This document shows positions 1 through 64,000 of a stretch of 64,000 nt of DNA, piece after piece. The position numbers and the translations under genes were made by a program. The notes below the pieces were generated by a model. It saw only the letters and a list, made by a program, of their open reading frames with translations. It had not been told where the DNA came from and made no database searches. The stretch comes from an uncultured virus (IMG/VR IMGVR_UViG_3300031774_000002) (lineage: Duplodnaviria > Heunggongvirae > Uroviricota > Caudoviricetes), in IMG/VR virus record IMGVR_UViG_3300031774_000002. One strand, 5' to 3'. Each line of letters starts with the position of its first letter. The stretch's first letter is position 1.

Positions 1-408
1 TTTAGCAGTCATTTGTTTTGCTTTGTTTCTCACAGCAGTATGTTTGCTGGTATAACCTTTTCTGAGATCAGGATCTAAATCATTCTTTTTCATACCAAGC
101 TCAAATAAGTCATCTGAGTTAATCATCTTAAGACCGCTTGAGCTTGGTATTACATTTTTTGCTACATATGACTTTCCACTTCCTGGACCACCTGCTAGAA
201 ATATTGCTTTAAAGATTCCAGGATCATTTATACCTTCATCAAGAAAAAAGTCTTGCAATTCATTTACTTTAAGCAAGGTTGTTCTTGTTTTGGCATATGG
301 TGTCTGTTCAACAATCACTTTCTTTTTACTTTCAAATAGTGTGTTAAAGTCTTTCCCAGCTTTAGCAGGTGTATTTCGTTTCGCCATTTCAATAGCCAAA
401 TTATTCAT
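1..408 (-). CDS. P-loop kinase (AAA_33/PNK-like), partial, runs off the left edge
   Basis: Not in the ORF track; hand translation from ATG 408 (overlaps the upstream TAA): ...FLDEGINDPGIFKAIFLAGGPGSGKSYVAK..., Walker A; frame open to base 1. Confidence 0.8.
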   Translation of the reverse strand, partial: MNNLAIEMAKRNTPAKAGKDFNTLFESKKKVIVEQTPYAKTRTTLLKVNELQDFFLDEGINDPGIFKAIFLAGGPGSGKSYVAKNVIPSSSGLKMINSDDLFELGMKKNDLDPDLRKGYTSKHTAVRNKAKQMTAK

Positions 409-968
409 TATAATCCAAATTTCTTCATGAAGTCTTTGCGTTCTTTAATCTTAACTCTCTTTGCTTTCTGCTCAAGATAGCGTTTCAAAAACGCTTTCAT
501 TTCTTTCTTGCGTGCATCTGGCTTTTTCCAATGAACTTCATCATCACCAGTACCAGCCACAGCAGATCCTGTAGCATTAGCAGGAGCATCTTCGAATAGC
601 TTGCCGAAATCTTTTTGTTGTTTTGTATTTGAATCTATTTCATCCATTGCTTCGTATAACCCTTGTACCATTTCTTCTTCAGTAAATTCAGTTTGCGAAT
701 GGCTTTCTTTGATGAGGAACAAAGCAGCAGCATATGAAGCAAACTTGGATTTACCACCTGGAACTTTTTCTAGAAGTTTTTTGAGATTGAACACCATCCG
801 ATCATAATACCCATAAGCATTATTCTCTTCAGTAGTCTCGGGAGACTTTATTTTCTTCCCTCTCTCATCAATAATGCCTAACTTATAAGCATTGGTTTTA
901 TTGAAAGGTGTTGTCAACCTTTTAATAAATTGATAAGCGAGAATAAGATCTGCTATCTTTCCAGCCAT
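408..968 (-). CDS. conserved T4-like phage hypothetical protein
   Basis: 186 aa, YQFIKRLTTPF...AYKLGIID motif familiar from T4-like phages; coupled to neighbours. Confidence 0.7.
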   Translation of the reverse strand: MAGKIADLILAYQFIKRLTTPFNKTNAYKLGIIDERGKKIKSPETTEENNAYGYYDRMVFNLKKLLEKVPGGKSKFASYAAALFLIKESHSQTEFTEEEMVQGLYEAMDEIDSNTKQQKDFGKLFEDAPANATGSAVAGTGDDEVHWKKPDARKKEMKAFLKRYLEQKAKRVKIKERKDFMKKFGL

Positions 969-1355
969 TTATATTTTCCTAAGAGTCTCAACAATTAAAT
1001 TGTCTAGTAGTATCTCAGAGTCTTTGATTCTCTTACCATCGACTAGACCAATATCTGTTGGCCAATAGTTTAGCATTATTAAAAAAGGTTTTAAGTAGTG
1101 CAGATAACCGTCCAACTTCAAGAACATCATCCTTGTTGCAGCTTTTGCCTCAAACATATTGTAGATAACTATTAAATGATTCAGAATTAAGCGTTCTTTT
1201 AAAACACCAGTCTGCTCATATTTACGAAACAATCTTTTTATGTATCGTATTCTTTTTAAGTCATCATGAAACTCAAGCAAATCCGTACAATTAGGATTCG
1301 TATATGTCTTCATAGCAAAAAGTAAGAAGTTCTCTTCAGTCAAGTTATCAAACAT
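969..1355 (-). CDS. conserved T4-like phage hypothetical protein
   Basis: 128 aa, EFHDDLKRIRYIKRL...ERLILNHLI motif; abuts neighbours. Confidence 0.7.
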   Translation of the reverse strand: MFDNLTEENFLLFAMKTYTNPNCTDLLEFHDDLKRIRYIKRLFRKYEQTGVLKERLILNHLIVIYNMFEAKAATRMMFLKLDGYLHYLKPFLIMLNYWPTDIGLVDGKRIKDSEILLDNLIVETLRKI

Positions 1356-1358
1356 AAT

Positions 1359-1733
1359 TTAGAATGTGCTCAGTGCTGCCCTCTTAATAACAGTTGAACT
1401 AACTGCAACATAGATGTAATCAGCATCAAACCAAATAGATCCAGCAGCAACATTTGGATTAGTTGTTGTTGGATTATTTGTTGTTGGTGTCGCACTTGTT
1501 AGTCTGAGATTACCAGTACCAGAAAATGTAGTGTTAGCAGAAACAGTAGCGTTGTCACCACTAACAGTAACATCTTTTGTGAACACAGCAGCAGTCGGGA
1601 CAGAACCAAATATGTTTGTCACCGAAACCTTTTTGCTTACTGGAGTGCCTGATGGATTATCCACAACCATAAACAAATCTTCTGCTGCAACCGATGTTGC
1701 AGCAGTCAATGCAGTAACTTTCTTATCAGCCAT
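1359..1733 (-). CDS. putative virion fibre/decoration protein
   Basis: MADKKVTALTAAT-type N-terminus, T/S/A-rich, C-terminal GSIWFDADYIYV. Confidence 0.55.
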   Translation of the reverse strand: MADKKVTALTAATSVAAEDLFMVVDNPSGTPVSKKVSVTNIFGSVPTAAVFTKDVTVSGDNATVSANTTFSGTGNLRLTSATPTTNNPTTTNPNVAAGSIWFDADYIYVAVSSTVIKRAALSTF

Positions 1734-1746
1734 CAGCTAAATCCCC

Positions 1747-2232
1747 TTATGCGTCAGGTAATTGTGTATCGTCTGCAGCGTCGCCAGAGATAGAACCTGC
1801 AGCTACTAATGTTTCATAGTGTATTCGACCAGAACGACCACCAGAACCAGCTGTACGCTTAACCCAACCAGCGTGAGCAATTCGTTTACCTTCGCCAGCA
1901 ACACCAACCTCTGTAGTGTCAGCACCAAATACTAAACTAGCGTCACCACCAGACTCAGAATATGTAATGCTTTTTGGCTTTTCAGAAACAACATAGTTAG
2001 CGTTTGCTGAAGCACCTGCTAATGTTCCACCGTTATCTGCTGAACGAACAGTCGCAACTGTCGCATTAGCAATAGCAGTGAATACATAGTCATTACCACC
2101 AACATTTAAAAAGTCACCAACTTTAAATGCTGTTAAGGTTGTGCTGGTGCCAATAACAGTGCTGTTTGCAGCAGTAACAACTACTGATCCAGGACTTGCA
2201 CCTATTTTATCTTTCATTCCCCATAAACTCAT
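1747..2232 (-). CDS. putative virion structural protein
   Basis: MSLWG start, HAGWV...ETLVA motif, G/A/T-rich; SD AGGAGA upstream. Confidence 0.55.
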   Translation of the reverse strand: MSLWGMKDKIGASPGSVVVTAANSTVIGTSTTLTAFKVGDFLNVGGNDYVFTAIANATVATVRSADNGGTLAGASANANYVVSEKPKSITYSESGGDASLVFGADTTEVGVAGEGKRIAHAGWVKRTAGSGGRSGRIHYETLVAAGSISGDAADDTQLPDA

Positions 2233-2271
2233 CTTATTTTTCTCCTAAGATTTATTTTAATTTCTTTCTAT

Positions 2272-4503
2272 TTAGTCTTTTTTCATAGCCAATTTAGTGG
2301 CAGTTGCTTCCATCACTCGTTCCCAGCGATTGCCATATTTCTTTTTAAAGAAGTTTTCGTCAAGTTTTGGTTTAGTTTCAACCTTTTCTTTCTTACCTGA
2401 TTTAACTTCTTTTTCATCTCCTTCCTTATCAGTCTTTTCATCTGAATCGTCTTTGTCGATAGCTTTAGAGATAGCTTTGCGTTTCTTGTGTAAGAACTTG
2501 TCTGAGCTGTCAACATCACCATCGTTGTCGATGTCTTTGTCTTTACGATCTTTGAACTTCTTCTTAACAGCTTTAGGTTGGACTTTATCAAGACCTTCAC
2601 CGTCATCAGACTTATCATTAGTGTTGTCTTCGTTAATCTGCTCTGGCTCTTGAACTGGCTCAGGTTTATCTTCATTAGTAGGTTCTTGACCAGTAACAAC
2701 GCCACGAACAGCATCTAGCAATGAATCGCTTATGCCATGATTTTTAGCTGTACCAAAAAAGTTTTCATTAGATTCTCTAAATGTAACTCTACCTCTTTGT
2801 CCACCTTTTATCTTAAGAATGGTATCAACGATTTCAGTCGCTTTCTCTTTATCAACCTTCATACCTTTCATTACAAATTGAATGCCTTGATCTTTATTTT
2901 TTGATGGCATCATAAATTTTTCAGCTTTCTTTAAATATGGGGTTAGACCTTTATTCGCTTCATCTAATTGCACACTAAGAAGTGAAATATATTTTTCATC
3001 TGATTCGTTCATTTCTGTTGACTCCATTTTACCTTTAACTTTGAACATTTTGTATTCGCCTTCTTTCTCAGCTTTGTTTGCTCGGTCAAGATACTTCTTA
3101 GCTTTCTGCTCATTGTCGAACTTAGAGAACTTAGTGGTATCAGCTTTACCTTTCTTATCGTAGTATTGAACCATGAAGTAATCTTCTTCTAATTCAACAG
3201 ACTCTTTCTGATCAAAACGAACACCGTCATCTTTTATTACATAATCAGCCTTTCTATCCATTTTAGCAACAGCAAATTGGTCCATTCTAAAATTACCTTT
3301 TGTACCGCTTTTCCATTGAACTGTTGCCGCAGGCTTACCATTCACTTTAATTTGTTTAATCACTTTACCATATAACGCCTGACCTGCACCAAAATCCATT
3401 TTTACAGTAGCACCTTTATCAATATTAAAGGCTTCATCAAGTTCCTCACGAACAAGAACTTGTATGTGATCTTCTCCACTACGCAATCCACCTTTATCAA
3501 CATGAACATTCTTTTTGCCATATTTTTTTATTGCTTGAGCAGCAGTCACGCTGTTGGTTGTTTTCCAACGCATTCCTTTTGGTGCTTTTGGATATGCTTC
3601 ATCAAGTTGTTGATCACCTTCAACTTCAGTTGAATTCATTAAGTATTTTTTTCTACTTATAAGCTGAAATGTGTTCTTAATAGATGGAGCAACTTTTGCA
3701 ATTGCTTTAGATGCAGCGTCTTCTACTTTCTCAGCACCTTTAATTGTTTTATCTATTTCTTTTATTACATCTTCAAGAGACTTAACTAAAACAGGATCAG
3801 AAAGTTTTGTTCTTTGTTTTTCTGCTTTTTTCTTAGCTACTTTTAACTTTTCTATAGAAGTAAATAAATCACTGTTAGGTATATCACCTACTTTAAACTG
3901 AGCACTCATTACTTGATTCTCATTAAGCTCAACTTCTTCTTTCATATCATAACTAGCAACCAAACCACTAAGCTGATTCACCATAGTCGTTAAGACTGGC
4001 ATTGGAAGAGTTATCAACTGATTGTATGCATCTTTTGACAAACCTTTCACTTTGCTTAATTGTTTTTTAACATCAGACATATTAGCTTCTTTAAATGTAA
4101 CCTTGCCCTTTTGACTGCCTTTCATTTTAAGAATTCTATTAACTAGATGAGTTGCTTTCTTTTTATTAACTTTCATAACATCCATTACAGCTTGAATGCC
4201 TTGTTCTTTATTTTTTGTACCCATCATCGCATCTTCGACTTTCTTTAAATCGCCAATAAGAGCTTCATCAAGAGATTCTTCTTCAGCTAGAAAGTCATCA
4301 AATGCCTTTTCAAATGCTTCGTCAAGATCCTTTTCGTCTTTTGTTTCAGGCTTCTCGTGAGTATAACCCAACTTCTTCATGCGCTCATGGTCTTCTGGCT
4401 TCTCAGCTTTATACGCTTTGCCAGTCTCTGGATCATACATCATGTGCGGTTCAAAGTCTTGTTTTGATTCATACATTGATCTAATTGTATTTGCTAGATT
4501 CAT
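2272..4503 (-). CDS. large charged modular protein, putative head internal polyprotein
   Basis: 743 aa, many (L/I/M/F)xE sites separating K-rich modules, internal repeat, DIDNDGDVD EF-hand-like motif. Confidence 0.6.
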   Translation of the reverse strand: MNLANTIRSMYESKQDFEPHMMYDPETGKAYKAEKPEDHERMKKLGYTHEKPETKDEKDLDEAFEKAFDDFLAEEESLDEALIGDLKKVEDAMMGTKNKEQGIQAVMDVMKVNKKKATHLVNRILKMKGSQKGKVTFKEANMSDVKKQLSKVKGLSKDAYNQLITLPMPVLTTMVNQLSGLVASYDMKEEVELNENQVMSAQFKVGDIPNSDLFTSIEKLKVAKKKAEKQRTKLSDPVLVKSLEDVIKEIDKTIKGAEKVEDAASKAIAKVAPSIKNTFQLISRKKYLMNSTEVEGDQQLDEAYPKAPKGMRWKTTNSVTAAQAIKKYGKKNVHVDKGGLRSGEDHIQVLVREELDEAFNIDKGATVKMDFGAGQALYGKVIKQIKVNGKPAATVQWKSGTKGNFRMDQFAVAKMDRKADYVIKDDGVRFDQKESVELEEDYFMVQYYDKKGKADTTKFSKFDNEQKAKKYLDRANKAEKEGEYKMFKVKGKMESTEMNESDEKYISLLSVQLDEANKGLTPYLKKAEKFMMPSKNKDQGIQFVMKGMKVDKEKATEIVDTILKIKGGQRGRVTFRESNENFFGTAKNHGISDSLLDAVRGVVTGQEPTNEDKPEPVQEPEQINEDNTNDKSDDGEGLDKVQPKAVKKKFKDRKDKDIDNDGDVDSSDKFLHKKRKAISKAIDKDDSDEKTDKEGDEKEVKSGKKEKVETKPKLDENFFKKKYGNRWERVMEATATKLAMKKD

Positions 4504-4515
4504 TTTTATTATTCC

Positions 4516-7101
4516 TTAGTTATCAACTTTTTTACTGGCTCGCCACTGATAACAAGACCAGTATCCAGCTTTTGTTTTATCGGTTTTGTTATCACAATCG
4601 TGCCTTGCTCTAAATGACTTTCTTCGCTCTGGATCATCACGCTTGATCTCCATATTTGGATCACCAAATGTGACTTTAACTACATTACCTTTATCATTCT
4701 TAACATACACACCAAATTTCTTTTTAGATCCTGCTGGAAGTCTGAATGGGTCATTCAGCTTTACTTTGCGACCCTGATACTCTGACTCCTCAACAATCAA
4801 ATCATCATACATGTCAGTACACTCTTGACATGGAGTATCTTTCTTATATTGAGCTACAAGTTTGTTAGTACCTTCCTCGCCTGCACCACCTTCCTCAGTG
4901 ATAGCATCTTTATACATCTTAGCAAGAACGCGAGCGGTCACACCATTGTATTGTTTGGCAACCTGAGCAGCATAGTAATCTACACTGTGTTTTAACGAAC
5001 TTCCTTTTGCTTCTTTCTTTTTGCGAGAATAAATTTGTTTCAATACTTCTAGTGCAGCTTTGTATTTATTCTTACTGACAGTTCTAGCTTTCAAGCGGTC
5101 AATCAATTCAGTTGTTGGAACTTCTTTCAACAACTCCTTATCTTCCTTTAATGCAACTTTTACTTGTCGCACCTTTGTTTCCATATCTCGAATTTCAGGT
5201 TCTAGATCTTTACGTTGGCGACCGCGACTCTTTTTAATTAAGTCTTGAAGTTGTGATTCAAAAGAATCGAGCTTACGCTTTAGATCACGCTCAGGCTTCC
5301 CTTTGTATGGATTTCTAAGTGCTTCCTCTAGAGACTCAACAATACCACTACCAACTTGACCAAGTTTTTTTCCATAGATTGCTCTGCCAGTTGCTAGATC
5401 AACTAAGTCTTGAGCAGCACGCCTTGAATACCCCATTTTACTTTGGATATCAGATACTGCACGCTTTGCACCTCGTTTTTTGATTATGTCTTGAATCATG
5501 TCAACATGCTTTTTCTTTAATGCAAACTTATCACCGTCTTGTGGAAATACACCCATTGATTCATTAACACTTTCTTTCTTTGGCTTTGGCTTACCTTTAT
5601 GCTTTGCCCATAAATCAGCATCGCCAGTAGTTCTTGTCTTACCGCCAGTAATGAAAGAGTTTACACGAGCATATGCCCATTGCTGTTGGCTTGCTCCTGG
5701 ACGATGTCCAGTCTTCCATGCAGCCATTCCGCGATTGTAAACTTTCTTCAGGATACCAAGAGATATGCCAGACTTCTCAGACTTTTTCTTTAGCGCAGTG
5801 GCTGAGTCTTCGGTGATCTCAAAAGATTCTTCTTGGTTCTTAGCTTTAGTGTCAGCAGTACGAGCACGATCCAACATACGATCATGTTTTTTCTTATCAG
5901 AAGCCTTTTCTCTGTCTATCTTTTCTTTAGCAGAGTCAACTTCACCCTCACCAAACATATCATGATACTTTTTAGTATGTTTAGAAGTACGAGTCTTTGC
6001 ACCTGCATCGCCAGCATGCTTATCTGGATATGCTGATGGATCATCCGAATCTTTCTCAGCACCCTTCTTAAATTGAGCATCACGCTTTGCTTTGGTAGAC
6101 TTTGATAAACCGCTATGGTATTTCTTTGGTTGTGTTCCTTCGCGATCTTTGATATCTTTATCCTGAGCAACCCTCGCTTCAAATAATTGATCAAAGTCTA
6201 TCTCTTCTTTGACGCCACCGCGAACTCTCTTCAATCTTTCAATCTCCGCTTTACGAACTTTTGGTAATATTTTCTTGGCTATCTTGGGAACAAGACCAGC
6301 TTTCTTTGCGACCAACTTATCAATCTGTATCTTGTCTGATGGCGATAGAGTAGCATAACTTTTCCCACGATCACCAGCAACCTTTTTACGAACAATTGCA
6401 ATTGCTTGTTTTTGAGCACGCTTTTGTATAGTCTTAGCATCAGCCATTTTCTTTGCTTTCATCTTCTTAATACGCTGTAACTTCGGTGCTAATCGTTTCA
6501 TCCTACGACCGATAGCTTTGCGTTGTGAAATGCTTAGTGGCTTTTTATCTTCATCTAAATCTTCTTTTATTACCGACCTGATAGTATCATAGATATCTTT
6601 AGCGTCACGGTCATTTAATTTCTTTGGTAATCCAGACTTAAATGTATCAAAGTCTCCTTCAACAGCAGTAGCTCTCAACTTTGATGCGGACATACCCTCA
6701 ACGCCAGTTGCATCGGGATCTCGTGCGCCTGCTGATACGACCTTAATAGTTTTAAAGTCATAGTCTCTTCCGTTATACTTTTGTAATAAACCATTGAACT
6801 CAGTAACTCGATCAGAGCCAACAACCATAACAACCTCATCATACTGCTTATCGAGTTCGTCCATTATCTGGAAGATTGTCTTAGACTTTGATTGTGTTAC
6901 TGACTTACCGAATGCTTTGCGTGCGAAACGAATCTTCTCAGCGTAGTTGAGAGGATCTTTCTTATTATTCTGAGTGTGTGACAGGTATACTTTTGCTGGA
7001 GCTTTTTCTTTCTTTGCTACAGCTTCCACTTTATCAACCAGCTTCTGATGTCCGATTGTTGGTGGGTTCATTCTACCGAATGTGATTACTACTTTTGCCA
7101 T
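4516..7101 (-). CDS. HIGH-class (cytidylyltransferase-like) nucleotidyltransferase fused to several small phage domains
   Basis: N-terminal VITFGRMNPPTIGH, VVGSDR and MSASKLR motifs; C-terminal modules separated by xxE sites. Confidence 0.75.
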   Translation of the reverse strand: MAKVVITFGRMNPPTIGHQKLVDKVEAVAKKEKAPAKVYLSHTQNNKKDPLNYAEKIRFARKAFGKSVTQSKSKTIFQIMDELDKQYDEVVMVVGSDRVTEFNGLLQKYNGRDYDFKTIKVVSAGARDPDATGVEGMSASKLRATAVEGDFDTFKSGLPKKLNDRDAKDIYDTIRSVIKEDLDEDKKPLSISQRKAIGRRMKRLAPKLQRIKKMKAKKMADAKTIQKRAQKQAIAIVRKKVAGDRGKSYATLSPSDKIQIDKLVAKKAGLVPKIAKKILPKVRKAEIERLKRVRGGVKEEIDFDQLFEARVAQDKDIKDREGTQPKKYHSGLSKSTKAKRDAQFKKGAEKDSDDPSAYPDKHAGDAGAKTRTSKHTKKYHDMFGEGEVDSAKEKIDREKASDKKKHDRMLDRARTADTKAKNQEESFEITEDSATALKKKSEKSGISLGILKKVYNRGMAAWKTGHRPGASQQQWAYARVNSFITGGKTRTTGDADLWAKHKGKPKPKKESVNESMGVFPQDGDKFALKKKHVDMIQDIIKKRGAKRAVSDIQSKMGYSRRAAQDLVDLATGRAIYGKKLGQVGSGIVESLEEALRNPYKGKPERDLKRKLDSFESQLQDLIKKSRGRQRKDLEPEIRDMETKVRQVKVALKEDKELLKEVPTTELIDRLKARTVSKNKYKAALEVLKQIYSRKKKEAKGSSLKHSVDYYAAQVAKQYNGVTARVLAKMYKDAITEEGGAGEEGTNKLVAQYKKDTPCQECTDMYDDLIVEESEYQGRKVKLNDPFRLPAGSKKKFGVYVKNDKGNVVKVTFGDPNMEIKRDDPERRKSFRARHDCDNKTDKTKAGYWSCYQWRASKKVDN

Positions 7102-7190
7102 TTACGTGTTTCCCTTGGGCTTAACGTGTTAAAATTAGTTGTTGACTTATCTCAAATTAGACGTATAATAGAGGTGTCGTTTTGTAAGTG

Positions 7191-7198
7191 TATTTATA
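7191..7198 (-). promoter_or_regulatory. T4-type late promoter TATAAATA
   Basis: exact consensus in the intergenic gap upstream of 4516..7101. Confidence 0.8.
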
Positions 7199-7205
7199 AG
7201 TTTTG

Positions 7206-8132
7206 TTACTCTAACAACCCACCTTCTTCTAGTTCATTTCTGAAATATTCAATTGTCTTTTCCATCCCCTCTTCAAGAGTTACTAATTTAGAAGGATCCA
7301 TATCGACAAGAGCAAGAGTAGATGTATCTGCCTTTACCACATCACCAACATTCTCACCTGGACGCATAGGAAGATTAACAATCTTTGATTCACTATTAGA
7401 CATTCGGATAATAGTCTCAGCAACTTCTTGAACAGTGCTGTTTATTTCTGGACCAACTTCAACAGTCCTATCAAATACAACACCATCTGCTGCTTTCTCT
7501 ACAGCAGTAACAAGAGCTTTTGCTACATCACCAACATAAACCATATCAGAAACTTGCGAGCCATCACCATATACTTCCACATCTTGATTTGTTAATGCAC
7601 GGCACGCAAAAGAAGGTGTTATCTTTCGTACCTTACCAGAACCAAATGGTGCTACTGCAAGTTGTCTTGGACCATATGCATTCATAGCTCTTACTATATT
7701 AACTTTTGTTCCGCGAAACCGATTGAACATATCAATAAATCTTTCTATCATTGTTTTTGTAATTGAGTATGTATTATTCATCCAATGATTTCCAACACCG
7801 ATATATGCACCTGGAAGGTCATACTGTGCTGCAGCTTCGAGAACATTTAATCCACCAACCAAATTTGATTTAGCAGCAGGTCTTGGATTCTGAATAGTCT
7901 CTTGTGTGCCAAGAACAGCAGCAAGGTGGATCCAACCATCAACATGTGCCATTGCTTCAGTAACAGCAATGTCGTCCATAATATCGCCTGAGAATACTTC
8001 AACTTCTGGATCATACTCTGAATAATGTCTCCTATGATGATCAAATATAACAGGCTTGTGCCCTCTTGATTGAAGTTCTTCTACAACATATCTTCCAATA
8101 AAACCCATACCACCAGTAACTAAAATTTTCAT
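7206..8132 (-). CDS. NAD-dependent epimerase/dehydratase
   Basis: TGGMGFIG Rossmann motif, YSITK (YxxxK), NAYGP. Confidence 0.9.
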   Translation of the reverse strand: MKILVTGGMGFIGRYVVEELQSRGHKPVIFDHHRRHYSEYDPEVEVFSGDIMDDIAVTEAMAHVDGWIHLAAVLGTQETIQNPRPAAKSNLVGGLNVLEAAAQYDLPGAYIGVGNHWMNNTYSITKTMIERFIDMFNRFRGTKVNIVRAMNAYGPRQLAVAPFGSGKVRKITPSFACRALTNQDVEVYGDGSQVSDMVYVGDVAKALVTAVEKAADGVVFDRTVEVGPEINSTVQEVAETIIRMSNSESKIVNLPMRPGENVGDVVKADTSTLALVDMDPSKLVTLEEGMEKTIEYFRNELEEGGLLE

Positions 8133-8944
8133 GTAAGTTTTCCTTCGTTATAATATTGTTTCCACAAGTTTGTAAAATTTATTCCTGAATATATATATTC
8201 ATCTGTCCATGGGAGCTTTTTACCACCACCAATATAATGTAAAATATATGGATCTTTAAGCATGCCCATTTCTTTTGCCATAGCCAACCATGAAACATCT
8301 GTATTCATTTCAAACGGTAATTGAACAAAGTTTCCTCTTAATATCCAACCCAGATAACTTTGCACCACAAATGCTCCATCTGGCACATCTTTATCTAGTG
8401 TAGCATCAATAAACATATCAGTCAATTGTAATTCCATCCATTTTTTATTATCGAATAGCATTATTCCAGATTGACAAGCTGGTGTTTCGCCTAGACCGAG
8501 ATCAGTATCATAATCTCTTCTGAGCATTTGTTTTTCTTTATTCCATGGATTACCATTTAATGACATTGCGACTGGCATGTCGTGCATGTCTACATCCCAC
8601 AAAAAAGAAAAATCTTTTATAGCGATAGTGTCAGCATCCATCCACATAGATCTAGAATATTTTTTATGTGATAAGTTTGGTATCAATATTCGATTATACA
8701 TTGACGGCATACCGCTATCAGCTCTTCCATCTCCCCACCCTCTACCGCTTGGGTTACATGGTAATGAAACATTAAAGATAAGTTCTATATCTGGGTGTTC
8801 AAGTTGTTTGAATTCTTCTGGCTCGCCAGTACAATAAACTTGGAAATCAAAATTCCACTCAACTTCTTTTTTTAGACTATTGAAAAGAGCAATGACACCA
8901 GATATGTGTGATGGGGTGCATCCTGTAACTATATTATTTTTCAT
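8129..8944 (-). CDS. glycosyltransferase, GT8-like
   Basis: YNRILIP, WMDADT (DxD), QSGIMLFD, ILHYIGGGKKLPW. Confidence 0.8.
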   Translation of the reverse strand: MKNNIVTGCTPSHISGVIALFNSLKKEVEWNFDFQVYCTGEPEEFKQLEHPDIELIFNVSLPCNPSGRGWGDGRADSGMPSMYNRILIPNLSHKKYSRSMWMDADTIAIKDFSFLWDVDMHDMPVAMSLNGNPWNKEKQMLRRDYDTDLGLGETPACQSGIMLFDNKKWMELQLTDMFIDATLDKDVPDGAFVVQSYLGWILRGNFVQLPFEMNTDVSWLAMAKEMGMLKDPYILHYIGGGKKLPWTDEYIYSGINFTNLWKQYYNEGKLT

Positions 8945-9567
8945 CTAGTGGACCTTTGAAGTATTTTAATCTTTTTTTGTTGACCAACGAAAGGTTCGTT
9001 ATAATATCCTTCCATATCCATGGGTGCTTCTGTGTATACACAAGCATATAACCCACGCGGTTTGTCACTTGTATTCTCATTTGACGCATGAACAGTAGAT
9101 CCATTGATTGCTACAATATCTCCTGCTTTGGGCAGGAGTGTTTTCCACTTATCATCTTTATCTCTAATAAACAATGCACCATTGTGTCTGGTGAAATCAT
9201 CTATTGCGATACTAAGATTTACAGTGTGTATATCATTACCTTTGTTTCTCAATGAGTATTGATTGTCATAATGTGGTCCAAAGCTCATCTTATCATGCGG
9301 TAGTTTGTATATCATCTGATCATTGAATAGATGGGGTGTGCCCAATAGGTCAGTTGCAATATCCTTCATTATATCAGAAGTGTATATCTCGGTCAAGGGT
9401 TGTGAGAACTTCCCTGCACACGATATACCTTTCCATGTAGAATACTTATCACATTCTGTCCGCATATTATGTCCACAATCAGAGAGTATTTCAAGATCTT
9501 TTTTAGAAAAGACATTAGGTATGATTACCCATCCTTCTTTCTTATAGTGATCTATATTATTTTCCAT
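8941..9567 (-). CDS. PhyH-like 2OG-Fe(II) dioxygenase
   Basis: EGWVIIPNVF, HYD (HxD), AGD...VHAS..N....R. Confidence 0.85.
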   Translation of the reverse strand: MENNIDHYKKEGWVIIPNVFSKKDLEILSDCGHNMRTECDKYSTWKGISCAGKFSQPLTEIYTSDIMKDIATDLLGTPHLFNDQMIYKLPHDKMSFGPHYDNQYSLRNKGNDIHTVNLSIAIDDFTRHNGALFIRDKDDKWKTLLPKAGDIVAINGSTVHASNENTSDKPRGLYACVYTEAPMDMEGYYNEPFVGQQKKIKILQRSTR

Positions 9568-10306
9568 CTAGTGGACCTTTGAAGTGTTCTAAACCTGCTT
9601 CTGTTTTTAATCTTGATTCATTCCAAACATGACCGCTTTGTGTCTCATGTATTTTTGTATTAGCAACAATACCATATCTCTCAAACCTCTCACGCAACAC
9701 ATCAAATATATAACTGTCATGCCATTCAGATTCGCTAAAAATTAATAAACCATTATACATACCAGACATTGCATTCCAAAAATAATAATGAATTGGATGT
9801 TGTGTATCAAACATAACAAATCCGCATTCACTGTGTCTTTGTGTTCTAGAAAGGTATGCCATATAATCACCCTTTATCAATAAAGAAGGAAAGAATTGAT
9901 TATCAATATTTTTGGTTGCCTTTGTGTCAGCATCAATCCATATTAAATATCTTCCTTTCGGTGATTGTAGTGCTTGGAATATAGAATATATTTTGTAAGC
10001 AAATCTTGTAGCATCCCATTTGAACATAAGTTTTTTATCATACTCGTCAGAGTTTCTTTCAGCTGTTATAACACTACTTATCAAAGGTGTGGCGACATTA
10101 CTAAATGCTTCATACAAATTTGTGTCTAGTTTTTGATATTCAATTTTTTCACCTGAAAAGAGTTCATCGAACTTATCGAAGTCATCTATAAAAACAGTAA
10201 GTGAGGAGTTGTCAGGCAGGTATGAATTCATGCTGACGATCATGTTTTCGCCAAATGCACGATATTGTTTGATTGACATTGATGTAACTAAATGATATTG
10301 GTCCAT
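9557..10306 (-). CDS. GT-A fold glycosyltransferase-like protein
   Basis: RFAYK, IWIDADT (DxD), HSECGF, WHDS, HFKG. Confidence 0.65.
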   Translation of the reverse strand: MDQYHLVTSMSIKQYRAFGENMIVSMNSYLPDNSSLTVFIDDFDKFDELFSGEKIEYQKLDTNLYEAFSNVATPLISSVITAERNSDEYDKKLMFKWDATRFAYKIYSIFQALQSPKGRYLIWIDADTKATKNIDNQFFPSLLIKGDYMAYLSRTQRHSECGFVMFDTQHPIHYYFWNAMSGMYNGLLIFSESEWHDSYIFDVLRERFERYGIVANTKIHETQSGHVWNESRLKTEAGLEHFKGPLDGK

Positions 10307-10347
10307 TCATCAAATCCCATAATATAATTAATAATATATATAAGCTG

Positions 10348-11571
10348 TTAATTCCAGCCTTTTAAATAGTTGTCAGAAAAGTTAGCATGACTAAATTGCA
10401 TTCTATTCACTAGCTTGAGTGCACTGCCATCGTTATCAATAGCAACATAACCTTCTGGAGCAGTTACTTGGAACCCATCCTTTGTTCTGAGTAGTGTATC
10501 AATATTGCTTGCTTGATCCATCTTACTAATAATCATCTCTTTAGCATCAATCAATTCATTCATTAACAAGAAGATGCTTTCAAGATTCTTAACATTAGCA
10601 TTAGAAAAGAACTTTAGTATCTCATCACGCTTATCAGTCTGGACTTTCTTACCCTTTGGTGTCTTGCGTTTATCAGCTTCTTTGGCATAAAACCCAGTAA
10701 TGTGATTCACGAGATCCTTAACATGTGATTTTACATTTGTAATCTTTTGTCCTGCTCTCACTTTAGTATTAAAGTGGACTGTAATCTGACGAATCAACTC
10801 TGGGTTCTCAGAGATAGCATTCATTGTTTTAGCGTCCAACTTTCTGAATATCTTACCAGCATTACTAATGTATTTGGTCACTTCTTTGTTTTCTTTAGCA
10901 GTGAATGTAGCTTTACCAGACACATCAGTGAACTCGGGATCAACATACCAAACGTCTTTAGATGGTCTTAGCTTTTCAGATATCTTCTGACCGAATGATG
11001 CTTTCATTGTCTCAAATGACGAGCCACTGTATACAGTATGCCACACAATACCAATCTTAGCTGAACGGATAGACTTACCCATTTCTGATTTACTTGGTAC
11101 AGAGTACACAATTGTGTTTGGGTGGAATGTTGTAACTTTCTCACCATCTATTGTTTCACTTTTCAAGTCACTTTTGCTGAATAGGAAGTCCCCTTGTAAC
11201 ACTCCAGTGATTCCAAGATCTGGTAAATGTTTCAGAGCGAGTTTTAACTTAACTGCCAAATCACCGCTAGTGTCATCATCTACCTCTGCAGCAGTCTTGT
11301 AGATTTTAGGGTTTTTATTAAAGACTCCTTTTTTCGCCACAAAAAACTCGCCATCGCGTGGATCTTGTCCAGCAAATATAGCAGGAGCACCATCCCACTT
11401 AACAGTAGTAGAGACACCCCGAGAAGAACTGCCCGAAAGCATATCACGCATACTGCGTAAAAGGTTAATAGCTTGTCTTGCACCTGTCACACCCCCATAG
11501 AGTACAGCATCTTCAAGATGCGTCATGTGTGTATTTTTTTGTTCAATTAAGAAACTGCTAAACTTTTTCAT
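10348..11571 (-). CDS. conserved phage protein with ATP-dependent ligase-like motifs (DUF6267-like)
   Basis: KNTHMTHLED, TVKWDG (KxDG), QGDF, EGYV, LKLV; N-terminus MKKFSSFLIE. Confidence 0.6.
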   Translation of the reverse strand: MKKFSSFLIEQKNTHMTHLEDAVLYGGVTGARQAINLLRSMRDMLSGSSSRGVSTTVKWDGAPAIFAGQDPRDGEFFVAKKGVFNKNPKIYKTAAEVDDDTSGDLAVKLKLALKHLPDLGITGVLQGDFLFSKSDLKSETIDGEKVTTFHPNTIVYSVPSKSEMGKSIRSAKIGIVWHTVYSGSSFETMKASFGQKISEKLRPSKDVWYVDPEFTDVSGKATFTAKENKEVTKYISNAGKIFRKLDAKTMNAISENPELIRQITVHFNTKVRAGQKITNVKSHVKDLVNHITGFYAKEADKRKTPKGKKVQTDKRDEILKFFSNANVKNLESIFLLMNELIDAKEMIISKMDQASNIDTLLRTKDGFQVTAPEGYVAIDNDGSALKLVNRMQFSHANFSDNYLKGWN

Positions 11572-11572
11572 A

Positions 11573-12904
11573 TTAATATATCTTACAGTGGATTGATGAG
11601 AAGTCGTTTTTCTTGATAGCTGAATAATAACAGCTCTTTAGTACATCTGGATCACTTTCTGATAATATTTCTAGATAGTATGTCAGCCAAGCACCAGCTT
11701 TTAATTGTACTTCAGATGTGGGGAATGGTGATACTTTATCAATTACAAACGACTTCTTCAACAATTTAGGAAGTTTTGTGCTCAAGTATTTCATTGGATC
11801 ATTCATGATTTTAGTCTTGTCAGACTTTATGTCGAACCCATTTTGAGAAGCGAGTTCAGGGAATAATTGCGCAGACACAGAGCCCAATTGGACATCAGCA
11901 CCCTTCTGTCTGCCCTCAAGATAAATGCGGATATCTCCAACCTTTGAGATTGTGCCAGCCTTGTATCCAACACGCAAATTAAATCCACTAATGTTACCTT
12001 GAGTTTCGAAAATAAAATTCTTTTGGAATGGATCAAACAAAACACGCATTGGTGTTAATTCAACATCAGGGATATCAGATGTTGAAACAGTTTCAACTTT
12101 AGCAGTTTTGTTTTTAGATATCTTTTTAAGAGATACACCGATAATTTCTTTGCTTTCATACTTATCAGATAACCAAGCATTAAATTCAAGTAATGATGTT
12201 ATGTCTTTTGTTTGTTTAATTATCTGTGCTTTTGTAATCTTCATAACCCAGATGTCAGCAGGATTCCAGTTATCTTTTAAATCCTTTAGACCAAATCGTT
12301 TTGCTAGATTAAACAAAACATTAGAATCATTCTTTTCTGAGTCTAAGTATATTTTATGTTTTGGAAGATTACCGAAGTTTTTAGAGAATGCAATATATTG
12401 TTGCTCAAAATTATGCATCCATTCTGGACTGAAATCAAACCCCACTGCTGAAGACACTTGCTTCAGTGTTGGCTTCTTACCTTTAAATGCACCTTCAAAG
12501 TATGAGATTGTACCAGCTTCTTGTTCTGCTGTTGTTGGGTTTGCTACTGTCTGTCCTTTCTTTGGTAGACGACCACTACCACGCATTCCACCTGAAGGAA
12601 CAAGAGCAATGTTAACAAGTTTAGATGAAACATATTTTTCACCTTTAGGCATGAAGCCATAACCTGACAAGTCTTTATGTACCGCAAGTTTGGGAATAAG
12701 TTTTTTGTCAGTGATCTTTATCATCAACTGTGTCTTTGCTTTTTTAAAGTCATACTTTGGTTCGATATATACAACATCATCATCAGCATGCTTTTTGAGA
12801 CGAGTTATGAATCTTTTCAATTCAGGATTCATAGCTGTAGGAAGGTGTTCGTATCCGAGCCACAGTTTTGTAGACTCCACTAGATACTCTCCGAATTTAT
12901 ACAT
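11573..12904 (-). CDS. hypothetical protein, PD-(D/E)xK nuclease-like
   Basis: AEQE, WNPADIW, GVSLKK motifs; N-terminus MYKFGEYLVE. Confidence 0.5.
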   Translation of the reverse strand: MYKFGEYLVESTKLWLGYEHLPTAMNPELKRFITRLKKHADDDVVYIEPKYDFKKAKTQLMIKITDKKLIPKLAVHKDLSGYGFMPKGEKYVSSKLVNIALVPSGGMRGSGRLPKKGQTVANPTTAEQEAGTISYFEGAFKGKKPTLKQVSSAVGFDFSPEWMHNFEQQYIAFSKNFGNLPKHKIYLDSEKNDSNVLFNLAKRFGLKDLKDNWNPADIWVMKITKAQIIKQTKDITSLLEFNAWLSDKYESKEIIGVSLKKISKNKTAKVETVSTSDIPDVELTPMRVLFDPFQKNFIFETQGNISGFNLRVGYKAGTISKVGDIRIYLEGRQKGADVQLGSVSAQLFPELASQNGFDIKSDKTKIMNDPMKYLSTKLPKLLKKSFVIDKVSPFPTSEVQLKAGAWLTYYLEILSESDPDVLKSCYYSAIKKNDFSSIHCKIY

Positions 12905-12942
12905 TTGTCAACCTTTGTTTTGTCAAAAAGAATATTATATGT

Positions 12943-12950
12943 TATTTATA
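12943..12950 (-). promoter_or_regulatory. T4-type late promoter TATAAATA
   Basis: exact consensus just upstream of 11573..12904. Confidence 0.8.
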
Positions 12951-12965
12951 ATCCAAAGGCAATAG

Positions 12966-12992
12966 AAAATGAGCATTTTAATGACATGCTCA
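12966..12992 (-). terminator. intrinsic terminator after gp41
   Basis: TGAGCAT-N9-ATGCTCA followed by TTTT on the minus strand. Confidence 0.65.
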
Positions 12993-13001
12993 GGTCATAG
13001 A

Positions 13002-13048
13002 GTTATGTGTGTGATGAGAGAGAGTGAGAGAGAGTTCACACACACAAC
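13002..13048 (-). ncRNA. candidate structured RNA in the gp41 3' UTR (13-bp stem, CU-repeat loop)
   Basis: GUUGUGUGUGUGA / UCACACACAUAAC stem (one G-U) around the loop ACUCUCUCUCACUCUCUCUCA. Confidence 0.5.
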
Positions 13049-13049
13049 A

Positions 13050-14477
13050 TTATACTTTCAATCCTCCGAAGTTTTTACGACCCATCTTTTTGGTTGCCCA
13101 CTTCATTTGATCATCTTCTTTAGCCCTAGACCCAAACTCTGAGTTATCAAATACTGGTCCAGTGTCACCACTATCGGAAAGACCCTCTTGAGCAGTTTGC
13201 TCAACATCATACAACCTCATCTTAGCACGATCAATACCAACCATAAACCTTTTATGTGTACTTGGATCACCATAACGATTTTTTAACTGTTTCACCATTA
13301 TCTGCCCAAGCTCATCTAACTCTTCTGTAACAATCAATGCAGCCATAAAATCAGCAGTTGCTGGTAGACCAAACGATTCAGAAGTATCAGTCAACTCAAT
13401 ATCACTGCTACCATATCCACTACGAGTTGTTTGTGTAGCTGATACAATAGGAACATTTTGTTCAACAGCCAAACCACGCATCTCCTCAGCAATGGCTTTG
13501 ATCAGAGTATATGAGTTAATGTTTGCACCAGCACGAACTCTTGAAGAACTGCATATGTTTAGATAATCAACATAGATGATATCAGGTGTAAATGATTTCT
13601 TTAATTTCATCTCATTCAGTAGATGACGAAAATGACCAACACCAGCAGATGCAGTTGGATATTCTTTTATAATTAATTTGCCAGATGTCTTACCTTTAAC
13701 TCTTTCTATTTTCTTTTCATACATACTTTTAGATAATGCTTTTAAATTATCTAGTGTGACATTAAGTAAGTTGGCATCAATACGCTCAGCAATCTTTTCT
13801 TCAGCCATCTCCATAGTGATGTATAAAACATTCTTGCCATCCATTAGATTAGCCGAAGCCATATGACACATAGCCAAAGACTTACCAGCACCAGTACCTG
13901 CCATGAGTATGTTCAAAGATTTACGAGGCAACCCACCTTGTGTGATCTTGTTCATATAATCAAGGTCAAAGGGAACACGCTCTTCTTTGCGGTGATAAAA
14001 CTCAAACCGTTCTTCAGCATCTTCAACAAAATCATGACCAATGTTAGGATCAAATGAAACGCTTAGAGCATCAGACAACAACTCAGGTATTGCTCCTTTG
14101 TCTTGCTTCTGCCCTTTAGTTTGATCGAGTATACTGATGCTTTCCATTATGGCATTATATACAGCTTTTTCTTGACAGAACTTCTCAGTTGTATTAATTA
14201 ACCACTCAGGATCTTCAGCTTGCTCAACAGATAGTGATGAAATATATTCACCACATTCTTTGAATTCACTATCTGAAAGATTCGTCTGTTGATCAAGTTC
14301 AATAACAAGTGCCTCTTTAGTTGGCACAGTATTAAACTTGTTTATGAAATGATCTATTTGTTCATAGACCGCACGCTCAACACGATCACTGAAGTATTCA
14401 GATTTTAGATAGGGGAGTGTTCTCCTAGCATAATCCTCATCATTCAGTAGGTGTCTCAGTATCAGTTGTTCCTGCAT
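13050..14477 (-). CDS. gp41: replicative helicase
   Basis: DnaB-like: AGTGAGKS, YITMEM, VDYLNI, SATQTTR, SESFGLPATAD; next to uvsX. Confidence 0.95.
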   Translation of the reverse strand: MQEQLILRHLLNDEDYARRTLPYLKSEYFSDRVERAVYEQIDHFINKFNTVPTKEALVIELDQQTNLSDSEFKECGEYISSLSVEQAEDPEWLINTTEKFCQEKAVYNAIMESISILDQTKGQKQDKGAIPELLSDALSVSFDPNIGHDFVEDAEERFEFYHRKEERVPFDLDYMNKITQGGLPRKSLNILMAGTGAGKSLAMCHMASANLMDGKNVLYITMEMAEEKIAERIDANLLNVTLDNLKALSKSMYEKKIERVKGKTSGKLIIKEYPTASAGVGHFRHLLNEMKLKKSFTPDIIYVDYLNICSSSRVRAGANINSYTLIKAIAEEMRGLAVEQNVPIVSATQTTRSGYGSSDIELTDTSESFGLPATADFMAALIVTEELDELGQIMVKQLKNRYGDPSTHKRFMVGIDRAKMRLYDVEQTAQEGLSDSGDTGPVFDNSEFGSRAKEDDQMKWATKKMGRKNFGGLKV

Positions 14478-14754
14478 TATCTACGCTCTCTCTCAATTGT
14501 TGTTCAATAATATCGACAAGTATGTCTCCCATTATACTAATTGCTTCTTCAGAAGTCAAGTCAACATCTGTGGGGTTATCAATAGTGATTGTATTGTAGT
14601 CAAGTACAGCTTGACCATCTTCTTCTCTTTCATGAAAAGATACAGTGTCATACTGATAAGTGAGTCCCTCACAACTACCTTCCAGCACCTTAACAGCCCA
14701 ATGATCTGCATGGAATCCTTCTGGCGATTCTACTAAATCATATTTAACTGACAT
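14440..14754 (-). CDS. small acidic protein at the gp40 position
   Basis: synteny between uvsX and gp41 as for T4 gp40; similarity not verifiable by eye. Confidence 0.45.
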   Translation of the reverse strand: MSVKYDLVESPEGFHADHWAVKVLEGSCEGLTYQYDTVSFHEREEDGQAVLDYNTITIDNPTDVDLTSEEAISIMGDILVDIIEQQLRESVDNAGTTDTETPTE

Positions 14755-15793
14755 TTTCTATATCCTCTTGAGGTGTTTCATCAATACCAACCTGACCATA
14801 CTTAAACTCTTTGGCTGCAGCCACTTCAAGCTGTTCCATAATCTCAGGAGTAAAATACTTCTCAGGGTCGTTGTTTATTGCTTTACCAAACACCTTACTT
14901 CCATCAGGTAATTCATAGCGTGTCGATACTTTCTTGATGATGTTATATTTTTCAGCAAGATCAAGTAGACCATAATAACGATCAAGACCACTATCATATG
15001 ATAACTTCACTTCAACCTTTTTCTGTTCTTTAGTGAAGCGAGACTTATGCATGGTTGCTTTGATAATGTTACCAACAACATCAGTGCCATCTTTATCTTT
15101 CTTCTTACCTAACATAACAATTGAAGATGCAGCATACTTCAAGCCACTACCACCGCTGATTTCTTTAGTCGGGATGTAAGCACCAACAACATCATAGACA
15201 TGGTTTGTAACTAATAAAGGAACATTTGCTTTAGCTAATTTCAAAGACAATACACGGAAAGTACCACGCAACAACTGTGCTTTGGTCATATCTCGTTTGT
15301 CAGTACCAGCTTCAGTATCAGCCAACTCTTTATTAGAAGATAACATGCCGAGTGAATCAAGAACCATCATCATTGGGGGAGCATCTTTACCTTGATCAAT
15401 GTAAGTGCTTAGAATACGAGTTGCGTTTGTACGAAACTCTTCAATAGAACATGGCTCAGAAATAACAACACGCTTTGTATCAATACCACGATCTTCCATC
15501 ATCTGTTTTGTTACTGCAGCTTCAGTGTCAAAATATATGACACCACCATCTTTGTTATCATCTAAGAACTGTTTGAGCACACCCAAAACAAAGAATGTTT
15601 TACCAGTAGCAGATTCACCAGCAAACGCTGTAATTTTATTATTAGGCACACCACCATACAGACTACCAGACACAGCAGCATTCAAAATATATGATCCTGT
15701 GTCTATAGAGCCTGAAAACTCGGAACTGTTTGCACCTTCATCAAGGAGTGATGTATTATCGATCCCCTTTACCATATCAGTTAAAAAACTCAT
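14744..15793 (-). CDS. uvsX: RecA-like recombinase
   Basis: AGESATGKT, YFDTE, LDSLG, SGGSGLKYAAS. Confidence 0.95.
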   Translation of the reverse strand: MSFLTDMVKGIDNTSLLDEGANSSEFSGSIDTGSYILNAAVSGSLYGGVPNNKITAFAGESATGKTFFVLGVLKQFLDDNKDGGVIYFDTEAAVTKQMMEDRGIDTKRVVISEPCSIEEFRTNATRILSTYIDQGKDAPPMMMVLDSLGMLSSNKELADTEAGTDKRDMTKAQLLRGTFRVLSLKLAKANVPLLVTNHVYDVVGAYIPTKEISGGSGLKYAASSIVMLGKKKDKDGTDVVGNIIKATMHKSRFTKEQKKVEVKLSYDSGLDRYYGLLDLAEKYNIIKKVSTRYELPDGSKVFGKAINNDPEKYFTPEIMEQLEVAAAKEFKYGQVGIDETPQEDIENVS

Positions 15794-15823
15794 AACTCTT
15801 CCTCAATTAAAAAATATTGTATA

Positions 15824-15852
15824 ATTATATATCATAACATATAGAAAGTCAA
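15824..15852 (-). promoter_or_regulatory. sigma70-type promoter for uvsX
   Basis: TTGACT-N17-TATAAT. Confidence 0.7.
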
Positions 15853-15858
15853 TAACAA

Positions 15859-16122
15859 TTAGCTATTGTAGATCTTATCAATCAGATCACTAAACTCTTC
15901 CAATTTATTATTTCTATTTGGCCAATAGATGTAATCTTTTTCTGGATTTTTAGCCAGATTGTTTAGGAGCGGTTTGAATGTATTGTATAGATCAATACAC
16001 TTTGCTTCCCATGTATCAGCAGTTTCTGCAGCTTTAGTTGCTTGTGTGCTTGCCTGCTGGACAACATCTAATTCATCTTCAGTGACGGCTGTGAAGCCAA
16101 AATCAAAATCGAAGTCACTCAT
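15859..16122 (-). CDS. hypothetical protein
   Basis: 87 aa, FDFGFTAV...YIYWPNR; SD GAGG. Confidence 0.65.
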   Translation of the reverse strand: MSDFDFDFGFTAVTEDELDVVQQASTQATKAAETADTWEAKCIDLYNTFKPLLNNLAKNPEKDYIYWPNRNNKLEEFSDLIDKIYNS

Positions 16123-16134
16123 TTGTATTTCCTC

Positions 16135-17229
16135 TTATGCAAAAAAACTTTCTAACGAACTTTTCTTTTCAGACTGCCATCCAACCGACTTCAGAATATA
16201 CTTTAGTGGTTCAAGGAATGCTTTCTGAAACTGCAATTCGCGGTCTATGTAGGAGTTTAACTCAAATTCTTTGGGCAGTGTTGTCATAACACTGATGATA
16301 TTTTGCCTTGTTGGATTAGGCAATTTCAAATAACAAAACTTAATCTTCTCACCATCTTTGATGGACTCATATTTTTTGGTGAGCTTCATATCACGAAGCA
16401 TATGATTATATACCAACCCACCACGAACATGAATTGGTGTTCCTTTAGGAATTGTCAGCTCATCACCCAATACTGTATACTTATTCAAATCAGAAATTGA
16501 ACGAGGAAAGGCAATGTCCTCGAAGCTGAAAGTATCAAACTTTTCTCTGAATTCAGAAATATAACTCTGCACTTCATCTTCACCTTTTGTCATAATAATC
16601 TTGATGGCTTCTTTCAAAGCATCACGACAGACTGCTGGTGTTGATGACTTAACAGTCTCAATACCCATCATCTTCAATTGCGGTTCAGCATAACGCACAC
16701 CCTCATTATCATACACATTCATCATGTAGCGTTTCTTAGCAGTCCAGATAGCTTTATCTGCAATCGCTTCACGCTTCATAAACATCTTTTGGGAATATGC
16801 GTTTGTTAGGTGTGCCAGCTCTTCATAACTTTTATCAATAAAAGGTTCCAACTTCTCAGCTGCAACTTTGTCCAAGAAATTGACGACTTTGACAGCATCA
16901 CTTCCCTCTTCAAAGCATTTGCGTACAAGTTTGTCGAGATTGACATAAATTGAATCTGTGTCCGACGCAATAACATAATCAACTTCGTCTGTATCCAAGA
17001 TCTTGTTGAGATATTCATTTACTCTCCTTTCAATCCATCTAATTGCTAACTGACCAGACAATGTAATTGCCTCTGCCTTTCGTACATCAAAGAATCGAAA
17101 GTATTTATTACCGACTGCACCATAAGCTGAGTTGAGCTGAACCTTTTTTGCAAGTTGAAGATTCTTGTACTTGCTTATATCTTTAACAAGTTGCTTCTTC
17201 CGTTCAAGAAGTTCAGCTCTTTCAGTCAT
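16135..17229 (-). CDS. gp43: family B DNA polymerase, C-terminal subunit (gp43B)
   Basis: KVQLNSAYG (motif B), ASDTDS (motif C), KKRY, C-terminal SSLESFF. Confidence 0.93.
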   Translation of the reverse strand: MTERAELLERKKQLVKDISKYKNLQLAKKVQLNSAYGAVGNKYFRFFDVRKAEAITLSGQLAIRWIERRVNEYLNKILDTDEVDYVIASDTDSIYVNLDKLVRKCFEEGSDAVKVVNFLDKVAAEKLEPFIDKSYEELAHLTNAYSQKMFMKREAIADKAIWTAKKRYMMNVYDNEGVRYAEPQLKMMGIETVKSSTPAVCRDALKEAIKIIMTKGEDEVQSYISEFREKFDTFSFEDIAFPRSISDLNKYTVLGDELTIPKGTPIHVRGGLVYNHMLRDMKLTKKYESIKDGEKIKFCYLKLPNPTRQNIISVMTTLPKEFELNSYIDRELQFQKAFLEPLKYILKSVGWQSEKKSSLESFFA

Positions 17230-17501
17230 TATACTACAATCCCGCTTGTTGCTTGAATATATGCTTTCTCAACATCTTCATTGGTTTCAGTCATGAATAC
17301 TGTTCCACCAGTATAGAAAGAAACTGAGTCAACATTTGCTTTACCTGTCGCACAAACGCCATGAGCAAATCCCATACCCTGCTCGCCATGGACAAGCATG
17401 CGTGGATCTTTGATAACAATACTAGCATCTGTTTCTTCTTCAAACTTACCAACAAACTCTCCAGTGAGAGTTACTAATGAAACTACAGTTCCTTTCTTCA
17501 T
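17229..17501 (-). CDS. small Sm-like beta protein between the two polymerase halves
   Basis: 90 aa, VVSLVTLTGEFVGK...IVIKDP pattern; overlaps both neighbours. Confidence 0.6.
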   Translation of the reverse strand: MKKGTVVSLVTLTGEFVGKFEEETDASIVIKDPRMLVHGEQGMGFAHGVCATGKANVDSVSFYTGGTVFMTETNEDVEKAYIQATSGIVV

Positions 17502-18952
17502 AATTCTAATAACCTTTTGTTTATCTGTTCAAGTTCAGTCTGTGCTTCAAGCATTTTTTGCTTATAGCCCACACGCTCATTATACATCTTCTCCATCATC
17601 TCAGGCAAGAAACCTTGCTTGTCTTTTCTGAAGTATCTACCATTACCAGCCATAGCGAAACCATCTGGTGGTGTTTGTATATCACGATCAATTATATCCT
17701 CAACCGTGACATTTGTCAACCACTCATCTTCAACAAATGTTTCGGGTGATATATTGTACTGCATGATAAGGTGAGGATATAGTGAGTTCAAATCAAAACT
17801 CATAACCCAATCATGCATACCAACATGCGGATCTTTCACATAAGCACCAGCAAACTGAGAGTTTTTGATTGATTCGCTTTTTGGTGGTATGACAATATTC
17901 TTTGACATGAGATAATTATGTATAAGAACATCCCACATTGTAACTTGAGTGAAGACATCGTTGTAGTTCACTTTGGCATCATAAGCAATCGCCAACGCAC
18001 CTTCAATCAGCTTCATCTTATCTTCAAGCCTATCAACAAGCTCAACATCCTTTATGTTATAGTCAATAAACTTTTTGTAATCTAGTTTGTAGAGTTGATT
18101 CAAGTTATCATACTCTGAATAATCAATCTTCTTTTCGCCCAACTCAACTTCACCTATATGATCAAGACGATATGATTCCTGCTGTGAATATGTAAACTTC
18201 TTATACAGCTGGAGATAATCAAGCAAAGCAATCCCAGTCAACTCATAGATTGTCTCTTCACGATTAAAGTTCCGAATGGTACGCTCTTTGATCCATCCAT
18301 AAGGTGATAAACGCTTAACAAACTTTTCATCAAATAATCTGCCAATACGGTTTACAAGATATGGAATATCAAAACCCTCAATGTTCCACCCAGTAACAAT
18401 ATCAGGATCAAGTCTTTGCCACAAAGCAACAAAGGCTGATAATAATTTCTTCTCATCTCGACAGTTTATGTAGCTGACATTATCCTTTCCGCTGTCATCA
18501 TACTCACCAACACCCATTACATAATATTGACGCTTACCGTTGCGTGTTAAGGATAGTGTGATTGCTGTAACTTCTTGATCAGCTTTTTCTGGAGCAGGGA
18601 ATCCATCATCAGAGGCAACCTCAATATCGATATTAGCAATACGAATAACATCTGTGTCATACTCGCTACCAAATCGCTCATTGACACAAACATGTGCCCA
18701 TTTAGTTGAGCCATAGATCTTGAAGTTCGACACACCCTCATATTTTTGTACGAAATAACCAGCTTCACGAATATCACCAAGAGCGACTTCTTCAACATAG
18801 TCGCCCTCTAATGTTTTCCATTTAGTTGGTTTTGGTGACGGAACATACATTTTAGGATTGTAATCGATCTTATGATCAAATCGTCTGCCGTCTTGATATC
18901 CACGGATGTTTACTTTGTTCCCACGGACATGAGCATGAGTATAAAAATACAT
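17498..18952 (-). CDS. gp43: family B DNA polymerase, N-terminal subunit (gp43A)
   Basis: ExoI DIE, ExoII GWNIEGFD, ExoIII YNIKD, motif A SFDLNSLYP; ends in the fingers helix. Confidence 0.93.
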   Translation of the reverse strand: MYFYTHAHVRGNKVNIRGYQDGRRFDHKIDYNPKMYVPSPKPTKWKTLEGDYVEEVALGDIREAGYFVQKYEGVSNFKIYGSTKWAHVCVNERFGSEYDTDVIRIANIDIEVASDDGFPAPEKADQEVTAITLSLTRNGKRQYYVMGVGEYDDSGKDNVSYINCRDEKKLLSAFVALWQRLDPDIVTGWNIEGFDIPYLVNRIGRLFDEKFVKRLSPYGWIKERTIRNFNREETIYELTGIALLDYLQLYKKFTYSQQESYRLDHIGEVELGEKKIDYSEYDNLNQLYKLDYKKFIDYNIKDVELVDRLEDKMKLIEGALAIAYDAKVNYNDVFTQVTMWDVLIHNYLMSKNIVIPPKSESIKNSQFAGAYVKDPHVGMHDWVMSFDLNSLYPHLIMQYNISPETFVEDEWLTNVTVEDIIDRDIQTPPDGFAMAGNGRYFRKDKQGFLPEMMEKMYNERVGYKQKMLEAQTELEQINKRLLEL

Positions 18953-19387
18953 TTAGTCTTCACCAACCTCTTCAATTTCAAGTTCACCGTGCATTACAAC
19001 ATTTGATTCTTCAGAATCATATCCTTCCTCTTCAAGAAAGAAAAAACTATCTTCATCATATCCTTCTTGAAGAGCTTCCTTCTCATTATCGCTGAATTCA
19101 CCAACAAAGTCAATGTCAACTGAAATGCCATCCCATGTAGATTGAAACTCATGCTCTTCAAAATCATATGGCTCAAACTCATCGTCATCTTCAGCATACA
19201 TTGCAGCTTCAAGAGCATCGACTTCATCTTTATCTTGTGGCGTAACATTAACAGTCCCATTTCGCCATAGTGTACTTATAATTATTTGTTGTTTTTGGTC
19301 ATCACAATGAGTAAATGTCTCAGACTCTACGAAACATTTTTTGTATGCTGGCGAAACAGCATATGTTTTACCGATTTTTATTTCCAT
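18953..19387 (-). CDS. acidic hypothetical protein (paralog of 26781..27206)
   Basis: 144 aa in operon context. Confidence 0.65.
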   Translation of the reverse strand: MEIKIGKTYAVSPAYKKCFVESETFTHCDDQKQQIIISTLWRNGTVNVTPQDKDEVDALEAAMYAEDDDEFEPYDFEEHEFQSTWDGISVDIDFVGEFSDNEKEALQEGYDEDSFFFLEEEGYDSEESNVVMHGELEIEEVGED

Positions 19388-19388
19388 C

Positions 19389-19976
19389 TCACTCTCCTAT
19401 AATCATATTATAAATGTCATTCCAATTATTGGCTCTTGTTCCATTATACTCTTTATTGTATCTATGGTCAACCAAAATACTTTTTAGACCAAACCTTGTT
19501 CCTAACTCAGCATTGGCAGGCTTATCTTCAATCCACCAACACTCACTGTCTCTGTACTTTAACAAAGCATCATCTTTATCAGCACCACACTCAAGGCATG
19601 TCAAAACTTCAAATACACCTCTACCAAAAACGCTGTCCAGATTTCTCTGTCTCAGAGCAATAGCTTTATCATCATCCGACATAGAAGTGATACAGTGGAA
19701 TACATAACCATGCTCTTCATGTAACTTGCGAACATACTTCACCGCATCTCTTAATGGTGGAATATCTTCCATCCATGCACTTTCATTGAAGTGACGAACC
19801 AATGGCTTTGTCTCTTCACGACTAACACCATATCGCTTGTGTACCTTATAAAGATCTCTATATCCATCAACAGTTTTGAAACCTTTTTTATCCATCCAAG
19901 AACTGAAGGAATGCTCCCAATCAAGAAGCACTCCATCACAGTCAGTTAAAATTACTTTATCAAAAGTAGCATACAT
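19389..19976 (-). CDS. HAD-family phosphatase / 5'(3')-nucleotidase-like
   Basis: DCDGVL (DxD), WIEDK. Confidence 0.8.
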   Translation of the reverse strand: MYATFDKVILTDCDGVLLDWEHSFSSWMDKKGFKTVDGYRDLYKVHKRYGVSREETKPLVRHFNESAWMEDIPPLRDAVKYVRKLHEEHGYVFHCITSMSDDDKAIALRQRNLDSVFGRGVFEVLTCLECGADKDDALLKYRDSECWWIEDKPANAELGTRFGLKSILVDHRYNKEYNGTRANNWNDIYNMIIGE

Positions 19977-20176
19977 TAAAATTTCTCACTGTATTTTTTA
20001 TCAGTTAATGCAAAACCAACAAACATTTGATTAATCAAAATTAACATAACAAACGCTGTTGATAATAAAACTTGATCTTGTGACATACCTAAAACTTTAG
20101 CACCATAACCAAAAAACAATCCTGTTGGTACATACATAAAAATGGCAAACGCCAATTTGAGATTTAATTTACTCAT
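19976..20176 (-). CDS. small membrane protein
   Basis: 66 aa, two hydrophobic segments, overlaps neighbours. Confidence 0.55.
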   Translation of the reverse strand: MSKLNLKLAFAIFMYVPTGLFFGYGAKVLGMSQDQVLLSTAFVMLILINQMFVGFALTDKKYSEKF

Positions 20177-21009
20177 TCAGTTTCCTCATGATTTTTAAAT
20201 TTAATGTTTTGCTCTTTTTCTCGAGCATCTCTTTCATACTGAGATCTATACACATCATTGATCTCAATAACTTTGGACAACAAGCTCATTTTATCAGTGA
20301 AGCGAACAAACGCACTCGTGTCTTTTGGAAAACACGCTCCACCAAAACCTTTCTTGCCGTCAAATCCTGGAACTTTAGTGTGTGAAACATTGATTCTTTT
20401 GTCTGCACCGACTGCCTTGATTACTTCATTGAAGTTCACATTGTCATGCGTATTACAAGCATCATAAAGCTGATTGAAAAATACAACTTTAGTTGCCAAG
20501 AAAGAGTTGATTGCATACTTAACAAAACTCGCTTCTTCTTTGCTGAGTATATATGAAGGACAGTGATTGCATAGACTGTGTGTCTCATAATAACTCTTCA
20601 ACTTCTTACAAATTTCTATGTGACCTCCAAAGATATGAAACTCTGGATTAACAAACTGTTCACACGCTGACCTCTCAGTCAAAAACTCTGGGTTGTAGAC
20701 GATATTGACTTCATCATACTTACCGATAATCGATGGTGTCACTGTAGACTTAATAGCAATTATACCTGACATCCCATCTATCTTCTCAATAACATCATCA
20801 AGGATGGATGTGTCAATATCACCATCATCTTGCATCGGAGTAGGAACACAAATGAATGTTAAGTCAGGAGACCAGATTTTAAGGTCATCGATTTTATCTG
20901 ATTCTGAACCATATTTTGGATCAATTATTTTCTTTTCAACAAATGGACTGCTGAATCCATATTCAACAGCCTTACCAACAAAACCGTGACCAATGATTGC
21001 TATTTTCAT
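20173..21009 (-). CDS. UDP-glucose/GDP-mannose dehydrogenase family (short form)
   Basis: GHGFVG, CVPTP, KSTV, NPEFL, GFGGACFPKD. Confidence 0.9.
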   Translation of the reverse strand: MKIAIIGHGFVGKAVEYGFSSPFVEKKIIDPKYGSESDKIDDLKIWSPDLTFICVPTPMQDDGDIDTSILDDVIEKIDGMSGIIAIKSTVTPSIIGKYDEVNIVYNPEFLTERSACEQFVNPEFHIFGGHIEICKKLKSYYETHSLCNHCPSYILSKEEASFVKYAINSFLATKVVFFNQLYDACNTHDNVNFNEVIKAVGADKRINVSHTKVPGFDGKKGFGGACFPKDTSAFVRFTDKMSLLSKVIEINDVYRSQYERDAREKEQNIKFKNHEETE

Positions 21010-21419
21010 TCAGCACCTTGCAACTCAACATAGCCATAATTTTCACGACCACCTTGCGGAAGCATCGTGAAACTTTCCTCAACTGGAATAGTCCAGTGAG
21101 TTGGTCTGCGAGTAGCAACCCACTTACCGTCTTCTTTCTTCAAGAACCATGGAGCTTCCCAATGTTCCCATGTAACATCAACATCATCAACAATTACCCA
21201 ATCAATGATGTACTCTTGCGAACCCTCATCAGAAGATTCAATTAAATCGCGGACAGAATCAACCAAATCACTACCCGACAATGCGTCAGCAACCGAGATA
21301 TTCTCAATAACATACTCGGAACCACCTTTTGACTTCCAATACTGAGGACACTCACCCTCACCATCCCAGTCGTGAGCACCATAGTTTTCGCGATATTGAG
21401 TATTGATTACTAATTTCAT
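21006..21419 (-). CDS. hypothetical protein
   Basis: TQYRENYGAHDWDG...YWKSKGG. Confidence 0.65.
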   Translation of the reverse strand: MKLVINTQYRENYGAHDWDGEGECPQYWKSKGGSEYVIENISVADALSGSDLVDSVRDLIESSDEGSQEYIIDWVIVDDVDVTWEHWEAPWFLKKEDGKWVATRRPTHWTIPVEESFTMLPQGGRENYGYVELQGAE

Positions 21420-21622
21420 GATGATTCCTCTTTAGATAATTGACCGTCAGATAAAGTATAGATAAGAACATTTGAAGACGTTTCGGGATTTTTGAAGACA
21501 GTAAGTTCATAACCATTGAAACAAATAACATCTTCAGTTGTTTTACCAGATTCGTAATCAGATTCGATACGCTTTTTGAGACTGGAAAGGCTATCCCACT
21601 TTTTAGAACAATAATCAATCAT
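21416..21622 (-). CDS. hypothetical protein
   Basis: start moved to ATG 21622 because a promoter covers the longer ORF start; ATGA overlap with the next gene. Confidence 0.5.
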   Translation of the reverse strand: MIDYCSKKWDSLSSLKKRIESDYESGKTTEDVICFNGYELTVFKNPETSSNVLIYTLSDGQLSKEESS

Positions 21623-21657
21623 AAAAAATCTCACAGAGGGGGAAGGAACAAGATACA

Positions 21658-21686
21658 ATTATAGTTCAAACTCAAACTTAAAGCAA
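21658..21686 (-). promoter_or_regulatory. sigma70-type promoter
   Basis: TTGCTT-N17-TATAAT. Confidence 0.6.
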
Positions 21687-21703
21687 GGTAAATTTTTGGC
21701 TTT

Positions 21704-21916
21704 TTAGACCTGACTCGCTTCAGTACGGTATGCGAGATCAAGAGTCCTGACATTTTCCTCGTGCATCTGGAGCAACTCAGCATGGGTGTATATATCATAC
21801 CCAGTGAACAAGATTTCCTTCCCCTCGCACGCTCCAGAGGTGTCTCCGAAGTCTTTAGTGGTTAAGGCATCAACATCAAGGCTTAAAAGATTAGCAAGCT
21901 CAGTGGTGGTCAACAT
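21704..21916 (-). CDS. small hypothetical (putative early) protein
   Basis: 70 aa, SD GAGAGGAGAG, own promoter. Confidence 0.65.
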   Translation of the reverse strand: MLTTTELANLLSLDVDALTTKDFGDTSGACEGKEILFTGYDIYTHAELLQMHEENVRTLDLAYRTEASQV

Positions 21917-21946
21917 AGGTCTCTCCTCTCATCAATTTATAAGAGA

Positions 21947-21975
21947 ATTCTACCCTATATTTGATCTCTGGACAA
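21947..21975 (-). promoter_or_regulatory. putative early promoter
   Basis: TTGTCC-N17-TAGAAT; same class at 33562 and 35920. Confidence 0.7.
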
Positions 21976-22031
21976 GACTTTTTTTAAACTATTTTTGTCT
22001 AAAAATGGACTTTCTTATAGCTTTTTAGCAT

Positions 22032-22056
22032 AAAAAAAGGGGACTATTTAGTCCCC
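22032..22056 (-). terminator. intrinsic terminator
   Basis: GGGGACT-AAAT-AGTCCCC-TTTTTTT. Confidence 0.85.
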
Positions 22057-22081
22057 AATATTAGTGTAAAAAATAACCTAT

Positions 22082-22615
22082 TTAGCCTAATGGTGAAGAT
22101 GCAGCGTCTAGCCCATCCCAGAGATTATCAAGCTCTGTTTTGAACTTGCCTTGAGTCTTTTCAAATTCTTTAATCGCATCTGCCATCTTTTTATATTCGT
22201 TGCGGACTTCGATCCAATCCTTTTCTAGCTTCGCTACCTTTTCCGTTGAGGCTTTTGCATCATCCAAAACCTCTTGTTGCCTTTTGCCAATATTCTCAAG
22301 CATTGTTTGAAGCTCTGCTAGTTTGCCTTGCAGATGACTTATGTTGTTATCTTCAATCTTTGTTTCAATTGCTGTCAATTTAATTTGTTCAGACTCAAGA
22401 GTAACTCTTAATGTTTCAATTGCTTCGTTCGAGATAGTTGATACAGTTTCTTCTAATGCAGAAAGATTTTCTTCTATAACACCAACCTTTGAATAAAATT
22501 CTGATATAGCCCAAATACCACCACTAATGGTAGTGATAATAGACACCATGATTGCGATGTAAATCCCCTTAAATTTTACACCACCAATATTAAGTTCTGT
22601 TTCTTCGAGACTCAT
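22082..22615 (-). CDS. membrane-anchored coiled-coil protein
   Basis: N-terminal TM (IYIAIMVSIITTISGGIWAI) then heptad-rich helix. Confidence 0.7.
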   Translation of the reverse strand: MSLEETELNIGGVKFKGIYIAIMVSIITTISGGIWAISEFYSKVGVIEENLSALEETVSTISNEAIETLRVTLESEQIKLTAIETKIEDNNISHLQGKLAELQTMLENIGKRQQEVLDDAKASTEKVAKLEKDWIEVRNEYKKMADAIKEFEKTQGKFKTELDNLWDGLDAASSPLG

Positions 22616-22627
22616 ATACTACTCCTA

Positions 22628-23866
22628 TTATGGTCCAGGATCTGAAATGGGTGGTGGGGGTGTTGTATTACCATCACCACTAAATGTTGGGTCAGGATTG
22701 AAAGCACCTGGATTTCCATCTGAAGCACCATTCATTGCTCCAGTCACCATTGTGCTTGGTCCAGTTGAACCCAAGTTTCCGTTGTCGTTATTAAACTGTG
22801 TTATATCAATTGATGCATCTTGAGTAACAATCACTTCTGTGACTAATCCAACAGGATCATATAATTTTGCATTAACATTATATCCTGGAGCTACTGCTGC
22901 ATATGATTCTCCAGTTCCATAACTATAAGCACTATACATGTCATTCACATCAACTGGGGGTGTATCTCCATAGAACCCATCATATATTTCAGTTGTTGCT
23001 TGTGTCCAATTCACCTCACCTTCGTTATTAAAGAACATACCTTGTAACACAGTGTCAGTAGCATTATCCCATGTGATAGTCATTTGATCTGTCCAAGCAT
23101 CATAAGAGACTGTTGAACTGGTTATATTAGATAATGTTGCAGCAGCATCGTAGTTGATCATCGCGAGAGCTGCAGCATCCTGACTAGCCCAAAGTGACGC
23201 AGTTGCAGCCTGTGCTTTATCCTCAATTGTATCCAATGATTGGTTAAATGTTTGTACTGTTGACTGATCAATCTGCACATCGTTTGCTCGAATATAATTT
23301 TGTAGATCAATTCTTTCTTCGTCTGATTGTGCATTAATTGCTTCAGTGTAGATTGCTTCAGCTTTACTAATCTCAGTTGCAGCATCGGCAAACATATCAA
23401 TTGCTGCATCCATTTCATCTTTATTGTCTTCATAACTTTGTACTAATAAATGCTCTGCACTATAATAATTTGCATTTACAATGTCAAGAATCGACTGGTT
23501 GTAATATGCAGCTTCGATCAGATCTATCTTGTGTGCATCTGTTCTTCCCGCAACTGGAACGATTGCTTCATTTGCGAGTGATGCATCATTAGGTGTCATC
23601 ATACTCATTTCAACAACACTTGCTTGTGCATTACTTACTTGTGTGTTGATGTAATTAGCAGTGTTCACCAACTCTTGGATCTCTACATAATCACCAGTTG
23701 GTCTTAAAGGATTGATTCCTGGATCAATTAAATTGCCAAATGTTAAACTTTGAATTGATGTGCCTTGCGGATTACCAAATGACAGTGCGGTAACGATCAG
23801 AGATAGACTTGCCACTACCATCATCGCCATTTTTCGCATGTTCACCATTTCCGTTACCATTCGCAT
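22628..23866 (-). CDS. putative exported acidic protein (true start probably near 23839)
   Basis: signal-peptide-like MRKMAMMVVASLSLIVTALSFG; almost no K/R in the mature part. Confidence 0.65.
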   Translation of the reverse strand: MRMVTEMVNMRKMAMMVVASLSLIVTALSFGNPQGTSIQSLTFGNLIDPGINPLRPTGDYVEIQELVNTANYINTQVSNAQASVVEMSMMTPNDASLANEAIVPVAGRTDAHKIDLIEAAYYNQSILDIVNANYYSAEHLLVQSYEDNKDEMDAAIDMFADAATEISKAEAIYTEAINAQSDEERIDLQNYIRANDVQIDQSTVQTFNQSLDTIEDKAQAATASLWASQDAAALAMINYDAAATLSNITSSTVSYDAWTDQMTITWDNATDTVLQGMFFNNEGEVNWTQATTEIYDGFYGDTPPVDVNDMYSAYSYGTGESYAAVAPGYNVNAKLYDPVGLVTEVIVTQDASIDITQFNNDNGNLGSTGPSTMVTGAMNGASDGNPGAFNPDPTFSGDGNTTPPPPISDPGP

Positions 23867-24449
23867 ATTCTCCTATTCCGAGTATCGTGTGATAATATAT
23901 TTTTTTATCCTTATCCAATTTTTTATAATTAGGAATAAAGATTTCAGGTTTTGTTTTTAACATCACAAAAGCAGATTTACCAACAATCACCTTTCCTTTC
24001 ACTACAATTGGACAAGGTGTGCCACTCAACAACATTGCTTCCCATGTAGCAGCAGATTGACACATTCGTGTTATAGCTGCAATTTTCATGTTAAGTGTAA
24101 AGAGCATTTGAGCATCCTTTCTTCTATTACACTCTTCATCTTGTATGTAATCGCCTTTACTAAAACCTATAACTGTTGTTTGAGCACCAGCAGACTTTGA
24201 TTTCAGACAACTATCATTACCAGCCGACATTAATGATGGTGCGGTCGCTGTTGCTACTGGAATCTCACTTGCACTTCCAGCACCATTATATTGATTAGTG
24301 TTTGTGACAGTTTCATTGTTGGAGTCCACAGTCGCACCTTGCTGGTTTGTGTTTAAATCACCAGACTGTGTGCTACTATTATTACTGTCTACATCCTGTG
24401 CAACTGCTACATTACAAAACAATAGCAAAGATATAATATATTTTCTCAT
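23772..24449 (-). CDS. putative exported Cys-containing protein
   Basis: signal peptide MRKYIISLLLFCNVAVA, N/T-rich linker, several Cys. Confidence 0.7.
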   Translation of the reverse strand: MRKYIISLLLFCNVAVAQDVDSNNSSTQSGDLNTNQQGATVDSNNETVTNTNQYNGAGSASEIPVATATAPSLMSAGNDSCLKSKSAGAQTTVIGFSKGDYIQDEECNRRKDAQMLFTLNMKIAAITRMCQSAATWEAMLLSGTPCPIVVKGKVIVGKSAFVMLKTKPEIFIPNYKKLDKDKKIYYHTILGIGEYANGNGNGEHAKNGDDGSGKSISDRYRTVIW

Positions 24450-24483
24450 TCCAATCCTTCACAATCAGTTTCAACTTTATTAC

Positions 24484-24491
24484 TATTTATA
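24484..24491 (-). promoter_or_regulatory. T4-type late promoter TATAAATA
   Basis: exact consensus upstream of 24449. Confidence 0.8.
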
Positions 24492-24535
24492 ACAATTAAT
24501 GTCTTTTATGAGCTAAGTATTAATACCTATACAAC

Positions 24536-24564
24536 AAAAAACACGACAAAAGCCGTGTTTTTTT
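24536..24564 (-). terminator. intrinsic terminator after lysozyme
   Basis: ACACGGC-TTTT-GTCGTGT-TTTTT, A/T tracts on both sides. Confidence 0.75.
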
Positions 24565-24579
24565 CAATCTAAAACACAT

Positions 24580-25023
24580 TTATGATATAGATTCTAATCG
24601 AACCATTAATCTTTCAGCACGATTTGTTACTTGTTTATGCCATCGAGAGTCTCGACCTTGAACTGCTGCTTCTTGCCAATCACCAACTTCGGCTGCAGCT
24701 ACCATTTTCTTAAACTTACTCAGGCGAGTACGACCCATGTTAAACATCATGTTTGCGAATACTTGTTTTGCTTCTTCAGGATAATCTTCCCAACTCTCAA
24801 AACAAATTTCACAATCTGCTAATACGACTTGAACATCTTTATCAAATACTTCAAATACACGCTCTTCAGAGACTGGTGTACCAACTTCTTGACCATGCTC
24901 TGGATCTGAATCTAGAACCAAATGACCAATACCAAATGTGGCATAACCTAGATGGTCGTGGTATATTTCATTTACTTGACCTTCATCGATTACAAGTTGT
25001 TCTCTTAATTTTACAATATCCAT
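24580..25023 (-). CDS. T4-type lysozyme (GH24)
   Basis: DEG...YHDHLGYATFGIGH, NMMFNMG, DSRWHKQVTNRA; start set at the ATG after SD AGGAGA. Confidence 0.9.
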   Translation of the reverse strand: MDIVKLREQLVIDEGQVNEIYHDHLGYATFGIGHLVLDSDPEHGQEVGTPVSEERVFEVFDKDVQVVLADCEICFESWEDYPEEAKQVFANMMFNMGRTRLSKFKKMVAAAEVGDWQEAAVQGRDSRWHKQVTNRAERLMVRLESIS

Positions 25024-25031
25024 AATCTCTC

Positions 25032-25406
25032 CTATAAGAATTTTTCTAAATCTGGTTTCCAATAATTTGGACCTTTAAGAATCTTGCCATCTTCTCGATA
25101 AATTGGTTTGCCATCTTCACCGAGTTTACTCATATTAGATTCGTGGACTTCATCAAATGTTGCATCTAGATCGATACCATATGCAGCACCAGCACCATAA
25201 ACAACATATAATAAATCAGTAAGAGCGTCTGCGATTTCTGCTAAATCTTTTTTCTCTACAGCTTCACATAATTCTTCTAATTCTTCAGATATTAATTCAA
25301 TACGCAAGCTCGCAACATCATCATCTACAAACTCAGCATCATCTTTGACCGCTTGTCCAAATGTTTGCATGAACTCACGAACTTTGTTATAATTAGTATT
25401 TGACAT
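25032..25406 (-). CDS. MazG-like/PRA-PH nucleotide pyrophosphohydrolase
   Basis: LISEELEEL, IADALTDLLYV, VHESNMSK, REDGKILKG. Confidence 0.85.
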   Translation of the reverse strand: MSNTNYNKVREFMQTFGQAVKDDAEFVDDDVASLRIELISEELEELCEAVEKKDLAEIADALTDLLYVVYGAGAAYGIDLDATFDEVHESNMSKLGEDGKPIYREDGKILKGPNYWKPDLEKFL

Positions 25407-25407
25407 A

Positions 25408-25797
25408 TTATTGTTTTTTACCAATGTTGTATTTTGTTTCAAGATTCCAGTCAGCTTTGTCCTTGTACGGCAAAACTTTAATTTGGTTCAAAGGAGCAAT
25501 TAGCTCTTTTGTTTTATCATCATCCACCAACTTTATCAATCCCCACTCAGCCAACAAGTTCGCAATAGTATTGCGTCTTGCAACATCTTCATCACCAAAA
25601 TTACTAGGCTTACCATCAAGGGCAAACAACTCTTTAAAGTGGACAATGTAATACTTACCTTGCTTATGCAAGATATGGCACGATTGATATAGGGTTTTGT
25701 TTTTATGAGATGCAACACCGATTCGTGTTAGTGTTTCTCGAATCTTTAGAAAATCATCATCATTCTTTAGTATAACTTCCACTAGACTATCCAGCAT
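25408..25797 (-). CDS. regA: translational repressor
   Basis: DDFLKIRETLTRIG, LYQSCHILHKQGKYYIVHFKELF. Confidence 0.95.
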   Translation of the reverse strand: MLDSLVEVILKNDDDFLKIRETLTRIGVASHKNKTLYQSCHILHKQGKYYIVHFKELFALDGKPSNFGDEDVARRNTIANLLAEWGLIKLVDDDKTKELIAPLNQIKVLPYKDKADWNLETKYNIGKKQ

Positions 25798-26185
25798 TTT
25801 TACCACCCTTATCTATTCTTCTTTTTATATCGCTGATTTGATCATCAGAAAGAATAGCAAGGGCTTGTTGGGTTTTAACATCGTTATAACCATAATACTC
25901 TTTAACACACGCCACATCACTGTCTTTCTGCTTCTTTTCCCATTTAGCATAACGCTTTTTTGGTCTAACAGTATTTATAAAAAAGTGGAACTGTGGCTTT
26001 TTATCTAAGTAGTGGCGTGTATTCATTTCGTTGGCAAGACCAACAGTATCTGCATGGTATGACAATGCACGATTTGTTAGGAAAGGTTCATAACCTTTCT
26101 CAGCAAGTTTATCATTATCAGTTCCAGTCATCAAGTCGACTTTGGAAGTGTTAATGGCATTAATGTAATCAAATGGATTAGACAA
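25787..26185 (-). CDS. gp62: clamp loader small subunit
   Basis: PFDYINAIN, PFLTNRALS, EYYGYN; upstream of regA. Confidence 0.9.
   Translation of the reverse strand: MSNPFDYINAINTSKVDLMTGTDNDKLAEKGYEPFLTNRALSYHADTVGLANEMNTRHYLDKKPQFHFFINTVRPKKRYAKWEKKQKDSDVACVKEYYGYNDVKTQQALAILSDDQISDIKRRIDKGGKNAG
25972..25979 (-). promoter_or_regulatory. late promoter consensus inside gp62
   Basis: TATAAATA upstream of regA-MazG-lysozyme. Confidence 0.45.
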
Positions 26186-26186
26186 T

Positions 26187-26777
26187 TTATTCTCCAGCAA
26201 CAATGTTGATGAGCTTTTGCATGCGCATCACATCCATAACAATATCATGGCGTGGGTCATGTCCAACAAATTTATCAGCTAACTCCTCAGGAACAAAAGT
26301 GTTCTTTAGTGGAGAGCCATAAGACAAACCTTCAATGAATGATCGAGTATCTCGAATCAACCACCAGTCAAATGGATCTTTCTCATCAGAGTGAGCAAGC
26401 AGTGTGCGAAGAAAGATGGGATCAAATGAATTACCTCTTGTCCAAACCTTTCTTACTGGTTCAACATCAATCTTATCACAGAACCAATTATACAACTCTT
26501 TAATAGATTTGTCAAGAGGAGACGGTTTCAATAAAGCCTGAGCTTCTTTGGGTTGATTCTTCCACCAGTCTAGTGTACTCTTTTGGATAGTGCGACCAAG
26601 CTCAATCTGTTCAGCAACATCAAAGCGAATCATATGTGAATCATCAAGCAACTCTTCATATTCATATGGGTTAGTTAAGAATCTTTTCTCATCATATTGC
26701 AAGACAGCCAAGCTAACCGCAACACCATTCACCATATCTTGACTTAATGTTTCGAAGTCATATATCACACTATTCAT
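26187..26777 (-). CDS. DexA-like 3'-5' exonuclease (DEDDh)
   Basis: YDFETL, RGNSFD, IRDTRS, HDPRHD. Confidence 0.8.
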   Translation of the reverse strand: MNSVIYDFETLSQDMVNGVAVSLAVLQYDEKRFLTNPYEYEELLDDSHMIRFDVAEQIELGRTIQKSTLDWWKNQPKEAQALLKPSPLDKSIKELYNWFCDKIDVEPVRKVWTRGNSFDPIFLRTLLAHSDEKDPFDWWLIRDTRSFIEGLSYGSPLKNTFVPEELADKFVGHDPRHDIVMDVMRMQKLINIVAGE

Positions 26778-26780
26778 AGT

Positions 26781-27206
26781 TTACCATTCCCTAACATCAA
26801 GAACACCAGACAAAACATAATCATTATTTTCTAACTCAAAACCTATTTCTTCAAGAGGACAACCAACTGCGTGTCCTGAAGATTCATGTAATGCACGAAC
26901 ATGTTTCTTATTATCATCATCCCAATACCCTTCAGTAATAAAATTATCACTGCGGTTTTTGGCACAAGAAAGAAACTCCCATTCCTCAAACACTTTGGAT
27001 GGATCTAACTCATCATTAGAACCACTGATGATATGTTCTATTAAACCAACCTCATCCCAATTGCTTGGAGTGACGAGAATCTCTCCTAGATCCCATGTAG
27101 TATCAAGAGTAATATATTCAGCATCACGACCATAGATTTCATTGATCTTAAATGAATTATCTTGAGTAGTTGATAGTACATATTTTCCACCAATATCAAT
27201 TTTCAT
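26781..27206 (-). CDS. acidic hypothetical protein (paralog of 18953..19387)
   Basis: 141 aa; aligns by eye with 18953..19387. Confidence 0.65.
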   Translation of the reverse strand: MKIDIGGKYVLSTTQDNSFKINEIYGRDAEYITLDTTWDLGEILVTPSNWDEVGLIEHIISGSNDELDPSKVFEEWEFLSCAKNRSDNFITEGYWDDDNKKHVRALHESSGHAVGCPLEEIGFELENNDYVLSGVLDVREW

Positions 27207-27307
27207 TTTTTCCTCTCTCGTCTTGCTTCTGCGTTAATTTGTGGGACTTTATCACCAGTATATGCCCATATTAAAATTAATACAAATATGAATGTGAATG
27301 TGATCAT
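27203..27307 (-). CDS. 34-aa membrane peptide (below the ORF-track cutoff)
   Basis: MITFTFIFVLILIWAYTGDKVPQINAEARRERKK; ATGA overlaps at both ends. Confidence 0.6.
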   Translation of the reverse strand: MITFTFIFVLILIWAYTGDKVPQINAEARRERKK

Positions 27308-27663
27308 GCTTCTTTGTCTTGATCCCATACACACTTGTTTAATTGTTTTCGATTTTGTTTTATCTTTGCTTTAAGTTGATCTAATCTTAATGCAAGTAAC
27401 CAACTGTCGCCTCGTCTTTCAGCATCATAAAATACAGAAGCAGTAAACATAATCATGAACAATATACCCATGTGGGCAACAAGACTCACGCCCATATAGA
27501 TTACACTGCCAATATAAAGACCAAATGCAATACACCACATCCAAGCAAGAACAGTCATAATCCAAAGTCTTGATACTGGGTCTGGAATATGACGCAGTGG
27601 ATTTTTATTGTGATCCATTACTGAATTATAAAGATCATAAAGCCATAAAAAATAAAGTTTCAT
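27304..27663 (-). CDS. membrane protein
   Basis: NPLRHIPD...LAWMWC, two TM segments. Confidence 0.7.
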   Translation of the reverse strand: MKLYFLWLYDLYNSVMDHNKNPLRHIPDPVSRLWIMTVLAWMWCIAFGLYIGSVIYMGVSLVAHMGILFMIMFTASVFYDAERRGDSWLLALRLDQLKAKIKQNRKQLNKCVWDQDKEA

Positions 27664-27676
27664 ATGTTACTCCTTA

Positions 27677-28618
27677 TTACTTCCATTCACAATCAATCAT
27701 CATTTCAGTCAACATAGCCATCATGTTGATCTCAGCATCAGCTGCAAATGCAGCCTTGTACTGATAGTCAGCTAATGTAACAACAACCTGAGGAACGCTG
27801 TTCGGCTCAACATACTCGCCAATTGTATCATAGATTGTTCGGAATACCTGAGATGTATCACCATCAATATTCTGAGCAACCCATTTACGAACCTTGCTGA
27901 ACTCCTTTTCCTTCATAGACTTCATCAAGTCCTTCATATTCAAGTCAGCAAAGTTTACTAGGATTCCAGCATCAATCTTACCAGTCCCAGCATAACGCTG
28001 AAGCTCATTCAAGACTCTGCGATTATCAGGGAAGTGACGCTTCACAACTTCAGCTACAACTTTCTTATCATAGTCGACTTGCTCGTTATCAAGTATAATA
28101 CATGCACGCTTGAATAACTCAGAAGCAAGTTTTGGTTTGTCTTCGGGAGTTATTTTAAATTCAACGACAGAGCATCGCGAGTGTAGTGGCGAAATAATCT
28201 TGTTCACAAAGTTACATGTTAAGATAAATCCACAGTTGGCACTGTACTCTTCCATGAAGTTCCGAAGAGCTGGTTGAACAGTGTCTGCATTAAGATAGTC
28301 AGCTTCATCTAGGATGACATATTTTCTGCCACCTGCCAAAGACATAGAAGAGGCAAACCCTTTTATCTTAGTCCGCAATGTATCAATTAATCGACCTTCA
28401 TCTGATCCATTGATTACAATATAGTCACATCCCAACTCCTCAAGCATTGCTTTGGCGATAGTTGTTTTACCAACACCAGCAGTACCTGTGAGTAATAAGT
28501 TTGGAACATTTTTGTTATCAACAAATGTCTGGAAAGTTTTCTTCAAACTGTTTGGTAGGATTGTATCAACCACAGACTGTGGGCGATACTTTTCAACATA
28601 CAAAAATTCTTGTTGCAT
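27677..28618 (-). CDS. gp44: clamp loader ATPase subunit
   Basis: VEKYRP, GTAGVGKT, ILDEAD, SRC. Confidence 0.95.
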   Translation of the reverse strand: MQQEFLYVEKYRPQSVVDTILPNSLKKTFQTFVDNKNVPNLLLTGTAGVGKTTIAKAMLEELGCDYIVINGSDEGRLIDTLRTKIKGFASSMSLAGGRKYVILDEADYLNADTVQPALRNFMEEYSANCGFILTCNFVNKIISPLHSRCSVVEFKITPEDKPKLASELFKRACIILDNEQVDYDKKVVAEVVKRHFPDNRRVLNELQRYAGTGKIDAGILVNFADLNMKDLMKSMKEKEFSKVRKWVAQNIDGDTSQVFRTIYDTIGEYVEPNSVPQVVVTLADYQYKAAFAADAEINMMAMLTEMMIDCEWK

Positions 28619-28645
28619 AATATAATTTCTCCTCAATGTCCATCT

Positions 28646-28674
28646 ATTCTACTACATGATGGGTTAAATGTCAA
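28646..28674 (-). promoter_or_regulatory. sigma70-type promoter for gp44
   Basis: TTGACA-N17-TAGAAT. Confidence 0.75.
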
Positions 28675-29420
28675 GTATTGCTCCTAACATATTCTTCAAT
28701 ATCATATTTTGGTGACCAGCCAAGATCTTTCAAGTCAGAATTATCAGCAGTGTTATCCCATGCCTCACATTCTTCACCTGCTCTAACCTCTGCATTACAT
28801 CCAGCTAATTCACCCAGCTCAGATACAACCACACCTTTACCAGTTCCAATATCATAGACTGGTTTTAATTTATTCAGATCTTTATCCATAAGTAAGATTA
28901 TTGCGTCCACTACATCATCAACATGAATGAAGTCACGGATATGATTTGTTAAGTAATCAACACGACCATCAATCAAGCGACCAATGAGCATTGAATCTCT
29001 TGCTCCCTCACCATAAACTGTAGTGAACCGTAAACCCACTTGATTGTAAAATGCAGTTTCTTCATTTATCTTTTTGCTCATACCATACGGTGATAAATGC
29101 CAGTTATGGACACAAGAAGAAGATGCATACAATAATGGTATCTCACTGTTGTGGCAATATTTTTGAAGTTTAGTTGTAAGTGAAACATTATTATCCCAAT
29201 ACTTTTGTGGATGGTTAATGCTTTCTCTAACATTCGCAAATGCTGCAAGATGAATCACATAATCAGTGTCTAATTCCAATCTATTAGTTCTGGGATCAAG
29301 ATCTTCTAAAGATTTGCCAATCTTAGAGTCCCACTCATCAACAATGTGACCTAATGATTCAAGTCTTGACTTTACATGACTGCCAATAAAACCACGAGAA
29401 CCTGTGACTGTTACTCTCAT
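28671..29420 (-). CDS. NAD-dependent epimerase/dehydratase
   Basis: TGSRGFIG, YASSS, YGMSK, RDFIHVDD. Confidence 0.9.
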   Translation of the reverse strand: MRVTVTGSRGFIGSHVKSRLESLGHIVDEWDSKIGKSLEDLDPRTNRLELDTDYVIHLAAFANVRESINHPQKYWDNNVSLTTKLQKYCHNSEIPLLYASSSCVHNWHLSPYGMSKKINEETAFYNQVGLRFTTVYGEGARDSMLIGRLIDGRVDYLTNHIRDFIHVDDVVDAIILLMDKDLNKLKPVYDIGTGKGVVVSELGELAGCNAEVRAGEECEAWDNTADNSDLKDLGWSPKYDIEEYVRSNT

Positions 29421-29677
29421 AAAACTTTCCATCCTGTGACAGTGTTAGTGCGGAATGATCTCCAAGCCTGAACATCTATCCCCCAAACTGGAATGTCTGC
29501 TGAATTTGCATTCACAGCTGATACTGTGATACTAGATCCAGCTTGCTCACTTATAATCTCGGGGTTGAGAGTACAAGGCATCACCCTTGTACCCCCACCA
29601 TCAACTTTCTCATATGTGACTTCGACAACGCCATCTTTGAGATGTTTTACCAGATTATTTACAGCTGATGACAACAT
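29417..29677 (-). CDS. small SH3/WYL-like beta-barrel protein
   Basis: VTYEKVDG..R.M.CTL...AWRSFR. Confidence 0.65.
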   Translation of the reverse strand: MLSSAVNNLVKHLKDGVVEVTYEKVDGGGTRVMPCTLNPEIISEQAGSSITVSAVNANSADIPVWGIDVQAWRSFRTNTVTGWKVL

Positions 29678-29694
29678 TTTATCCTTTCCTCATA

Positions 29695-30252
29695 TTATAC
29701 AATCGCATAGATATCTGTACTTTCTACCCAGCAAGTATATCCATATTTTTTTAATCGTTCCAGAAGAAGATTACAATCTACATGGGAATGTTCTATCTTA
29801 ATTAATGTTGGTTTTATACCAAAGCTAAACCCCTCAAAGACATTTGCTTCATGCCCTTCAACATCAATCTTTAGAAAGTCTATATGGTCAATATTATTCT
29901 TACTGATGTAAGAGTCTAATGTCATAGCAGGAACTGTTATCTTTGCATGGTTAAAGCGTATATTATCTGGAATATCCAGAAGTTTTTCTCCCATATGTTC
30001 ATCAGTGTCAACATGTCCGATACCTCTGACCCAGCTATCAGTTGCTATGCTCTGTCTGAATGGGACATAACCATCTATATCTGAAATGGCAAGATTATCA
30101 ACTTGGATATCATATGGCTTTGCTTGTTCAGACATAGTTTCAGCATATCGTGGATCAGCTTCAACCATGTAGCCAGACCAACCAGATTTTGCTAGAGGAA
30201 GGCATGTTCCAAAATCGCACACGCCTACCTCTAGAAAGACTTTATTAGGCAT
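29695..30252 (-). CDS. FkbM-family methyltransferase
   Basis: FLEVG, MVEAD, IDFLKIDVEGHE. Confidence 0.85.
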   Translation of the reverse strand: MPNKVFLEVGVCDFGTCLPLAKSGWSGYMVEADPRYAETMSEQAKPYDIQVDNLAISDIDGYVPFRQSIATDSWVRGIGHVDTDEHMGEKLLDIPDNIRFNHAKITVPAMTLDSYISKNNIDHIDFLKIDVEGHEANVFEGFSFGIKPTLIKIEHSHVDCNLLLERLKKYGYTCWVESTDIYAIV

Positions 30253-30907
30253 ACTTGCTCCCAGCTTCAGTTGCAACCCAATACTCAACAACAGATCCTT
30301 TGAAGTTTGAGATACCTTTAGATGATACATTCACCTTATAATCATCAGCCATGAACTTGAGATTTTCAGTCTTAAAGATAAACTCAAACTCAGCTTCAGT
30401 GACACCAACACTCAATCCAAACTCATTAGATGTTGGATTCTTGGTATCAGTAGCAACCAAAGAGATAGATCCATCAACACCACGAACAACAACTTCTGGT
30501 AATGATAATTGATTTGCAGCATTGACCACTTTCTTATAGTCGGCTTCACTCATATCAAAAGTTACTTCTGGATCAGGCAATTCAAGATCCTTTTCTGGTG
30601 GTGATACAACCATAGATGGATCAGTGTAAGTGTAACGCGAAGTGCTGTTACCACCATTCTCTTTGATAGTCATAGATTTGTCACCAAAGTCTATGTCTGC
30701 ATCATCAAACAAGCTAGTGAGACCAATAAACTGATTCAACTCATAGATCGCAAAGTCTTGAGGAAACGACTCATTCACAACAGCAGAAGCAAGAATGTTC
30801 TTCTGTGGTGACACTGTACGCAAAACATTACCTGCTTTGAATACAAGAGACGGATTAATGGTGGAAAAGTTTTTCAAAACTTCAAAAGTGTTATCGCTTA
30901 ATTTCAT
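30245..30907 (-). CDS. gp45: sliding clamp
   Basis: MKLS..T..VLKNFSTIN, FAIYELNQF, YWVATE. Confidence 0.93.
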   Translation of the reverse strand: MKLSDNTFEVLKNFSTINPSLVFKAGNVLRTVSPQKNILASAVVNESFPQDFAIYELNQFIGLTSLFDDADIDFGDKSMTIKENGGNSTSRYTYTDPSMVVSPPEKDLELPDPEVTFDMSEADYKKVVNAANQLSLPEVVVRGVDGSISLVATDTKNPTSNEFGLSVGVTEAEFEFIFKTENLKFMADDYKVNVSSKGISNFKGSVVEYWVATEAGSKYA

Positions 30908-31386
30908 GGTGATTCCTCATTATTTAAATCGTGATTGTGTAATGCAATCAATGCATAGTGTAATACTTTCAATAAATCCTTGCGGTTGTAACCGTCTTTC
31001 CTGCCATAACGCTGAACATACTTCAATACATTACCCAACGCAAACCCCTCGCCATGACCACAGTCAATAATGAACTCTGTTGACTGAAACTTATTCTTTG
31101 AATAGTGCTCAGAATAAGTAGCATTAACATAGTCACGCAATTCATCAATCAACTCACCCTCATTAAATTTGTAGAGTGTTATGTCAAAAACATCAGAAGA
31201 TTTGTTAGAAGGAACTAATGGCTCATTATAATGTTCCAAAGAGTCATTATACCTTATTGGCTTGTTTCTGTCAACCTCAGAATAATATTCAGCAGTGTGT
31301 TCATAATTATCTTTCTGTTTGGAAGATGATTTTTTTCTCAGCTGATTCCATTCCTGAGGAGTAGCATCGTCAATACTTTTGCCCAT
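30904..31386 (-). CDS. DUF3310-like (T7 gp1.7-like nucleotide kinase) protein
   Basis: HY...GFALGNVLKYVQRYGRK...DLLK. Confidence 0.65.
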   Translation of the reverse strand: MGKSIDDATPQEWNQLRKKSSSKQKDNYEHTAEYYSEVDRNKPIRYNDSLEHYNEPLVPSNKSSDVFDITLYKFNEGELIDELRDYVNATYSEHYSKNKFQSTEFIIDCGHGEGFALGNVLKYVQRYGRKDGYNRKDLLKVLHYALIALHNHDLNNEESP

Positions 31387-32264
31387 TACTTCCTCCCTCG
31401 TTTTTTCTTTTTCTTGCCTTTCTTTAACACAGCTTCGTCTGCAGTAGCACTAACACCGAGTGCAGCAAGATCAGGTAAAGAACCACCGAAGTGATAAGTG
31501 CCGACATGAACCATCTTCATCCAAGGACACAACCAAGTTTCAACACCAACCTTTTCCATCCACTGACAAAACATGTAATCTTCTGACAGATATCGTCTTG
31601 AATCTGGATCAATTAGTGCTTGGAAATACATCATGATTTCTCGCGATCCATCAAACTCAGTAGTCCTGATATGATCAGGCAGGTATGTGAAGTCAGGATA
31701 TGCTTCAGCAAACTTTTCAAATGCTGACCGCTGAACCATCATGAATCCAGTACCACCCTCAAGAACCTTACATGGTCTGTCAATCCTAATTTGACCACCC
31801 TGAGTCTCTTTGGGGTTGAAAACATAATCACCAACAAACTTCTCAAGCTCATTTGGGTCTTTGTCAGCAAAACCTCTATCAACAGCTGTCTTAATTTTCT
31901 CCCATGCAATCGTTTTCTTGGGATATGGACCACACATTATCTCTTTGCGATCTTCAGCATTAACATCAGGATCCATAAAAGCAGCAAGAGACAAAACATC
32001 ATGAGGATCAAACCCAATATCAGAATCAATAAACATTAAGTGGGTGCAGTCACTTCGTAAAAATTCATCAACACAATAATTTCTAGCACGAGTGATTAAT
32101 GATTCATTAAATAAGTAGAAAAAGTTTAGGCTGACTTCATATGCTTGACACAGTTTGGATAAATCCGCACATGCCTTTGCGTACATACCATGACAGTTAC
32201 CACCATACATTGGAGTCGCGACCATAATCTTTCTTTTGCGCAACTCTTCTAATTTTATTTCCAT
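31386..32264 (-). CDS. GT-A fold glycosyltransferase-like protein
   Basis: VATPMYGG, ESLITRARN, FIDSDI, GTGFM, LSEDYMFC. Confidence 0.7.
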   Translation of the reverse strand: MEIKLEELRKRKIMVATPMYGGNCHGMYAKACADLSKLCQAYEVSLNFFYLFNESLITRARNYCVDEFLRSDCTHLMFIDSDIGFDPHDVLSLAAFMDPDVNAEDRKEIMCGPYPKKTIAWEKIKTAVDRGFADKDPNELEKFVGDYVFNPKETQGGQIRIDRPCKVLEGGTGFMMVQRSAFEKFAEAYPDFTYLPDHIRTTEFDGSREIMMYFQALIDPDSRRYLSEDYMFCQWMEKVGVETWLCPWMKMVHVGTYHFGGSLPDLAALGVSATADEAVLKKGKKKKKRGRK

Positions 32265-32296
32265 CGTGTTTCCTCTTTTAATTTTGCGATGTAAAG

Positions 32297-32325
32297 ATTA
32301 TATTCCAAAATGTGAAAAAAGTCAA
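32297..32325 (-). promoter_or_regulatory. sigma70-type promoter
   Basis: TTGACT-N17-TATAAT; the -35 lies inside the terminator stem. Confidence 0.7.
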
Positions 32326-32340
32326 CCCGAAGATTGACTT
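32315..32340 (-). terminator. intrinsic terminator with UUCG loop
   Basis: AAGTCAATC-TTCG-GGTTGACTT-TTTT. Confidence 0.8.
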
Positions 32341-32357
32341 CCTTCACAAGAGAGATA

Positions 32358-33524
32358 TTAAGCAGCAATTTCTTCAGGCTCTTCAGCCATGTCATCAACT
32401 GTGCCAGCATCAGCATCAATCTTTGAATAGAGATCAAGGAATGATGTTTTGGTGTCTTCATCAAAACGATTAATACACATATTAATCGCAGTCATCCGAC
32501 CACCTTTATCACCAAAGATCTTATATGCTTTGGCAATATGAACAAGACGACGAGTCGAGATAACTTCATCAATACCGCCATCATAAAAAGTCTTGCGGAT
32601 AATGTCAGCCCAATCAACAAGTTTGGTTACAAACTCAGAGTCATCTAGACCGAGACTAGCGAACACTTCATTCAAGATTCGTTTCTCAGTGCTCACTGGA
32701 GGATACTCCTGCTCGCAAGTAATAGGGAATCTTTCAAGGAATGCTTCATTCAGCACATTAGTACCAATAAAGCGACCATCATCAGATCCTTTACCTTTGG
32801 TGTTAGCAGTAGCGATAACATTAAACCCAACAGCAGGATTAATATACTCACCAGTCTTTTTGATAAAATATCCTTTACCCTCAAGGATAGACTGAAGACA
32901 CATAATCTTTGCTGGATTACCCAGATCGATCTCATCCAGAAGTAATAAAGCACCACGCTCCATTGCCTTGATAACTGGACCTTTGAAGAAACGAGTGTCA
33001 CCGTCAACAAGACGGAAACCACCAATCAGGTCATCTTCATCAGTCTCAATTGTAAAGTTTACACGGATGACTTCACGCTTCAACTGAGCACATGCTTGTT
33101 CAACCGAGAATGTTTTACCATTACCAGACATACCAGTAATGAAAGATGGATAGAACATACCAGACTTAATGACTTGCTTCAGTGTCGAGAAATTACCAAA
33201 GGGAACAAACAAAGGATCTTTGGCAGGGACAAGATTTTCAGTGAAGCCATCAGTGACAACATTCATCTCAGCAACAAGTTTGTTAGGCTCAAGATTAGTC
33301 ACAGGAGCTGGAGCAGACGGTGCGAGAGGAGCAGGAGAGCTCACTGCAGTCGTCTTTGGAGCAGTTGAAGGCAGGTTATACAAACCACGATCAACACGGA
33401 GAGCAGTCGCGAAATACTTACTCGGCACTTTCACGCCAAGCTCACGAGCAACTCTTTTGGTTTCAAGACTAGGAACAGGATTATTCCCATACTTTTCTTT
33501 CAGGATAGAATATAGATCAGTCAT
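32358..33524 (-). CDS. CobS/MoxR-like AAA+ ATPase
   Basis: GMSGNGKT, ETDEDDLIGG, LLDEID, ATANTKG, AFLERF. Confidence 0.9.
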   Translation of the reverse strand: MTDLYSILKEKYGNNPVPSLETKRVARELGVKVPSKYFATALRVDRGLYNLPSTAPKTTAVSSPAPLAPSAPAPVTNLEPNKLVAEMNVVTDGFTENLVPAKDPLFVPFGNFSTLKQVIKSGMFYPSFITGMSGNGKTFSVEQACAQLKREVIRVNFTIETDEDDLIGGFRLVDGDTRFFKGPVIKAMERGALLLLDEIDLGNPAKIMCLQSILEGKGYFIKKTGEYINPAVGFNVIATANTKGKGSDDGRFIGTNVLNEAFLERFPITCEQEYPPVSTEKRILNEVFASLGLDDSEFVTKLVDWADIIRKTFYDGGIDEVISTRRLVHIAKAYKIFGDKGGRMTAINMCINRFDEDTKTSFLDLYSKIDADAGTVDDMAEEPEEIAA

Positions 33525-33561
33525 ATAGGTCTCTCTCATTTATTAATCAATTTCAAATACA

Positions 33562-33590
33562 ATTCTAGCACAAAAACAACATAAAGACAA
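33562..33590 (-). promoter_or_regulatory. putative early promoter
   Basis: TTGTCT-N17-TAGAAT. Confidence 0.7.
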
Positions 33591-33649
33591 CAAAAAAATT
33601 AGCCAATTATTACCTTTTTTGTATAATAGGTTATTTTTTAACCTATTCA

Positions 33650-35890
33650 TTAAGCAATCGACTCTATCAAGTCACTCAACATTTTACGCGACTCTTTTCT
33701 AGAACCATTCGCTTTCTTAAAGGCAGTGCGGATCTTTGCTTTTGTTGCATCACTACCGACCGCAATCGAAGTATTGCTCACTTCAAGATTTTTACCACCA
33801 TGAATTAAGAACAGTCGATCATAACCAAAGTTGTCTTCAAGCATAACAAACTTTTCTTTTTTGGCTCTCATATGATATGATTTAGCATCATACCAGTCCA
33901 TACTGTTAGGAGCATTACGAGTCCATTTGTTTATACTACTCTCCATAATCCGATAACCAATAACAGTAGAACCAGTCCTTTCACGATACATATCTAAAAG
34001 GACTTTGGTGATCGCATCACCATATCCAGTCACACGATAGCGTTTCTTGGTCACAGGATCATTTACATACAACACTGCAGTGCCACTTCTATTATGATAA
34101 TAATTAGTTTGTGAACCCCATTCTTTGTCAGGGTTAGTGAATTCCATAGGATGACTATCACCATCAGTCAAGAATATTGTATTCACAATATCAAGACGAT
34201 TTTTCTTTTGGAAATCATCATGCACTTTCATTGCAGCCATTATAGTCTCATCAAGAGGAGTACCGCTCAAAGCCAACCCTCTAGGAAAACGAAACCTGTT
34301 CATTTTCTTTTGAGCTTCCCAGCTGTATTTGTTGCGACGAGAGACACGGATATCATAATATCTCCCGACACAAAGAACGAATTTCATCATGTCATTGAAA
34401 GTTTGACGATTCATATTGTTATTGAAAAACTCTAATAATCTGAAACAATGATGATAACGCAAAACACTATCTCGTTTTTGTTGGGTCGCACTTTCAGAGT
34501 CAGAACCATACCAATTATTTGTAAAAGCATAAACACGGTATGGTATCTTCACCTGACGGCAGAACAAAACTAAATTCAACATTTGATCAATCGTGGCTTT
34601 AAGATCTTCCATCATTGAGCCAGACCAATCAACATACATGATTATACCATGACTTTTACCATCTGGTGTCACTGTTACTTTGCGGAAAATATCATCATTG
34701 TAACGATAGCTGTTCATCTTGACAGGATCAATCACACCAGTCTTTGCCACAGTTTGTCTAGAGTAAGCTGATGCACTTTTCTTCATCTCAAACTCTTTTG
34801 CCATGTAATTTACGCTTCTCTTATTATTATTCATGAAGTCATTAACATATCCTTCACCCAGATCATTCATCGCTTGATCAAACGAATCAGGCTCTTGAAC
34901 TTTGAAATTTTCTAGAATTTCTTTTGCTGATATAATCAAGTCATTAATCGGTGCGTCATTCAAGAACACATTAGTGATTTTTATATCATCATCATCACCA
35001 TGCTCAGCAGCAATATTGTTTCTTAATGACTGATCAGTTTTTGATTCAAGATCTTCTTCAGATGATTCACCACCTGTCTGTCCTGTCTGGTTATCATCAG
35101 AATCATCTTCATCATCTTTCCAGAAGTCATCTTGATCTTCATCAGAACTCCAGAAGTCACCATCATCTTCATCTTCATCTTCATCATCAGGAGTGCTACC
35201 AGATGAATCACCTGATTCACTTTCATCTTCATCATCAGAATCATCAAAATCATAAGAGCCACTGCCATCAGTATCTTCTTGACTCTCATCTTTTGCCATT
35301 TCATCCATAGCTTTCTGCTTGTCAGCATTTTCTTCTTCTTGCTTTTGTTTACAGAAATCATACAAACGCTCAGTCAGGTCAACAACCTGATCCCATGTTT
35401 CAAGAGTTTCAATCTCATCAATCCATGGTTGCTCATCTGCCTCAATGCGAACACCAGCAGAACGACCGCATTTAAAATAAGTGTTGATACGATCAATAAG
35501 ACCATAATTGTTTATTTGTTTGATGTCACCACCAAAGAAACCATCAGCAAGCATGCGTCTGTATGAAGAAACAAATGAAGTTCGCAGACCTTGATATCGT
35601 TTTTGAATTAGCTTTTCAATCCTAGCATCTTCAATAACATTTAAAAAAGATCTGAAAGTTTGACCACGCTTATGAGTAGACTCATGCCATCCCTCTTCTG
35701 GAGTATACAAAGCATGACCAACCTCATGACCAACCAAATGATCATAAGTGTCAGACCTCATATCATCCCACATTGGTAGAGTAAGGATGCGGTCACGAAC
35801 ATTAAATGAAGCAGTCTTTGCTTGCTTATGAGAAACAGTAATGTTTTCAGTAGCAAGTAGACGAGCCAATGTATCTTTAGAAGTATTCAT
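33650..35890 (-). CDS. CobT-like protein: HExxH domain, acidic linker, vWA domain
   Basis: HEVGH, NVIEDARIE, D/E-rich linker, MIDAS DWSGS...GTP...TDG. Confidence 0.85.
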   Translation of the reverse strand: MNTSKDTLARLLATENITVSHKQAKTASFNVRDRILTLPMWDDMRSDTYDHLVGHEVGHALYTPEEGWHESTHKRGQTFRSFLNVIEDARIEKLIQKRYQGLRTSFVSSYRRMLADGFFGGDIKQINNYGLIDRINTYFKCGRSAGVRIEADEQPWIDEIETLETWDQVVDLTERLYDFCKQKQEEENADKQKAMDEMAKDESQEDTDGSGSYDFDDSDDEDESESGDSSGSTPDDEDEDEDDGDFWSSDEDQDDFWKDDEDDSDDNQTGQTGGESSEEDLESKTDQSLRNNIAAEHGDDDDIKITNVFLNDAPINDLIISAKEILENFKVQEPDSFDQAMNDLGEGYVNDFMNNNKRSVNYMAKEFEMKKSASAYSRQTVAKTGVIDPVKMNSYRYNDDIFRKVTVTPDGKSHGIIMYVDWSGSMMEDLKATIDQMLNLVLFCRQVKIPYRVYAFTNNWYGSDSESATQQKRDSVLRYHHCFRLLEFFNNNMNRQTFNDMMKFVLCVGRYYDIRVSRRNKYSWEAQKKMNRFRFPRGLALSGTPLDETIMAAMKVHDDFQKKNRLDIVNTIFLTDGDSHPMEFTNPDKEWGSQTNYYHNRSGTAVLYVNDPVTKKRYRVTGYGDAITKVLLDMYRERTGSTVIGYRIMESSINKWTRNAPNSMDWYDAKSYHMRAKKEKFVMLEDNFGYDRLFLIHGGKNLEVSNTSIAVGSDATKAKIRTAFKKANGSRKESRKMLSDLIESIA

Positions 35891-35919
35891 ATGATAGTCT
35901 CTCAACAAAATAGACGCCC

Positions 35920-35948
35920 ATTCTACCATATCAGGAGACCTGAGACAA
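35920..35948 (-). promoter_or_regulatory. putative early promoter
   Basis: TTGTCT-N17-TAGAAT. Confidence 0.7.
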
Positions 35949-36107
35949 CACTTTTTTCAATTAAAAACGGTAATTTTACCTATTTATTGATATTATTTTG
36001 GAATAAAAAGGTAGATTTTAAGAACTTTTTTGTATAAAAGGACAAAAGTCCTGTATTATCAATAACTTAGTGAAATACACTATTTTGCCCTTTTATAACT
36101 CTTCGGA

Positions 36108-36200
36108 TTAACTTAATGCAATCAGGCAGTTAGCGATTGTTACATAAACCGACACTTGAAACGCCCAACAGAAAAAGCAATCAGTTTTGCTATTTTCCAT
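36108..36200 (-). CDS. 30-aa hydrophobic CxxC peptide (below the ORF-track cutoff)
   Basis: MENSKTDCFFCWAFQVSVYVTIANCLIALS, SD AGGAGG, directly after hsp20. Confidence 0.55.
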   Translation of the reverse strand: MENSKTDCFFCWAFQVSVYVTIANCLIALS

Positions 36201-36216
36201 ATTTCCTCCTCGAAAA

Positions 36217-36633
36217 TTATTTAATTTCAATTTTTCGAGGACGCTTCTCTTCTGGCAAATTGACCTTTAGGTTCACTACAAGGATTCCTTTGTCTAGAGT
36301 CGCTCCGACTACTTCGACATATTCAGACAGACGAAAAGTTCTCTGAAATCTTTTTGTGGATATTCCTTTGTGTAGATACTCAACATCAGTACCGTGGAAT
36401 TGATCCCCAGTGATGTTCAAAGTTCTTTCATCTTGTTCAATGGTCAGATCTTTCATATCGAACCCAGCTACTGCCACTTCAATGGCATATTCATGCTCAT
36501 CTACTTTAACCACATTGTGTGGTGGGTATGTATCTTTGGCGTTTCGATTGATGAATTCTAATTCATTGAAAAGGTGGTCAAACCCAACAAATGCTGCTCG
36601 TGGGAAAAGACTCGGTGTTTTAATACTCGTCAT
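36217..36633 (-). CDS. hsp20: small heat shock protein (Hsp20/IbpA-like)
   Basis: YPPHNV, EVAVAGF, YLHKGISTKRFQRTF, GILVV.L..PEEKRPRKI. Confidence 0.93.
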   Translation of the reverse strand: MTSIKTPSLFPRAAFVGFDHLFNELEFINRNAKDTYPPHNVVKVDEHEYAIEVAVAGFDMKDLTIEQDERTLNITGDQFHGTDVEYLHKGISTKRFQRTFRLSEYVEVVGATLDKGILVVNLKVNLPEEKRPRKIEIK

Positions 36634-36697
36634 AATGCTCTCCTTTTGTTTAAAGCAAGATTAATAAGTGAACCCGATTATTCGGCATCCACTCACC
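36634..36697 (-). promoter_or_regulatory. ROSE-like RNA thermometer in the hsp20 5' UTR
   Basis: 5' hairpin, then UCUUGCU pairing with SD AGGAGA with a bulged G. Confidence 0.6.
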
Positions 36698-36705
36698 TAT
36701 TTATA
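36698..36705 (-). promoter_or_regulatory. T4-type late promoter TATAAATA
   Basis: exact consensus upstream of hsp20. Confidence 0.8.
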
Positions 36706-36711
36706 CTGACT

Positions 36712-37260
36712 CTACATAAGATTTTCAATAAAGCCAATAATTTTTTTCGTATCTTCAGGGACATTGTGTTCAAAAGCATGGACACATCCAGCTTCGCCCA
36801 TCAATATTTTTTCCCCAAACATATCTTCAATGTTAGCAACTTTCGTTACTCGCCCATTGATAAATGTTTCTGATTGATCAGAACCTCTATCAGCATAACG
36901 CTGTTCACGAACAGCATCATCTGTTTTTAATACTATAATTGTTAGATCATGCCCTGCTCTCTTCACAGCCTCAAAGAACTTAGAAGAAGTCAATCTGTCA
37001 CCCTCGAACACTACGACAGGTGATGGATTGTTTTCTAGGTATTCAATTGCCATTGGCTGTACTGCCATTGACAGTTTATCAGTACCAGCAAACACTTCTC
37101 CTTCATCATATTTACCAAACAAACGGATATCTCCAGAAACATAACCATCAAGCAACTTAACTGGAGTATCTTTAGTCCACTCTCGTTTTGACATCCACTC
37201 ACGCATAAGTGTTGTTTTTCCAGTTCCTGGAATTCCAATAATACCAATCACTTTACTCAT
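36712..37260 (-). CDS. P-loop kinase, putative 5-hydroxymethylpyrimidine-DNA kinase
   Basis: GIPGTGKT, GTDKLSMAVQP, FEGDRL; context next to TET/JBP and AADT genes. Confidence 0.75.
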   Translation of the reverse strand: MSKVIGIIGIPGTGKTTLMREWMSKREWTKDTPVKLLDGYVSGDIRLFGKYDEGEVFAGTDKLSMAVQPMAIEYLENNPSPVVVFEGDRLTSSKFFEAVKRAGHDLTIIVLKTDDAVREQRYADRGSDQSETFINGRVTKVANIEDMFGEKILMGEAGCVHAFEHNVPEDTKKIIGFIENLM

Positions 37261-38645
37261 GAAAAGAATCCTTCTAATGATGACTTTGTCACAACAGCTT
37301 CTGGATGATATTGCGATAACATTCCTTCACCGCCTTTCTGTTTCAGATAATCATACCACTCATCTTCAGCCCACATATTTGGCGAAACACCATTCCAAAA
37401 TTCTTTCCACAACTTGTGGTTCTTATTGAGTCTGCGATCATCAACATATTGTCTACGCAGTTTTTCATATTCCCAAGAACCAACCTCAAGCATTTTTTCA
37501 CGGAAGTAGCATACAAGAGATATGCGTTCCATTTCTTCAATAGTGGTTCCAGCAGGTGGTTTCAGTTCAGTGTTACCATGAATGCCACCATGATTATTGA
37601 TCAACAAAAGATCTCCTGGACGGATATTGATACCTACACGAAACTCTGGAAGGACAAGATAACCACCTTCCCAATTCTTTTCTTTAGCAACAACAGTAAG
37701 GTTTGAAAATCCTTCATTCAAATCACCAGCATCTCTGTGAGCTGCAGTTCTGAAGTTTTTATTTACAGTAATCGTAGTGAACGGTGTATCTTCACCAGCA
37801 ACACGAAAGCGTGGATCTAGCTTGCTTGCAGCTTCGTTTTGAATACCATAACGAATAGGTAAATGCTCCTTAAATTTGTCAGCTAATTGACGCATGAAAG
37901 GATAGCACTTCTCATAGACAGGATAGTTGTTCTCTGTATACGCAGTTGCTCGACCGTATGGAATACGAGGATATCGATCAAAGAATCCAGCAATACCTGA
38001 CAACACCATGTTAGCATATGTTGTCTCAGAGATATAGTTCTTTTGAGTTGCCTTTGCGTCTTTCTGAGCATCCTCTGCTGACATACCTTGCCATTCAGCA
38101 ACCTTGTCATTGAAGAATGATTCGTAATTATAACCACTATCAGTGATCTTAGATCTGATCCAAACTATACCACGAGATTCACCTGCTGTAATTGAAGCAT
38201 GTTTTGCTCTGATTCTTTCTACTGGATCAGTGTCATCTTCAAACAGAGAAACTTCACGCTCAGCAAAGTGCTTCATAATATCAAGCTGTTCTTCAGTTAC
38301 CCAATCACGACCGCCTTGCTTTGCTCCTTTTGGACCAGCAGCAAGACCACGATTTTGTGTAGGTAATGCAGCACCTAATAATCCTTCATAAGCACCGTGC
38401 TGTTGTTCTTCAGTAAAAACATTTTTGCGAAACTTAAAGATAATGTTATCTTCATTATTCTCACCACCAAACCCAGCAGGAGCATAGAAGTCAGTATCTT
38501 CTTCACAAATAAAATCCCAGTCAGTATCTTCCATATATTGACCGAGTTTGTGTTCACAATCATCCCAAAACTTGGCTGTAATGATTCTGACATTGTTTAC
38601 ATTATCTACCTTAACATCATACTTTTCGTTTATCACACCAATCAT
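37257..38645 (-). CDS. TET/JBP-like 2OG-Fe(II) dioxygenase
   Basis: FTTITVNKNFRTAAHRDAGD (HxD), GDLLL...IHGNT (distal H), RISLVCYFRE (2OG-binding R). Confidence 0.8.
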   Translation of the reverse strand: MIGVINEKYDVKVDNVNNVRIITAKFWDDCEHKLGQYMEDTDWDFICEEDTDFYAPAGFGGENNEDNIIFKFRKNVFTEEQQHGAYEGLLGAALPTQNRGLAAGPKGAKQGGRDWVTEEQLDIMKHFAEREVSLFEDDTDPVERIRAKHASITAGESRGIVWIRSKITDSGYNYESFFNDKVAEWQGMSAEDAQKDAKATQKNYISETTYANMVLSGIAGFFDRYPRIPYGRATAYTENNYPVYEKCYPFMRQLADKFKEHLPIRYGIQNEAASKLDPRFRVAGEDTPFTTITVNKNFRTAAHRDAGDLNEGFSNLTVVAKEKNWEGGYLVLPEFRVGINIRPGDLLLINNHGGIHGNTELKPPAGTTIEEMERISLVCYFREKMLEVGSWEYEKLRRQYVDDRRLNKNHKLWKEFWNGVSPNMWAEDEWYDYLKQKGGEGMLSQYHPEAVVTKSSLEGFFS

Positions 38646-39652
38646 ATCATAAATCTCTCTATTCCAACATTACTCATTTCATTTGTAAAAGTATTCATAT
38701 GGTCTATCTTCCCAGTGTCTAGGAATATCTCCATTTTACTCTTACTTATCGAATTAGTCAAGTATTCATTTCTCAATGTCTCTTTTCTAGCATCCCACAT
38801 GGGTGTCCAGTCAATACCATCCCATCCATCTCTCTCCACTTGCTTTATTTCTTCAGCTTGTCTGTCAATATAATAACCAAGATAACGACCTCTACTCTTG
38901 CGAAACAGTTTCTTAAATGAACACAGTGCTGTTTCCATAGCAAAAAAGTCTGCTTTGCTCTCAGCATTTGGGTGTGTGCGTTTTACATCTTCGAGTATTT
39001 TCTTTCCTTCTCCTTCCATCCATTGTATTTGATCATCTTCGAGCTTTTTATTCACCCAATCATCTTTACCTAAAGCATAACAAAGACCATTCCGATGAGA
39101 TCGAGATCCAGAATAGTCATGTAACCATAGACTTGGAACATCAACATTGAGACCAGCACACTGCTTTAGAGTTTGGATATAAAACCAAGATGTGTATCTT
39201 CCGAACTTGTGTAATGAAGTTACAGAATCCCAAACTTTTTGGAAGTTTTGATATTTGTCGCCACGACATAACTCTTCAAATGCATCTTCTTGTTTCCTAC
39301 CACCAACCCATTCTTTATAGGAAACAAATTGATCAGCAAGATGACCTTTATTCCATTTTGTATCTGTTTGATATCTGAGACGCGAATAGTTTTCATTGTT
39401 CCATTCACGCAAACGATCAACACCAACCAACTCCATATCAGGGAACTCATTCCAGATAAGGTATGCTGTTGGGAAGTTGTATGTTGTTCCATATAACCAA
39501 CAGAGCCATAACTTCTGTTCTGTGTTATATTCAAACCGATCAAAGAAGTAATTTGTGAGATACAATGCTGAGTCACAATCTTCTATCTCAAGACTCCACT
39601 TAAACCAGTTGACAAATGCTTGTCTACGATGTTCACTTAATCTATAATCCAC
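38642..39652 (-). CDS. aG/PT-PPlase family (amino acid:DNA transferase, HhH-glycosylase-like fold)
   Basis: WLCWLYG, YQTD, KFGRYTSWFY, ETALCSFKK, RYLGYY. Confidence 0.75.
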   Translation of the reverse strand: MDYRLSEHRRQAFVNWFKWSLEIEDCDSALYLTNYFFDRFEYNTEQKLWLCWLYGTTYNFPTAYLIWNEFPDMELVGVDRLREWNNENYSRLRYQTDTKWNKGHLADQFVSYKEWVGGRKQEDAFEELCRGDKYQNFQKVWDSVTSLHKFGRYTSWFYIQTLKQCAGLNVDVPSLWLHDYSGSRSHRNGLCYALGKDDWVNKKLEDDQIQWMEGEGKKILEDVKRTHPNAESKADFFAMETALCSFKKLFRKSRGRYLGYYIDRQAEEIKQVERDGWDGIDWTPMWDARKETLRNEYLTNSISKSKMEIFLDTGKIDHMNTFTNEMSNVGIERFMI

Positions 39653-40308
39653 TAAAAGAATTCCTCTAGAGTGTTTGGCTCATCACCTATTAATTTATCA
39701 CGCATCCAAAACTCTCCTACAGAAGAAATAGCTTCTTCTACAGTAGCAGTCTTTTTCTTACCAAAGCCATGAGACTCAAGCGATTCATCAAACAATTGTT
39801 TGATCACCTTTGGATCTTTAGGCAAAGCCAGATGCGGGACATTAATTGCTGTTGCCCTAAATGTGCACTGCTCCCTGATAGAAGGAAACAGTGGTTGATC
39901 AGAACGCAACGACCCAGTTGGATCAACAGCCCAAAATATCAAACCATTTCTTTTATGCCAAGTTATAGAAGATGGAGTGCAAGATATTTTCAAACGACTC
40001 ATGCCATTATTAAAAGCATCACTCATTACTCTTTCCCAGATAGCTGTAGCATATCCCTTTCCTTCATGACCTTGCCTAGTTACAATCTCATATAGATTAA
40101 TATATCTCGATCTTTGACTATAAGTAGCAAACACAAATGCAACCATTTCGCCATCAACCTCTAAGGCAAATGGCTTATTATCTTTTTCATAGTTTTTAAA
40201 ACGAAACCACAAACTGTGTGATGAATTGAGGAACTTTGTATTTTTTCCTTCAGGGGAGTTCTCAATGACTTTCTCAATCATCTCTTGTGAACATCTTACT
40301 ATGCGCAT
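39652..40308 (-). CDS. GNAT acetyltransferase
   Basis: LYEIVTRQGHEGKGYA (acetyl-CoA motif A). Confidence 0.75.
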   Translation of the reverse strand: MRIVRCSQEMIEKVIENSPEGKNTKFLNSSHSLWFRFKNYEKDNKPFALEVDGEMVAFVFATYSQRSRYINLYEIVTRQGHEGKGYATAIWERVMSDAFNNGMSRLKISCTPSSITWHKRNGLIFWAVDPTGSLRSDQPLFPSIREQCTFRATAINVPHLALPKDPKVIKQLFDESLESHGFGKKKTATVEEAISSVGEFWMRDKLIGDEPNTLEEFF

Positions 40309-40991
40309 TGTAAGTCTCTCACTAATGCACCACCACGCAATGGAGAAGATTTCTCTAGCTTTCCATTGTATGTGTATGTTACATACATGTCTGTTCTTTG
40401 TTGATTTGTAATTGCACTTCTTTTTAGAATATCTTTTGTTGATGCGAATACAATACCATTATTTCGCTCACTATACCATAGTGGTCTTGCTTCATTTCTA
40501 AATCCAGTTAGACTCTTATCTTTTTTGATACGACAGACAGCCATACTTGATGGGTAAAAATCATTCAATGGATCATTACCAGCCTCATATGATTTCAATA
40601 TCAATTCACTGTCATTAGCTGTTTCAGTGTTATATTTCCACTTCTCTTTATCTTCTTGTGATATAACACCATTGTGAACAATACTTTGATCACCATTAGA
40701 GAAAGGTTGATTGTATCGAAGATCAGATGTTGAATAGCGAATATGACCAATAAGGTAGATACCACCATCCTCATTTATCATACTCTGAATTGGATATTTT
40801 GCGAGGAACTCATCACAAGGGATGCCCTCTTTTATCGTATATATCTTAGAATCTTTGACATATGATACACCAGTCGCATGTTTCCCTCTTATCATAGATT
40901 CGCGGAAAATACGCTCTACCAGTTTAACATTCTCAATACTACCACGACTGACAGAGGATCTCTCTAACCAAACGCCTATCACACCACACAT
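40299..40991 (-). CDS. stand-alone class II (Ntn) glutamine amidotransferase
   Basis: MCGVIG (Cys2 nucleophile), RG..ATG, GHIRYST, NQPF, HNG, DSE, RPLW. Confidence 0.85.
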   Translation of the reverse strand: MCGVIGVWLERSSVSRGSIENVKLVERIFRESMIRGKHATGVSYVKDSKIYTIKEGIPCDEFLAKYPIQSMINEDGGIYLIGHIRYSTSDLRYNQPFSNGDQSIVHNGVISQEDKEKWKYNTETANDSELILKSYEAGNDPLNDFYPSSMAVCRIKKDKSLTGFRNEARPLWYSERNNGIVFASTKDILKRSAITNQQRTDMYVTYTYNGKLEKSSPLRGGALVRDLQCA

Positions 40992-41019
40992 AATATACCC
41001 TTTATGTAAATAAACAGAT

Positions 41020-41048
41020 ATTATACATTATCAAATGTAATTTGTCAA
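41020..41048 (-). promoter_or_regulatory. consensus sigma70 promoter for the modification operon
   Basis: TTGACA-N17-TATAAT. Confidence 0.8.
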
Positions 41049-41564
41049 GTTCTTCTTTCTTAGCTTATCTAACTTCTTTTTCTGTTTCTTTGCCTTTTCA
41101 ACATGATATGATGATGCTTTGCTCAAGAAGTTAATCCCAATAAGGTGGTCATATTCGTGCTGAAAACACTTAGATGTAAAGTCAGTCAAATTTTTTGTTA
41201 TTGTGACACCGTTATAATTTGAGAATCTAGCTCTTATATTTACAGGTCTTTTTACTGGGATGAAGATTCCAGGAAAACTCAAACACCCTTCTTCTTCTGT
41301 CAAGACCTCATCAGAGTACCCAACAATCCTTGGATTGAACACTGGTAAGACATCATCTGGTTTAGCTGGTAATCCAATAACAAATACTGATAAATTTATT
41401 CCGCATTGGTTTGCTGCCAGACCAACACCGCTGTTTTCAAGCATTGTAGCCTTGAGCCTTTCAAACAATACAACTGGATCCATCTGTGGGTTTTGAAAAT
41501 CAAACTCTTGTGTTGGTGTTCTTAAACACTGATGTGAGCTTGATACTAATTTATATGGCTTCAT
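41031..41564 (-). CDS. def: peptide deformylase
   Basis: GVGLAANQ, EGCLS, QHEYDHL. Confidence 0.93.
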   Translation of the reverse strand: MKPYKLVSSSHQCLRTPTQEFDFQNPQMDPVVLFERLKATMLENSGVGLAANQCGINLSVFVIGLPAKPDDVLPVFNPRIVGYSDEVLTEEEGCLSFPGIFIPVKRPVNIRARFSNYNGVTITKNLTDFTSKCFQHEYDHLIGINFLSKASSYHVEKAKKQKKKLDKLRKKNLTNYI

Positions 41565-43276
41565 GCTGCTATCCTGCTAAATGATTTAAACTTCTCAAAG
41601 CGTATTTGACTGCGGAACTTATCAGTCAACACATCACCTTTGGTATGTGTGATAATAAAGACATTGGTGTCAGACATGTTGTTTAGTAGTTTAGTCAACT
41701 CATCTGTTCCAGTTAAGTCAAGAGAGTTATCAAACACCTCATCAAGTATCAATAGGTTGGTGTTAGTAGAGTTTTTTAATTTGGCTATTGCTCTCCATGT
41801 AAGTAGTAGAGCAATATCAATACGAGTCTTTTCACCCTCAGAGAAACTTGCATATGAAAACTCATCACGATGACGACTTTTGATTATCTCATTAAACTCC
41901 TCATCAAGCTCAAAGTTCACAAAGAAGTCTAGAGCTGATAGATACTTATTAACTAGCTTGTTCATAATAGGAACATACTGCTTAATTATTTTAGACTTGA
42001 TGCCACCGTCTTTCAGCATAGTTGAGGCAACCTCAAATAACGCTTTATCATCAGATAGATCTGACGCTTGCTTCTTGTAAACATTCAAGTCTTTCTTGAA
42101 TTGTTTAAGTTTACCACTAGAATCGCTGTCGGCAGTAGCCTGCTGTTCAGCCTCTTTGATCTTTTTCTCCACACCACTAATCTGTTTACCATACAAATTT
42201 ATCTGGGTCTGGCAATCGCGTATTTTATTCTGAACATCTTGTATCTCATACTGCACAGTGTTCATCTCGCTCAGTTCTTTGTGTAGAATATCATACTCTT
42301 CATTTAATTGTTCAACAGCTTCTTGCGTCTTGTGTAGTATCTTAGTAGTATCATCAACCTTCTGTTTCTTAACCTTCATGTCAATGATCTGTTCGCAAGT
42401 CGGGCAGTTATCATTCTTCTCATAAAACTTAATTCGCTTCTTAGCTTTTGATGACTTATCTTCCAGCTTATCAAGAAGTGATGTAATCTTATTTGACTTA
42501 GCTTCAAACTTCCCTTTGTGAGAGATTGAATCAATCAGAGTGTCAACTGTCATGGTAAGAGCAATACAAAGATTGTCAGCATCCTGCTTTGATTCAACAT
42601 AACCTTGTGCCTCTTCTTTTAAGGAGCTGATCAGCTTGTTAGCATCAGATGTGACCTTCTTCAAGTAGTCTTGCTGTATATCTATTTTCTCTTGAGTTAT
42701 GTCAAGCTGATATTGAATATCGGATATACTTCGCTTGTTCTCAGATACTCGCTCTTTCAATAGCATATTCATTGTTGAGAATATCTGGATATCTAGCAGG
42801 TCTTCAATAACTTCTCTGCGATCACGAGTAGACAGCTGCATGAATGGAGTGAATGAAGCATTACCCAAGATAACAATCTGAGTGAATGACTTGTAGTTCA
42901 ACTTTAGAATAGTGTTCTCTAGGATAAGCTGATAGTCTCTCGCATTTCCAGGTTGGTCAATCATCTTACCATTCTTGTATATCTCAAAGAATGCTGGCTT
43001 CATACCTCTACGAACTTTATATCCAACTGTACCAATAGAAAACTCAATAGAAACCTCACAACCCTTTTCATTGATGCTGTTACAAAGCAATGCCTTATTG
43101 ACTTTGCGGAATGGCTTATTGAATAGTACAAAGGTCAGTGCATCCAGTATAGTCGACTTCCCAGCACCGTTTTCTCCAGTTATAACTGTGCTTGGAGAAC
43201 GATTCAACTGTATTTCAGTCGCCACATTACCTGTGCTCAGGAAATTTTTATAAGATAACTTCTTGAATTCAATCAT
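41561..43276 (-). CDS. gp46: recombination endonuclease ATPase subunit (Rad50/SbcC-like)
   Basis: GENGAGKS, CPTC hook, FSEGE, LILDE. Confidence 0.95.
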   Translation of the reverse strand: MIEFKKLSYKNFLSTGNVATEIQLNRSPSTVITGENGAGKSTILDALTFVLFNKPFRKVNKALLCNSINEKGCEVSIEFSIGTVGYKVRRGMKPAFFEIYKNGKMIDQPGNARDYQLILENTILKLNYKSFTQIVILGNASFTPFMQLSTRDRREVIEDLLDIQIFSTMNMLLKERVSENKRSISDIQYQLDITQEKIDIQQDYLKKVTSDANKLISSLKEEAQGYVESKQDADNLCIALTMTVDTLIDSISHKGKFEAKSNKITSLLDKLEDKSSKAKKRIKFYEKNDNCPTCEQIIDMKVKKQKVDDTTKILHKTQEAVEQLNEEYDILHKELSEMNTVQYEIQDVQNKIRDCQTQINLYGKQISGVEKKIKEAEQQATADSDSSGKLKQFKKDLNVYKKQASDLSDDKALFEVASTMLKDGGIKSKIIKQYVPIMNKLVNKYLSALDFFVNFELDEEFNEIIKSRHRDEFSYASFSEGEKTRIDIALLLTWRAIAKLKNSTNTNLLILDEVFDNSLDLTGTDELTKLLNNMSDTNVFIITHTKGDVLTDKFRSQIRFEKFKSFSRIAA

Positions 43277-43286
43277 AAAATATAAA

Positions 43287-44345
43287 TTACTCTATTGTAA
43301 GGGATTCATTATATAACGAACGGAGCAGAGAGTCAAGCCTTTCCTTTGGAACAGTGTCTGGCAATCCACTAACATACTTTGAGAGTATTGTCATGGTATC
43401 TTCAGCTTCATTAACTATATCCTCATCATCCTCTAGATTCAGATTCATATGATCATCTACAATCTGAATGTTCAATGGATCAACTTTATATAGCTTATCC
43501 ATGTAAAGATCAAACCAATATGGGTTGTCACACTTTTGCTTGATGACTTTAACATATGTGTTTCTGAAACCTTCAAAATCAACATCAAGGATTTCATCCA
43601 TAGTCTTGCCAGACTCATTATAAAATAGCTTGTGAAACATAGAATATGGATTGCGGATAAACTCTAGATCACGAGTGTCAGTGTCATAGATATGAAAACC
43701 TTTCACATCACCATAATCAGCCCATGTTAGTTCATATGGACACCCAAGATATTCTATGTTTTTAGTGGTAGATTTATGATGGAAGTGACCAGAGCAAACA
43801 AGATCAAACTTAGAAAAATCTGAGATCTTCATGCCGTGTTCATTCATGTTACCGCGATCCATCAAACATCCAGCAATCTCTAAGTGACCAAACAATACTT
43901 GTGCTGGAGTATCTTCCATAGCTTGTATTGCTGCTGAATAATTTTGATTGTTTATCCATGGCATGATATGAATATCATGACCGTCAAAGTTTAGGTCGGT
44001 TGGATCTGAATAGTAATTCACATTACTTTTATCAAACAACTCACGCATGGAATTTACATCGTTGGTGTTCTTATACGGAACATCGTGATTACCAACTATG
44101 ACATGAAGCTCAATACCTTCCTCTGTGCACTTGTCAATGAACATCTCTTTCATTCTACGAAGTGTAACATAGTTGATATATTTGCGTCTATCAACAATAT
44201 CACCCAAATGAATGATTGTGTCAATACCTTGCTCTTTCAAGTGAGGAAAGAAATGTTTGCTATAAAACTTCTCGAAGTAATCTAAGAAGTTCACATTATC
44301 GTTACGAATACCAAAGTGTGTGTCTGTTACTAAACCTATCTTCAT
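43287..44345 (-). CDS. gp47: recombination endonuclease nuclease subunit (Mre11/SbcD-like)
   Basis: TDTHFG, LGDIVD, GNHD, GHFH. Confidence 0.95.
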   Translation of the reverse strand: MKIGLVTDTHFGIRNDNVNFLDYFEKFYSKHFFPHLKEQGIDTIIHLGDIVDRRKYINYVTLRRMKEMFIDKCTEEGIELHVIVGNHDVPYKNTNDVNSMRELFDKSNVNYYSDPTDLNFDGHDIHIMPWINNQNYSAAIQAMEDTPAQVLFGHLEIAGCLMDRGNMNEHGMKISDFSKFDLVCSGHFHHKSTTKNIEYLGCPYELTWADYGDVKGFHIYDTDTRDLEFIRNPYSMFHKLFYNESGKTMDEILDVDFEGFRNTYVKVIKQKCDNPYWFDLYMDKLYKVDPLNIQIVDDHMNLNLEDDEDIVNEAEDTMTILSKYVSGLPDTVPKERLDSLLRSLYNESLTIE

Positions 44346-44378
44346 GTGATAATATACCCTTTGACTGGCAGATGGTTA

Positions 44379-44407
44379 ATTATACTACAATTCAATACAA
44401 GTGTCAA
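44379..44407 (-). promoter_or_regulatory. consensus sigma70 promoter for gp47
   Basis: TTGACA-N17-TATAAT. Confidence 0.8.
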
Positions 44408-44961
44408 GCAGAGTCCTTAGAGACCTTTTTCTTCACTTTTCTGCGTTTATTAGCTTCAAAGTCTTCAACAAACCGAGCCATATACTCTTCAGTCCATTCA
44501 CTATACTTCATATCATCATTATAGTCTTTACCACCATCGTGTTCTTGTCGATCTGATGTGTCACCTACCACATTGGTGTGTTCAGCATATTTAATTTTGA
44601 CATAGAGATTCTTTTTCTCTTTCTGAATTCTACGAAGAAACGCATAGTAGATAATCTGAGTAAAATAGGCAAATGGATTGTTTGACTTCTCAGGGTTAAA
44701 GTTGTCAATATATTGTAAACAGTTTTCAATACCATCGCAGATCATTTCATCGCGAAAAGTATAGTTCACAAAGTTTGGTTTATATGACAAGTGGGTGGCG
44801 ATCTTCATGATGCATTCAGCAATATAATTAGGAACAACAGGTCTTGGATCACCAGCTTCCTTTGCTTCCATTACACTCTGGCGAAATTCAGTCATCGCCC
44901 CCAGAAACTTTTTATTGTCTACATAATATGGCTTTTTCTTCGCTTCTTTGCTCTTACTCAT
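44404..44961 (-). CDS. gp55: late-transcription sigma factor
   Basis: YVDNK, NFVNYTFRDEMICDGIENC, NPFAYFTQI. Confidence 0.95.
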   Translation of the reverse strand: MSKSKEAKKKPYYVDNKKFLGAMTEFRQSVMEAKEAGDPRPVVPNYIAECIMKIATHLSYKPNFVNYTFRDEMICDGIENCLQYIDNFNPEKSNNPFAYFTQIIYYAFLRRIQKEKKNLYVKIKYAEHTNVVGDTSDRQEHDGGKDYNDDMKYSEWTEEYMARFVEDFEANKRRKVKKKVSKDSA

Positions 44962-44968
44962 AATCCCC

Positions 44969-45388
44969 TCAATGCATTGATGTATTTGCTGATAAATGAT
45001 AGACATTATCTATCTGTTTTGGTTTATCATCTATAATTTTTAATTTCTTCAACAGCTCATCTATTTCTTGTGCTGTCATCGAATCCTTCTTACTATTAAA
45101 AAAAGTGCCACCATCTTCCCTCATCGCCCTTAAACAGTTATCATAATATTCAACCATATCATCATCAACATCTACTGTTACTAGGATAGTAGATTGTTTT
45201 AAGTGAAGCAAGTTTACTGCTTTAGTTAATGGAACCCATATTGTAGATATACAAACTGGCGATGCTCCTGTCCTAGACTGTATGATCATTTGAACTGGAT
45301 CTATAATATGTAGATGAGTTTCATCTTCATGTGTAACTTCTGCTATTAGTGTATCACCATTCACCAGCTTAATAATCTTAATGCTCAT
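44969..45388 (-). CDS. hypothetical protein, Sm-like N-terminus
   Basis: IKIIKLVNGDTLIAEV...IIDP; usual position between uvsW and gp55. Confidence 0.6.
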   Translation of the reverse strand: MSIKIIKLVNGDTLIAEVTHEDETHLHIIDPVQMIIQSRTGASPVCISTIWVPLTKAVNLLHLKQSTILVTVDVDDDMVEYYDNCLRAMREDGGTFFNSKKDSMTAQEIDELLKKLKIIDDKPKQIDNVYHLSANTSMH

Positions 45389-46850
45389 TATCAATTCCTA
45401 TGTTATATATTTTGTATGTAAAGTTTTCTTCATTATACATTTTAACCCTTACTGCAAAATGTTTCAATGTGTGGTTGTTGTATGACTTCCAGCTAAGATC
45501 ATCTGATATGTCATAGAGTGTAGCAACCTCTTTACTGTCCCCTTTCCTCAAACCACGACCTATTGACTGTAAGTTCCTTATGCGTGATTTACTAGGACTA
45601 GCAAAGATAACATTATGTAAGTTTCTGATATTAATCCCAGTTGAGAAAGTTCCATAAGAAGCGATGATAATTGCATCTTCTTCTTTCTCAACAACTGCTC
45701 TAACTTGTTCTCTTGTTTCTGCATCTACTCCACCGTATATAAAAAATACTTGTCGACCTTCTTCAGCCGATTCTTTTATTTGGTTATACAACATCTTACC
45801 GTGTTTTTCTACATATTGGAAGAGTAATAGTGTATTACCTTTTCTTGTCAAAGTCAAGTTCTTAATGAACGCATTTCTTCTATCGTGCTTGACCAAGAAG
45901 TCCATTTCTTCCTGATATGTTTTCCTATTCATCATCTTACGAATAGCATCACTATATTTTAAAACTAGACATTTTATCCTGAAGTCTGCCAAAGTATTAT
46001 TATCAATAAGCTCTTTGGTTGTTATCACTTTCATAACTGGACCAAACAAACCCTCTAGCACCAACTTGTTTGTTACAGTTCCGTCTAATGTACCTGTGAA
46101 GCCAAACCTATATTTACAATCAACCATCTTCTCCATTATCTTGGTGAGTGATGTAGCCTTAAATAAATGTGCTTCATCTCCAATTATAATATCAAACTGA
46201 TCAAAATATGATTTTGGTTGTTTATATATGCTCTGCCATGTGCTGATAATTATTTGTGCTTCAGGGTCAGATTTTGCTTGACCTCCAGTCACTAAGTGTG
46301 TATAATAAGGTTGTCCCTTTTCGGAATAGTCTATAAAGTCAGTATTCAACTGAGAAACAAGTGATGTAGTTGGTACAATAACCAGAGCTTTCTTACAAGT
46401 CTTTCTTAGATAGTATTTCAGTAAGCAGTAGATAATGAATGATTTACCTGATGCTGTTGGGGAAAGGATCAAGGCTCTGTGATTGCGGATAGCATGAGCA
46501 ACTGCTCTTAGCTGATAGTCTCTTGGTTTATAGTTTTCCTCTTCAAGAAATTTCTCTAATCCATTTAATGGCAGGTCAATAGTATCATCCAAACCATCAT
46601 GTACTATGACTTCATAATCCCTTTCTTCAGCAAACTTCTTTAACTTCTCTATTAGACCAACATATATCTGCATTGAATTAACATTAAAAAGTCGGATTTT
46701 TCCATCCCACATTTTAGATCTAACTGAAGGAATGAATGATGCATTAGGCACAAGAAACTCAAAATAACTTGAAAGTTCCATAGCGATACCACGATCACAT
46801 TCGACCTTTAGATGCACCTCATTCTTCTTGTATATGTTGATCTGTTCCAT
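45378..46850 (-). CDS. uvsW: SF2 helicase
   Basis: PRDYQ, SPTASGKS, DEAH, TGT, QSIGRGLR. Confidence 0.95.
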   Translation of the reverse strand: MEQINIYKKNEVHLKVECDRGIAMELSSYFEFLVPNASFIPSVRSKMWDGKIRLFNVNSMQIYVGLIEKLKKFAEERDYEVIVHDGLDDTIDLPLNGLEKFLEEENYKPRDYQLRAVAHAIRNHRALILSPTASGKSFIIYCLLKYYLRKTCKKALVIVPTTSLVSQLNTDFIDYSEKGQPYYTHLVTGGQAKSDPEAQIIISTWQSIYKQPKSYFDQFDIIIGDEAHLFKATSLTKIMEKMVDCKYRFGFTGTLDGTVTNKLVLEGLFGPVMKVITTKELIDNNTLADFRIKCLVLKYSDAIRKMMNRKTYQEEMDFLVKHDRRNAFIKNLTLTRKGNTLLLFQYVEKHGKMLYNQIKESAEEGRQVFFIYGGVDAETREQVRAVVEKEEDAIIIASYGTFSTGINIRNLHNVIFASPSKSRIRNLQSIGRGLRKGDSKEVATLYDISDDLSWKSYNNHTLKHFAVRVKMYNEENFTYKIYNIGIDNEH

Positions 46851-46852
46851 AA

Positions 46853-47284
46853 TTAACCTGTGGTAAACTGTGCCCAATCAATTGCACTTTTGATTTGAAA
46901 GCCACGACTATTAATGCTTTTGATAATAGACTCTAAATAACTGACTTTTTCTTCTTGCATACCCAACTGAAGATTTGCTTGTATCATCATATCATCTGAT
47001 TCTATATATGTTTCCACTTCATTCTTTAATAATTTCTTATAGAACTGCTCTCTGTTAATATCATTAAGTTCAGATTGATCAAGCTCACCAAGATAATACT
47101 CAAGGAGCAACTTGCGAGTCTTCTTTGTTTCGGCTTTTAGTTTGATAAGAGCTACACGCTCACCCATATAGATTTTGAGATACTTGTTATGGACAACAGA
47201 TATTTTGGCACTTTCCGCACCAAGCTCAGTTTCATCTAGTTTACAGTCTTTATCCCATTCAATAACAATTTGTTCTATATTCAA
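46853..47284 (-). CDS. uvsY: recombination mediator
   Basis: HNKYL, RGFQIKSAIDW; synteny with uvsW. Confidence 0.85.
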   Translation of the reverse strand: MNIEQIVIEWDKDCKLDETELGAESAKISVVHNKYLKIYMGERVALIKLKAETKKTRKLLLEYYLGELDQSELNDINREQFYKKLLKNEVETYIESDDMMIQANLQLGMQEEKVSYLESIIKSINSRGFQIKSAIDWAQFTTG

Positions 47285-47317
47285 TTTTCACCTCATAAAA
47301 TAGTTACATGCTTCAAT

Positions 47318-47346
47318 ATTATATCGTATTACTGAATTGTAGTCAA
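47318..47346 (-). promoter_or_regulatory. sigma70-type promoter for uvsY
   Basis: TTGACT-N17-TATAAT. Confidence 0.7.
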
Positions 47347-47850
47347 CTCATATTTCCTATAATTAAAACTGACTTGGGCTGAAAGATAATCAACATCAGA
47401 GTTCTCTATACTAAACTCTAATGATGAAAGATTAGTTGGGTACATATCAACAAATTTAACTTCAATATTTGGTGTCATGGCTGCAGTCGTGATAATCATT
47501 GAACCATCAGAATATATATTACCAGTGTTGTCTTTAGTTCTTCCAAGAGCCTTTGATTGATCAAAACTGTCTGGATAACCAAGACCAATCAACCAATCGT
47601 ATATTTCAGAAAAGTTTTTCATATCTTCATCAACGCGGAATGTTAATTGCAACGCACCAAAGTCTAGCTTGTCACCTGGAATTGGAAGTTTCGCGAATGG
47701 ATTTTGAACTTCAGTTGGTGCACTAAGAGAGATATCAGGTATCGCTGCAGCAGTACAAAAATAATTTACATGTGGCAATCTTTGTACGCTGAATCTAAAC
47801 CCTATTGGAGAAAGAAAACTTTTATTTGTTGGTTGTGATGGAACAGTCAT
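47329..47850 (-). CDS. gp3: tail completion / tube terminator protein
   Basis: FLSPIGFRF, PGDKL.F..L...F.VDEDM.N; synteny. Confidence 0.8.
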   Translation of the reverse strand: MTVPSQPTNKSFLSPIGFRFSVQRLPHVNYFCTAAAIPDISLSAPTEVQNPFAKLPIPGDKLDFGALQLTFRVDEDMKNFSEIYDWLIGLGYPDSFDQSKALGRTKDNTGNIYSDGSMIITTAAMTPNIEVKFVDMYPTNLSSLEFSIENSDVDYLSAQVSFNYRKYELTTIQ

Positions 47851-47876
47851 TTGCTTTTCCTATGATTAATATTATC

Positions 47877-47884
47877 TATTTATA
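47877..47884 (-). promoter_or_regulatory. T4-type late promoter TATAAATA
   Basis: exact consensus upstream of gp3. Confidence 0.8.
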
Positions 47885-47890
47885 ATCAAT

Positions 47891-47920
47891 AAAAAAAGGG
47901 GAATATTAAACTCCCCTTTC
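47891..47920 (-). terminator. intrinsic terminator after the YRGV peptide gene
   Basis: AAAGGGGAG-loop-TTCCCCTTT-TTTT. Confidence 0.8.
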
Positions 47921-47936
47921 TTCCACGCACTAACAA

Positions 47937-48035
47937 TTAACTGACCTTAACACCTCTGTAAACACGCTCAGATCTAGTTTTATTTTTGGCAGATTTTTTA
48001 GGTGCAACTCGCACACCACGATATATAATAGTCAT
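47937..48035 (-). CDS. 32-aa basic peptide with two YRGV motifs (DUF4278-like)
   Basis: MTIIYRGVRVAPKKSAKNKTRSERVYRGVKVS; SD AGGAGA; not in the ORF track. Confidence 0.8.
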   Translation of the reverse strand: MTIIYRGVRVAPKKSAKNKTRSERVYRGVKVS

Positions 48036-48063
48036 AGCTATCTCCTATAGTTAAATAAAAGAT

Positions 48064-48116
48064 GCGTTCCTTCGACACAATTGTCTACTTCCGTTCACTT
48101 ATAGTGAATGAACGAT
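48064..48116 (-). promoter_or_regulatory. glutamine riboswitch (glnA motif, glutamine-I class)
   Basis: AUCGUUC-A-[UUCACU AUA AGUGAA]-CGGAAGUA-[GACA AUUG UGUC]-GAAG-GAACGC: P1/P2/P3 three-way junction with the conserved GGAAGUA and GAAG segments. Confidence 0.85.
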
Positions 48117-48169
48117 GTAGTCTTTTGACCGATGACTTATCGGAGCATATCAGAATAGATATACACCAT

Positions 48170-48177
48170 TATTTATA
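48170..48177 (-). promoter_or_regulatory. T4-type late promoter TATAAATA driving the riboswitch leader
   Basis: exact consensus immediately downstream of the gp23 terminator. Confidence 0.8.
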
Positions 48178-48182
48178 AGAAT

Positions 48183-48209
48183 AAAAAAAGAGGCTCCGAA
48201 GAGCCTCTT
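48183..48209 (-). terminator. gp23 terminator with cUUCGg loop
   Basis: AAGAGGCTC-TTCG-GAGCCTCTT-TTTTT. Confidence 0.9.
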
Positions 48210-48242
48210 ATAAAGTTGTCTGTTAAGACAGATCTTTTTATC

Positions 48243-49610
48243 TTATACCAAGTTAGCAACTTTAACGCGACGGTAGTAAGAGTTTTTACTAGCAAAGTTA
48301 ACAGCACTTGCAGCAAATGGGTTCGCAACCATGCCGTAGCGAGTTTTGAAACCGATTTTTGGTTGGAAGGTATTCTCACCAACCGCACGAACCATTTGTA
48401 GAGGCACATATGGGCAGTAGAATAAACCAGCATCAAAGGCACTATCACCTTTGTAACCAATAGTGAAGTAGTTGTTAGTTGTATCAGAGAAGTATGGATC
48501 AATGTATACTTTGATACGACCATTTAATACACCAGCGAAAGTGTTACCAGTGTCATCTACTTGCAAGTTGTTGCTAAGTGCAGGAGCATAGTCAAGAACA
48601 CCAGCCATTTGAAGAGCAGAAGCTACATCAGATGAAGTGATCAAAACATTACCTTTACCGCGACGAGTTGCTTTACCGATTGCGTTAGCTTCACGCTCGA
48701 TTTGGAACATTAAGCCTTTGAACTTCTCAACAGACCAGCGACCGTTTGAGTCAGTGTCTAGATCGAAAACACCATTATTAGTTACAAGACCTTGTGCACC
48801 GATAGTAGCAGTGTAGTTGATAGTACGAACAACTTCACGGTTAATTTCAGCAAGGATCTCAGTAGATAAGATGTTGCTTAACTCTTGCTCAGCATCTAAA
48901 CCATGGACAGCTTTAAGATCTTGAGCTAATTCCATAGTGTATTCTGCTTTTAACGCACGAGATACAGCTGTTACACTGATTTTCTCGATAGAGAACGCCA
49001 TTTCAGCAAAAGAGTTACCAGCTGCATCGCCAAGAGCTTCAGCAGTAGCAGTTGACATACCAGTGTGAACAGTATAGCCAGAACCAGAAGCAGCTTCAGT
49101 TGCATCTTGACCAGCTTGAGTAGTACCAGCAGCACCATCGATTACACCACCGAAGTTTGCTGTGTTAGCAGTCTCACTACCGATTGCAGAGAATGAAGTG
49201 TCAGCTTCGTTAAATAAGGCTTCAGTACCAGCTTGAGTATTGAGGCGTGATTTCATCGCAAAGATAAGACCAGTTGGACCAGTCATTGGCTGTACGCCAC
49301 AAATATCATAAGCGATAAGGTTAGGCATTGAGCGACGCACTAAGCTGATTAGGACAGGATCGAAAGTATCGACACTACCGTCACCAGCAGTAGAGCTAGA
49401 TGCACCCATTGCGTTTACTGGTGCTGCTTCGCCTAAAAGCGAAGGAGCGTGAGCACCGCCAGACTGAGCAGATTGCTCAGCTGCAGCTCGTTCTTGGTTT
49501 TCTAAAAGAGTTGCAACAGTTGAACGCTTGTGAGCGTCAGTGATCGAAGGAAGATCAGCGTGCTCAAGAACAGGTTGCCACTTCTTTTGTAGACTATCAG
49601 ATTGAATCAT
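48243..49610 (-). CDS. gp23: major capsid protein
   Basis: DICGVQPMTGPTGLIFAM, SRALKAEYTMELAQDLKAVHGLDAE, FQPKIGFKTRYG. Confidence 0.98.
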   Translation of the reverse strand: MIQSDSLQKKWQPVLEHADLPSITDAHKRSTVATLLENQERAAAEQSAQSGGAHAPSLLGEAAPVNAMGASSSTAGDGSVDTFDPVLISLVRRSMPNLIAYDICGVQPMTGPTGLIFAMKSRLNTQAGTEALFNEADTSFSAIGSETANTANFGGVIDGAAGTTQAGQDATEAASGSGYTVHTGMSTATAEALGDAAGNSFAEMAFSIEKISVTAVSRALKAEYTMELAQDLKAVHGLDAEQELSNILSTEILAEINREVVRTINYTATIGAQGLVTNNGVFDLDTDSNGRWSVEKFKGLMFQIEREANAIGKATRRGKGNVLITSSDVASALQMAGVLDYAPALSNNLQVDDTGNTFAGVLNGRIKVYIDPYFSDTTNNYFTIGYKGDSAFDAGLFYCPYVPLQMVRAVGENTFQPKIGFKTRYGMVANPFAASAVNFASKNSYYRRVKVANLV

Positions 49611-49654
49611 TATAGGTTCTCCTTAAAATAAGACCTTTTATTAAATTACTTGAT

Positions 49655-49662
49655 TATTTATA
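49655..49662 (-). promoter_or_regulatory. T4-type late promoter TATAAATA
   Basis: upstream of gp23. Confidence 0.8.
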
Positions 49663-49667
49663 AAAAA

Positions 49668-50744
49668 TTACTTTTTAATGCTTTTTGAAATGGCATTCAA
49701 GTACGCACTCATGCTAGGATCAGCATGATTTGTCTCTTCAGTTAATTCATCTAACTCAAGAGGCTCTTCATCGACAACCACTTGCTCAGCGACAACTTCT
49801 TCTTTAGGGAAGTAGCTCTCTTTGAGTGTCTCTAACTTTTCAGCATATGAATCTTCATCTTCAAACTCTACGCCTTCAGACAAAGAAGCCAGCTTAACGG
49901 CTTGAGACTCTGTGATATCTTCGCAAGCAGAAGCTAAGATCGCAGATTTCTTTGACTCAACTAATTCTTTGCGAAGAACGATGTTTCTTTCCATTTCTTC
50001 ATTGATTGAAGATTCGAGCTCAGTAACCTTAGATGCTAATTCATCAACAAGGTCAACTTTCTCTTCTGGAATATCGATGTAGTTTTCAGTGAACAGACTG
50101 CGTAAACCAGTCATGAAGTTCTCAACGATTTCTGCTCGAACTCCTTGCTCAACTGCTAACTCATTTTCTTGCATCCACTCTTCAGCGACATACTCTAAGT
50201 AGTCATCTAAGCGTGATGAAAGAGATTCATTAATGGTAGATTTTTCTGCTTCAAGTTCTGCTTCAAAATCAACAGTAACAGATTCTAAAACTTCGTTGAC
50301 TTTTGAAACTACTGCAGCTTCAAAGATAGTTGTAGCTTTTGATACAAAATCTTCTGAAAGATCTTGACCACCAAACATTGCTTCAACATCTTCAGCGATA
50401 GATACATCTTCAGCACTAATCTGACGGATTTCTTTGATAGATTGTGTATCAGCTTCTTCTGAAACTTCTTCAGCTTCAAAACCTTCAACCTTCAAAGATG
50501 CCATAACCTTACCATAGTTTGCTGCGATGTCGTCTTTCTTCATGCCTTTAACAGCATCCATCATAGCATTGATCATACCAACTTTTGTTTTGGGAGCAGG
50601 CACTTGTTTAGGAGCACCCTTCTTAATTTCTGCAGCATTGTCGTCAGCGATTTTTTCGCCATCAACTTCTGGTGCAGCATTCGCTTCTTCGAGAGCGTCA
50701 TCAGTTTGCTCAACTTCTACACCCTCTAGTTCTAAATCAGACAT
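49668..50744 (-). CDS. gp22: prohead core scaffold
   Basis: acidic coiled coil, KATTIFEAAV, YLEYVAEEW, KLETLKESYF; synteny. Confidence 0.9.
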   Translation of the reverse strand: MSDLELEGVEVEQTDDALEEANAAPEVDGEKIADDNAAEIKKGAPKQVPAPKTKVGMINAMMDAVKGMKKDDIAANYGKVMASLKVEGFEAEEVSEEADTQSIKEIRQISAEDVSIAEDVEAMFGGQDLSEDFVSKATTIFEAAVVSKVNEVLESVTVDFEAELEAEKSTINESLSSRLDDYLEYVAEEWMQENELAVEQGVRAEIVENFMTGLRSLFTENYIDIPEEKVDLVDELASKVTELESSINEEMERNIVLRKELVESKKSAILASACEDITESQAVKLASLSEGVEFEDEDSYAEKLETLKESYFPKEEVVAEQVVVDEEPLELDELTEETNHADPSMSAYLNAISKSIKK

Positions 50745-50776
50745 GGATTTCTCCTTTAAATTAATTGAATACAGTC

Positions 50777-50784
50777 TATTTATA
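50777..50784 (-). promoter_or_regulatory. T4-type late promoter TATAAATA
   Basis: upstream of gp22. Confidence 0.8.
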
Positions 50785-50789
50785 AAAAT

Positions 50790-51446
50790 TTATAATTTGG
50801 AAATAAAGTCCTTAAAAACAGCCAACTTTGTCTCTTCGAGCTCTTGAGAACTGGCTTTTTGAACTTCATTCTTATAATCAGCAATATTGGCTTCGCGGAT
50901 AACACCGTTTTCCCAAACCCACTCTTTGCCTTCCATGATACCTTGCACGAAAGCATCTGGTGCTGATGGGTCTGCAACAATATCAGCTGCAGTTGCGAGA
51001 TAGAAGTCATTTTGAACTTCACCAACACCAGCTTTTGTTTGTTTGACTGAACCCATACCACGAGATGAAACACCTAGTTGAGCACCCTCGTCCATCAAAG
51101 ATTTGACGATAGCACCATAAGGAGTTTCTGTCATGATTTTAGCTTTACCAAGAAAGTTAGAACCATCACGCTTCAACTCAGTGATCATATGCGAAACACG
51201 CTCAAGATTTATAGTTGGACCTTGTGGATGTCCAAGCTCACCATAAGCACGATTCTTTTCAACATACTCTTCAGAGTATCGTTTGATTTCTTTATCTAAA
51301 ACCTCAGCAGGATATAATCGACCGTTGCGGTTTTGTATATCACCTTGCAAGAAAACACCTTCAATAAAATATGACTTCTTACCATCTTTATCTTTGGCTT
51401 CTGTAAGGTAATTAATATCTTCGTTTACTTCGCATATTAGCTTCAT
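50790..51446 (-). CDS. gp21: prohead protease
   Basis: NRNGRLY, GELGHP, GVSSRGMGS, DIVADPSAPDA. Confidence 0.95.
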   Translation of the reverse strand: MKLICEVNEDINYLTEAKDKDGKKSYFIEGVFLQGDIQNRNGRLYPAEVLDKEIKRYSEEYVEKNRAYGELGHPQGPTINLERVSHMITELKRDGSNFLGKAKIMTETPYGAIVKSLMDEGAQLGVSSRGMGSVKQTKAGVGEVQNDFYLATAADIVADPSAPDAFVQGIMEGKEWVWENGVIREANIADYKNEVQKASSQELEETKLAVFKDFISKL

Positions 51447-51447
51447 A

Positions 51448-51705
51448 TTAGTAACCTGAGTTTGCTATAGCTGTGCCATAAAAGGTTGTAGCACCACGCA
51501 ATCCTTGACTATCTGCTAAGTGGACTACAATACCAGAACCTGCAGCAACATATATTGTTCCTAAATCACCGCCATCTGCAGCATTACGAACAGTTGCAAC
51601 CGCAGCAGAAGTATGAGTGTTAAACAGATAAACTGCGTGTTGACCTGTTGTTTTAAATTTTGTTGTTCCTGTGGCTAGTGCCGTTGCTGTTCCTAATACC
51701 TTCAT
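51448..51705 (-). CDS. small putative head protein
   Basis: 85 aa, A/T/G-rich, in the head operon. Confidence 0.55.
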   Translation of the reverse strand: MKVLGTATALATGTTKFKTTGQHAVYLFNTHTSAAVATVRNAADGGDLGTIYVAAGSGIVVHLADSQGLRGATTFYGTAIANSGY

Positions 51706-52169
51706 TATTTACCCCCGAATGCGATGTCAACCAACTGAAACATTCCTTCAGGCGATTTTTCTAACATCTTTTCAGCCTTTTTTGCATTAGCAGGCTTTAG
51801 TTTATTTAGCATGTTAACAAGAGCAGAAGCAGTAGTCATGTCTATTGTCTCAGACTTACCATCACCGAACTTAACCTTCTTTGCTGCTTTTTTCTTAACA
51901 ATATCGTTTAACTGATCTACAACTTTTCCCTCAGATAAGTCACTTTCCTCATCTTGTTCAGTTTCAGTTTCTTCAGTGATCTCAGCACGATCACCATCGA
52001 ATTGATGATCTCCAGCAACTGGATGTTTTGTTACAGTCATCTTGTGCTTGGCTTTAAAATCTTTTTCGCCTTTTGGTTTTGGTTCTAATTGATCCTTTTC
52101 AGTATTATCATTAGGACGACCGCCTGATGCAGCTTCAGATACAAATGTCTTAAATCTTTTGATAGGCAT
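51705..52169 (-). CDS. putative prohead core/internal protein (gp68 position)
   Basis: synteny; KRFKTFVSE N-terminus, ITE and LSE sites. Confidence 0.55.
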   Translation of the reverse strand: MPIKRFKTFVSEAASGGRPNDNTEKDQLEPKPKGEKDFKAKHKMTVTKHPVAGDHQFDGDRAEITEETETEQDEESDLSEGKVVDQLNDIVKKKAAKKVKFGDGKSETIDMTTASALVNMLNKLKPANAKKAEKMLEKSPEGMFQLVDIAFGGK

Positions 52170-52171
52170 TA

Positions 52172-52363
52172 CTAATCCTCTGGTTCTTGATTATCTTGTT
52201 GTGACATAAAGTTTGTTGAAACCTCATGTTTTTTAATTTCTACAGCATCTTTAATTTTGTCCATCAACAAGTCGTTGACGACATCTTTAAACCCTGATAC
52301 ATCGCCTTCTGCAGCTTTATTTATTGCGTCTAAAGATGTTACAGTTTCTTGTTCTTCGCTCAT
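52172..52363 (-). CDS. putative prohead core protein (gp67 position)
   Basis: small acidic ORF right after the portal. Confidence 0.55.
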   Translation of the reverse strand: MSEEQETVTSLDAINKAAEGDVSGFKDVVNDLLMDKIKDAVEIKKHEVSTNFMSQQDNQEPED

Positions 52364-52375
52364 AATAATCTCCAA

Positions 52376-52391
52376 TATTTATATATTTATA
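52376..52391 (-). promoter_or_regulatory. tandem late promoters TATAAATA x2
   Basis: consensus at 52384-52391 and 52376-52383. Confidence 0.75.
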
Positions 52392-52408
52392 AGATAAATC
52401 TCTTACAA

Positions 52409-53890
52409 TTAAAATTCGTTATCGTCACCATCACCTTCATCAGCGATATCTTTATCCATCTGTTCAATATCTTCTTCTGTCTGCATAAGAACATTTTTAC
52501 GGATCCATGCTGTGGAGAAATATTTACCAGTATATTGGTCAACATCTTGAAGTAGTGATAATCTTTCTCTCATAACTTCAGATGTTTTCAATTCAGAAAA
52601 ATGGTTGTCTTCAGCGAAATTAAACCGCAATTCTTTCTTTATTTCAGACCACTCTTCTTTTGTTATAACGCCTTTCAAAAGTAGTTGCTTTTCAAGAAGA
52701 ATCATAAACAATTCTGAAAAACGACTTCTTAATCTTTTAACAAACTTAGAAAACTTTAACTCGTCACGAGTTATCTCGGATGCTCTTCCAAGATTAAATT
52801 GTCCATCTGACTGTAATCTTGATGAAGGAACATTAAGAGATTCATAAAGTTTTCTGCGAAAATATTCTACATCATCCATCTCTCCAAGATTTTGCCCACC
52901 TGGAAGTGTGGTGATTTCTGTTCCGCTACTACCTTCTCTTCTTGGTAGCCAATAATCTTCAAGCATAGTAAGAAATTTACGATCATCTCTAACTTCACCA
53001 GTGTTAGCATCATAGACTAATTTATTCTTATGCTTAACCATCATATCTCGTAGATATTGTTCAGCTTTTGCTTTGGGCAAATTACCTACATCGATATAAA
53101 ATATTCTTCTTTCTGGTGCACGAGCTAGACGATAAATAATTGTCGCATCTTCTAACATACGCAACTGATTCAAGGGCTTAACAGCTTTGTGTAAATGCCC
53201 AAGAACCATTGAATTCTTTTGATCCATAACACCGCTATGGATATATGCGATAGCATCAGGAGCAATCTTAACACCCGAATTACCAGCACTTACTCCTTTG
53301 CCAGAGTAAATAAAATATTCATTATATTGTTTACCAATAACACCTTGTCTGTCAGCACCGCCATTTTTTGGTTTCTTTTCAGTCCTGACTTTTTTGATCT
53401 TTCTTGGATCAATATATCTGAGTTCTTGTATTCCTTTTCTGGGATTAGCAGTATCAATCATCAGATGATAATACAACCTTCCATCAACATACCAATTACG
53501 GAATATGTCATATCCGCTGTTCTCAAAATGCATTAAATTAAGAATTCCGTCAAACTCTTCACGGATCCTTTCTTTGATTGCATCTGGTTGCTCGACTTCG
53601 TCAACAACAACCTCAACAGCAGCACTACTATCTTCAAACACAACAGCTTCATTAATAATATCATCTACAGCCTTGTCACATTCACCTTGATATGACATTT
53701 CTCTGTATTTTGTTATCAATGTAACTTCAGTTTTAGCAGATCCTTCAAGATCAACTGTAGTGCCGAAAGCACCACCTGCATTCACATCTATCGTACCATC
53801 TATGTTAGGTGGTGGTGCGAATGACTGTACTGTTGGTGGTGCTTCTTGTTCTTTGCGTCCGATCTGAAAACCGAAAAGTTCTATTGCCAT
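52409..53890 (-). CDS. gp20: portal protein
   Basis: WYVDGRL, RAPERRIFYIDVGNLPK, EDYWLPRREG. Confidence 0.97.
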   Translation of the reverse strand: MAIELFGFQIGRKEQEAPPTVQSFAPPPNIDGTIDVNAGGAFGTTVDLEGSAKTEVTLITKYREMSYQGECDKAVDDIINEAVVFEDSSAAVEVVVDEVEQPDAIKERIREEFDGILNLMHFENSGYDIFRNWYVDGRLYYHLMIDTANPRKGIQELRYIDPRKIKKVRTEKKPKNGGADRQGVIGKQYNEYFIYSGKGVSAGNSGVKIAPDAIAYIHSGVMDQKNSMVLGHLHKAVKPLNQLRMLEDATIIYRLARAPERRIFYIDVGNLPKAKAEQYLRDMMVKHKNKLVYDANTGEVRDDRKFLTMLEDYWLPRREGSSGTEITTLPGGQNLGEMDDVEYFRRKLYESLNVPSSRLQSDGQFNLGRASEITRDELKFSKFVKRLRSRFSELFMILLEKQLLLKGVITKEEWSEIKKELRFNFAEDNHFSELKTSEVMRERLSLLQDVDQYTGKYFSTAWIRKNVLMQTEEDIEQMDKDIADEGDGDDNEF

Positions 53891-53959
53891 TATGGTCAAT
53901 CCTCATCATTAATAGGGGCATCATACTATTTATGCCTGCCCCTAGATCACTTTTTTGGA

Positions 53960-54505
53960 CTAAATTCCGCCAGCGTTTCCAGTAACACCGCCAGATACTT
54001 CCCAATAATCATATTGGAATGTCACAGTGTACTCTTGGATTGCATCACTATCCCATGCTAAGTCGATGGTGCCAACTTCAGATGGATACAAGCCAACAAA
54101 GTTATAAACACGGAGTATAGCACCGTCTTTACCAAACTGTGTTACTTGTGCATTAGCTTTATATAGGCTTGGAGCAGAGCCAGACTGATTAACATTACCT
54201 TGAGCAGTGTTAATTGAGTTTGACCATGCTTCCATAGCATTTCGGACTGCGAAGTCTTCGTCATTAATAATAGTTGGTGCCCATTCAGCATAAGTACGAT
54301 TACCAGCCAACTTAATTTGACGACCGAAGTATGGAACTTCAACCGTACCAAGCGTAGAGGCAGGTATTTGTGCAGCCTTTGTCATAAAAGGCACTTGTGC
54401 ATCAGCAACACCGTTAATTGGATTTGTAATCTGGACTTGGAAGAGTGATGCTCTTGCACCACCCCCAGTTAAAGCTCCAGCAAAATCATTTACATTAAAC
54501 GCCAT
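53960..54505 (-). CDS. gp19: tail tube protein
   Basis: GGGAR..LF, GRQIKLAGNRT, VTFQYDYW. Confidence 0.93.
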   Translation of the reverse strand: MAFNVNDFAGALTGGGARASLFQVQITNPINGVADAQVPFMTKAAQIPASTLGTVEVPYFGRQIKLAGNRTYAEWAPTIINDEDFAVRNAMEAWSNSINTAQGNVNQSGSAPSLYKANAQVTQFGKDGAILRVYNFVGLYPSEVGTIDLAWDSDAIQEYTVTFQYDYWEVSGGVTGNAGGI

Positions 54506-54535
54506 TTTTTTTATCTCCCGATTCTTATTTTATAT

Positions 54536-56482
54536 TTATGCACGACCAACAATTTCAGAAAACTCAACGCCAGTTCGTACAGCAACAAAGTTCAACTGAA
54601 TAAAGTTGATTGATCGGGCTGGTTTGATATAGATGTCGCCTATGAATTCATTACGATCTATAACTTCGCCAGTGTTATTTGTTCCGTCACATACTACAAC
54701 GAAATCATTAATACCACGACGACCTTGAACATCTCTTAAGAAAGGTTCAACTAAGTTCTTAAATTGACTTCTAGTGAATTCATCATTGAATTCGAATAAA
54801 GTAAATTGTGAAGCTGTAGAAATAGCCTTTTCTAGTACGATGAACAGTCTACGAACATTAATACGATCAAATGCAGACGGTTTAGCTAACAGCGTCTTGT
54901 CTCCAAACAGTACAGTACCTTGTCCTGGAAATGTGACAACTGGATTAATGCCTTTCTTATAAAGGGCATCACGATCGCCTTTAGTTGGATTATATGCTAA
55001 TTTGACAACGCTCTTAACATTACCGCGATTGAATCCAGCAGGTGAGTACCAAGGATCACGAGTAGTGTCAGTTTGTACCATCAAACCAGCTGTATCGGCA
55101 TTTAAAGGAATGTAACGGTAAACATCATTGTACTTATCATACATGTACTTCCAGCCACCATCCATAACTGCGTATGAAGATGAAGGTAATGAGTCGCGGA
55201 ATGCAATTACATCAGCAACCTCTTTACCAGCATATGAGTTGTTGTTAACAACATCAGCATACTCTGGTGAGATTACAGCGATACAATCTTTACGACTTTC
55301 AGCAATGTTTGTAATTAGGTATGTTGCTAATGTTTGGTCAGCATTACCACCCAACAAGAATGATACATCAACATCTTCAGAGGATTTGAATAAATCATAT
55401 CCAACTATTTTTTGTGCTCCAGTCAGATCATTACCATCAGTACCACCAGAAAGCGAGATGTTTTTAACACCTGATTTTATAGTCGCTTGATCAACAGTAA
55501 ATGATTCGTCGGCTTCTGATGTTGTAGTTCCATCTAAAAATGTTTTATCAGAAACTTTAATAAATTGAGATTGTTGGTTTATAACTTCTCGGAAATTATT
55601 TCCTGCACCTTCTGCTGTTTTTGCATCAATTGCTTTGGAAACAGAGCTATATGTTTCTAAGATAGCATTTTTGGTTCCTGTAATAAGACCATCTTCATCT
55701 ATGACTGCTATATGAAGCTCATCAGTCGTACCACCACGATTAGTAGCAGTTGCTGAAGTTCCAGGTGCAGTATCAAAACTGTTGAAGTATTCCCAATTTC
55801 GTATTACACCATATTGCGCATTTGATGTTGTTCCATTATAGGTATCATCAATGAGCAATGTTACAAAAGCAGTGCTATTTGCGGATGGACCAGTACCAGT
55901 GGTTGTCACACTCAAAACTTTACTATCATGAGCGTTGTTTTCACCTACAGATACTATATCACCCACGCTAAACTGTTCAGCTAAAGCGGTTGCTTGTGAA
56001 TCGCCAGCAGCATCTATTACAACAGATTTTGTTCCATTAGCAATTGTGTGTTTATCAGCTAATGTTTTTTGATATCCATTTGCACTAGCACAAACTGAAA
56101 TTTTTATAGAGTTTCCTAATTTTCCAGGATACTTAGCATAAAAATTATCAGTTGTTGGTACAGTTGAATCATCATTTTTAATCATAACCTCAAAATTAGA
56201 TTCTGATGCATTATTTGCTCCAGGACCAGCAACACGCACAACATTAAGTGCATTGCCGTATGCTAAAAAGTTTGCAGCCGTGAAAAAATCAACTGCATTA
56301 TTTGAGTTCGGTTTTTGGAAAGTGCTCACAAGTCGATCTTCAGAGTCAACTAAAACTCTGTCCTCTACTGGACCCCACCTAAACTGACCAGCAATTGCAC
56401 CTTCTGTGGTGGAAACTGCAGGAACAACTGTGGTAAGGTCGATCTCGCTTACATTAACTCCAGGACTTACTTGGAATGGCAT
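54536..56482 (-). CDS. gp18: tail sheath protein
   Basis: SPGVNVSEIDLT, PWYSPAG, FDRINVRRLF, IKPARSINFI. Confidence 0.97.
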   Translation of the reverse strand: MPFQVSPGVNVSEIDLTTVVPAVSTTEGAIAGQFRWGPVEDRVLVDSEDRLVSTFQKPNSNNAVDFFTAANFLAYGNALNVVRVAGPGANNASESNFEVMIKNDDSTVPTTDNFYAKYPGKLGNSIKISVCASANGYQKTLADKHTIANGTKSVVIDAAGDSQATALAEQFSVGDIVSVGENNAHDSKVLSVTTTGTGPSANSTAFVTLLIDDTYNGTTSNAQYGVIRNWEYFNSFDTAPGTSATATNRGGTTDELHIAVIDEDGLITGTKNAILETYSSVSKAIDAKTAEGAGNNFREVINQQSQFIKVSDKTFLDGTTTSEADESFTVDQATIKSGVKNISLSGGTDGNDLTGAQKIVGYDLFKSSEDVDVSFLLGGNADQTLATYLITNIAESRKDCIAVISPEYADVVNNNSYAGKEVADVIAFRDSLPSSSYAVMDGGWKYMYDKYNDVYRYIPLNADTAGLMVQTDTTRDPWYSPAGFNRGNVKSVVKLAYNPTKGDRDALYKKGINPVVTFPGQGTVLFGDKTLLAKPSAFDRINVRRLFIVLEKAISTASQFTLFEFNDEFTRSQFKNLVEPFLRDVQGRRGINDFVVVCDGTNNTGEVIDRNEFIGDIYIKPARSINFIQLNFVAVRTGVEFSEIVGRA

Positions 56483-56526
56483 TGTTATTCTCCTTTGGAA
56501 GAGTTTTTATTTCAATTCAGACTTGA

Positions 56527-56534
56527 TATTTATA
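56527..56534 (-). promoter_or_regulatory. T4-type late promoter TATAAATA
   Basis: upstream of gp18. Confidence 0.8.
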
Positions 56535-56546
56535 AAAACTCAATGT

Positions 56547-58187
56547 TTAGTAATTTTCAAAGTTCCCATGAGTGATGTAATCTTGCGTGTCAAATGGGTC
56601 AGATGGTGTGTAATCTACAACATTATCATCAGGTATGCCATCATCATGGAACCCAAATGGTAACATACTCTCCATCATTTCTTGATCTGTTTTTTCTCTT
56701 AATTGGATTAGTGTATTTATGTCTGTCATATCTTTAAAATATGACTGGTCTGTCAGCCATGCAAATAAAACAAGACACATCACTAGATCATCATGAGCAC
56801 CAGACTCTGCTTCATACGAGTTTCTTTTTCTCGAGAAAGTTGATAGCTCTTTTATAGTATTAAAATCGTTAATTATAAGTTGATCTTGTTCAATCAACAG
56901 CTTTAGTATAGAACATCCTACAGCCTTCACGCTTTTAGTTGTTCTAATTCCTTTATCACACCTTTTGCTGAACCCAGTTGATATTCTTTTACCTGATCTT
57001 CCAGCACTTTCGGTGAATAATATGTTTTCATATTCAAATTCATAATGAAGAAGCTCTGCGACTTGTTCACCAATATCATTTATTTCAACTAATACAGTCG
57101 CTTCATTAAAGCTCTTGCATGTTCTATATATTACTTCTGAGTATTCAGCAGGAGTGATAAAGTTATCTCTGTAAACACAGACTTGTTTATATGGCATTTC
57201 TGTTATGTCTATTATCTGAAATGCTGAATAGTCTAAACCCTTTCCTCTTGATACATCAACGACACAAGCATAGGTATGATCTGGCTGTCCTTGATCATAC
57301 ATTGATATGCCACTACCCTCAACTAATGGTCTTTTATCCACTAATGTTTTTAGTTTACTACCATCAATCAATGTTCCAGAACTGCCAAGAAACTCACACT
57401 CATATTCTTGAGCAAACTTCTCAAGATCATAATCCATAGACTGCAATGTTTCTTCTTTCCAAGCATCATCTCTTCCAGGAACATCAGTCCAATTTACCCT
57501 GACATACTCATATCCATTTTTACCATCTCTAGCACCTTCGCAAGTTTTATAAAAATGATTCAAACCATTTGGTGTGGATGTCAATAATATTTTAGTTGTG
57601 TTACCAGAAGATATTGTGGGGAATACAGAAGCAAAAAATTCATCCCAATTATCTACGAATGCAGTTTCATCAATGTATAGGAATGATACAGACTTACCAC
57701 GAATAGCAGATGAGGATGTTGCAGCAGCAATAATTTTACAACCATTCTCAAACTGAACTGAACCTTTGTTCCACTCAACGACACCTTGTTGCATCCATTG
57801 CGGTAGTGCTTCATATGCAATCTTAATTCTGTCAAGAATCTCACGAGCTGAGTCGCCCTTGTTCGCAAGCAACGCAACAGTCTTATGCTCATTGAATAGA
57901 ATGAAGTGTAATATAACAGCAACTGCGGTTGTAGTTTTACCTGCCTGCCGAGATGTGACCACAGTTACTCTACGATTATCAGTTATCTTCTCAATAATAT
58001 CTCGTTGATAATCATACAGACGCATTGGTATTAGACCGTGATCTACATGAACAATTTGTATGTAGTTCTCAGCAAAATAGAGTGGATCTTTAGCACACTT
58101 CACATATTCTGTGACTTGCTCTTGAGTCCAGCTGATCTGAACACCCTTCTTTTTGAGAAGAGCATTTCCATTATATGTATCAGCCAA
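56547..58187 (-). CDS. gp17: terminase large subunit
   Basis: SRQAGKTT, YIDETAF, STPNG, DVSRG, HDDLVM. Confidence 0.97.
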   Translation of the reverse strand: MADTYNGNALLKKKGVQISWTQEQVTEYVKCAKDPLYFAENYIQIVHVDHGLIPMRLYDYQRDIIEKITDNRRVTVVTSRQAGKTTTAVAVILHFILFNEHKTVALLANKGDSAREILDRIKIAYEALPQWMQQGVVEWNKGSVQFENGCKIIAAATSSSAIRGKSVSFLYIDETAFVDNWDEFFASVFPTISSGNTTKILLTSTPNGLNHFYKTCEGARDGKNGYEYVRVNWTDVPGRDDAWKEETLQSMDYDLEKFAQEYECEFLGSSGTLIDGSKLKTLVDKRPLVEGSGISMYDQGQPDHTYACVVDVSRGKGLDYSAFQIIDITEMPYKQVCVYRDNFITPAEYSEVIYRTCKSFNEATVLVEINDIGEQVAELLHYEFEYENILFTESAGRSGKRISTGFSKRCDKGIRTTKSVKAVGCSILKLLIEQDQLIINDFNTIKELSTFSRKRNSYEAESGAHDDLVMCLVLFAWLTDQSYFKDMTDINTLIQLREKTDQEMMESMLPFGFHDDGIPDDNVVDYTPSDPFDTQDYITHGNFENY

Positions 58188-58626
58188 TTACGACAATGCC
58201 TTCTTTTATTAATCGCTCACGATTTTTTAAATGAGCTTCAGCAATATCATCTTTGTTTTGTCCGTGATAAGCGACAGCAAAACCTTCATCGATCATGATC
58301 TGAGTGGCTGGACGCCATGAATCAGTAGTTGCATCGTAGACATCAAAGTCACCAAGTATACGACCGAACTTACCTTTCATATCTTCGCCTTTTTTACTCA
58401 CTTGAGTTTTAAGGACAGACTGTTTACCGAGTAATGATTTTAGCTTTTCTTTGGCAGCAAGACCAAACTTTTTTTCAACCTTATCGCGAGTACGAGATTC
58501 AGGAGTATCAATACCCATAACACGAACACGCTCGCCTTTAAGCCATATACCAAACCCCAGATCAATATCTACATCTACAGTATCGCCATCTACGACACGA
58601 ACAATCTTACATCTATAATCATACAT
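58180..58626 (-). CDS. staphylococcal nuclease (SNase)-like protein
   Basis: RVVDGDT, RVMGIDTPE, GKFGRILG. Confidence 0.85.
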   Translation of the reverse strand: MYDYRCKIVRVVDGDTVDVDIDLGFGIWLKGERVRVMGIDTPESRTRDKVEKKFGLAAKEKLKSLLGKQSVLKTQVSKKGEDMKGKFGRILGDFDVYDATTDSWRPATQIMIDEGFAVAYHGQNKDDIAEAHLKNRERLIKEGIVVIG

Positions 58627-59053
58627 CTTTTTCTTCACCTTTAATTAATTTTTGTAAATCTGCTGTGCTACCAACAAACAGAGCATTATTAGTCACATTT
58701 GCTGGTTGATTATTTTCTTCTTCGCGCAGAAGTTTAACTTTCTTTTGAATGTCTAACAAATCTTTATTTGCATCAACAAGAGTTTTTGTTAGTTGTGAAA
58801 CAACTTCGAATGCTCTTGGATGTTCACTTGCTTTGGCTAACTCAAGCAAATTATCAAGAGCATATGAACCTTTCTCTATAACATCATAGAGATTATCTCT
58901 GGCATAGGTGTAGTCTTTAGAGACATCATCTGGCAGATTTTTTGTTTTCTCTTCAAAGTTTGAACGAACTAATGATTGTTTTGGTTCATCATCTACAAGC
59001 TCTGCTTCAACTTCAAAAATTTCATTCAAATTATCTGTGACATTGTTTTTCAT
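58619..59053 (-). CDS. gp16: terminase small subunit
   Basis: DYTYARDNL, HPRAFEV, NNALFVGSTADLQK. Confidence 0.93.
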   Translation of the reverse strand: MKNNVTDNLNEIFEVEAELVDDEPKQSLVRSNFEEKTKNLPDDVSKDYTYARDNLYDVIEKGSYALDNLLELAKASEHPRAFEVVSQLTKTLVDANKDLLDIQKKVKLLREEENNQPANVTNNALFVGSTADLQKLIKGEEKDV

Positions 59054-59065
59054 AATTTTTCATAC

Positions 59066-59899
59066 CTAATCATCAATACCATCAAAGAAATCAAACTTAT
59101 CAAAGGCTAATCCATATGTGCTGTTTGCACTCACCGATGAATATGCTACACTTGCTGACGAGTTTGTTGTTGGTGAACCATTTGCCAATAATCCTGGACT
59201 CAGTTTAATTCTACTGCTCGGTGCTTCATTTGTAGCTAGTGGCGACAATGTAGACGGCATGTTAAAATCGACCGTTGATCTTTTGATCACACCTCTATTG
59301 CTAGTTGGTCCAAAAATATAACCCTTGACTGTGAAGTTAAAAGTGTATATAATAGCTCTGCGAGTTTGAAAGTCTGCTTCATATGCATCTTCAATCGACA
59401 TACCTTGCATGACTGTTGGTATGTCATAATAATGACCAGTCTCTTTAACCAACTTCAAACTGTGAGTAAACTCAGGTCTAAAGTAAGGCAGAATCTGTTC
59501 TGTAACCTGAACAGCATCTTCATTGTTAGCAAACATACCATATAAAGAAATATTTATATCATATGGCACAGGTGTAAACTGAGAAACAGAAGCATTGTTG
59601 TTAGAAGAAATAGCTGTATTTTTCTGTAACTTATTTAATCCTCTGTTTGGAGAATATGACATATCAGTAATTTCAAACGAAAGTCTCGGGAGCTGAGTAG
59701 CAACTTGTCTATTCAAGTTTGGATCTTGATTTAATCTCGCCAAGAACTTTTCTTTTGGTCCATATGCTATCGGTACACGAATTGATTGAACAGCTACACC
59801 GCTTGTGTTAAAGCGAACAACATCAATATCGTTGAACATTGAGCCAAACATAATGATATATTTTCGAATCGCACCGTGATTATAATAGTTACCAAACAT
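59066..59899 (-). CDS. gp15: tail sheath stabiliser/completion protein
   Basis: FGSMFNDI, VPIAYGPKEKF, EQILPYF.P. Confidence 0.93.
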   Translation of the reverse strand: MFGNYYNHGAIRKYIIMFGSMFNDIDVVRFNTSGVAVQSIRVPIAYGPKEKFLARLNQDPNLNRQVATQLPRLSFEITDMSYSPNRGLNKLQKNTAISSNNNASVSQFTPVPYDINISLYGMFANNEDAVQVTEQILPYFRPEFTHSLKLVKETGHYYDIPTVMQGMSIEDAYEADFQTRRAIIYTFNFTVKGYIFGPTSNRGVIKRSTVDFNMPSTLSPLATNEAPSSRIKLSPGLLANGSPTTNSSASVAYSSVSANSTYGLAFDKFDFFDGIDD

Positions 59900-60664
59900 T
59901 TAGAAACCCTCACTAAATGGATTCATCTCACTGAAGTCAACAAAGTCTGCTGCTTTTAAGTCAAATGTGCTATTTCTTGCTGCTGAATCAGTTGATTCAA
60001 TGCTATATTCTTCATTCAATACATTCTCTCCACTCTCCATGACAAGATTATCGCCAGACTCATCAAGTATCTGGTTGTCCATTCTATCGCCAGAGTATAA
60101 TGTCTCGATCTCATCAATGGTATTGATACCAGTGTTAAGCCTTTCATGGCTGTATTCAAACAACTCACAACGGAGATCATATGTTTGTAGTGAGCCAAGC
60201 TGGTAGAAAACAGATTCATGCTCAACAAACTTAACTTCAAACAACTTATTATTGAGCGGAAAATAAATTAGATCACCCTCAACTGGACGACCTGCAGCTT
60301 TTGTTGTGTTTTCGTCTTGAATTTCTTCGCTGAATCTTCTGCGTGAAACAGTTAATGTCATTTCGTCTCTTATCTCAACATTAAACTTAGATAAGAAATC
60401 ACCATCACCATCAAACCCATCTACTGACTTAATATACATCTCAATAGAATAAGCTGATAATGATTCACCATCACCATCACCATTTGTAACTGCGTCAAAC
60501 TTAGACAGGGTATCTTCGCCAAAGACACCGTCTTCAGCAACTAATGTTCTGGGCATGTAATAACAATCTACACCATAAACCTTAATTGCCTCAGTTACGA
60601 GATCTTCTATAAGGTTTTGTTCTTCTGTAAATTGATAATTATTAAAATATAAATTTGTAGCCAT
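59900..60664 (-). CDS. gp14: neck protein
   Basis: EQNLIEDL, YMPR, EGDLIYFP, FSEMNPF. Confidence 0.93.
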   Translation of the reverse strand: MATNLYFNNYQFTEEQNLIEDLVTEAIKVYGVDCYYMPRTLVAEDGVFGEDTLSKFDAVTNGDGDGESLSAYSIEMYIKSVDGFDGDGDFLSKFNVEIRDEMTLTVSRRRFSEEIQDENTTKAAGRPVEGDLIYFPLNNKLFEVKFVEHESVFYQLGSLQTYDLRCELFEYSHERLNTGINTIDEIETLYSGDRMDNQILDESGDNLVMESGENVLNEEYSIESTDSAARNSTFDLKAADFVDFSEMNPFSEGF

Positions 60665-60668
60665 TTAA

Positions 60669-61409
60669 TTAGCCTATCATATCCATAGCTGGCATAGAGA
60701 ATCGTTTCTGTACTTCTTCTTCTAACTTTTGGATTTCTTCATTGGCTTCATTCCAAATATTTTGACCATTAAATGTTACTCCACCTGGAAGTTGTAAACC
60801 CTCAAACTTTTTAAGGTTTTCACCCCATTGTTTTTTGATTAAAGCAGTCGCATATTGACGCAACCACCAATCGCCCCAGACTTGCGTATTTGAGTCTGGA
60901 TCAATAACTTGATAACACTCAACGATAATATACTCACCGACATTTACTCTAGACCAGTCCATATCAATATGTAACTTGTCAGTGTGACGACTAAATCTTA
61001 ATGGTTGCTTCCCTACAAATAACTCTTGTAGGAGAGCGATTCTTTCCATAGAAGAAGCATAATTCTGAAATTGTGCGTGTGACCAATCATAAACATCATT
61101 AAGTGTTATTTGATATCTAAGATTGAACATATTATTTGTATTAAGTCCAGCACCAATTGGAAAAATGTTTATCACACCATTAATAGTTTCGGGTATAGTT
61201 AAATACCCATTATTAATATCTGCTTGTGTTACTTGTGCTTTTAGAAAAGTTCTTTCGGTGCCATCATAATGATAATCTCTATAAAAATCTAATGCGTCAT
61301 CTATACGATCATCTACTTGATCGTCATCAACATTAATTTCAACAACTGGTGCACCGAGCCTGCGTAGGCAATATGTTTTGAATGTGCTTTTACTTGTAGG
61401 TACTGACAT
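60669..61409 (-). CDS. gp13: neck protein
   Basis: YCLRRLGAPVVEINV, QWGENL.KF...LPGG. Confidence 0.93.
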   Translation of the reverse strand: MSVPTSKSTFKTYCLRRLGAPVVEINVDDDQVDDRIDDALDFYRDYHYDGTERTFLKAQVTQADINNGYLTIPETINGVINIFPIGAGLNTNNMFNLRYQITLNDVYDWSHAQFQNYASSMERIALLQELFVGKQPLRFSRHTDKLHIDMDWSRVNVGEYIIVECYQVIDPDSNTQVWGDWWLRQYATALIKKQWGENLKKFEGLQLPGGVTFNGQNIWNEANEEIQKLEEEVQKRFSMPAMDMIG

Positions 61410-61442
61410 ATGTATAGTCTCGAAGTCTGGATTAATCTAGAC

Positions 61443-61450
61443 TATTTATA
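61443..61450 (-). promoter_or_regulatory. T4-type late promoter TATAAATA
   Basis: upstream of gp13. Confidence 0.8.
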
Positions 61451-61491
61451 AGAACAATAAACAGTTATAATCTATCAACTACACCATAAAT

Positions 61492-62028
61492 TCATGAAGG
61501 TATGCCTTTAAACTTCCCATCTTCAAAATCATCCTCACCGAACACAAAATCTTCATATGCATTTTTCAAATCATCATCCCAATATTTTTTTTCATGTTTT
61601 TCAATAGCAGCAAATGTGACCTCACAACCATCAAGTTCTGGAGTATCAGGTTCCCAATCAATTAACACAGTAGTTGAAACCAACATCATATTCCTCACTG
61701 CTTCTGCTAAATTATCGCCATGAGATTCTTCGGTTTTAGATGTAGTTGCTAGAGGATAAAAAATTAATCCATTTTGTATTCTTTCTTTCTTTAATAAGCC
61801 GTGTGTTGTTGTCATCTTTTTTGACAAGAATAATGGTTTAAACTTCAAATATTTCTGAGGAACACCATCTTTTTTTCTGGCGATACGGCTCTCAGTTATT
61901 TCAACAACAGGAACTTGAGATTGAATTTTCGGAGATGGATCAAAATCTTCATATCTTTCACCCAGTTCTTTCCTTATATGTTCCAATTCTTCTTCTGTCA
62001 TGTGGTAATTTTTATTTGATCTACTCAT
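61492..62028 (-). CDS. hypothetical protein
   Basis: ORF coupled (ATGA) to the upstream gene. Confidence 0.55.
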   Translation of the reverse strand: MSRSNKNYHMTEEELEHIRKELGERYEDFDPSPKIQSQVPVVEITESRIARKKDGVPQKYLKFKPLFLSKKMTTTHGLLKKERIQNGLIFYPLATTSKTEESHGDNLAEAVRNMMLVSTTVLIDWEPDTPELDGCEVTFAAIEKHEKKYWDDDLKNAYEDFVFGEDDFEDGKFKGIPS

Positions 62029-64000
62029 GTGTCTACGCACCTCATAACAAATGATTGTGCTATAACGGAATGCATTTTTTTCTGTACCGCATTTCCAGGT
62101 GGATAGCTATCATAATGAACTGTTCCAGGACGCTGTAGCACTTCAAGTGCCAAGTTTCCAGCAGAGCTTGTTTTAGTGGGGTCATCAGGATCCATAATCA
62201 TCGAAAGTGTGGTTCTAGCACCGCCAGCATAGGATTGATATGTCCTGTATTCCTGTTCATGAATATGATTGTAGTCGACATTTGTGTGCGATATATCAAG
62301 AGTAGGTCTCTGAGGACCAAACGCAAAATCATCAAATACTGTATGAATCATAAGATCACCATAATTAACAGCTTGTTGAGTCTCTGGACCTAGAACATCA
62401 CTCGAACCAAAAGTGAAAGATTGAAGACCAGTTCTCTCTGGTGATTTGAAAGAGTTTGTCACACATTCCCATTTTCCTGGAAACATAAAAACATCTTGTA
62501 CAGCAAAACGCTTGCTTGCATGCTGACCGACAAATCTGACTTTTAATCTCCCTATCTCGCTAAGTGGAAGAGGGATATGATAGACATACCATAATGAGTG
62601 TGGGTGGTCTGCTTCATTGGATATGCCAGCTGTTTGACCTAGAGCTTCTAAATGTCCTTGCGGATAATCACCTTCTCCGTCGTTATCTTCTCCACCAAAA
62701 GAATATGCACCCCTCAATGGGAAACAGTCTACAGTAGATAAATCAGCATCACCAGTTCCTTCAGTAACATTTAAACAAGTGGGTTGAAATTTTGAAGAAG
62801 CATCATTAACAAAGTCATCCGAGTTGCCTCCCAAGTTCCCACCTTCATAAGAAAAATAACCTTTGGTGTCAGTTCCATCCATAACCTCTGCACCTAGCTG
62901 TGCGTGATTTATAAGGACGGTTGTGAAGGTATAGTCCCTATAATCTAATCTCTGGGAATAATTTTTTCTAGTTCCTTCTGAACCACCCCAAAATAAACCA
63001 AATAGATTAGTATCTTCTGTCACAGCAGATGTTGTGTCATGTTGAGGCATAGAACCAAAAAAACCGTCACCAGTGCCACCTGATATATATTGTTCAAACA
63101 TAGCATCAGTGTCATATTTGAAAGAATAATAAGTCATTACTCTATCTTCTTCATGCTGAGGGCTTAAATATGTGTACTGTCTGCTAACTTCGGTTGGACC
63201 CCTGCTCCATGCTCTAGTATTGTAAAAGTGTAACCTTGCTTCCCAAAGCTCTGGTTTTTTCTGAGCAGATTGAAAATCAGAAAATTTTAATAGGTTTCCT
63301 TCAACTGAGTGATCTCCGATTGTTAATAACTCGCTATCATTGTAACGCGGTATTCCTCTTGTACCCCACCTTCCTGGTGTCGATGTTTGAAGCATTCTTC
63401 GCAATGCTTGTAACTCTAACGCATCTGCATTAGAAGTATCACCTGCAGCACGAGTTTTTTTTGCTGCCGATATAAATGTGTTTACTATACCATCTGTTCT
63501 CGGAACATCAGCTAAAGGCAAGATTTTGTCTGAATGCCATAAAAAATCAGCAAAAGAAGTGTCATTATTCAAATCGCCATAGTAACCAACACTCGGAAGA
63601 TTTAAAATACCATTATTGTCGCCTCTATCAGCATAATTGAGATAATATAATAACCTCACCACTCCAGCACTATCTGGACCCTCGACTGAGATGAGAGAAC
63701 CACTTATAAAATATGGACCAATATCACTGCCAGTGTTATTTCTTAAGAACATGTTTTTTAGGTTGCCATTATATTCAATTTGACTAGCCCCAGTCGCAGT
63801 AAATTCACTACCAAAACGGTTTGATTCTATTATTGTTGTGAATTTAGTATCTCGCCCATCATTCAGGTTGTCAGTATCATAGGTTCCACCACTATCGCTT
63901 GGATTAAAACTGACTTGGAAAAAAGCACCGTCATTTCCTGACACAGTTCCTGAAGCGTCGGTAAAACCAGATGTGTCATATGCAGCATAAGTACCTGTGA
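62025..64000 (-). CDS. large putative virion/tail protein, partial (start beyond the window)
   Basis: frame stays open from 63944 to the right edge; G/D/S/T-rich; upstream of neck genes. Confidence 0.6.
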   Translation of the reverse strand, partial: TGTYAAYDTSGFTDASGTVSGNDGAFFQVSFNPSDSGGTYDTDNLNDGRDTKFTTIIESNRFGSEFTATGASQIEYNGNLKNMFLRNNTGSDIGPYFISGSLISVEGPDSAGVVRLLYYLNYADRGDNNGILNLPSVGYYGDLNNDTSFADFLWHSDKILPLADVPRTDGIVNTFISAAKKTRAAGDTSNADALELQALRRMLQTSTPGRWGTRGIPRYNDSELLTIGDHSVEGNLLKFSDFQSAQKKPELWEARLHFYNTRAWSRGPTEVSRQYTYLSPQHEEDRVMTYYSFKYDTDAMFEQYISGGTGDGFFGSMPQHDTTSAVTEDTNLFGLFWGGSEGTRKNYSQRLDYRDYTFTTVLINHAQLGAEVMDGTDTKGYFSYEGGNLGGNSDDFVNDASSKFQPTCLNVTEGTGDADLSTVDCFPLRGAYSFGGEDNDGEGDYPQGHLEALGQTAGISNEADHPHSLWYVYHIPLPLSEIGRLKVRFVGQHASKRFAVQDVFMFPGKWECVTNSFKSPERTGLQSFTFGSSDVLGPETQQAVNYGDLMIHTVFDDFAFGPQRPTLDISHTNVDYNHIHEQEYRTYQSYAGGARTTLSMIMDPDDPTKTSSAGNLALEVLQRPGTVHYDSYPPGNAVQKKMHSVIAQSFVMRCVDT

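Follow-up and report, generated by a model that had tools for sequence, protein, structure and literature searches.

A conserved CU-loop hairpin after the phage helicase gene gp41, a candidate anti-RBS RNA for early genes with GA-repeat leaders

Temporal control of gene expression in T4-like phages is explained mainly by promoters and a few proteins. In T4, the RegB endoribonuclease and the RegA repressor shut off early mRNAs via their ribosome-binding regions. To our knowledge, no mechanism has been established for the switch-off of early genes in the abundant marine T4-like phages. Bacterial systems offer models in which RNA does comparable work, among them the RNA RepG of Helicobacter pylori, whose C/U-rich loop is the loop of a terminator. 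The RepG loop recognises, by base-pairing, a purine repeat located in the leader of an mRNA (PMC8295292). The Cuckoo or CcsR (alpha-r14) sRNAs of Alphaproteobacteria carry a fixed pyrimidine loop motif on freely varying stems (PMC4615179). In the icaR mRNA of Staphylococcus aureus, a pyrimidine motif in the 3'UTR complements the same mRNA's Shine-Dalgarno (SD) region, and by this 5'UTR-3'UTR pairing the initiation complex is blocked and a substrate for RNase III arises (PMC3868564). Additionally, the T4 gene 41 mRNA is under post-transcriptional control, seen with rho alleles and GoF, in the uvsX-40-41 unit (PMC12152347). Anti-RBS RNAs of this general type are already known, and the form proposed here, a phage CU loop matched to GA-repeat leaders, would be a new one.

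The locus lies in an uncultured virus, and the window is a stretch of its DNA 64,000 nt in length. The features around the hairpin are the following.

13050..14477, minus strand: gp41 replicative helicase gene (phrog_19 DnaB-like helicase, 3.6e-127), with its stop TAA at 13052-13050
13002..13048, minus strand: CU-loop hairpin with a 13-bp stem (one G-U) and a 21-nt loop, by folding and homologous hairpins
13048-13036, 13035-13015 and 13014-13002, minus strand: 5' arm, loop and 3' arm of this hairpin
13015..13035, minus strand: the loop ACUCUCUCUCACUCUCUCUCA, with two CUCUCUCUCA blocks, each complementary to UGAGAGAGAG
12966..12992, minus strand: second, terminator-like hairpin UGAGCAU(9-nt loop)AUGCUCA + UUUU, by folding
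12943..12950, minus strand: TATAAATA, which we take to be the T4-type late-promoter motif, ahead of the next gene (11573-12904)

An earlier note on this DNA had described a 13-bp stem with a doubled CU loop after the gp41 stop, working on the minus strand, and had proposed RNA folding as a check. The structure is found there, with a loop of the composition (ACUCUCUCUC)x2+A. The 96-nt minus-strand RNA has a minimum free energy of -27.2 kcal/mol (z = -6.59), and equal folding was reached in none of 200 shuffles, whereas the plus strand folds more poorly (z = -3.04). The Rfam 15 covariance models gave no overlap with 12966-13048 even at E up to 10, and at gathering scores their sole match in the whole window is a glutamine riboswitch at 48061-48116. 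The hairpin is a member of an uncatalogued RNA family. Four RNA-labelled runs contain parts of 12700-14700 only as assembled contigs, none of which covers 12968-13560.

The conservation and covariation that the note had proposed to look for in relatives are both present. When the variants located 3' of gp41 are folded singly, the same hairpin forms in all 17 distinct sequences, and three to four canonical pair types occur at each of 11 stem positions (16 sequences). In a covariance-model alignment of 39 hits (30 distinct), which is fitted to the model's own structure, 98.2% of the cells are paired and compensatory changes are found at 11/11 pairs. This alignment was built from a 3-sequence seed and a covariance model; MAFFT alignments were out of structural register. 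For covariation it scores 0.840, a value reached by 0/500 shuffles; shuffling gives 0.203 +/- 0.022, and sliding the partners gives no more than 0.147. The 14 G-U/U-G cells in the alignment place the structure on the sense RNA strand. The loop behaves differently from the stem. Its core CUCUCACUCUC is kept in 21/21 gp41-3' homologues from a sequence-pattern search, a count that is partly circular because the pattern contained this core, and lineages retrieved without the core pattern show slight variation of it. The single-stranded CU tract measures 19-25 nt in every member, and the gp41 leader keeps UGAGAGAGA in all 20 relatives that bear the hairpin and a full gp41. Between the window and the related locus L084, the gp41 leader is identical and the stem differs at five pairs. 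By these comparisons the hairpin is a real, conserved, strand-specific RNA structure, with the sequence constraint on the loop and not on the stem. Against this, the paired changes in the stems could also have been produced by template-switch repair of DNA quasi-palindromes.

Downstream of the CU-loop hairpin, the terminator of the earlier note is present as a weak terminator-like hairpin followed by UUUU (stem 12992-12970, 7 bp with 3 G-C pairs and a 9-nt loop; UUUU 12969-12966), but the terminator scan gave no call, because the loop exceeds the 8-nt maximum of the scan. Its sequence GACCUGAGYAUGUC is conserved across the gp41 clade, and the order hairpin, putative terminator and TATAAATA is repeated in relatives. 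A promoter scan and comparison with relatives revealed no promoter directly before the CU-loop hairpin in the window. A TATAAT overlapping the gp41 stop was considered for this role and rejected, as it is without a usable -35 and not conserved in relatives.

This position invites the view that the hairpin is a mere 3'-end stabiliser or terminator closing early transcription, its low-complexity loop being kept by descent or slippage. The hairpin does always end an early or replication unit, usually just before TATAAATA, and at the G016-type loci of distant relatives it is itself a GC-rich stem of 12-16 bp followed by a U-run. We regard this view as improbable, since a loop of 19-25 nt is costly for a terminator or protective hairpin and has nevertheless been retained, stems have been replaced even between near-identical phages (as in L084), and the loop core persists between phages with about 40-59% protein identity. 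A transcription-level signal at the early-late boundary, such as a Rho loading site made of the CU repeat, is highly improbable. Rho's preferred ligand is UC-rich, G-poor RNA, which the loop resembles; rut sites are about 60-80 nt of C-rich, G-poor, unstructured RNA. The CU tract stays far below this length and does not qualify as a rut site, a putative intrinsic terminator already follows the hairpin or is the hairpin itself, and the complementary leaders would be left unexplained. The response of T4 gene 41 mRNA levels to rho alleles and GoF (PMC12152347) speaks in favor of Rho.

The leaders concerned, and the promoter-like site upstream of gp41, are listed below.

14486..14495, minus strand: gp41 leader UGAGAGAGAG, 8 nt ahead of the AUG; each loop block is its Watson-Crick complement over 10 nt
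14531..14559, minus strand: sigma70-like promoter TTGACT-17-TATAAT (11/12), inside the upstream ORF
33530..33539, minus strand: leader AUGAGAGAGA of the CobS-like gene, 5 nt before the start at 33524
35898..35904, minus strand: UGAGAGA leader before the start at 35890
21926..21934, minus strand: UGAUGAGAG(GAGAGA) leader before the small ORF starting at 21916
40315..40323, minus strand: AGUGAGAGA before the start at 40308, with 9 nt complementary to the loop centre
19388..19398, minus strand: GGAGAGUGAGA, within the start region (start at 19387) of a gene for 144 aa, matching the loop centre over 11 bp, one of them G-U

Leaders of the UGAGAGAGA type, placed 4-8 nt ahead of start codons and mostly after sigma70-like promoters, are complementary to the loop. 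The four complements named in the earlier note were recovered at 14495-14486, 33539-33530, 21934-21926 and 35904-35898, and most other genes have GG-containing SD sites, as it had said. The gp41 leader sits inside the 3' end of an overlapping 104-aa ORF (14440-14754); the LRE codons that carry it are no conserved protein feature, and the tail of this ORF varies freely outside the clade. The promoter-like site at 14531..14559, kept in L001/L002/L015 and degraded in L003/L004, would yield a gp41 mRNA with both leader and hairpin, and gp41 is the sole gene between the two. The sequence TTGTCT-17-TAGAAT precedes the leaders of the CobS-like gene (33562-33590) and of the gene starting at 35890 (35920-35948), and TTGTCC-17-TAGAAT precedes that of the 21916 ORF (21947-21975). 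Position 35890 is likely the true start of this phrog_459 'peptidase' gene, whose orthologue in G016 carries GAGAGUGAGAG at the leader position. The start region at 19387 was set aside, as its match is kept in L104-L106 and missing in the hairpin-bearing L107; it is probably no conserved target. The reading of UCUCUU after two TAGAAT boxes (70498, 21916) as an internal anti-RBS was also dropped, because it lies no more than about 6 nt from the -10 box and is probably upstream of the transcription start.

Sense-strand GAGAGAGA 8-mers are concentrated at such positions. In 111 kb, four of five lie directly before starts (gp41, cobS, 70212 and 70498), as do 15 of 17 in G001-G005, mostly after TTGnnn-17-TATAAT, and ten cultured Kyanoviridae genomes have 3 start-region-like sites out of 54. 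The cobS leaders of four phages in which the hairpin was not found are without the GA repeat. Start regions with a GA-repeat leader form a genuine class that follows sigma70-like (early) promoters, in line with the class of GAGAGA-leader early genes that the earlier note had proposed. Could the function reside in the DNA, with a cruciform or single-strand hairpin acting in replication, recombination or clamp loading, or with GAGAGAGA boxes as repressor operators? The GA motif keeps a constant distance to the AUG (4-8 nt) and a variable one to the -10 box (14-36 nt), which is RBS-like and not operator-like. Read on the opposite strand, the 14 G-U/U-G cells become A-C mismatches, and folding is better for the minus than for the plus strand. 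The element does adjoin replication genes, GA/TC mirror repeats can adopt unusual DNA structures, and GAGAGAGA lies downstream of early promoters; even so, a DNA-level function seems very doubtful.

Across phages, the hairpin lies directly after gp41 at 21 loci. In G006, G007 and L008 it follows small early genes 2-5 kb further on, and in G016/G017 it follows a peptidase-cobS-DUF3310-like unit; protein identity between G016/G017 and this phage is 31-78%, for the most part 40-59%. The covariance model R1 gave exactly one match each in G001, G006 and G016, and it missed G007. In the cultured OM43 phage Melnitz, the hairpin has TTGACT-17-TATGAT 7 nt upstream and a strong terminator stem with U8 downstream; the element is annotated in the record as a hypothetical protein, was missed by the pattern CTCTCACTCTC with one mismatch allowed, and looks like a free-standing small-RNA gene. 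In nine other cultured phages the hairpin was not seen, judging by the contexts of the listed GAGAGAGA sites except 6 P-SSM2 sites; this absence rests mainly on site contexts and is no proof, because the pattern missed Melnitz and R1 missed G007. The predicted loop and its leaders co-occur in two lineages that are as distant as different genera. The hairpin-bearing genomes are kin, so co-occurrence counts represent few independent events. The earlier note had also proposed that the hairpin feeds back on the helicase. This fits the clade with the hairpin after gp41, but three relatives with 69-74% identical gp41, the G016/G017 lineage and Melnitz carry the hairpin elsewhere, which would limit the proposed helicase feedback to one clade. 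The gp41 leader is ordinary in the three relatives read with the hairpin away from gp41.

The strength of the complementarity can be compared with chance. The 9-mer CTCTCTCTC has three occurrences in 111,136 nt, two of them in the loop and the third, in complementary form, in the leader of gp41. Among 125 start regions of this genome, that of gp41 ranks first for pairing energy with the loop; the gp41 leader reaches -19.5 kcal/mol with the loop against -7.2 with the canonical anti-SD 12-mer. The six largest gaps between these two energies all belong to GA leaders, five of them after promoter-like sites, and loop-complementary k-mers are enriched in the start regions (p = 2e-6 at k = 8). The shuffled controls that the earlier note had suggested are less favorable than this ranking: composition-shuffled loops match 10 nt in 108/1000 trials, and 97/2000 of them match at least as many start regions by 8 nt or more. 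In other genomes, the longest match was equalled by 114 (G001), 231 (G002), 308 (G006), 141 (G012), 79 (G013) and 134 (G017) of 1000 shuffled loops, and the start-region count by 183 (G001), 217 (G006) and 509 (G013) of 2000. Specificity beyond that of a CU-rich loop for purine-rich RBSs is only marginal in this genome. When the whole genome is scanned for duplexes, G-U pairs and bulges included, the gp41 leader comes no higher than about 13th, below purine-rich coding repeats at 78-79 kb. Raw duplex energy taken across every position is therefore a poor discriminator.

The best partner tends to lie in the hairpin's own unit. The start region of gp41 is also the top one in G011 (1/16) and G012 (1/23), and it ranks lower in G002 (3/69) and G001 (6/170). 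In G016, the unit that the hairpin ends has two promoter-led genes, and these take the first two of 67 ranks; in G013 (of 22) and G006 (of 74) the rank-1 start region lies 1.2-1.4 kb upstream. The hairpin ends early clusters, where GA-rich leaders are common, so part of this linkage is expected from position alone. Additionally, the variant loop of G007 (..CACUUUC..) has a 12-nt perfect partner, GAAAGUGAGAGA, reached by 5/1000 shuffles, the loop of G016 has an 11-nt partner at the leader described above, reached by 10/1000, and the L008 loop containing CC has the partner GAGAGGAGU. These cases hint that loop and leader co-vary across G007, G016 and L008. In a matrix of own against other loops, the own loop is better in G007 and G013 alone.

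A fixed loop on a freely varying stem typifies protein-recognised hairpins as much as antisense seeds. The loop might therefore be a platform for a protein, such as a phage translational repressor, a nuclease, or a host pyrimidine-tract binder like ribosomal protein S1, with the GA leaders acting independently as weak or special RBSs and the complementarity arising as a homopurine/homopyrimidine by-product. The weak specificity over shuffled CU-rich loops in most genomes agrees with this, as does the conserved sequence of the second hairpin, which leader pairing does not explain. Such a platform would not account for the flanking A of the CU blocks, which matches the U before the GA run in five of the six leaders of this phage and in every gp41 leader of the relatives, nor for the variant loops with matching variant leaders, nor for the location of the best loop partner in the hairpin's own unit. 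We find this explanation unlikely.

We propose that the hairpin is an anti-RBS RNA, acting in cis or in trans, that limits the translation of early genes, and we put the probability of this reading at about 0.5. The stem would serve solely to hold open the pyrimidine loop of two CUCUCUC(A) blocks, and the loop would base-pair with the GA-repeat leaders (UGAGAGAGA and variants), the hallmark of promoter-proximal early genes. Its first partner would be the leader of its own transcription unit, here gp41, and further partners would be early mRNAs such as those of the CobS-like gene, of the gene starting at 35890 and of the ORF at 21916. The duplex would span roughly -6 to -16 relative to the AUG, so that the 30S subunit would be kept off and the translation of this gene class limited or shut down. 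The GA leaders would pair weakly with the ribosomal anti-SD and strongly with the loop, and genes with canonical GG-containing SD sites would escape. In cis, the 3' end of the full mRNA may close onto its 5' end, leaving translation possible only while the transcript is nascent; in trans, a 3' fragment that is stable may be the effector, and in Melnitz this may be a small RNA transcribed on its own. The accumulation of the RNA, the loop-leader pairing and the repressive outcome are what we infer from sequence.

The same complementarity data would also fit a pairing that is real and non-repressive, protecting the mRNA from 5'-end-dependent decay or forming a 3'-5' tether that stabilises or activates weak-RBS genes. 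The GA leaders pair poorly with the canonical anti-SD, and for this reason they may need help and not a brake. However, the duplex would cover the region required by the 30S subunit, sRNA pairing over an RBS usually inhibits initiation, and no leader structure was found that pairing would open. There is little likelihood, in our estimate, that the pairing is of this kind.

A wider and more tentative possibility, which we think doubtful, is that the anti-RBS hairpin forms a temporal switch made of RNA only. Transcripts of the host RNA polymerase would bear the non-canonical GA-repeat RBS, weakly bound by ribosomes and strongly by the hairpin. Hairpin RNA made at the 3' ends of early or replication operons, or in Melnitz under a promoter of its own, would accumulate and close the translation of these early transcripts. 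In cis, it may serve as a timer that restricts translation to nascent transcripts, limiting helicase output here. The loop and the leaders would co-evolve as a matched pair over phage lineages, and the switch would be an RNA counterpart of T4 RegB/RegA. If the anti-RBS reading is right, one conserved hairpin matched to special RBS leaders would add a new layer of phage gene regulation and a new RNA family in phages of ecologically dominant marine bacteria, as well as a natural case of orthogonal RBS/anti-RBS pairing. The presence of the element in the cultured phage Melnitz makes the idea directly testable at the bench.

The comparison with known systems shows both likenesses and differences. 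As in icaR, the 3' end of an mRNA complements its own leader, the loop of the gp41 mRNA being a 10-nt complement of the gp41 leader and the best of the 125 start regions. Unlike the UCCCCUG of icaR, the motif here is a CU dinucleotide repeat, doubled in a hairpin loop, and it belongs to a phage-encoded family, known from sequence alone, that is conserved over phage lineages and matches the leaders of several genes. Like the Cuckoo sRNAs, the phage hairpin has a conserved loop on a covarying stem (98.2% paired, 11/11 compensatory). Unlike them, with CCUCCUCCC in 2-4 adjacent hairpins of a bacterial sRNA gene, it is a single hairpin with (CUCUCUCA)x2, which places it outside the Cuckoo arrangement, and it stands at a phage operon 3' end without an Rfam match. 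The G016-type CU loop sits within the putative terminator hairpin itself, as in RepG; the target of RepG is a G-repeat in one bacterial leader, whereas here it would be a GA-repeat RBS class in a phage. In T4, too, post-transcriptional control acts on helicase gene 41, as is proposed here. The T4 observations bear on RNA ends that lie upstream of gene 41 and on a mutant of an LSm-like protein, and the available part of that report describes no 3' hairpin or anti-RBS loop for gene 41 (PMC12152347). Finally, the class-wise selection of early mRNAs through their ribosome-binding regions, ending early protein synthesis, would resemble the action of T4 RegB and RegA, with the difference that the proposed effector is not a protein but an RNA.

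The window derives from an uncultured marine T4-like myophage of 37% G+C, whose minus strand holds nearly all genes and whose gp41 helicase is no more than 65% identical to that of any cultured phage. By PHROGs, the split DNA polymerase, UvsX and gp41 (13050-14477) are consecutive minus-strand genes.

Features of the window (coordinates, strand, description)
17498-18952, minus: gp43 DNA polymerase, N-terminal part (PHROGs)
17229-17501, minus: 90-aa ORF between the gp43 parts (phrog_527)
16135-17229, minus: gp43 DNA polymerase, C-terminal part (PHROGs)
14440-14754, minus: conserved 104-aa ORF overlapping the gp41 start by 38 nt
13048-13036, minus: 5' hairpin arm, 13 nt, directly after the gp41 stop codon
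13035-13015, minus: hairpin loop ACUCUCUCUCACUCUCUCUCA
13014-13002, minus: complementary 3' hairpin arm, one G-U pair
12992-12966, minus: second hairpin UGAGCAU/AUGCUCA, 7 bp, then UUUU
12950-12943, minus: TATAAATA, ahead of the next gene
48061-48116, minus: glutamine riboswitch aptamer RF01739 (59.6 bits, E = 1.3e-10)

The three-ORF arrangement of gp43 (16135-18952) is identical in L107, a locus of a relative. The overlap of the 104-aa ORF with gp41 recurs in relatives and in the cultured OM43 phage Melnitz (MZ577097.1), where the ORF is annotated as 'DNA primase'. The riboswitch is flanked by the major capsid gene (48243-49610) and the one that follows, and the Melnitz paper reports glutamine riboswitches in related phages. 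Window bases 1-819 fall outside the phage's own contig, G000, and contain no N.

The hairpin with one G-U pair right after the gp41 stop, and the terminator-like hairpin behind it, read as the earlier note had described, and all four loop-complementary leaders that it named were located. Folding against shuffled controls, which it had proposed, gave -27.2 kcal/mol for the 96-nt minus-strand RNA versus -11.3 +/- 2.4 for shuffles (z = -6.59; 0/200 as stable), while the plus strand folds more weakly (z = -3.04). Rfam holds no match to this CU-loop hairpin, and contigs assembled from RNA libraries stop short of it.

Conservation and covariation downstream of gp41, its second proposed check, bear the structure out. 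A protein-guided scan of viral contigs yielded 80 gp41 loci, and the sequence 3' of the gene was inspected in 19 of them. In the four nearest relatives (81-86% identical) a hairpin with another stem and an identical loop core occupies the equivalent place, and in one of these the contig end interrupts it; the hairpin is absent directly 3' of gp41 in the other 15, one of which lacks downstream sequence. A pattern search with the loop core and the conserved GACCTGAG returned 23 loci, 21 of them the gp41-3' element and two chance matches in unrelated G+C-rich DNA. Among 16 sequences registered from the loop outward, 3-4 types of canonical pair occur at each of 11 stem positions. A covariance model seeded with three sequences gave 39 matches across 100 sources, or 30 distinct rows, in which 98.2% of cells are paired and both-sided, compensatory changes occur in 11/11 pairs. 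Covariation scores 0.840, compared with 0.203 +/- 0.022 for shuffles (0/500 reach it) and at most 0.147 for slid partners. Since this alignment is fitted to the structure, single-sequence folding serves as the independent check, and 17/17 distinct gp41-3' variants form the hairpin. Fourteen cells are G-U or U-G, which become A-C mismatches on the opposite strand and thereby assign the structure to the sense RNA; beside this strand asymmetry, a role at the DNA level is very unlikely.

By these comparisons the stem is turning over fast and the loop is not. Between the window (13002-13048) and locus L084 (1985-2027) five stem pairs differ, while the 45-nt gp41 leader is identical and leader and downstream terminator together are nearly so. 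This paired turnover is unusually fast, and may stem from template-switch repair of a DNA palindrome or from recombination. A fixed loop on a changing stem could also be a platform for a protein, a reading that we regard as unlikely next to the matched changes of loops and leaders described below.

A generic scan for the loop, and the surroundings of GAGAGAGA sites in related phages, brought out further contexts. In G006, G007 and L008 the hairpin lies 2-5 kb downstream of gp41, ending clusters of small early genes, and a second, G+C-rich hairpin follows each. A second context, at eight loci, combines a 12-16 bp G+C-rich stem, loop GCCUCUCUCACUCUCUCUCAAU, an immediate U-tract and then TATAAATA. 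At L194, L203, L209, L229, L237 and L248, AGAGAGAGAAA or AGAGUG.. comes immediately after the TATAAATA that stands 3' of the hairpin, so a late-transcript 5' end or read-through RNA would again complement the loop. The second context includes G016, a T4-like genome with 31-78% (mostly 40-59%) protein identity to the window phage; its hairpin lies 3' of a peptidase-cobS-DUF3310-like unit. In the major capsid protein, G016 and the window phage share 58.7% identity, compared with 61-64% for cultured pelagiphages and cyanophages, so G016 is no closer than these. G001, G006 and G016 each contain exactly one copy by the covariance model, which detects none in G009, a relative that is 98% complete.

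In Melnitz the element (38546-38599; 15-bp stem, loop ACCUCUCUCUCGACUUUCUCUCUCA) lies 7 nt downstream of a TTGACT-17-TATGAT site and precedes a strong terminator; this predicted layout is that of a small-RNA gene. The annotated hypothetical CDS MelnitzEXVC044M_66 (MZ577097.1 38547-38726; locus L382 5048-5227) covers hairpin, terminator and next promoter, and is probably not a protein gene. The terms 'small RNA', 'sRNA' and 'noncoding' are absent from the text of the Melnitz paper. That the element is a plain 3' module, as its place behind genes and gene clusters might suggest, seems improbable alongside a loop kept while stems change, and a Rho-related role for the terminator-flanked loop has very little probability.

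The loop's candidate partners, the GA-repeat ribosome-binding leaders of early genes (GA leaders), form a class. In the 111 kb examined there are five sense-strand GAGAGAGA 8-mers; four stand just upstream of start codons, namely those of gp41, of cobS and of two genes that begin at 70212 and 70498, and the other one falls within a coding region. The leaders of cobS, 35890, 21916 and 70498 follow TTGnnn-17-TAGAAT, and those of 70212 and gp41 follow TTGnnn-17-TATAAT. For the phrog_459 'peptidase' gene, which has a TTGTCT-17-TAGAAT promoter (35920-35948; region 35888-35948, minus), 35890 is the probable start and suits that promoter better than does 35929, the start of the longer ORF and first in-frame ATG, which falls in the promoter spacer. 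In five related contigs, 15/17 sense-strand 8-mers precede a start by 4-8 nt, most of them as part of a promoter-leader cassette that recurs; the remaining two represent a single orthologous site. Ten cultured Kyanoviridae genomes have start-region-like sites in 3/54 of those listed, and the GA repeat is absent from the cobS leaders of P-SSM2, AG-345-O18, S-8S56 and S-PRM1. Promoter-led GA leaders were not seen in three gp41 relatives that are more distant and showed no hairpin. In G016, TTGACT promoters precede both the peptidase leader GAGAGUGAGAG, a perfect 11-nt complement of the loop centre, and the cobS leader AGAGAGAG. UGAGAGAGA precedes the gp41 AUG in 20/20 relatives whose gp41 is complete and has the hairpin 3' of it. 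It encodes L/M-R-E of the overlapping 104-aa ORF, whose protein tail varies freely outside the clade, which argues that the constraint acts on RNA.

Near-identical promoter-plus-leader cassettes of early genes are repeated genome-wide, for example TATAATAGTGTAAGTGATTCG...GA-repeat...ATG in G007, and may be likened to the mobile cassettes of promoter and stem-loop in T4-type phages.

Promoter-leader cassettes (positions, strand, from sequence)
2050, 3182, 34352, 34736, sense: G007 (L173/L174)
18463, 33636, 34426, sense: G002
92077, 96990, sense: G001

Loop-complementary 8-mers fall within -22..-3 of starts, 2.2% of the genome, at 5/11 sense-strand sites (p = 2e-6), and the gp41 start region is the top loop partner of 125 (-19.5 kcal/mol). 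When pairing with a canonical anti-SD 12-mer is subtracted, GA leaders take all six top places, 5/6 behind promoter-like sites, with anti-SD pairing of only -4.5 to -8.4 kcal/mol. The top partner tends to be in the hairpin's own unit: the gp41 start region ranks first in G000, G011 and G012, and two promoter-led genes of the unit rank 1 and 2 of 67 in G016. Rank 1 lies 1.2-1.4 kb upstream of the hairpin in G013 (of 22) and G006 (of 74), and in Melnitz (of 216) it goes to a leader, 6.8 kb upstream, that stands behind a promoter; gp41 ranks lower in G002 (3) and G001 (6). Loop variants are matched by leader variants over 12 nt in G007, 11 nt in G016 and 9 nt in L008, where GG faces the loop's CC. 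The A ending each CU block pairs with the U before the GA run in 5/6 window-phage leaders and all relatives' gp41 leaders.

Purine-rich start regions offer partners to any CU-rich loop. Shuffled loops with as many start-region matches number, per 2000, 97 in the window genome, 18 in G002, 22 in G007, 183 in G001, 217 in G006 and 509 in G013; those reaching the longest observed match number, per 1000, 108 in the window genome, 5 in G007, 10 in G016, 25 in G011 and over 75 elsewhere. The genomes that bear the hairpin are relatives of one another, and its position is one at which early GA-rich leaders are clustered in any case. The 11-bp match at the 19387 start region is not conserved, and the gp41 leader is about 13th in a genome-wide duplex scan, where the best non-RBS partners are GGAGAGAAA-type repeats. 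Many such sense-strand repeats stand in tandem at 77.9-79.1 kb in a large gene beyond the window (77255-82366; window-plus-contig coordinates).

The most economical reading, to which we give a probability of about 0.5 on sequence evidence, is an anti-RBS RNA that represses by loop-leader pairing. The stem, whatever its sequence, would keep two CUCUCUC(A) blocks open, and these would base-pair with the GA leaders and exclude ribosomes. Because GA leaders fit the anti-SD poorly and the loop well, such an RNA could pick early genes and spare ordinary-SD genes. It might act in cis, by icaR-like 5'-3' closure of the mRNA, in trans, where it would be a stable fragment of the 3' end or else, for Melnitz, a separate transcript, or in both ways. 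Pairing with some outcome other than repression is rather improbable. The proposed feedback on the helicase holds, as a prediction, in the clade with the hairpin after gp41 and is restricted to it, the gp41 leader being ordinary in the three relatives read whose hairpin lies elsewhere.

In its proposed purpose, the CU-loop hairpin resembles T4 RegB/RegA. No description of it turned up in the literature searched on anti-SD, UTR and phage small RNAs, on T4-like cyanophage noncoding RNA and on CUCUCU motifs with phage and Shine-Dalgarno, subscription journals aside. It belongs to none of cuckoo/CcsR, RepG, icaR or RegB/RegA, differing in motif, in context and in copy number; Rfam models give no match. 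Cuckoo/CcsR RNAs combine a fixed pyrimidine loop motif with variable stems (PMC4615179), as this hairpin does, and in RepG a C/U-rich loop pairs with a leader's purine repeat (PMC8295292), a pairing here predicted from sequence between a C/U-rich loop and purine-repeat leaders. The likeness to icaR is the possible 5'-3' closure of one mRNA (PMC3868564).

Follow-up and report, generated by a model that had tools for sequence, protein, structure and literature searches.

A five-gene cassette of a marine T4-like phage that may rewrite thymine in DNA, with a candidate glutamine-dependent ammonia:DNA transferase

The window, a stretch of 64,000 nucleotides from an uncultured virus (IMG/VR IMGVR_UViG_3300031774_000002), belongs to a marine T4-like phage. 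Five tightly packed minus-strand genes were found by ORF calls between 36712 and 40991 (Table 1). Neighboring genes overlap by 10, 1, 4, and 4 nt in order from the glutamine amidotransferase (GATase) to the P-loop kinase. The operon promoter is the sole 12/12 match to TTGACA-N17-TATAAT between 35900 and 41700. The window has five such perfect sites, each on the minus strand, compared to 0.11 by chance. The promoter overlaps the 3' end of a peptide deformylase gene and the GATase ATG is located 29 nt further downstream. The ORF calls and the promoter match confirmed the sequence-only reading of a single consensus promoter and five overlapping genes. Based on this consensus early promoter the cassette is probably transcribed early. 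Of the T4-type late-promoter motif TATAAATA the window has 14 copies, each on the minus strand, where 4.9 were expected. The site beyond the kinase stop codon is that of hsp20 and lies outside the cassette, placing the downstream edge of the operon there.

Table 1. Features of the operon and its borders
Feature	Position	Strand	Details
Sigma-70-type early promoter TTGACA-N17-TATAAT	41020-41048	-	12/12 consensus match
GATase	40299-40991	-	230 aa, N-terminus MCGVIG
GNAT	39652-40308	-	218 aa
AADT	38642-39652	-	336 aa, GTG start
TET/JBP dioxygenase	37257-38645	-	462 aa
P-loop kinase	36712-37260	-	182 aa
T4-type late-promoter motif TATAAATA	36698-36705	-	Between kinase stop codon and hsp20

The five family assignments held when checked with HMMs, all Pfam matches exceeding the curated cut-offs. 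The first gene product matched GATase_6 (PF13522, 1e-9) and PF13537 (2.6e-6) and is assigned by its sequence as a stand-alone class II (Ntn) glutamine amidotransferase with Cys2 as the putative nucleophile. It has the N-terminal Cys, the Arg/Asn-Gly/Asp glutamine-site residues, and the profile match of this class. Among 37 homologues Cys2 was nearly invariant, conserved in 90% or more of the rows, one of which has no N-terminus. R35-G36-x-H38, H83-x-R85-Y-S-T-S, H106-N107-G108, N126-D127-S128-E129, and the C-terminal D226-L-Q228 were invariant. The solved structures closest to its profile were PurF glutaminase domains (6lbp, E 7e-7). The GNAT matched Acetyltransf_1 (PF00583, 2.5e-8, 34.6 bits against a cut-off of 20.7), and its nearest Atlas clusters were viral GNATs.

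The amino acid:DNA transferase (AADT) matched ADDT (PF18724, 1.2e-23, 84.5 bits against a cut-off of 26.2) and phrog_3271 (2.2e-65). This family was formerly named aGPT-Pplase2. The N-terminus following the GTG start, MDYR, agrees with that of homologues. E240-T241-x-x-C244 aligns with Glu243, Thr244, and Cys247 of PaMx11 gp46, which are the metal ligands and the catalytic thiol, respectively (Wen 2024, PMC11472151). All three residues were invariant among the AADT homologues aligned. The dioxygenase matched Tet_JBP (PF12851, 2.4e-23, 82.6 bits against a cut-off of 34.9). The HxD..H..R motif was confirmed in 47 homologues, with H303, D305, and H356 invariant and R374 nearly invariant. Its AF2 model (pLDDT 93.2) had CcTet 8jkk, TET2 7ne6, and NgTET1 4lt5 as best Foldseek matches (E 7e-10 to 4e-9), with CMD1 also among the top matches and a probability of 1.00 for all. 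The modeled fold points to an Fe(II)/2-oxoglutarate dioxygenase (5mYOX) with a TET-type double-stranded beta-helix. The kinase, with the Walker A motif GIPGTGKTT, matched Ploopntkinase3 (PF18751, 5.7e-18, 65.6 bits against a cut-off of 27). It was 30% identical over 141 aa (pairwise E 2e-5) to PaMx11 gp49, which is listed as a 5-hmdU DNA kinase (Lee 2021 Table 1, PMC8989533). Profile, motif, and homology place it in the 5-hmdU DNA kinase family (PF18751).

Gene linkage was examined in two samples of viral contigs. A scan with the AADT gave at least 574 contigs with a relative, from which 80 loci were kept. Twenty-eight had full flanks, with 5 kb or more upstream of the AADT and 2.2 kb or more downstream. 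A scan with the GATase gave 221 contigs, from which 80 loci were kept, 35 with enough flank. The samples have contigs in common and are not independent. The GATase, TET, and kinase were all present in 28/28 full-flank loci of the first sample, and the AADT, TET, and kinase in 35/35 of the second. These four genes form an invariant core, which is a new observation. The co-occurrence of all five genes suggested by the sequence-only reading held for this core but not for the GNAT, present in only 12/28 and 14/35 loci. An amidoligase-like gene fills the slot after the GATase in 16/28 and 21/35, and none of the full-flank loci in either sample (n = 28; n = 35) carried both. Since both types form amides on an amine, their alternation fits a primary-amine intermediate. 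The GATase could also serve a downstream amide-forming enzyme and not the AADT.

The GATase and AADT were predicted to bind each other with a model confidence (ipSAE) of 0.87, while the best control scored 0.00. Of solved complexes 116/157 reached this level, as did 2/215 mismatched pairs, a calibration that is rough here as our own alignments were used. In three runs at least 98% of contacts were common and the partner pLDDT was at least 89. Contact positions of the GATase include residue 1 (beside Cys2), 33-38, 86, 88, 109, 112, 167-170, 184-187, and the DLQ tail at the C-terminus, and those of the AADT include 38-45, 68-75, and 278-284. In the model the glutaminase active-site face of the GATase would lie against the AADT. 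Most predicted interface residues were invariant in both families. D38-R39-F40-E41 of the AADT is not kept in Cr30, phiMAM1, Cygsa01, and PaMx11 gp46. The AADTs of these four have no GATase neighbor. The AADT profile had no match among solved chains at E<=1, so no solved structure of detectable sequence similarity was found that the prediction could have copied.

In PurF (glutamine PRPP amidotransferase) ammonia from the glutaminase domain displaces pyrophosphate from PRPP. The GATase resembles it as an Ntn glutaminase with an N-terminal Cys, and in both cases ammonia would displace a (pyro)phosphate leaving group. PurF differs in that one chain holds the glutaminase and acceptor domains and the acceptor is a sugar phosphate, whereas two proteins are proposed here and the acceptor would be a base in DNA. 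The best reading of the predicted complex is that the GATase and AADT form a two-subunit, glutamine-dependent ammonia:DNA transferase, in which the GATase would be the glutaminase subunit. An Ntn enzyme supplying ammonia to the AADT was one option in the sequence-only reading and fits both the PurF likeness and the modeled contact.

Taken together, chances a little better than even are given to a pathway in which the cassette rewrites thymine after the phage DNA is made (T -> 5hmU -> phospho-5hmU -> 5-aminomethyl-dU -> N-acyl base). Its computed support comes from the families and catalytic residues of the proteins, the linkage of the genes, and the modeled contact between GATase and AADT. The TET/JBP would hydroxylate the thymine methyl group in DNA and the kinase would phosphorylate the 5hmU to 5-phosphomethyl-dU. 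Cys244 of the AADT would then attack C6, the phosphate would be expelled, and an amine would be added. The amine would be ammonia released from glutamine by the AADT-bound Ntn amidotransferase, giving 5-aminomethyl-dU. The GNAT would acylate this primary amine, most simply from acetyl-CoA, to 5-acetylaminomethyl-dU. Other hypermodified phage DNAs suggest protection against host nucleases as the likely purpose. The glutaminase role proposed here is new, while the pathway type itself has already been published. The earlier reaction order fits the family assignments, residues, and linkage but is less novel than was claimed.

The invariant glutamine-binding residues of the GATase argue against a second, unlikely scheme. 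Here the AADT would install a free amino acid (Gly, Ser, Glu, or Gln) on 5-phosphomethyl-dU and the Ntn enzyme would trim or amidate the adduct before the GNAT acts. Stand-alone Ntn GATase-like amidohydrolases such as EgtC do exist, and trimming of a Gln or Glu adduct had been one option of the earlier reading. The closest solved relatives of the GATase, however, are true amidotransferases (PurF), and the modeled complex suggests that its active-site face, turned to the AADT, is not free for DNA. By Pfam assignments the GNAT-type cassette also lacks an ATP-dependent synthetase for amidation. In favor of the scheme, the characterized AADTs all use an amino acid or polyamine (Lee 2021 Table 1, PMC8989533). 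The acceptance of plain amines such as putrescine, listed in the same table, supports the ammonia reading. Also against the scheme, Lys150 and Trp146, which hold glycine in PaMx11 gp46, correspond to F157 and Y153 in a local alignment that is only 20% identical overall.

Genome records were searched for a source of 5hmU. The window's own record is 110 kb and 61% complete, so absences there are weak evidence. No ThyA-family enzyme, ThyX, C5-methyltransferase, DAO-type flavoenzyme, or TAGT was found in it, and with no DAO-family or ThyA-family match neither a PaMx11-type FAD lyase nor a dUMP hydroxymethylase was detected. All five operon genes fall in families other than DAO, ThyA, or PLP enzymes, in agreement with the earlier statement that the operon has no methyltransferase, dUMP hydroxymethylase, flavin, or PLP enzyme. 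In five larger related records, including one 98% complete (amidoligase/ParB type) and one 85% complete (GNAT type), no ThyA-family enzyme or C5-methyltransferase was found. ThyX was encoded in 4/5 and therefore ordinary dTMP is made.

It is very improbable that the dioxygenase acts on 5-methylcytosine and the cassette hypermodifies cytosine. In favor of this, the characterized Clade A/B phage TETs oxidize 5mC, and it was suggested that kinase and aG/PT-PPlase might act on 5hmC in some contigs (Burke 2021, PMC8256090). Against it, no C5-methyltransferase was found in any of the six records, the AADT and kinase families were characterized on 5hmU (Lee 2021, PMC8989533), and the GATase/kinase/AADT-linked clade was assigned to thymine (O'Toole 2026, PMC13229309).

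A ParB-like gene lies directly upstream of the AADT in 15/16 amidoligase-type loci of the AADT sample and 19/21 of the GATase sample. The fold of its product matched Noc, KorB, ParB, and sulfiredoxin (best E 3.8e-4). ParB_N (PF02195) had no match in the 110-kb record at E<=1, nor did the profile of the sister-loci protein in the window or record at E<=10. The window's cassette is a version without the ParB-like gene and falls outside the ParB-dependent 5mYOX subclass. The TET/JBP might then be inactive alone, with another 5hmU source or an unrecognized activator encoded elsewhere in the genome, of which 39% is unseen. ParB-dependent 5mYOXs are known, and some Clade C1 members without ParB had no detectable activity in E. 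coli (O'Toole 2026, PMC13229309). The supplement of that study gives 0% 5hmU for 5mYOX190 even with its ParB. By eye only, 5mYOX190 resembles the operon TET. Inactivity is nevertheless considered improbable. In a quick TET tree the ParB-containing, GNAT-type, and glycosyltransferase-type cassettes were intermingled, in places with TETs separated by less than 0.1 substitutions per site, so ParB goes with the amidoligase module rather than with the TET lineage. ParB is likewise missing where a TET orthologue has only the TAGT glycosyltransferase as its partner, the catalytic residues of the operon TET are intact, and no ThyA-family hydroxymethylase was found in the five larger relatives.

Several elements of the cassette have precedents. 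The sequence-only reading held that characterized phage TETs act on 5mC. This does not stand, as TET89 oxidizes thymine (Burke 2021, PMC8256090) and phage 5mYOXs, including 5mYOX97 and 5mYOX176, oxidize T in DNA (O'Toole 2026, PMC13229309). TET_JBP contigs lacking a dUMP hydroxymethylase, beside thymidine-hypermodification genes, were described from metaviromes (Lee 2021, PMC8989533). Phage thymine dioxygenases were linked with GATases, kinases, and AADTs (O'Toole 2026, PMC13229309, Dataset S10). In the sequence-only reading no biochemical description of the combination was known. As a gene combination, TET_JBP with kinase, AADT, and glutaminotransferase and without a dUMP hydroxymethylase is already described in these two studies. 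No biochemical account of a GATase or GNAT step was found in the literature searched.

The cassette resembles PaMx11 gp46-gp49 in its 5-hmdU DNA kinase, the E-T-x-x-C motif of the AADT, and the GNAT acting last (PMC8989533, PMC11472151). A 5-aminomethyl-dU intermediate is probably common to both and the end product, 5-acetylaminomethyl-dU, possibly so. PaMx11 obtains its 5hmU from a dUMP hydroxymethylase (gp51, annotated as thymidylate synthase) and the amine from glycine through the FAD lyase gp47, whereas the cassette has the TET/JBP and the Ntn glutamine amidotransferase instead. The GNATs are not specifically related (operon GNAT against gp48, E 0.45).

The ParB-dependent 5mYOX Clade C1 clusters share the TET/JBP, GATase, kinase, and AADT and have no C5-methyltransferase (O'Toole 2026, PMC13229309). 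The sister loci of the window match their make-up exactly, ParB-like gene included. The window's cassette differs in having a GNAT in place of the ParB-like and amidoligase-like genes. The clade of the operon TET was judged by eye only, against one sequence of the supplement to that study. The TET of the base J-type route (TET/JBP with TAGT, PF20691) is an orthologue with 60-70% identity and often occupies the same T4-like genome position after gp46/gp47. There TAGT and sugar-nucleotide enzymes replace the kinase, AADT, and GATase, whereas the window's record has no TAGT.

Five consecutive minus-strand ORFs were found at 36712-40991, with successive overlaps of 10, 1, 4 and 4 nt. The Pfam scores of all five products were above the curated cut-offs. 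A PHROGs search gave families in agreement, mostly without names. A TTGACA-N17-TATAAT sequence with a 12/12 match to the consensus was located at 41048-41020(-), 29 nt 5' of the first ATG of the operon. The sequence-only reading had described five overlapping genes behind one promoter, and this was confirmed in full by the ORFs, the Pfam matches and the promoter. Perfect sites of this type numbered five in the window, all on the coding (minus) strand, compared to 0.11 expected, which argues for early promoters over chance. They look like the consensus early-promoter set of a T4-like marine phage. The T4 late-promoter motif, TATAAATA, occurred 14 times in the window, on the minus strand only, compared to 4.9 expected. 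The copy at 36705-36698(-) lies directly 3' of the kinase stop codon and 5' of hsp20, and marks where the operon ends. Some other copies were directly 5' of structural genes, for example gp23 and tail sheath.

Cassette genes and promoter motifs in the window
Feature	Position	Strand	Details
Ntn glutamine amidotransferase (GATase)	40299-40991	minus	230 aa; Pfam GATase_6, 1e-9
GNAT	39652-40308	minus	218 aa; Pfam Acetyltransf_1, 2.5e-8
Amino acid:DNA transferase (AADT, formerly aGPT-Pplase2)	38642-39652	minus	336 aa; Pfam PF18724, 1.2e-23
TET/JBP dioxygenase	37257-38645	minus	462 aa; Pfam PF12851, 2.4e-23
P-loop kinase	36712-37260	minus	182 aa; Pfam PF18751, 5.7e-18
Perfect TTGACA-N17-TATAAT sites	17691-17719, 26487-26515, 31246-31274, 41020-41048, 44379-44407	minus	consensus match
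TATAAATA sites, examples	49655-49662, 56527-56534, 36698-36705	minus	motif match

The 110-kb IMG/VR record containing the window has a CheckV completeness of 61% and carries T4-type replication, recombination and structural genes. The nearest major capsid protein was that of Stenotrophomonas phage DLP6 (64%), followed by those of pelagimyophages (62.5%) and of Methylophilales phage Melnitz and cyanomyoviruses (~61.5%). Window positions 820-64000 map to the contig record; bases 1-819 fall outside it and carry ORFs. The cassette is flanked by gp46/gp47-peptide deformylase on one side and hsp20 on the other. The family B DNA polymerase was found in two ORFs of 484 aa (exonuclease and polymerase start) and 364 aa (remainder) with a 90-aa ORF between them (16135-17229, 17229-17501 and 17498-18952, minus strand). 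Either a split gp43 or an intervening element could account for this arrangement. Sugar-nucleotide and tailoring genes were interspersed with the replication genes at 4516-10306, 20173-21009 and 28671-30330 on the minus strand. They encode two NAD-dependent epimerases, a GT8 glycosyltransferase, a PhyH-type dioxygenase, a UDP-glucose dehydrogenase-like product, an FkbM methyltransferase and an 861-aa protein with a cytidylyltransferase-like domain and DUF5824.

In the TET protein H303, D305 and H356 were invariant and R374 nearly invariant among 47 homologues. Its AF2 model (pLDDT 93.2) was most similar to CcTet, TET2, NgTET1 and CMD1. The long N-terminus is part of a single fold and is common to ~25 representative clusters of like length. 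A fused ParB-like domain was considered for this region and rejected, as the model shows a single TET-like fold along the entire chain, alignable to TET2 over ~440-500 columns. A Walker A motif is present in the kinase, which shares 30% identity with gp49 of phage PaMx11, reported as a 5-hmdU DNA kinase (Lee 2021, Table 1, PMC8989533). In the AADT, E240-T241-x-x-C244 aligned by MAFFT with Glu243, Thr244 and Cys247 of the PaMx11 AADT gp46, described as two metal ligands and the thiol attacking C6, respectively (Wen 2024, PMC11472151). The AADT subfamily profile matched no PDB chain at E<=1. An hhalign comparison with gp46 was not significant (probability 0.4%), and the residue mapping was therefore taken from the MAFFT alignment anchored on invariant motifs. 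By profile and Atlas neighbours the GNAT belongs with ordinary viral GNATs, and no specific likeness to the PaMx11 acetyltransferase gp48 was found. Searches of cultured phages with the operon nucleotide sequence and with the GNAT (tblastn) gave no matches. Besides Caulobacter phage Cr30, the nearest cultured-phage relatives of the kinase were gene 1 products of many Mycobacterium phages, annotated 'adenylate kinase' or 'terminase small subunit' (e.g. matches H106-H143). Matches of the AADT search likewise included 27 Mycobacterium phage records. Thymidine hypermodification may have gone unrecognised in these phages.

The dUMP and dCMP hydroxymethylases belong to the ThyA family. No ThyA-family enzyme, ThyX, C5-methyltransferase, DAO-type flavoenzyme or TET-associated glycosyltransferase (TAGT) was found in the 61% complete record of the window. 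Due to this incompleteness, five larger related records holding the cassette core of GATase, AADT, TET and kinase (CheckV 69-98% complete) were also searched. ThyA-family and C5-methyltransferase matches were found in 0/5 each, and ThyX in 4/5 (L131, L130, L132 and L133). The ThyX of the window phage probably sits in the missing part of its record. These phages would therefore make ordinary dTMP, with no known route to 5hmdUMP or 5mC. This supports the earlier proposal that the dioxygenase makes 5hmU on the polymer.

The distribution of the cassette was surveyed from three of its proteins. The TET scan gave 45 viral loci of 60-100% identity, 21 of them flanked by 5 kb or more on each side. AADT, GATase and kinase were present in 11 of the 21, with a window-type GNAT in 6 of those 11, and all three were missing from the other 10. 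TAGT (PF20691) and sugar-nucleotide enzymes were found in 8/9 AADT-less loci examined, DLP6 included. The AADT-less locus L016 had sugar enzymes and no TAGT match. The AADT-alignment scan matched at least 574 contigs; 80 were kept, 52 were dropped for too little flank, and GATase, TET and kinase were present in 28/28 of the remainder. The GATase-alignment scan matched 221 contigs; 80 were kept, 45 were dropped for the same reason, and AADT, TET and kinase were present in 35/35 of the remainder, the two samples overlapping in contigs and not being independent. Hundreds of contigs from marine T4-like viruses carry the core.

Gene order varied among the loci. The slot after the GATase always held either a GNAT or an amidoligase-like gene and never both. 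The window-type GNAT occupied it in 12/28 loci of the AADT sample and 14/35 of the GATase sample. The amidoligase-like protein of ~290 aa, whose PF12224 matches were all under the cut-off (E 6e-4 to 0.04), occupied it in 16/28 and 21/35, respectively. Co-occurrence of all five genes, as expected by the earlier reading, held for the four-gene core in every locus of both samples but for the GNAT only in these fractions. The cassette is real, intact and widespread, and its general type is already known.

Caulobacter phage Cr30 (locus L047; NC_025422, 51.8-60.7 kb) is a cultured T4-like phage with an orthologous TET, gp129. It also encodes an AADT (gp123, 409 aa) and a kinase homologue annotated as terminase small subunit (gp114), with no GATase. 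Its further products include an inositol-1-phosphate synthase (gp121) and a protein with weak TAGT likeness (gp122). This relative is laboratory-tractable, and its tailoring set differs.

A protein of 425-495 aa was encoded directly upstream of the AADT in most amidoligase-type cassettes (15/16 in the AADT sample and 19/21 in the GATase sample). It gave weak ParB_N matches (E 2e-4; 4/13 members), and its profile was closest to Noc and SbnI. Its AF2 model (pLDDT 81) was most like Noc, KorB, ParB and sulfiredoxin (best E 3.8e-4). The alignment consensus of this ParB-like family (L108:4656-6026, L090:4719-6014 and relatives) contained an N-terminal GIY-YIG-like motif, and one member had a weak PF01541 match (E 0.002). 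Even with the threshold at E<=10, neither the ParB-like nor the amidoligase-like protein had a counterpart in the window or in its record. A quick maximum-likelihood tree was constructed from 74 TETs, with sequences of <400 aa and duplicates dropped. The three cassette types were intermixed on it, and its starred branches require a minimum of 11, 8 and 5 cassette-type changes, which suggests that the downstream modules were swapped often. The distribution of the ParB-like gene follows the amidoligase module rather than TET ancestry.

The GATase had no match in a single-sequence search of the PDB, and its profile matched only PurF glutaminase domains among solved structures. Cys2 was nearly invariant among 37 homologues (one row lacked the N-terminus), and the class II glutamine-site residues R35-G36, R85, N107-G108 and D127 were invariant. 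The C-terminal D-L-Q tail of the family (D226, Q228; window 40299-40310) was also invariant in the 37 sequences. The complex of AADT and GATase was predicted in three runs with each partner supplied as a 37-row alignment. The score was 0.87 (runs 0.88, 0.81 and 0.87), and the best control scored 0.00. The runs had at least 98% of contacts in common, with partner pLDDT of at least 89. In a benchmark 116/157 solved complexes and 2/215 mismatched pairs reached the mark, a rough guide since our own alignments were used. As no solved chain resembles the AADT by profile, no solved structure was found that the predictor could have drawn the interface from. As a prediction, the model supports AADT-GATase binding.

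On the GATase side the predicted interface includes residue 1, adjoining the nucleophile, R35-H38, Y86 and T88 beside R85, V109 beside N107-G108, R169-P170, S184-T185 and the DLQ tail. On the AADT side it comprises 38-45, 68-75 and 278-284. The interface residues were mostly invariant in both families. AADT D38-R39-F40-E41 was not conserved in 4/4 aligned AADTs from systems without a GATase (Cr30, phiMAM1, Cygsa01 and PaMx11 gp46).

In PurF a phosphate leaving group is displaced by ammonia. A reading that we put forward tentatively, at a little under even confidence, is that GATase and AADT form a two-subunit glutamine-dependent ammonia:DNA transferase, the acceptor being a nucleobase inside duplex DNA, with 5-aminomethyl-dU, a primary amine placed straight on the phage genome, as a product that is diversified by swappable amide-forming modules. 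We infer four steps. TET would hydroxylate T to 5hmU, the kinase would convert this to 5-phosphomethyl-dU, and the AADT would convert that to 5-aminomethyl-dU with ammonia from the bound glutaminase. The GNAT would then give an N-acyl, probably N-acetyl, aminomethyl-dU; in sister cassettes the amidoligase and ParB-like protein would form the alternative module acting on the amine. Ammonia is favoured over an amino acid by the resemblance of the GATase to PurF, with its similar displacement of phosphate, by the predicted complex, in which the active-site face of the glutaminase is buried against the AADT, and by the two amide-forming enzymes alternating in the next slot. Such alternation fits a core whose product is a free primary amine. 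Simple amines, putrescine among them, are reported as AADT substrates (Lee 2021, Table 1, PMC8989533).

Hypermodification of thymidine after replication is established, and for TET-primed versions there are predictions and a partial demonstration. Iyer et al. 2013 (NAR 41:7635) reportedly gave the first prediction of TET/JBP-kinase-aGPT-Pplase systems, and may already discuss the GATase and GNAT neighbours. A literature search, with Iyer et al. 2013 outside its reach, found no paper giving the GATase a role. Lee 2021 (PMC8989533) reports reconstitution of the kinase, AADT, FAD lyase and acetyltransferase steps, places TET_JBP beside such genes on metavirome contigs without dUMP hydroxymethylase, and gives the function of its amidoligase and glutaminotransferase domains as unknown. 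Oxidation of T by TET89 is reported by Burke 2021 (PMC8256090). O'Toole 2026 (PMC13229309) describes stand-alone and ParB-dependent phage T-dioxygenases and a ParB-associated clade with consistent linkage to GATases, P-loop kinases and AADTs. Among its mined contigs with TET/JBP-family dioxygenases (5mYOX), GATase is listed in ~10-12% and GNAT in ~6.5-7.5% (Dataset S10). The word 'ammonia' is absent from the preprint version, and the IMG/VR sample numbers of 6 of the 45 TET loci were not found in the supplements. The pathway of the sequence-only reading, T to 5hmU, phospho-5hmU, amine and N-acetylated base, remains the best one, but its claim to novelty was overstated in view of these three studies. 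What remains new is the GATase-AADT pairing as a candidate ammonia:DNA transferase, the choice between GNAT and amidoligase modules, and the existence of ParB-less cassettes.

Among marine T4-like phages the cassette is common. It has a bearing on the evasion of restriction by marine phage DNA and on the sequencing of such DNA, both in nanopore signals and in restriction-based library preparation, as well as on enzymatic labelling tools for DNA. If the proposed reading is true, such bases may be present in a considerable fraction of these marine T4-like myoviruses, and the alternation of two different amide-forming enzymes in the next slot would be accounted for. The ParB-like protein of the sister cassettes matches the ParB-like activators found beside T-dioxygenases by O'Toole 2026. 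The ParB-less cassettes bear on the generality of the ParB dependence recently reported for thymine dioxygenases. Use of ammonia by GATase and AADT would be a new way of putting an amine on DNA, and, compared with the PaMx11 route, would dispense with one enzyme and one cofactor.

Follow-up and report, generated by a model that had tools for sequence, protein, structure and literature searches.

A predicted glutamine-responsive late cassette for a DUF4278-like micro-peptide, located after g23 in an uncultured marine T4-like phage

Introduction

In an uncultured marine T4-like phage, a short unit just behind the major capsid gene (g23) raises the question of whether a phage may read a host metabolite, glutamine, which is the nitrogen signal of the cell, through an RNA in order to decide on the production of one tiny late protein. 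The window analysed, i.e. the whole stretch of DNA at its full length of 64,000 nt, is contained in a viral record of 110,317 bases with a CheckV completeness estimate of 61%; window positions 1–819 lie outside the contig G000.

Glutamine riboswitches of phages are already published (PMC5473149, PMC9004378, PMC9964418). Weinberg et al. (2010) located the motif in marine metagenomes as well as in cyanobacteria and pointed out copies in tandem (PMC2864571), McCown et al. (2017) came upon no more than two glutamine aptamers among cyanophage genomes and regarded riboswitches as rare in phages (PMC5473149), the riboswitch is named among the non-coding RNAs of T4-like cyanophages (PMC9964418, PMC9602691), and a paper from 2025 places RF01739 in SAR86 (PMC12379486). 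No paper tying phage glutamine riboswitches to YRG/DUF4278 peptides was found in the literature searched, supplements aside, and the single paper there that mentions both DUF4278 and phage lists a host gene.

By analogy with tested cyanobacterial switches, the most likely role of the unit is that of a translational switch, turned ON by glutamine, that would govern a DUF4278-like micro-peptide on top of late transcription. A probability of roughly 70% is given to this mechanism jointly with the layout of the locus, i.e. a moron of ca. 290 bases that forms a self-contained late cassette and sits as an insertion between g23 and g3 of the uncultured marine T4-like myovirus. Cassettes of such kind are already common in marine phages, and the variant traits of the present unit are a late promoter replacing the NtcA site, a minimal cargo of 32 residues, the insertion between g23 and g3, and a host not shown to be cyanobacterial.

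Organization of the locus

The unit was located on the minus strand, with g23 on one side and a gp3-like tail gene on the other (Table 1); at the position of the latter, cultured relatives have a gene annotated as tail completion protein gp3. All elements of the original prediction, which had described a riboswitch-controlled unit with its own promoter, leader, aptamer, Shine-Dalgarno (SD) sequence, ORF and terminator, were present at their positions on this strand. The unit is classed as a moron for having its own promoter and its own terminator and in being missing at the same site in close relatives.

Table 1. Features of the region between g23 and g3, listed in the direction of transcription (window positions).
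Feature	Position	Strand	Evidence or detail
g23 major capsid gene, upstream neighbour	48243–49610	−	phrog_138 major head protein, E 1.2e-163
Intrinsic terminator of g23	48188–48209	−	9-pair stem (5 G-C), then T run
T4-type late promoter TATAAATA of the unit (predicted)	48170–48177	−	Sequence match, strand-specific enrichment
5′ leader, 47 nt	48117–48163	−	Small hairpin 48143–48129 and A-rich stretch, 3′ end GACUAC
Type-1 glutamine riboswitch aptamer (RF01739), 56 nt	48061–48116	−	59.6 bits, full model
Spacer from aptamer to ORF, 25 nt	Contains Shine-Dalgarno AGGAGA, 48046–48041	−	
Expression platform (predicted)	48037–48065	−	Aptamer 3′ tail 48065–48055 pairs with SD region 48048–48037
32-aa ORF MTIIYRGVRVAPKKSAKNKTRSERVYRGVKVS	47937–48035, stop codon included	−	ORF listing and DUF4278/PHROG matches
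Intrinsic terminator of the unit	47891–47923	−	14-pair stem, then T run
Second TATAAATA, late promoter of g3 (predicted)	47877–47884	−	26 nt before g3 (start 47850)
gp3-like tail completion gene, downstream neighbour	47329–47850	−	phrog_45, E 2.3e-34

Phage genome, host and habitat

The gene content of the 110 kb comprised T4 core genes together with cobS, mazG, hsp20 and a peptide deformylase gene, with a G+C content of 37%. Photosystem genes (psbA) and hli were not seen in the 110 kb, from which ca. 39% of the genome may be missing, and tRNA genes were found neither in the window nor in the rest of the record. The capsid protein was equally distant, at 61–64% identity, from its counterparts in phages of Stenotrophomonas, Pelagibacter, OM43, Synechococcus and Prochlorococcus; capsid identity gave no assignment of the host, the closest cultured relative reaching 64%. 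The unit was devoid of the NtcA box GTAN8TAC, the nearest one being inside g23 (48276–48289), and the 16 occurrences of the box in the window against 9.6 expected represent no enrichment. The gene content, the missing NtcA box and the equal distance of the capsid from several phage groups agree with the remark in the original prediction that nothing in the window points to a cyanophage. Sequencing runs from marine and seawater samples, belonging to 16 studies, contained the stretch, and a contig of 10,049 bases from another sample was identical over 47300–48356.

Elsewhere in the window, a four-gene run (37257–40991, minus strand) suggests DNA base hypermodification, and consists of a Tet/JBP 2OG-Fe(II) oxygenase (37257–38645), an amino acid:DNA transferase of family ADDT (38642–39436), a GNAT acetyltransferase (39652–40308) and a class-II glutamine amidotransferase domain (40299–40991), after which comes the peptide deformylase gene (41031–41564). 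The gp43 DNA polymerase was split (16135–18952, minus strand) into an N-terminal ORF (17498–18952) and a C-terminal ORF (16135–17229), with a 90-aa ORF of phrog_527 (17229–17501) between the halves. A 55-aa Hc1 histone-H1-like protein and a protein with a NifU N-terminal domain were encoded between baseplate genes (L123 14441–15076; contig G000:C1, about 95441–96076).

Predicted late transcription of the unit

The TATAAATA motif occurred 14 times in the window, always on the coding strand, against 4.87 occurrences expected, and a count of 14 was reached by none of 100 shuffles. The sites preceded g3, the riboswitch unit, g23, g22 and further late genes. As the phage also encodes gp55 (44404–45006, phrog_234, E 1.4e-60), gp45 (phrog_223) and a gp33-like late coactivator (Trans_coact match, E 6.3e-20), both the enrichment of the motif and the presence of these three genes support the T4-type late promoter that had been proposed for the unit.

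Four terminator-like hairpins were returned by the terminator scan in the 1.4 kb region, against 0.7 expected, and two of these bracket the unit. Because of its own late promoter and the bracketing terminators, the unit looks like a monocistronic late transcript of ca. 280 nt: late in infection, gp55-directed RNA polymerase would start at TATAAATA (48177–48170) and stop at 47923–47891. Contigs from RNA runs matched parts of g23 exactly (X20 at 49248–49495 and 49466–49700; also X21); among those of the 4 of 24 runs that were compared, no contig spanned 47300–48270, and such contigs are unable to reveal transcript starts.

The combination of a riboswitch with a late promoter, which had been regarded as unusual, turned out otherwise. 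Of 118 viral riboswitch loci among the matches listed, 45 had ATAAATA no more than 100 nt ahead of the aptamer, against 3 on the opposite strand, and the coupling is therefore ordinary in the viral set.

Glutamine aptamer

When the window was compared with all Rfam families by cmscan, RF01739 was matched at 48116–48061 over model positions 1–53 of 53 (E 1.3e-10), with a score well over the gathering score of 35 bits. The proposed glnA-class aptamer is hence genuine by covariance model, on which basis the 5′ leader is predicted to fold into a type-1 glutamine aptamer and is classified as glutamine riboswitch type 1 (glnA RNA, RF01739). The helices were P1 CGUUC/GAACG, P2 UUCAC/GUGAA and P3 GAC/GUC; in the cmscan alignment, P2 and P3 were preserved by compensatory changes on both sides, and the consensus junction letters ACGGAAGUAG and GAAGGAACGCAUC were all matched. 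RF01739 was the sole Rfam match within the window and a single copy in the 110,317-base record, where it had the same score.

The 32-aa peptide and glutamine synthetase

The peptide MTIIYRGVRVAPKKSAKNKTRSERVYRGVKVS has two YRGV motifs, 10 K/R and one D/E among its 32 residues, and a pI of 11.5. Its match to DUF4278 (PF14105) scored 17.8 bits (E 0.0045), below the gathering score of 25.3, with residues 1–29 aligned to profile positions 1–31 of 57, and the peptide is therefore termed “DUF4278-like”, being no member by the curated rule. The PHROG match was to phrog_5049 (E 5.3e-4). Of the viral YRG relatives scanned, 20 of 21 matched DUF4278 at E ≤0.01 (best 3e-9), and the peptide was 50% identical to that of one such relative (L050). 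The original assignment to YRG/DUF4278 was thus upheld by the repeated YRG(V) motifs and by homologues that are members, and fell short in the peptide's own score, which is below the Pfam cut-off.

In an alignment of 25 viral YRG peptides, the common pattern was M, 2–4 residues, YRGV, a variable spacer, and YRGVK followed by W, Y or F, with Y26, R27 and G28 conserved at 90–100%. Arginine in 47 YRG motifs was encoded by CGN in 30 and by AGA in 17 cases, and such mixed codons speak for selection on the protein, less on the RNA. A tblastn query with the 32-aa peptide against cultured phages remained without matches even at E ≤10. In cyanobacteria, the ORFs that follow this aptamer class begin with MKLTYRGV and repeat YRG. 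To our knowledge, the function of the YRG/DUF4278 motif is not known even in cyanobacteria, and a natural minimal version of 32 residues lends itself well to the search for its target.

Unlikely, in our estimate, is that the peptide is a viral inactivating factor of the IF17/IF7 type, which would bind host glutamine synthetase (GS) at high glutamine and stop nitrogen assimilation late in infection. The aptamer is reported to precede a DUF4278 gene in 25 of 28 cyanobacterial genomes, and gifB/IF17 carries DUF4278 (PMC6212724); the peptide is small and strongly basic, as inactivating factors are described to be (PMC6316151), and a weak RF01739 match lies before a YRG ORF in two cultured cyanomyophages, P-SSM2 and DSL-LC02. 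However, DUF4278 is the N-terminal moiety of IF17, which according to the same account stabilises the protein and is dispensable for GS inactivation, when the GS-binding residues sit in the IF7-like C-terminal part (PMC6316151). This C-terminal region is absent from the 32-aa peptide, and the action on nitrogen assimilation that the original prediction had envisaged was not borne out, since the peptide covers DUF4278 positions 1–31 only, i.e. the dispensable part. The short DUF4278 proteins of Prochlorococcus are likewise without the IF7-like part, with a function given as unproven (PMC6212724). Further against an inactivating factor, the genome is without cyanophage marks (capsid, gene content, NtcA box), and a Porticoccaceae metagenome-assembled genome (MAG) has a tandem riboswitch and a YRG peptide amid housekeeping genes: two tandem aptamers and a 3×YRG ORF stand between phosphatase and transporter genes, with prfC and ferrochelatase genes, and also an integrase gene, nearby. 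YRG peptides accordingly extend beyond cyanobacteria.

Predicted expression platform and direction of the switch

Pairing of the aptamer 3′ tail with the SD region would bury the SD sequence up to one base before the AUG. In isolation, the hairpin 48065–48037 had a folding energy of −9.0 kcal/mol, which was equalled by 1 of 500 shuffles, and the same anti-RBS hairpin was found in the minimum free energy (MFE) fold of the 281-nt transcript. For comparison, at least 120 viral loci were collected by a strict aptamer pattern and, with the window added, an SD-preceded start was placed in 117 of the 121 loci, which yielded 86 distinct tail/RBS combinations. Among these 86 combinations from the matches listed, the tail paired with its own RBS at a mean of −7.09 kcal/mol, against −5.01 (sd 0.14) for permuted partners, and the observed value was reached by 0 of 200 permutations.

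In 18 distinct loci with a 25-nt spacer, 93.5% of the cells of a six-pair helix were paired, against 87.2% in shuffled columns and 40–66% in slid registers, where the helix was derived from the same 18 loci on which it was counted, the loci are interrelated, and the window represents another spacing class. Eight double changes, from C-G to U-A, were observed at two pairs of the anti-RBS helix in the 18 equal-spacing loci. The tail adjacent to P1 can accordingly pair with the ribosome-binding site in a helix that covaries among relatives; this covariation points to control at the level of translation, and supports in viruses the model proposed for cyanobacteria.

Upon two-dimensional folding with the aptamer enforced, a nine-pair hairpin persisted (−16.1 kcal/mol) and the SD sequence was not freed, and the unconstrained MFE structure (−19.5 kcal/mol) lacked P1 and contained a longer hairpin. 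Tertiary contacts must therefore underlie the switch, and as plain folding gave no release, the ON direction is drawn from tested cyanobacterial switches. According to Klähn et al. (2018), tertiary contacts of the aptamer were described by Ren et al. in 2015. Klähn et al. (2018) proposed the same tail/RBS helix for the Synechocystis gifB leader, in which the C adjoining P1 is described as becoming long-range paired upon glutamine binding, with a rise in expression (PMC6212724).

By analogy with gifB, the nucleotides directly 3′ of P1, GCAUCUUUUAU, would at low glutamine pair with the SD region and block the entry of ribosomes. At high glutamine the aptamer would compact, and the conserved C adjoining P1 would be taken into the long-range pair, which may loosen the blocking helix and allow the basic 2×YRGV peptide to be translated. 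Glutamine would in this way serve as a read-out of the nitrogen state of the infected cell.

It is quite unlikely that the sign of the switch is the opposite, with glutamine repressing translation, or that P1 and the U-rich tail CAUCUUUUAUUU make up a transcription terminator stabilised by glutamine. P1 is trailed by a U-rich stretch, and release of the SD sequence is absent from the two-dimensional models of the aptamer fold, but P1 closes a three-way junction and forms no G+C-rich hairpin, the U run begins 4 nt behind P1, and no site was returned there by the terminator scan. Moreover, glutamine is reported to have raised expression with both riboswitch types tested (PMC6212724), and the tail/RBS covariation indicates control at the translational level.

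Insertion of the cassette between g23 and g3

The closest gp23 relative with g3 (L258; 82% over the gp23 C-terminus and 70% over gp3) has the same g23 terminator hairpin and a TATAAATA leading directly into g3, with no unit in between. Among 62 relatives holding both g23 and g3, the gap between the genes was 67–143 nt in 48 and 256–908 nt in 14, and it is 392 nt in the window. In a search behind g23 in related phages, which had been suggested for the cassette, an aptamer was present within 700 nt in one of 71 relatives (those of 80 with enough downstream sequence; by Rfam, 1/20), and the rest were without. None of seven cultured T4-like phages had an aptamer in the g23–g3 region, their slots holding other small ORFs or nothing, and whole-record RF01739 searches of HTVC008M, DLP_6 and S-SZBM1 gave no match.

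Among the viral aptamer loci in the matches listed, 25 of 120 directly follow the gp23 C-terminus, which is thereby a favoured slot. That a riboswitch behind g23 is a conserved feature of the lineage, as this count suggested, was rejected on the 1/71, 1/20 (Rfam) and 0/7 (cultured) incidences.

The promoter, the leader hairpin, the aptamer and the YRG ORF are homologous among three phages with diverged capsids, i.e. the present one, L305 and L050. The leader hairpin and the AAAAGACUAC stretch recur before the aptamer in the two relatives, and the changes preserve pairing. Absence from nearly all relatives and sharing by diverged phages together imply that the cassette is either mobile or repeatedly lost. 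The hairpin stem is CCGAU/AUCGG in the window (leader part at 48117–48143) and CCAU/AUGG in both L305 (leader at 2700–2745) and L050 (leader at about 470–440, minus strand). The GACUAC of the leader is almost complementary to GUAGAC within the aptamer, and the unit of L050 is bicistronic, with a second small ORF containing a hydrophobic stretch between the YRG ORF and the terminator (about 245–150, minus strand).

Glutamine riboswitch loci in marine viruses and bacteria

The number of loci with the strict aptamer pattern in marine viral contigs (at least 120) is far above what the riboswitch literature consulted implies. Among the matches listed, an ORF was called in 116 viral loci, of which approximately 28 encode YRG peptides behind the aptamer, and several unrelated small ORF families stand behind the others; these family counts are rough, as GTG starts were allowed and some ORFs were consequently mis-called, with 33 in the class “other”. 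Twelve non-YRG peptides from behind viral aptamers matched no Pfam family, and one of the 12 matched PHROGs. The cargo thus consists of uncharacterised basic micro-peptides, which gene callers tend to overlook or to assign to the opposite strand.

The same pattern was found at at least 121 loci in genome contigs, mostly cyanobacterial among the matches listed, the others including SAR86, SAR116, Pelagibacteraceae and other proteobacterial MAGs and single-cell genomes. Five proteobacterial MAGs (Porticoccaceae, SAR86 and others; L341 6395–6700, corresponding to G001:C45:23394–23700, and also G002–G005) each had precisely two RF01739 aptamers in tandem ahead of a small ORF. A gp23 query against these five MAGs, Porticoccaceae included, gave no match, and the MAGs may represent host-side sources of the phage cassettes.

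In a very improbable reading, the unit would be no regulator of host metabolism and the product a nitrogen-costly, optional basic peptide, for example a DNA/RNA counter-ion or virion-associated, made beside the capsid genes only when glutamine signals plentiful nitrogen, for which the late position behind the capsid gene, the 25 of 120 viral loci in that slot among the matches listed, the several unrelated peptide families with Lys/Arg-rich examples, and K or R at 10 of the 32 residues would speak, but both YRG motifs are conserved far past the needs of charge alone.

The switch-controlled YRG cassette may in turn be one copy of a widespread class of portable, glutamine-gated late morons in marine T4-like phages, a tentative proposal for which we see slightly less than even odds when its parts are taken together. 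Each member of the class would combine a late promoter with one or two type-1 aptamers, an anti-RBS helix that covaries, and a basic micro-peptide from one of six or more unrelated families; members would often stand right behind the major capsid gene, and occur both in phages of heterotrophs (OM43, SAR11, and possibly hosts resembling SAR86 or Porticoccaceae) and in cyanophages. In that case, the glutamine of the host would act late in infection as a general checkpoint for nitrogen, and two published views would call for revision, namely that riboswitches are rarely used by phages and that the switch of phage Melnitz controls the tmRNA.

Comparison with known systems

The nearest cellular parallel is the gifB leader of Synechocystis sp. 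PCC 6803, which, like the window, is described with RF01739 in the 5′ UTR and a P1-adjacent tail that can pair with the RBS (PMC6212724), and in both, YRG/DUF4278 motifs stand at the start of the ORF that follows. In contrast, the gifB promoter is NtcA-regulated, whereas the promoter of the unit is of the T4 late type and the GTAN8TAC box is missing from the unit, and IF17 has 149 aa with a GS-binding C-terminal part, when the window product has 32 aa and is without that part. PMM1846 of Prochlorococcus MED4 and other short DUF4278 proteins are, by the published accounts, small, basic, DUF4278-only and glutamine-activated (PMC6212724, PMC6316151). They differ in being encoded by cellular genes behind glutamine-II (Downstream-peptide, RF01704, type 2) riboswitches and in being longer (about 7 kDa).

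Phage-encoded YRG ORFs (phrog_5049, phrog_545) are also present in the cyanomyophages P-SSM2 (PSSM2_320), DSL-LC02, S-SRM01, P-SSM5 and P-SSM7. In P-SSM2 and DSL-LC02, RF01739 is matched ca. 200 nt upstream of the YRG ORF with borderline scores of 35.1 and 35.6 bits, respectively, and in DSL-LC02 another annotated small ORF separates the two. These cyanomyophage ORFs are near nrd/td genes, whereas the present unit is behind g23.

A single RF01739 aptamer is also present in each of two T4-like marine myoviruses that infect heterotrophs, Methylophilales phage Melnitz and Pelagibacter phage Mosig, and Buchholz et al. (2022) read these aptamers as controlling the tmRNA (PMC9004378). Both aptamers are located elsewhere in the genome than that of the window, beside ssrA or tRNA genes, and the Mosig aptamer precedes the annotated 51-aa Mosig_00116. 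In Melnitz (L132 1501–1667; MZ577097.1, about 46398–46567, plus strand), the aptamer overlaps the 3′ end of the annotated tmRNA, and an unannotated 32-codon ORF begins 25 nt past the aptamer on the same strand, where the record annotates a CDS on the opposite strand. The Melnitz switch more likely controls this 32-codon ORF, and less the tmRNA. The short ORFs behind the Melnitz and Mosig aptamers belong to another family than the YRG ORF of the window.
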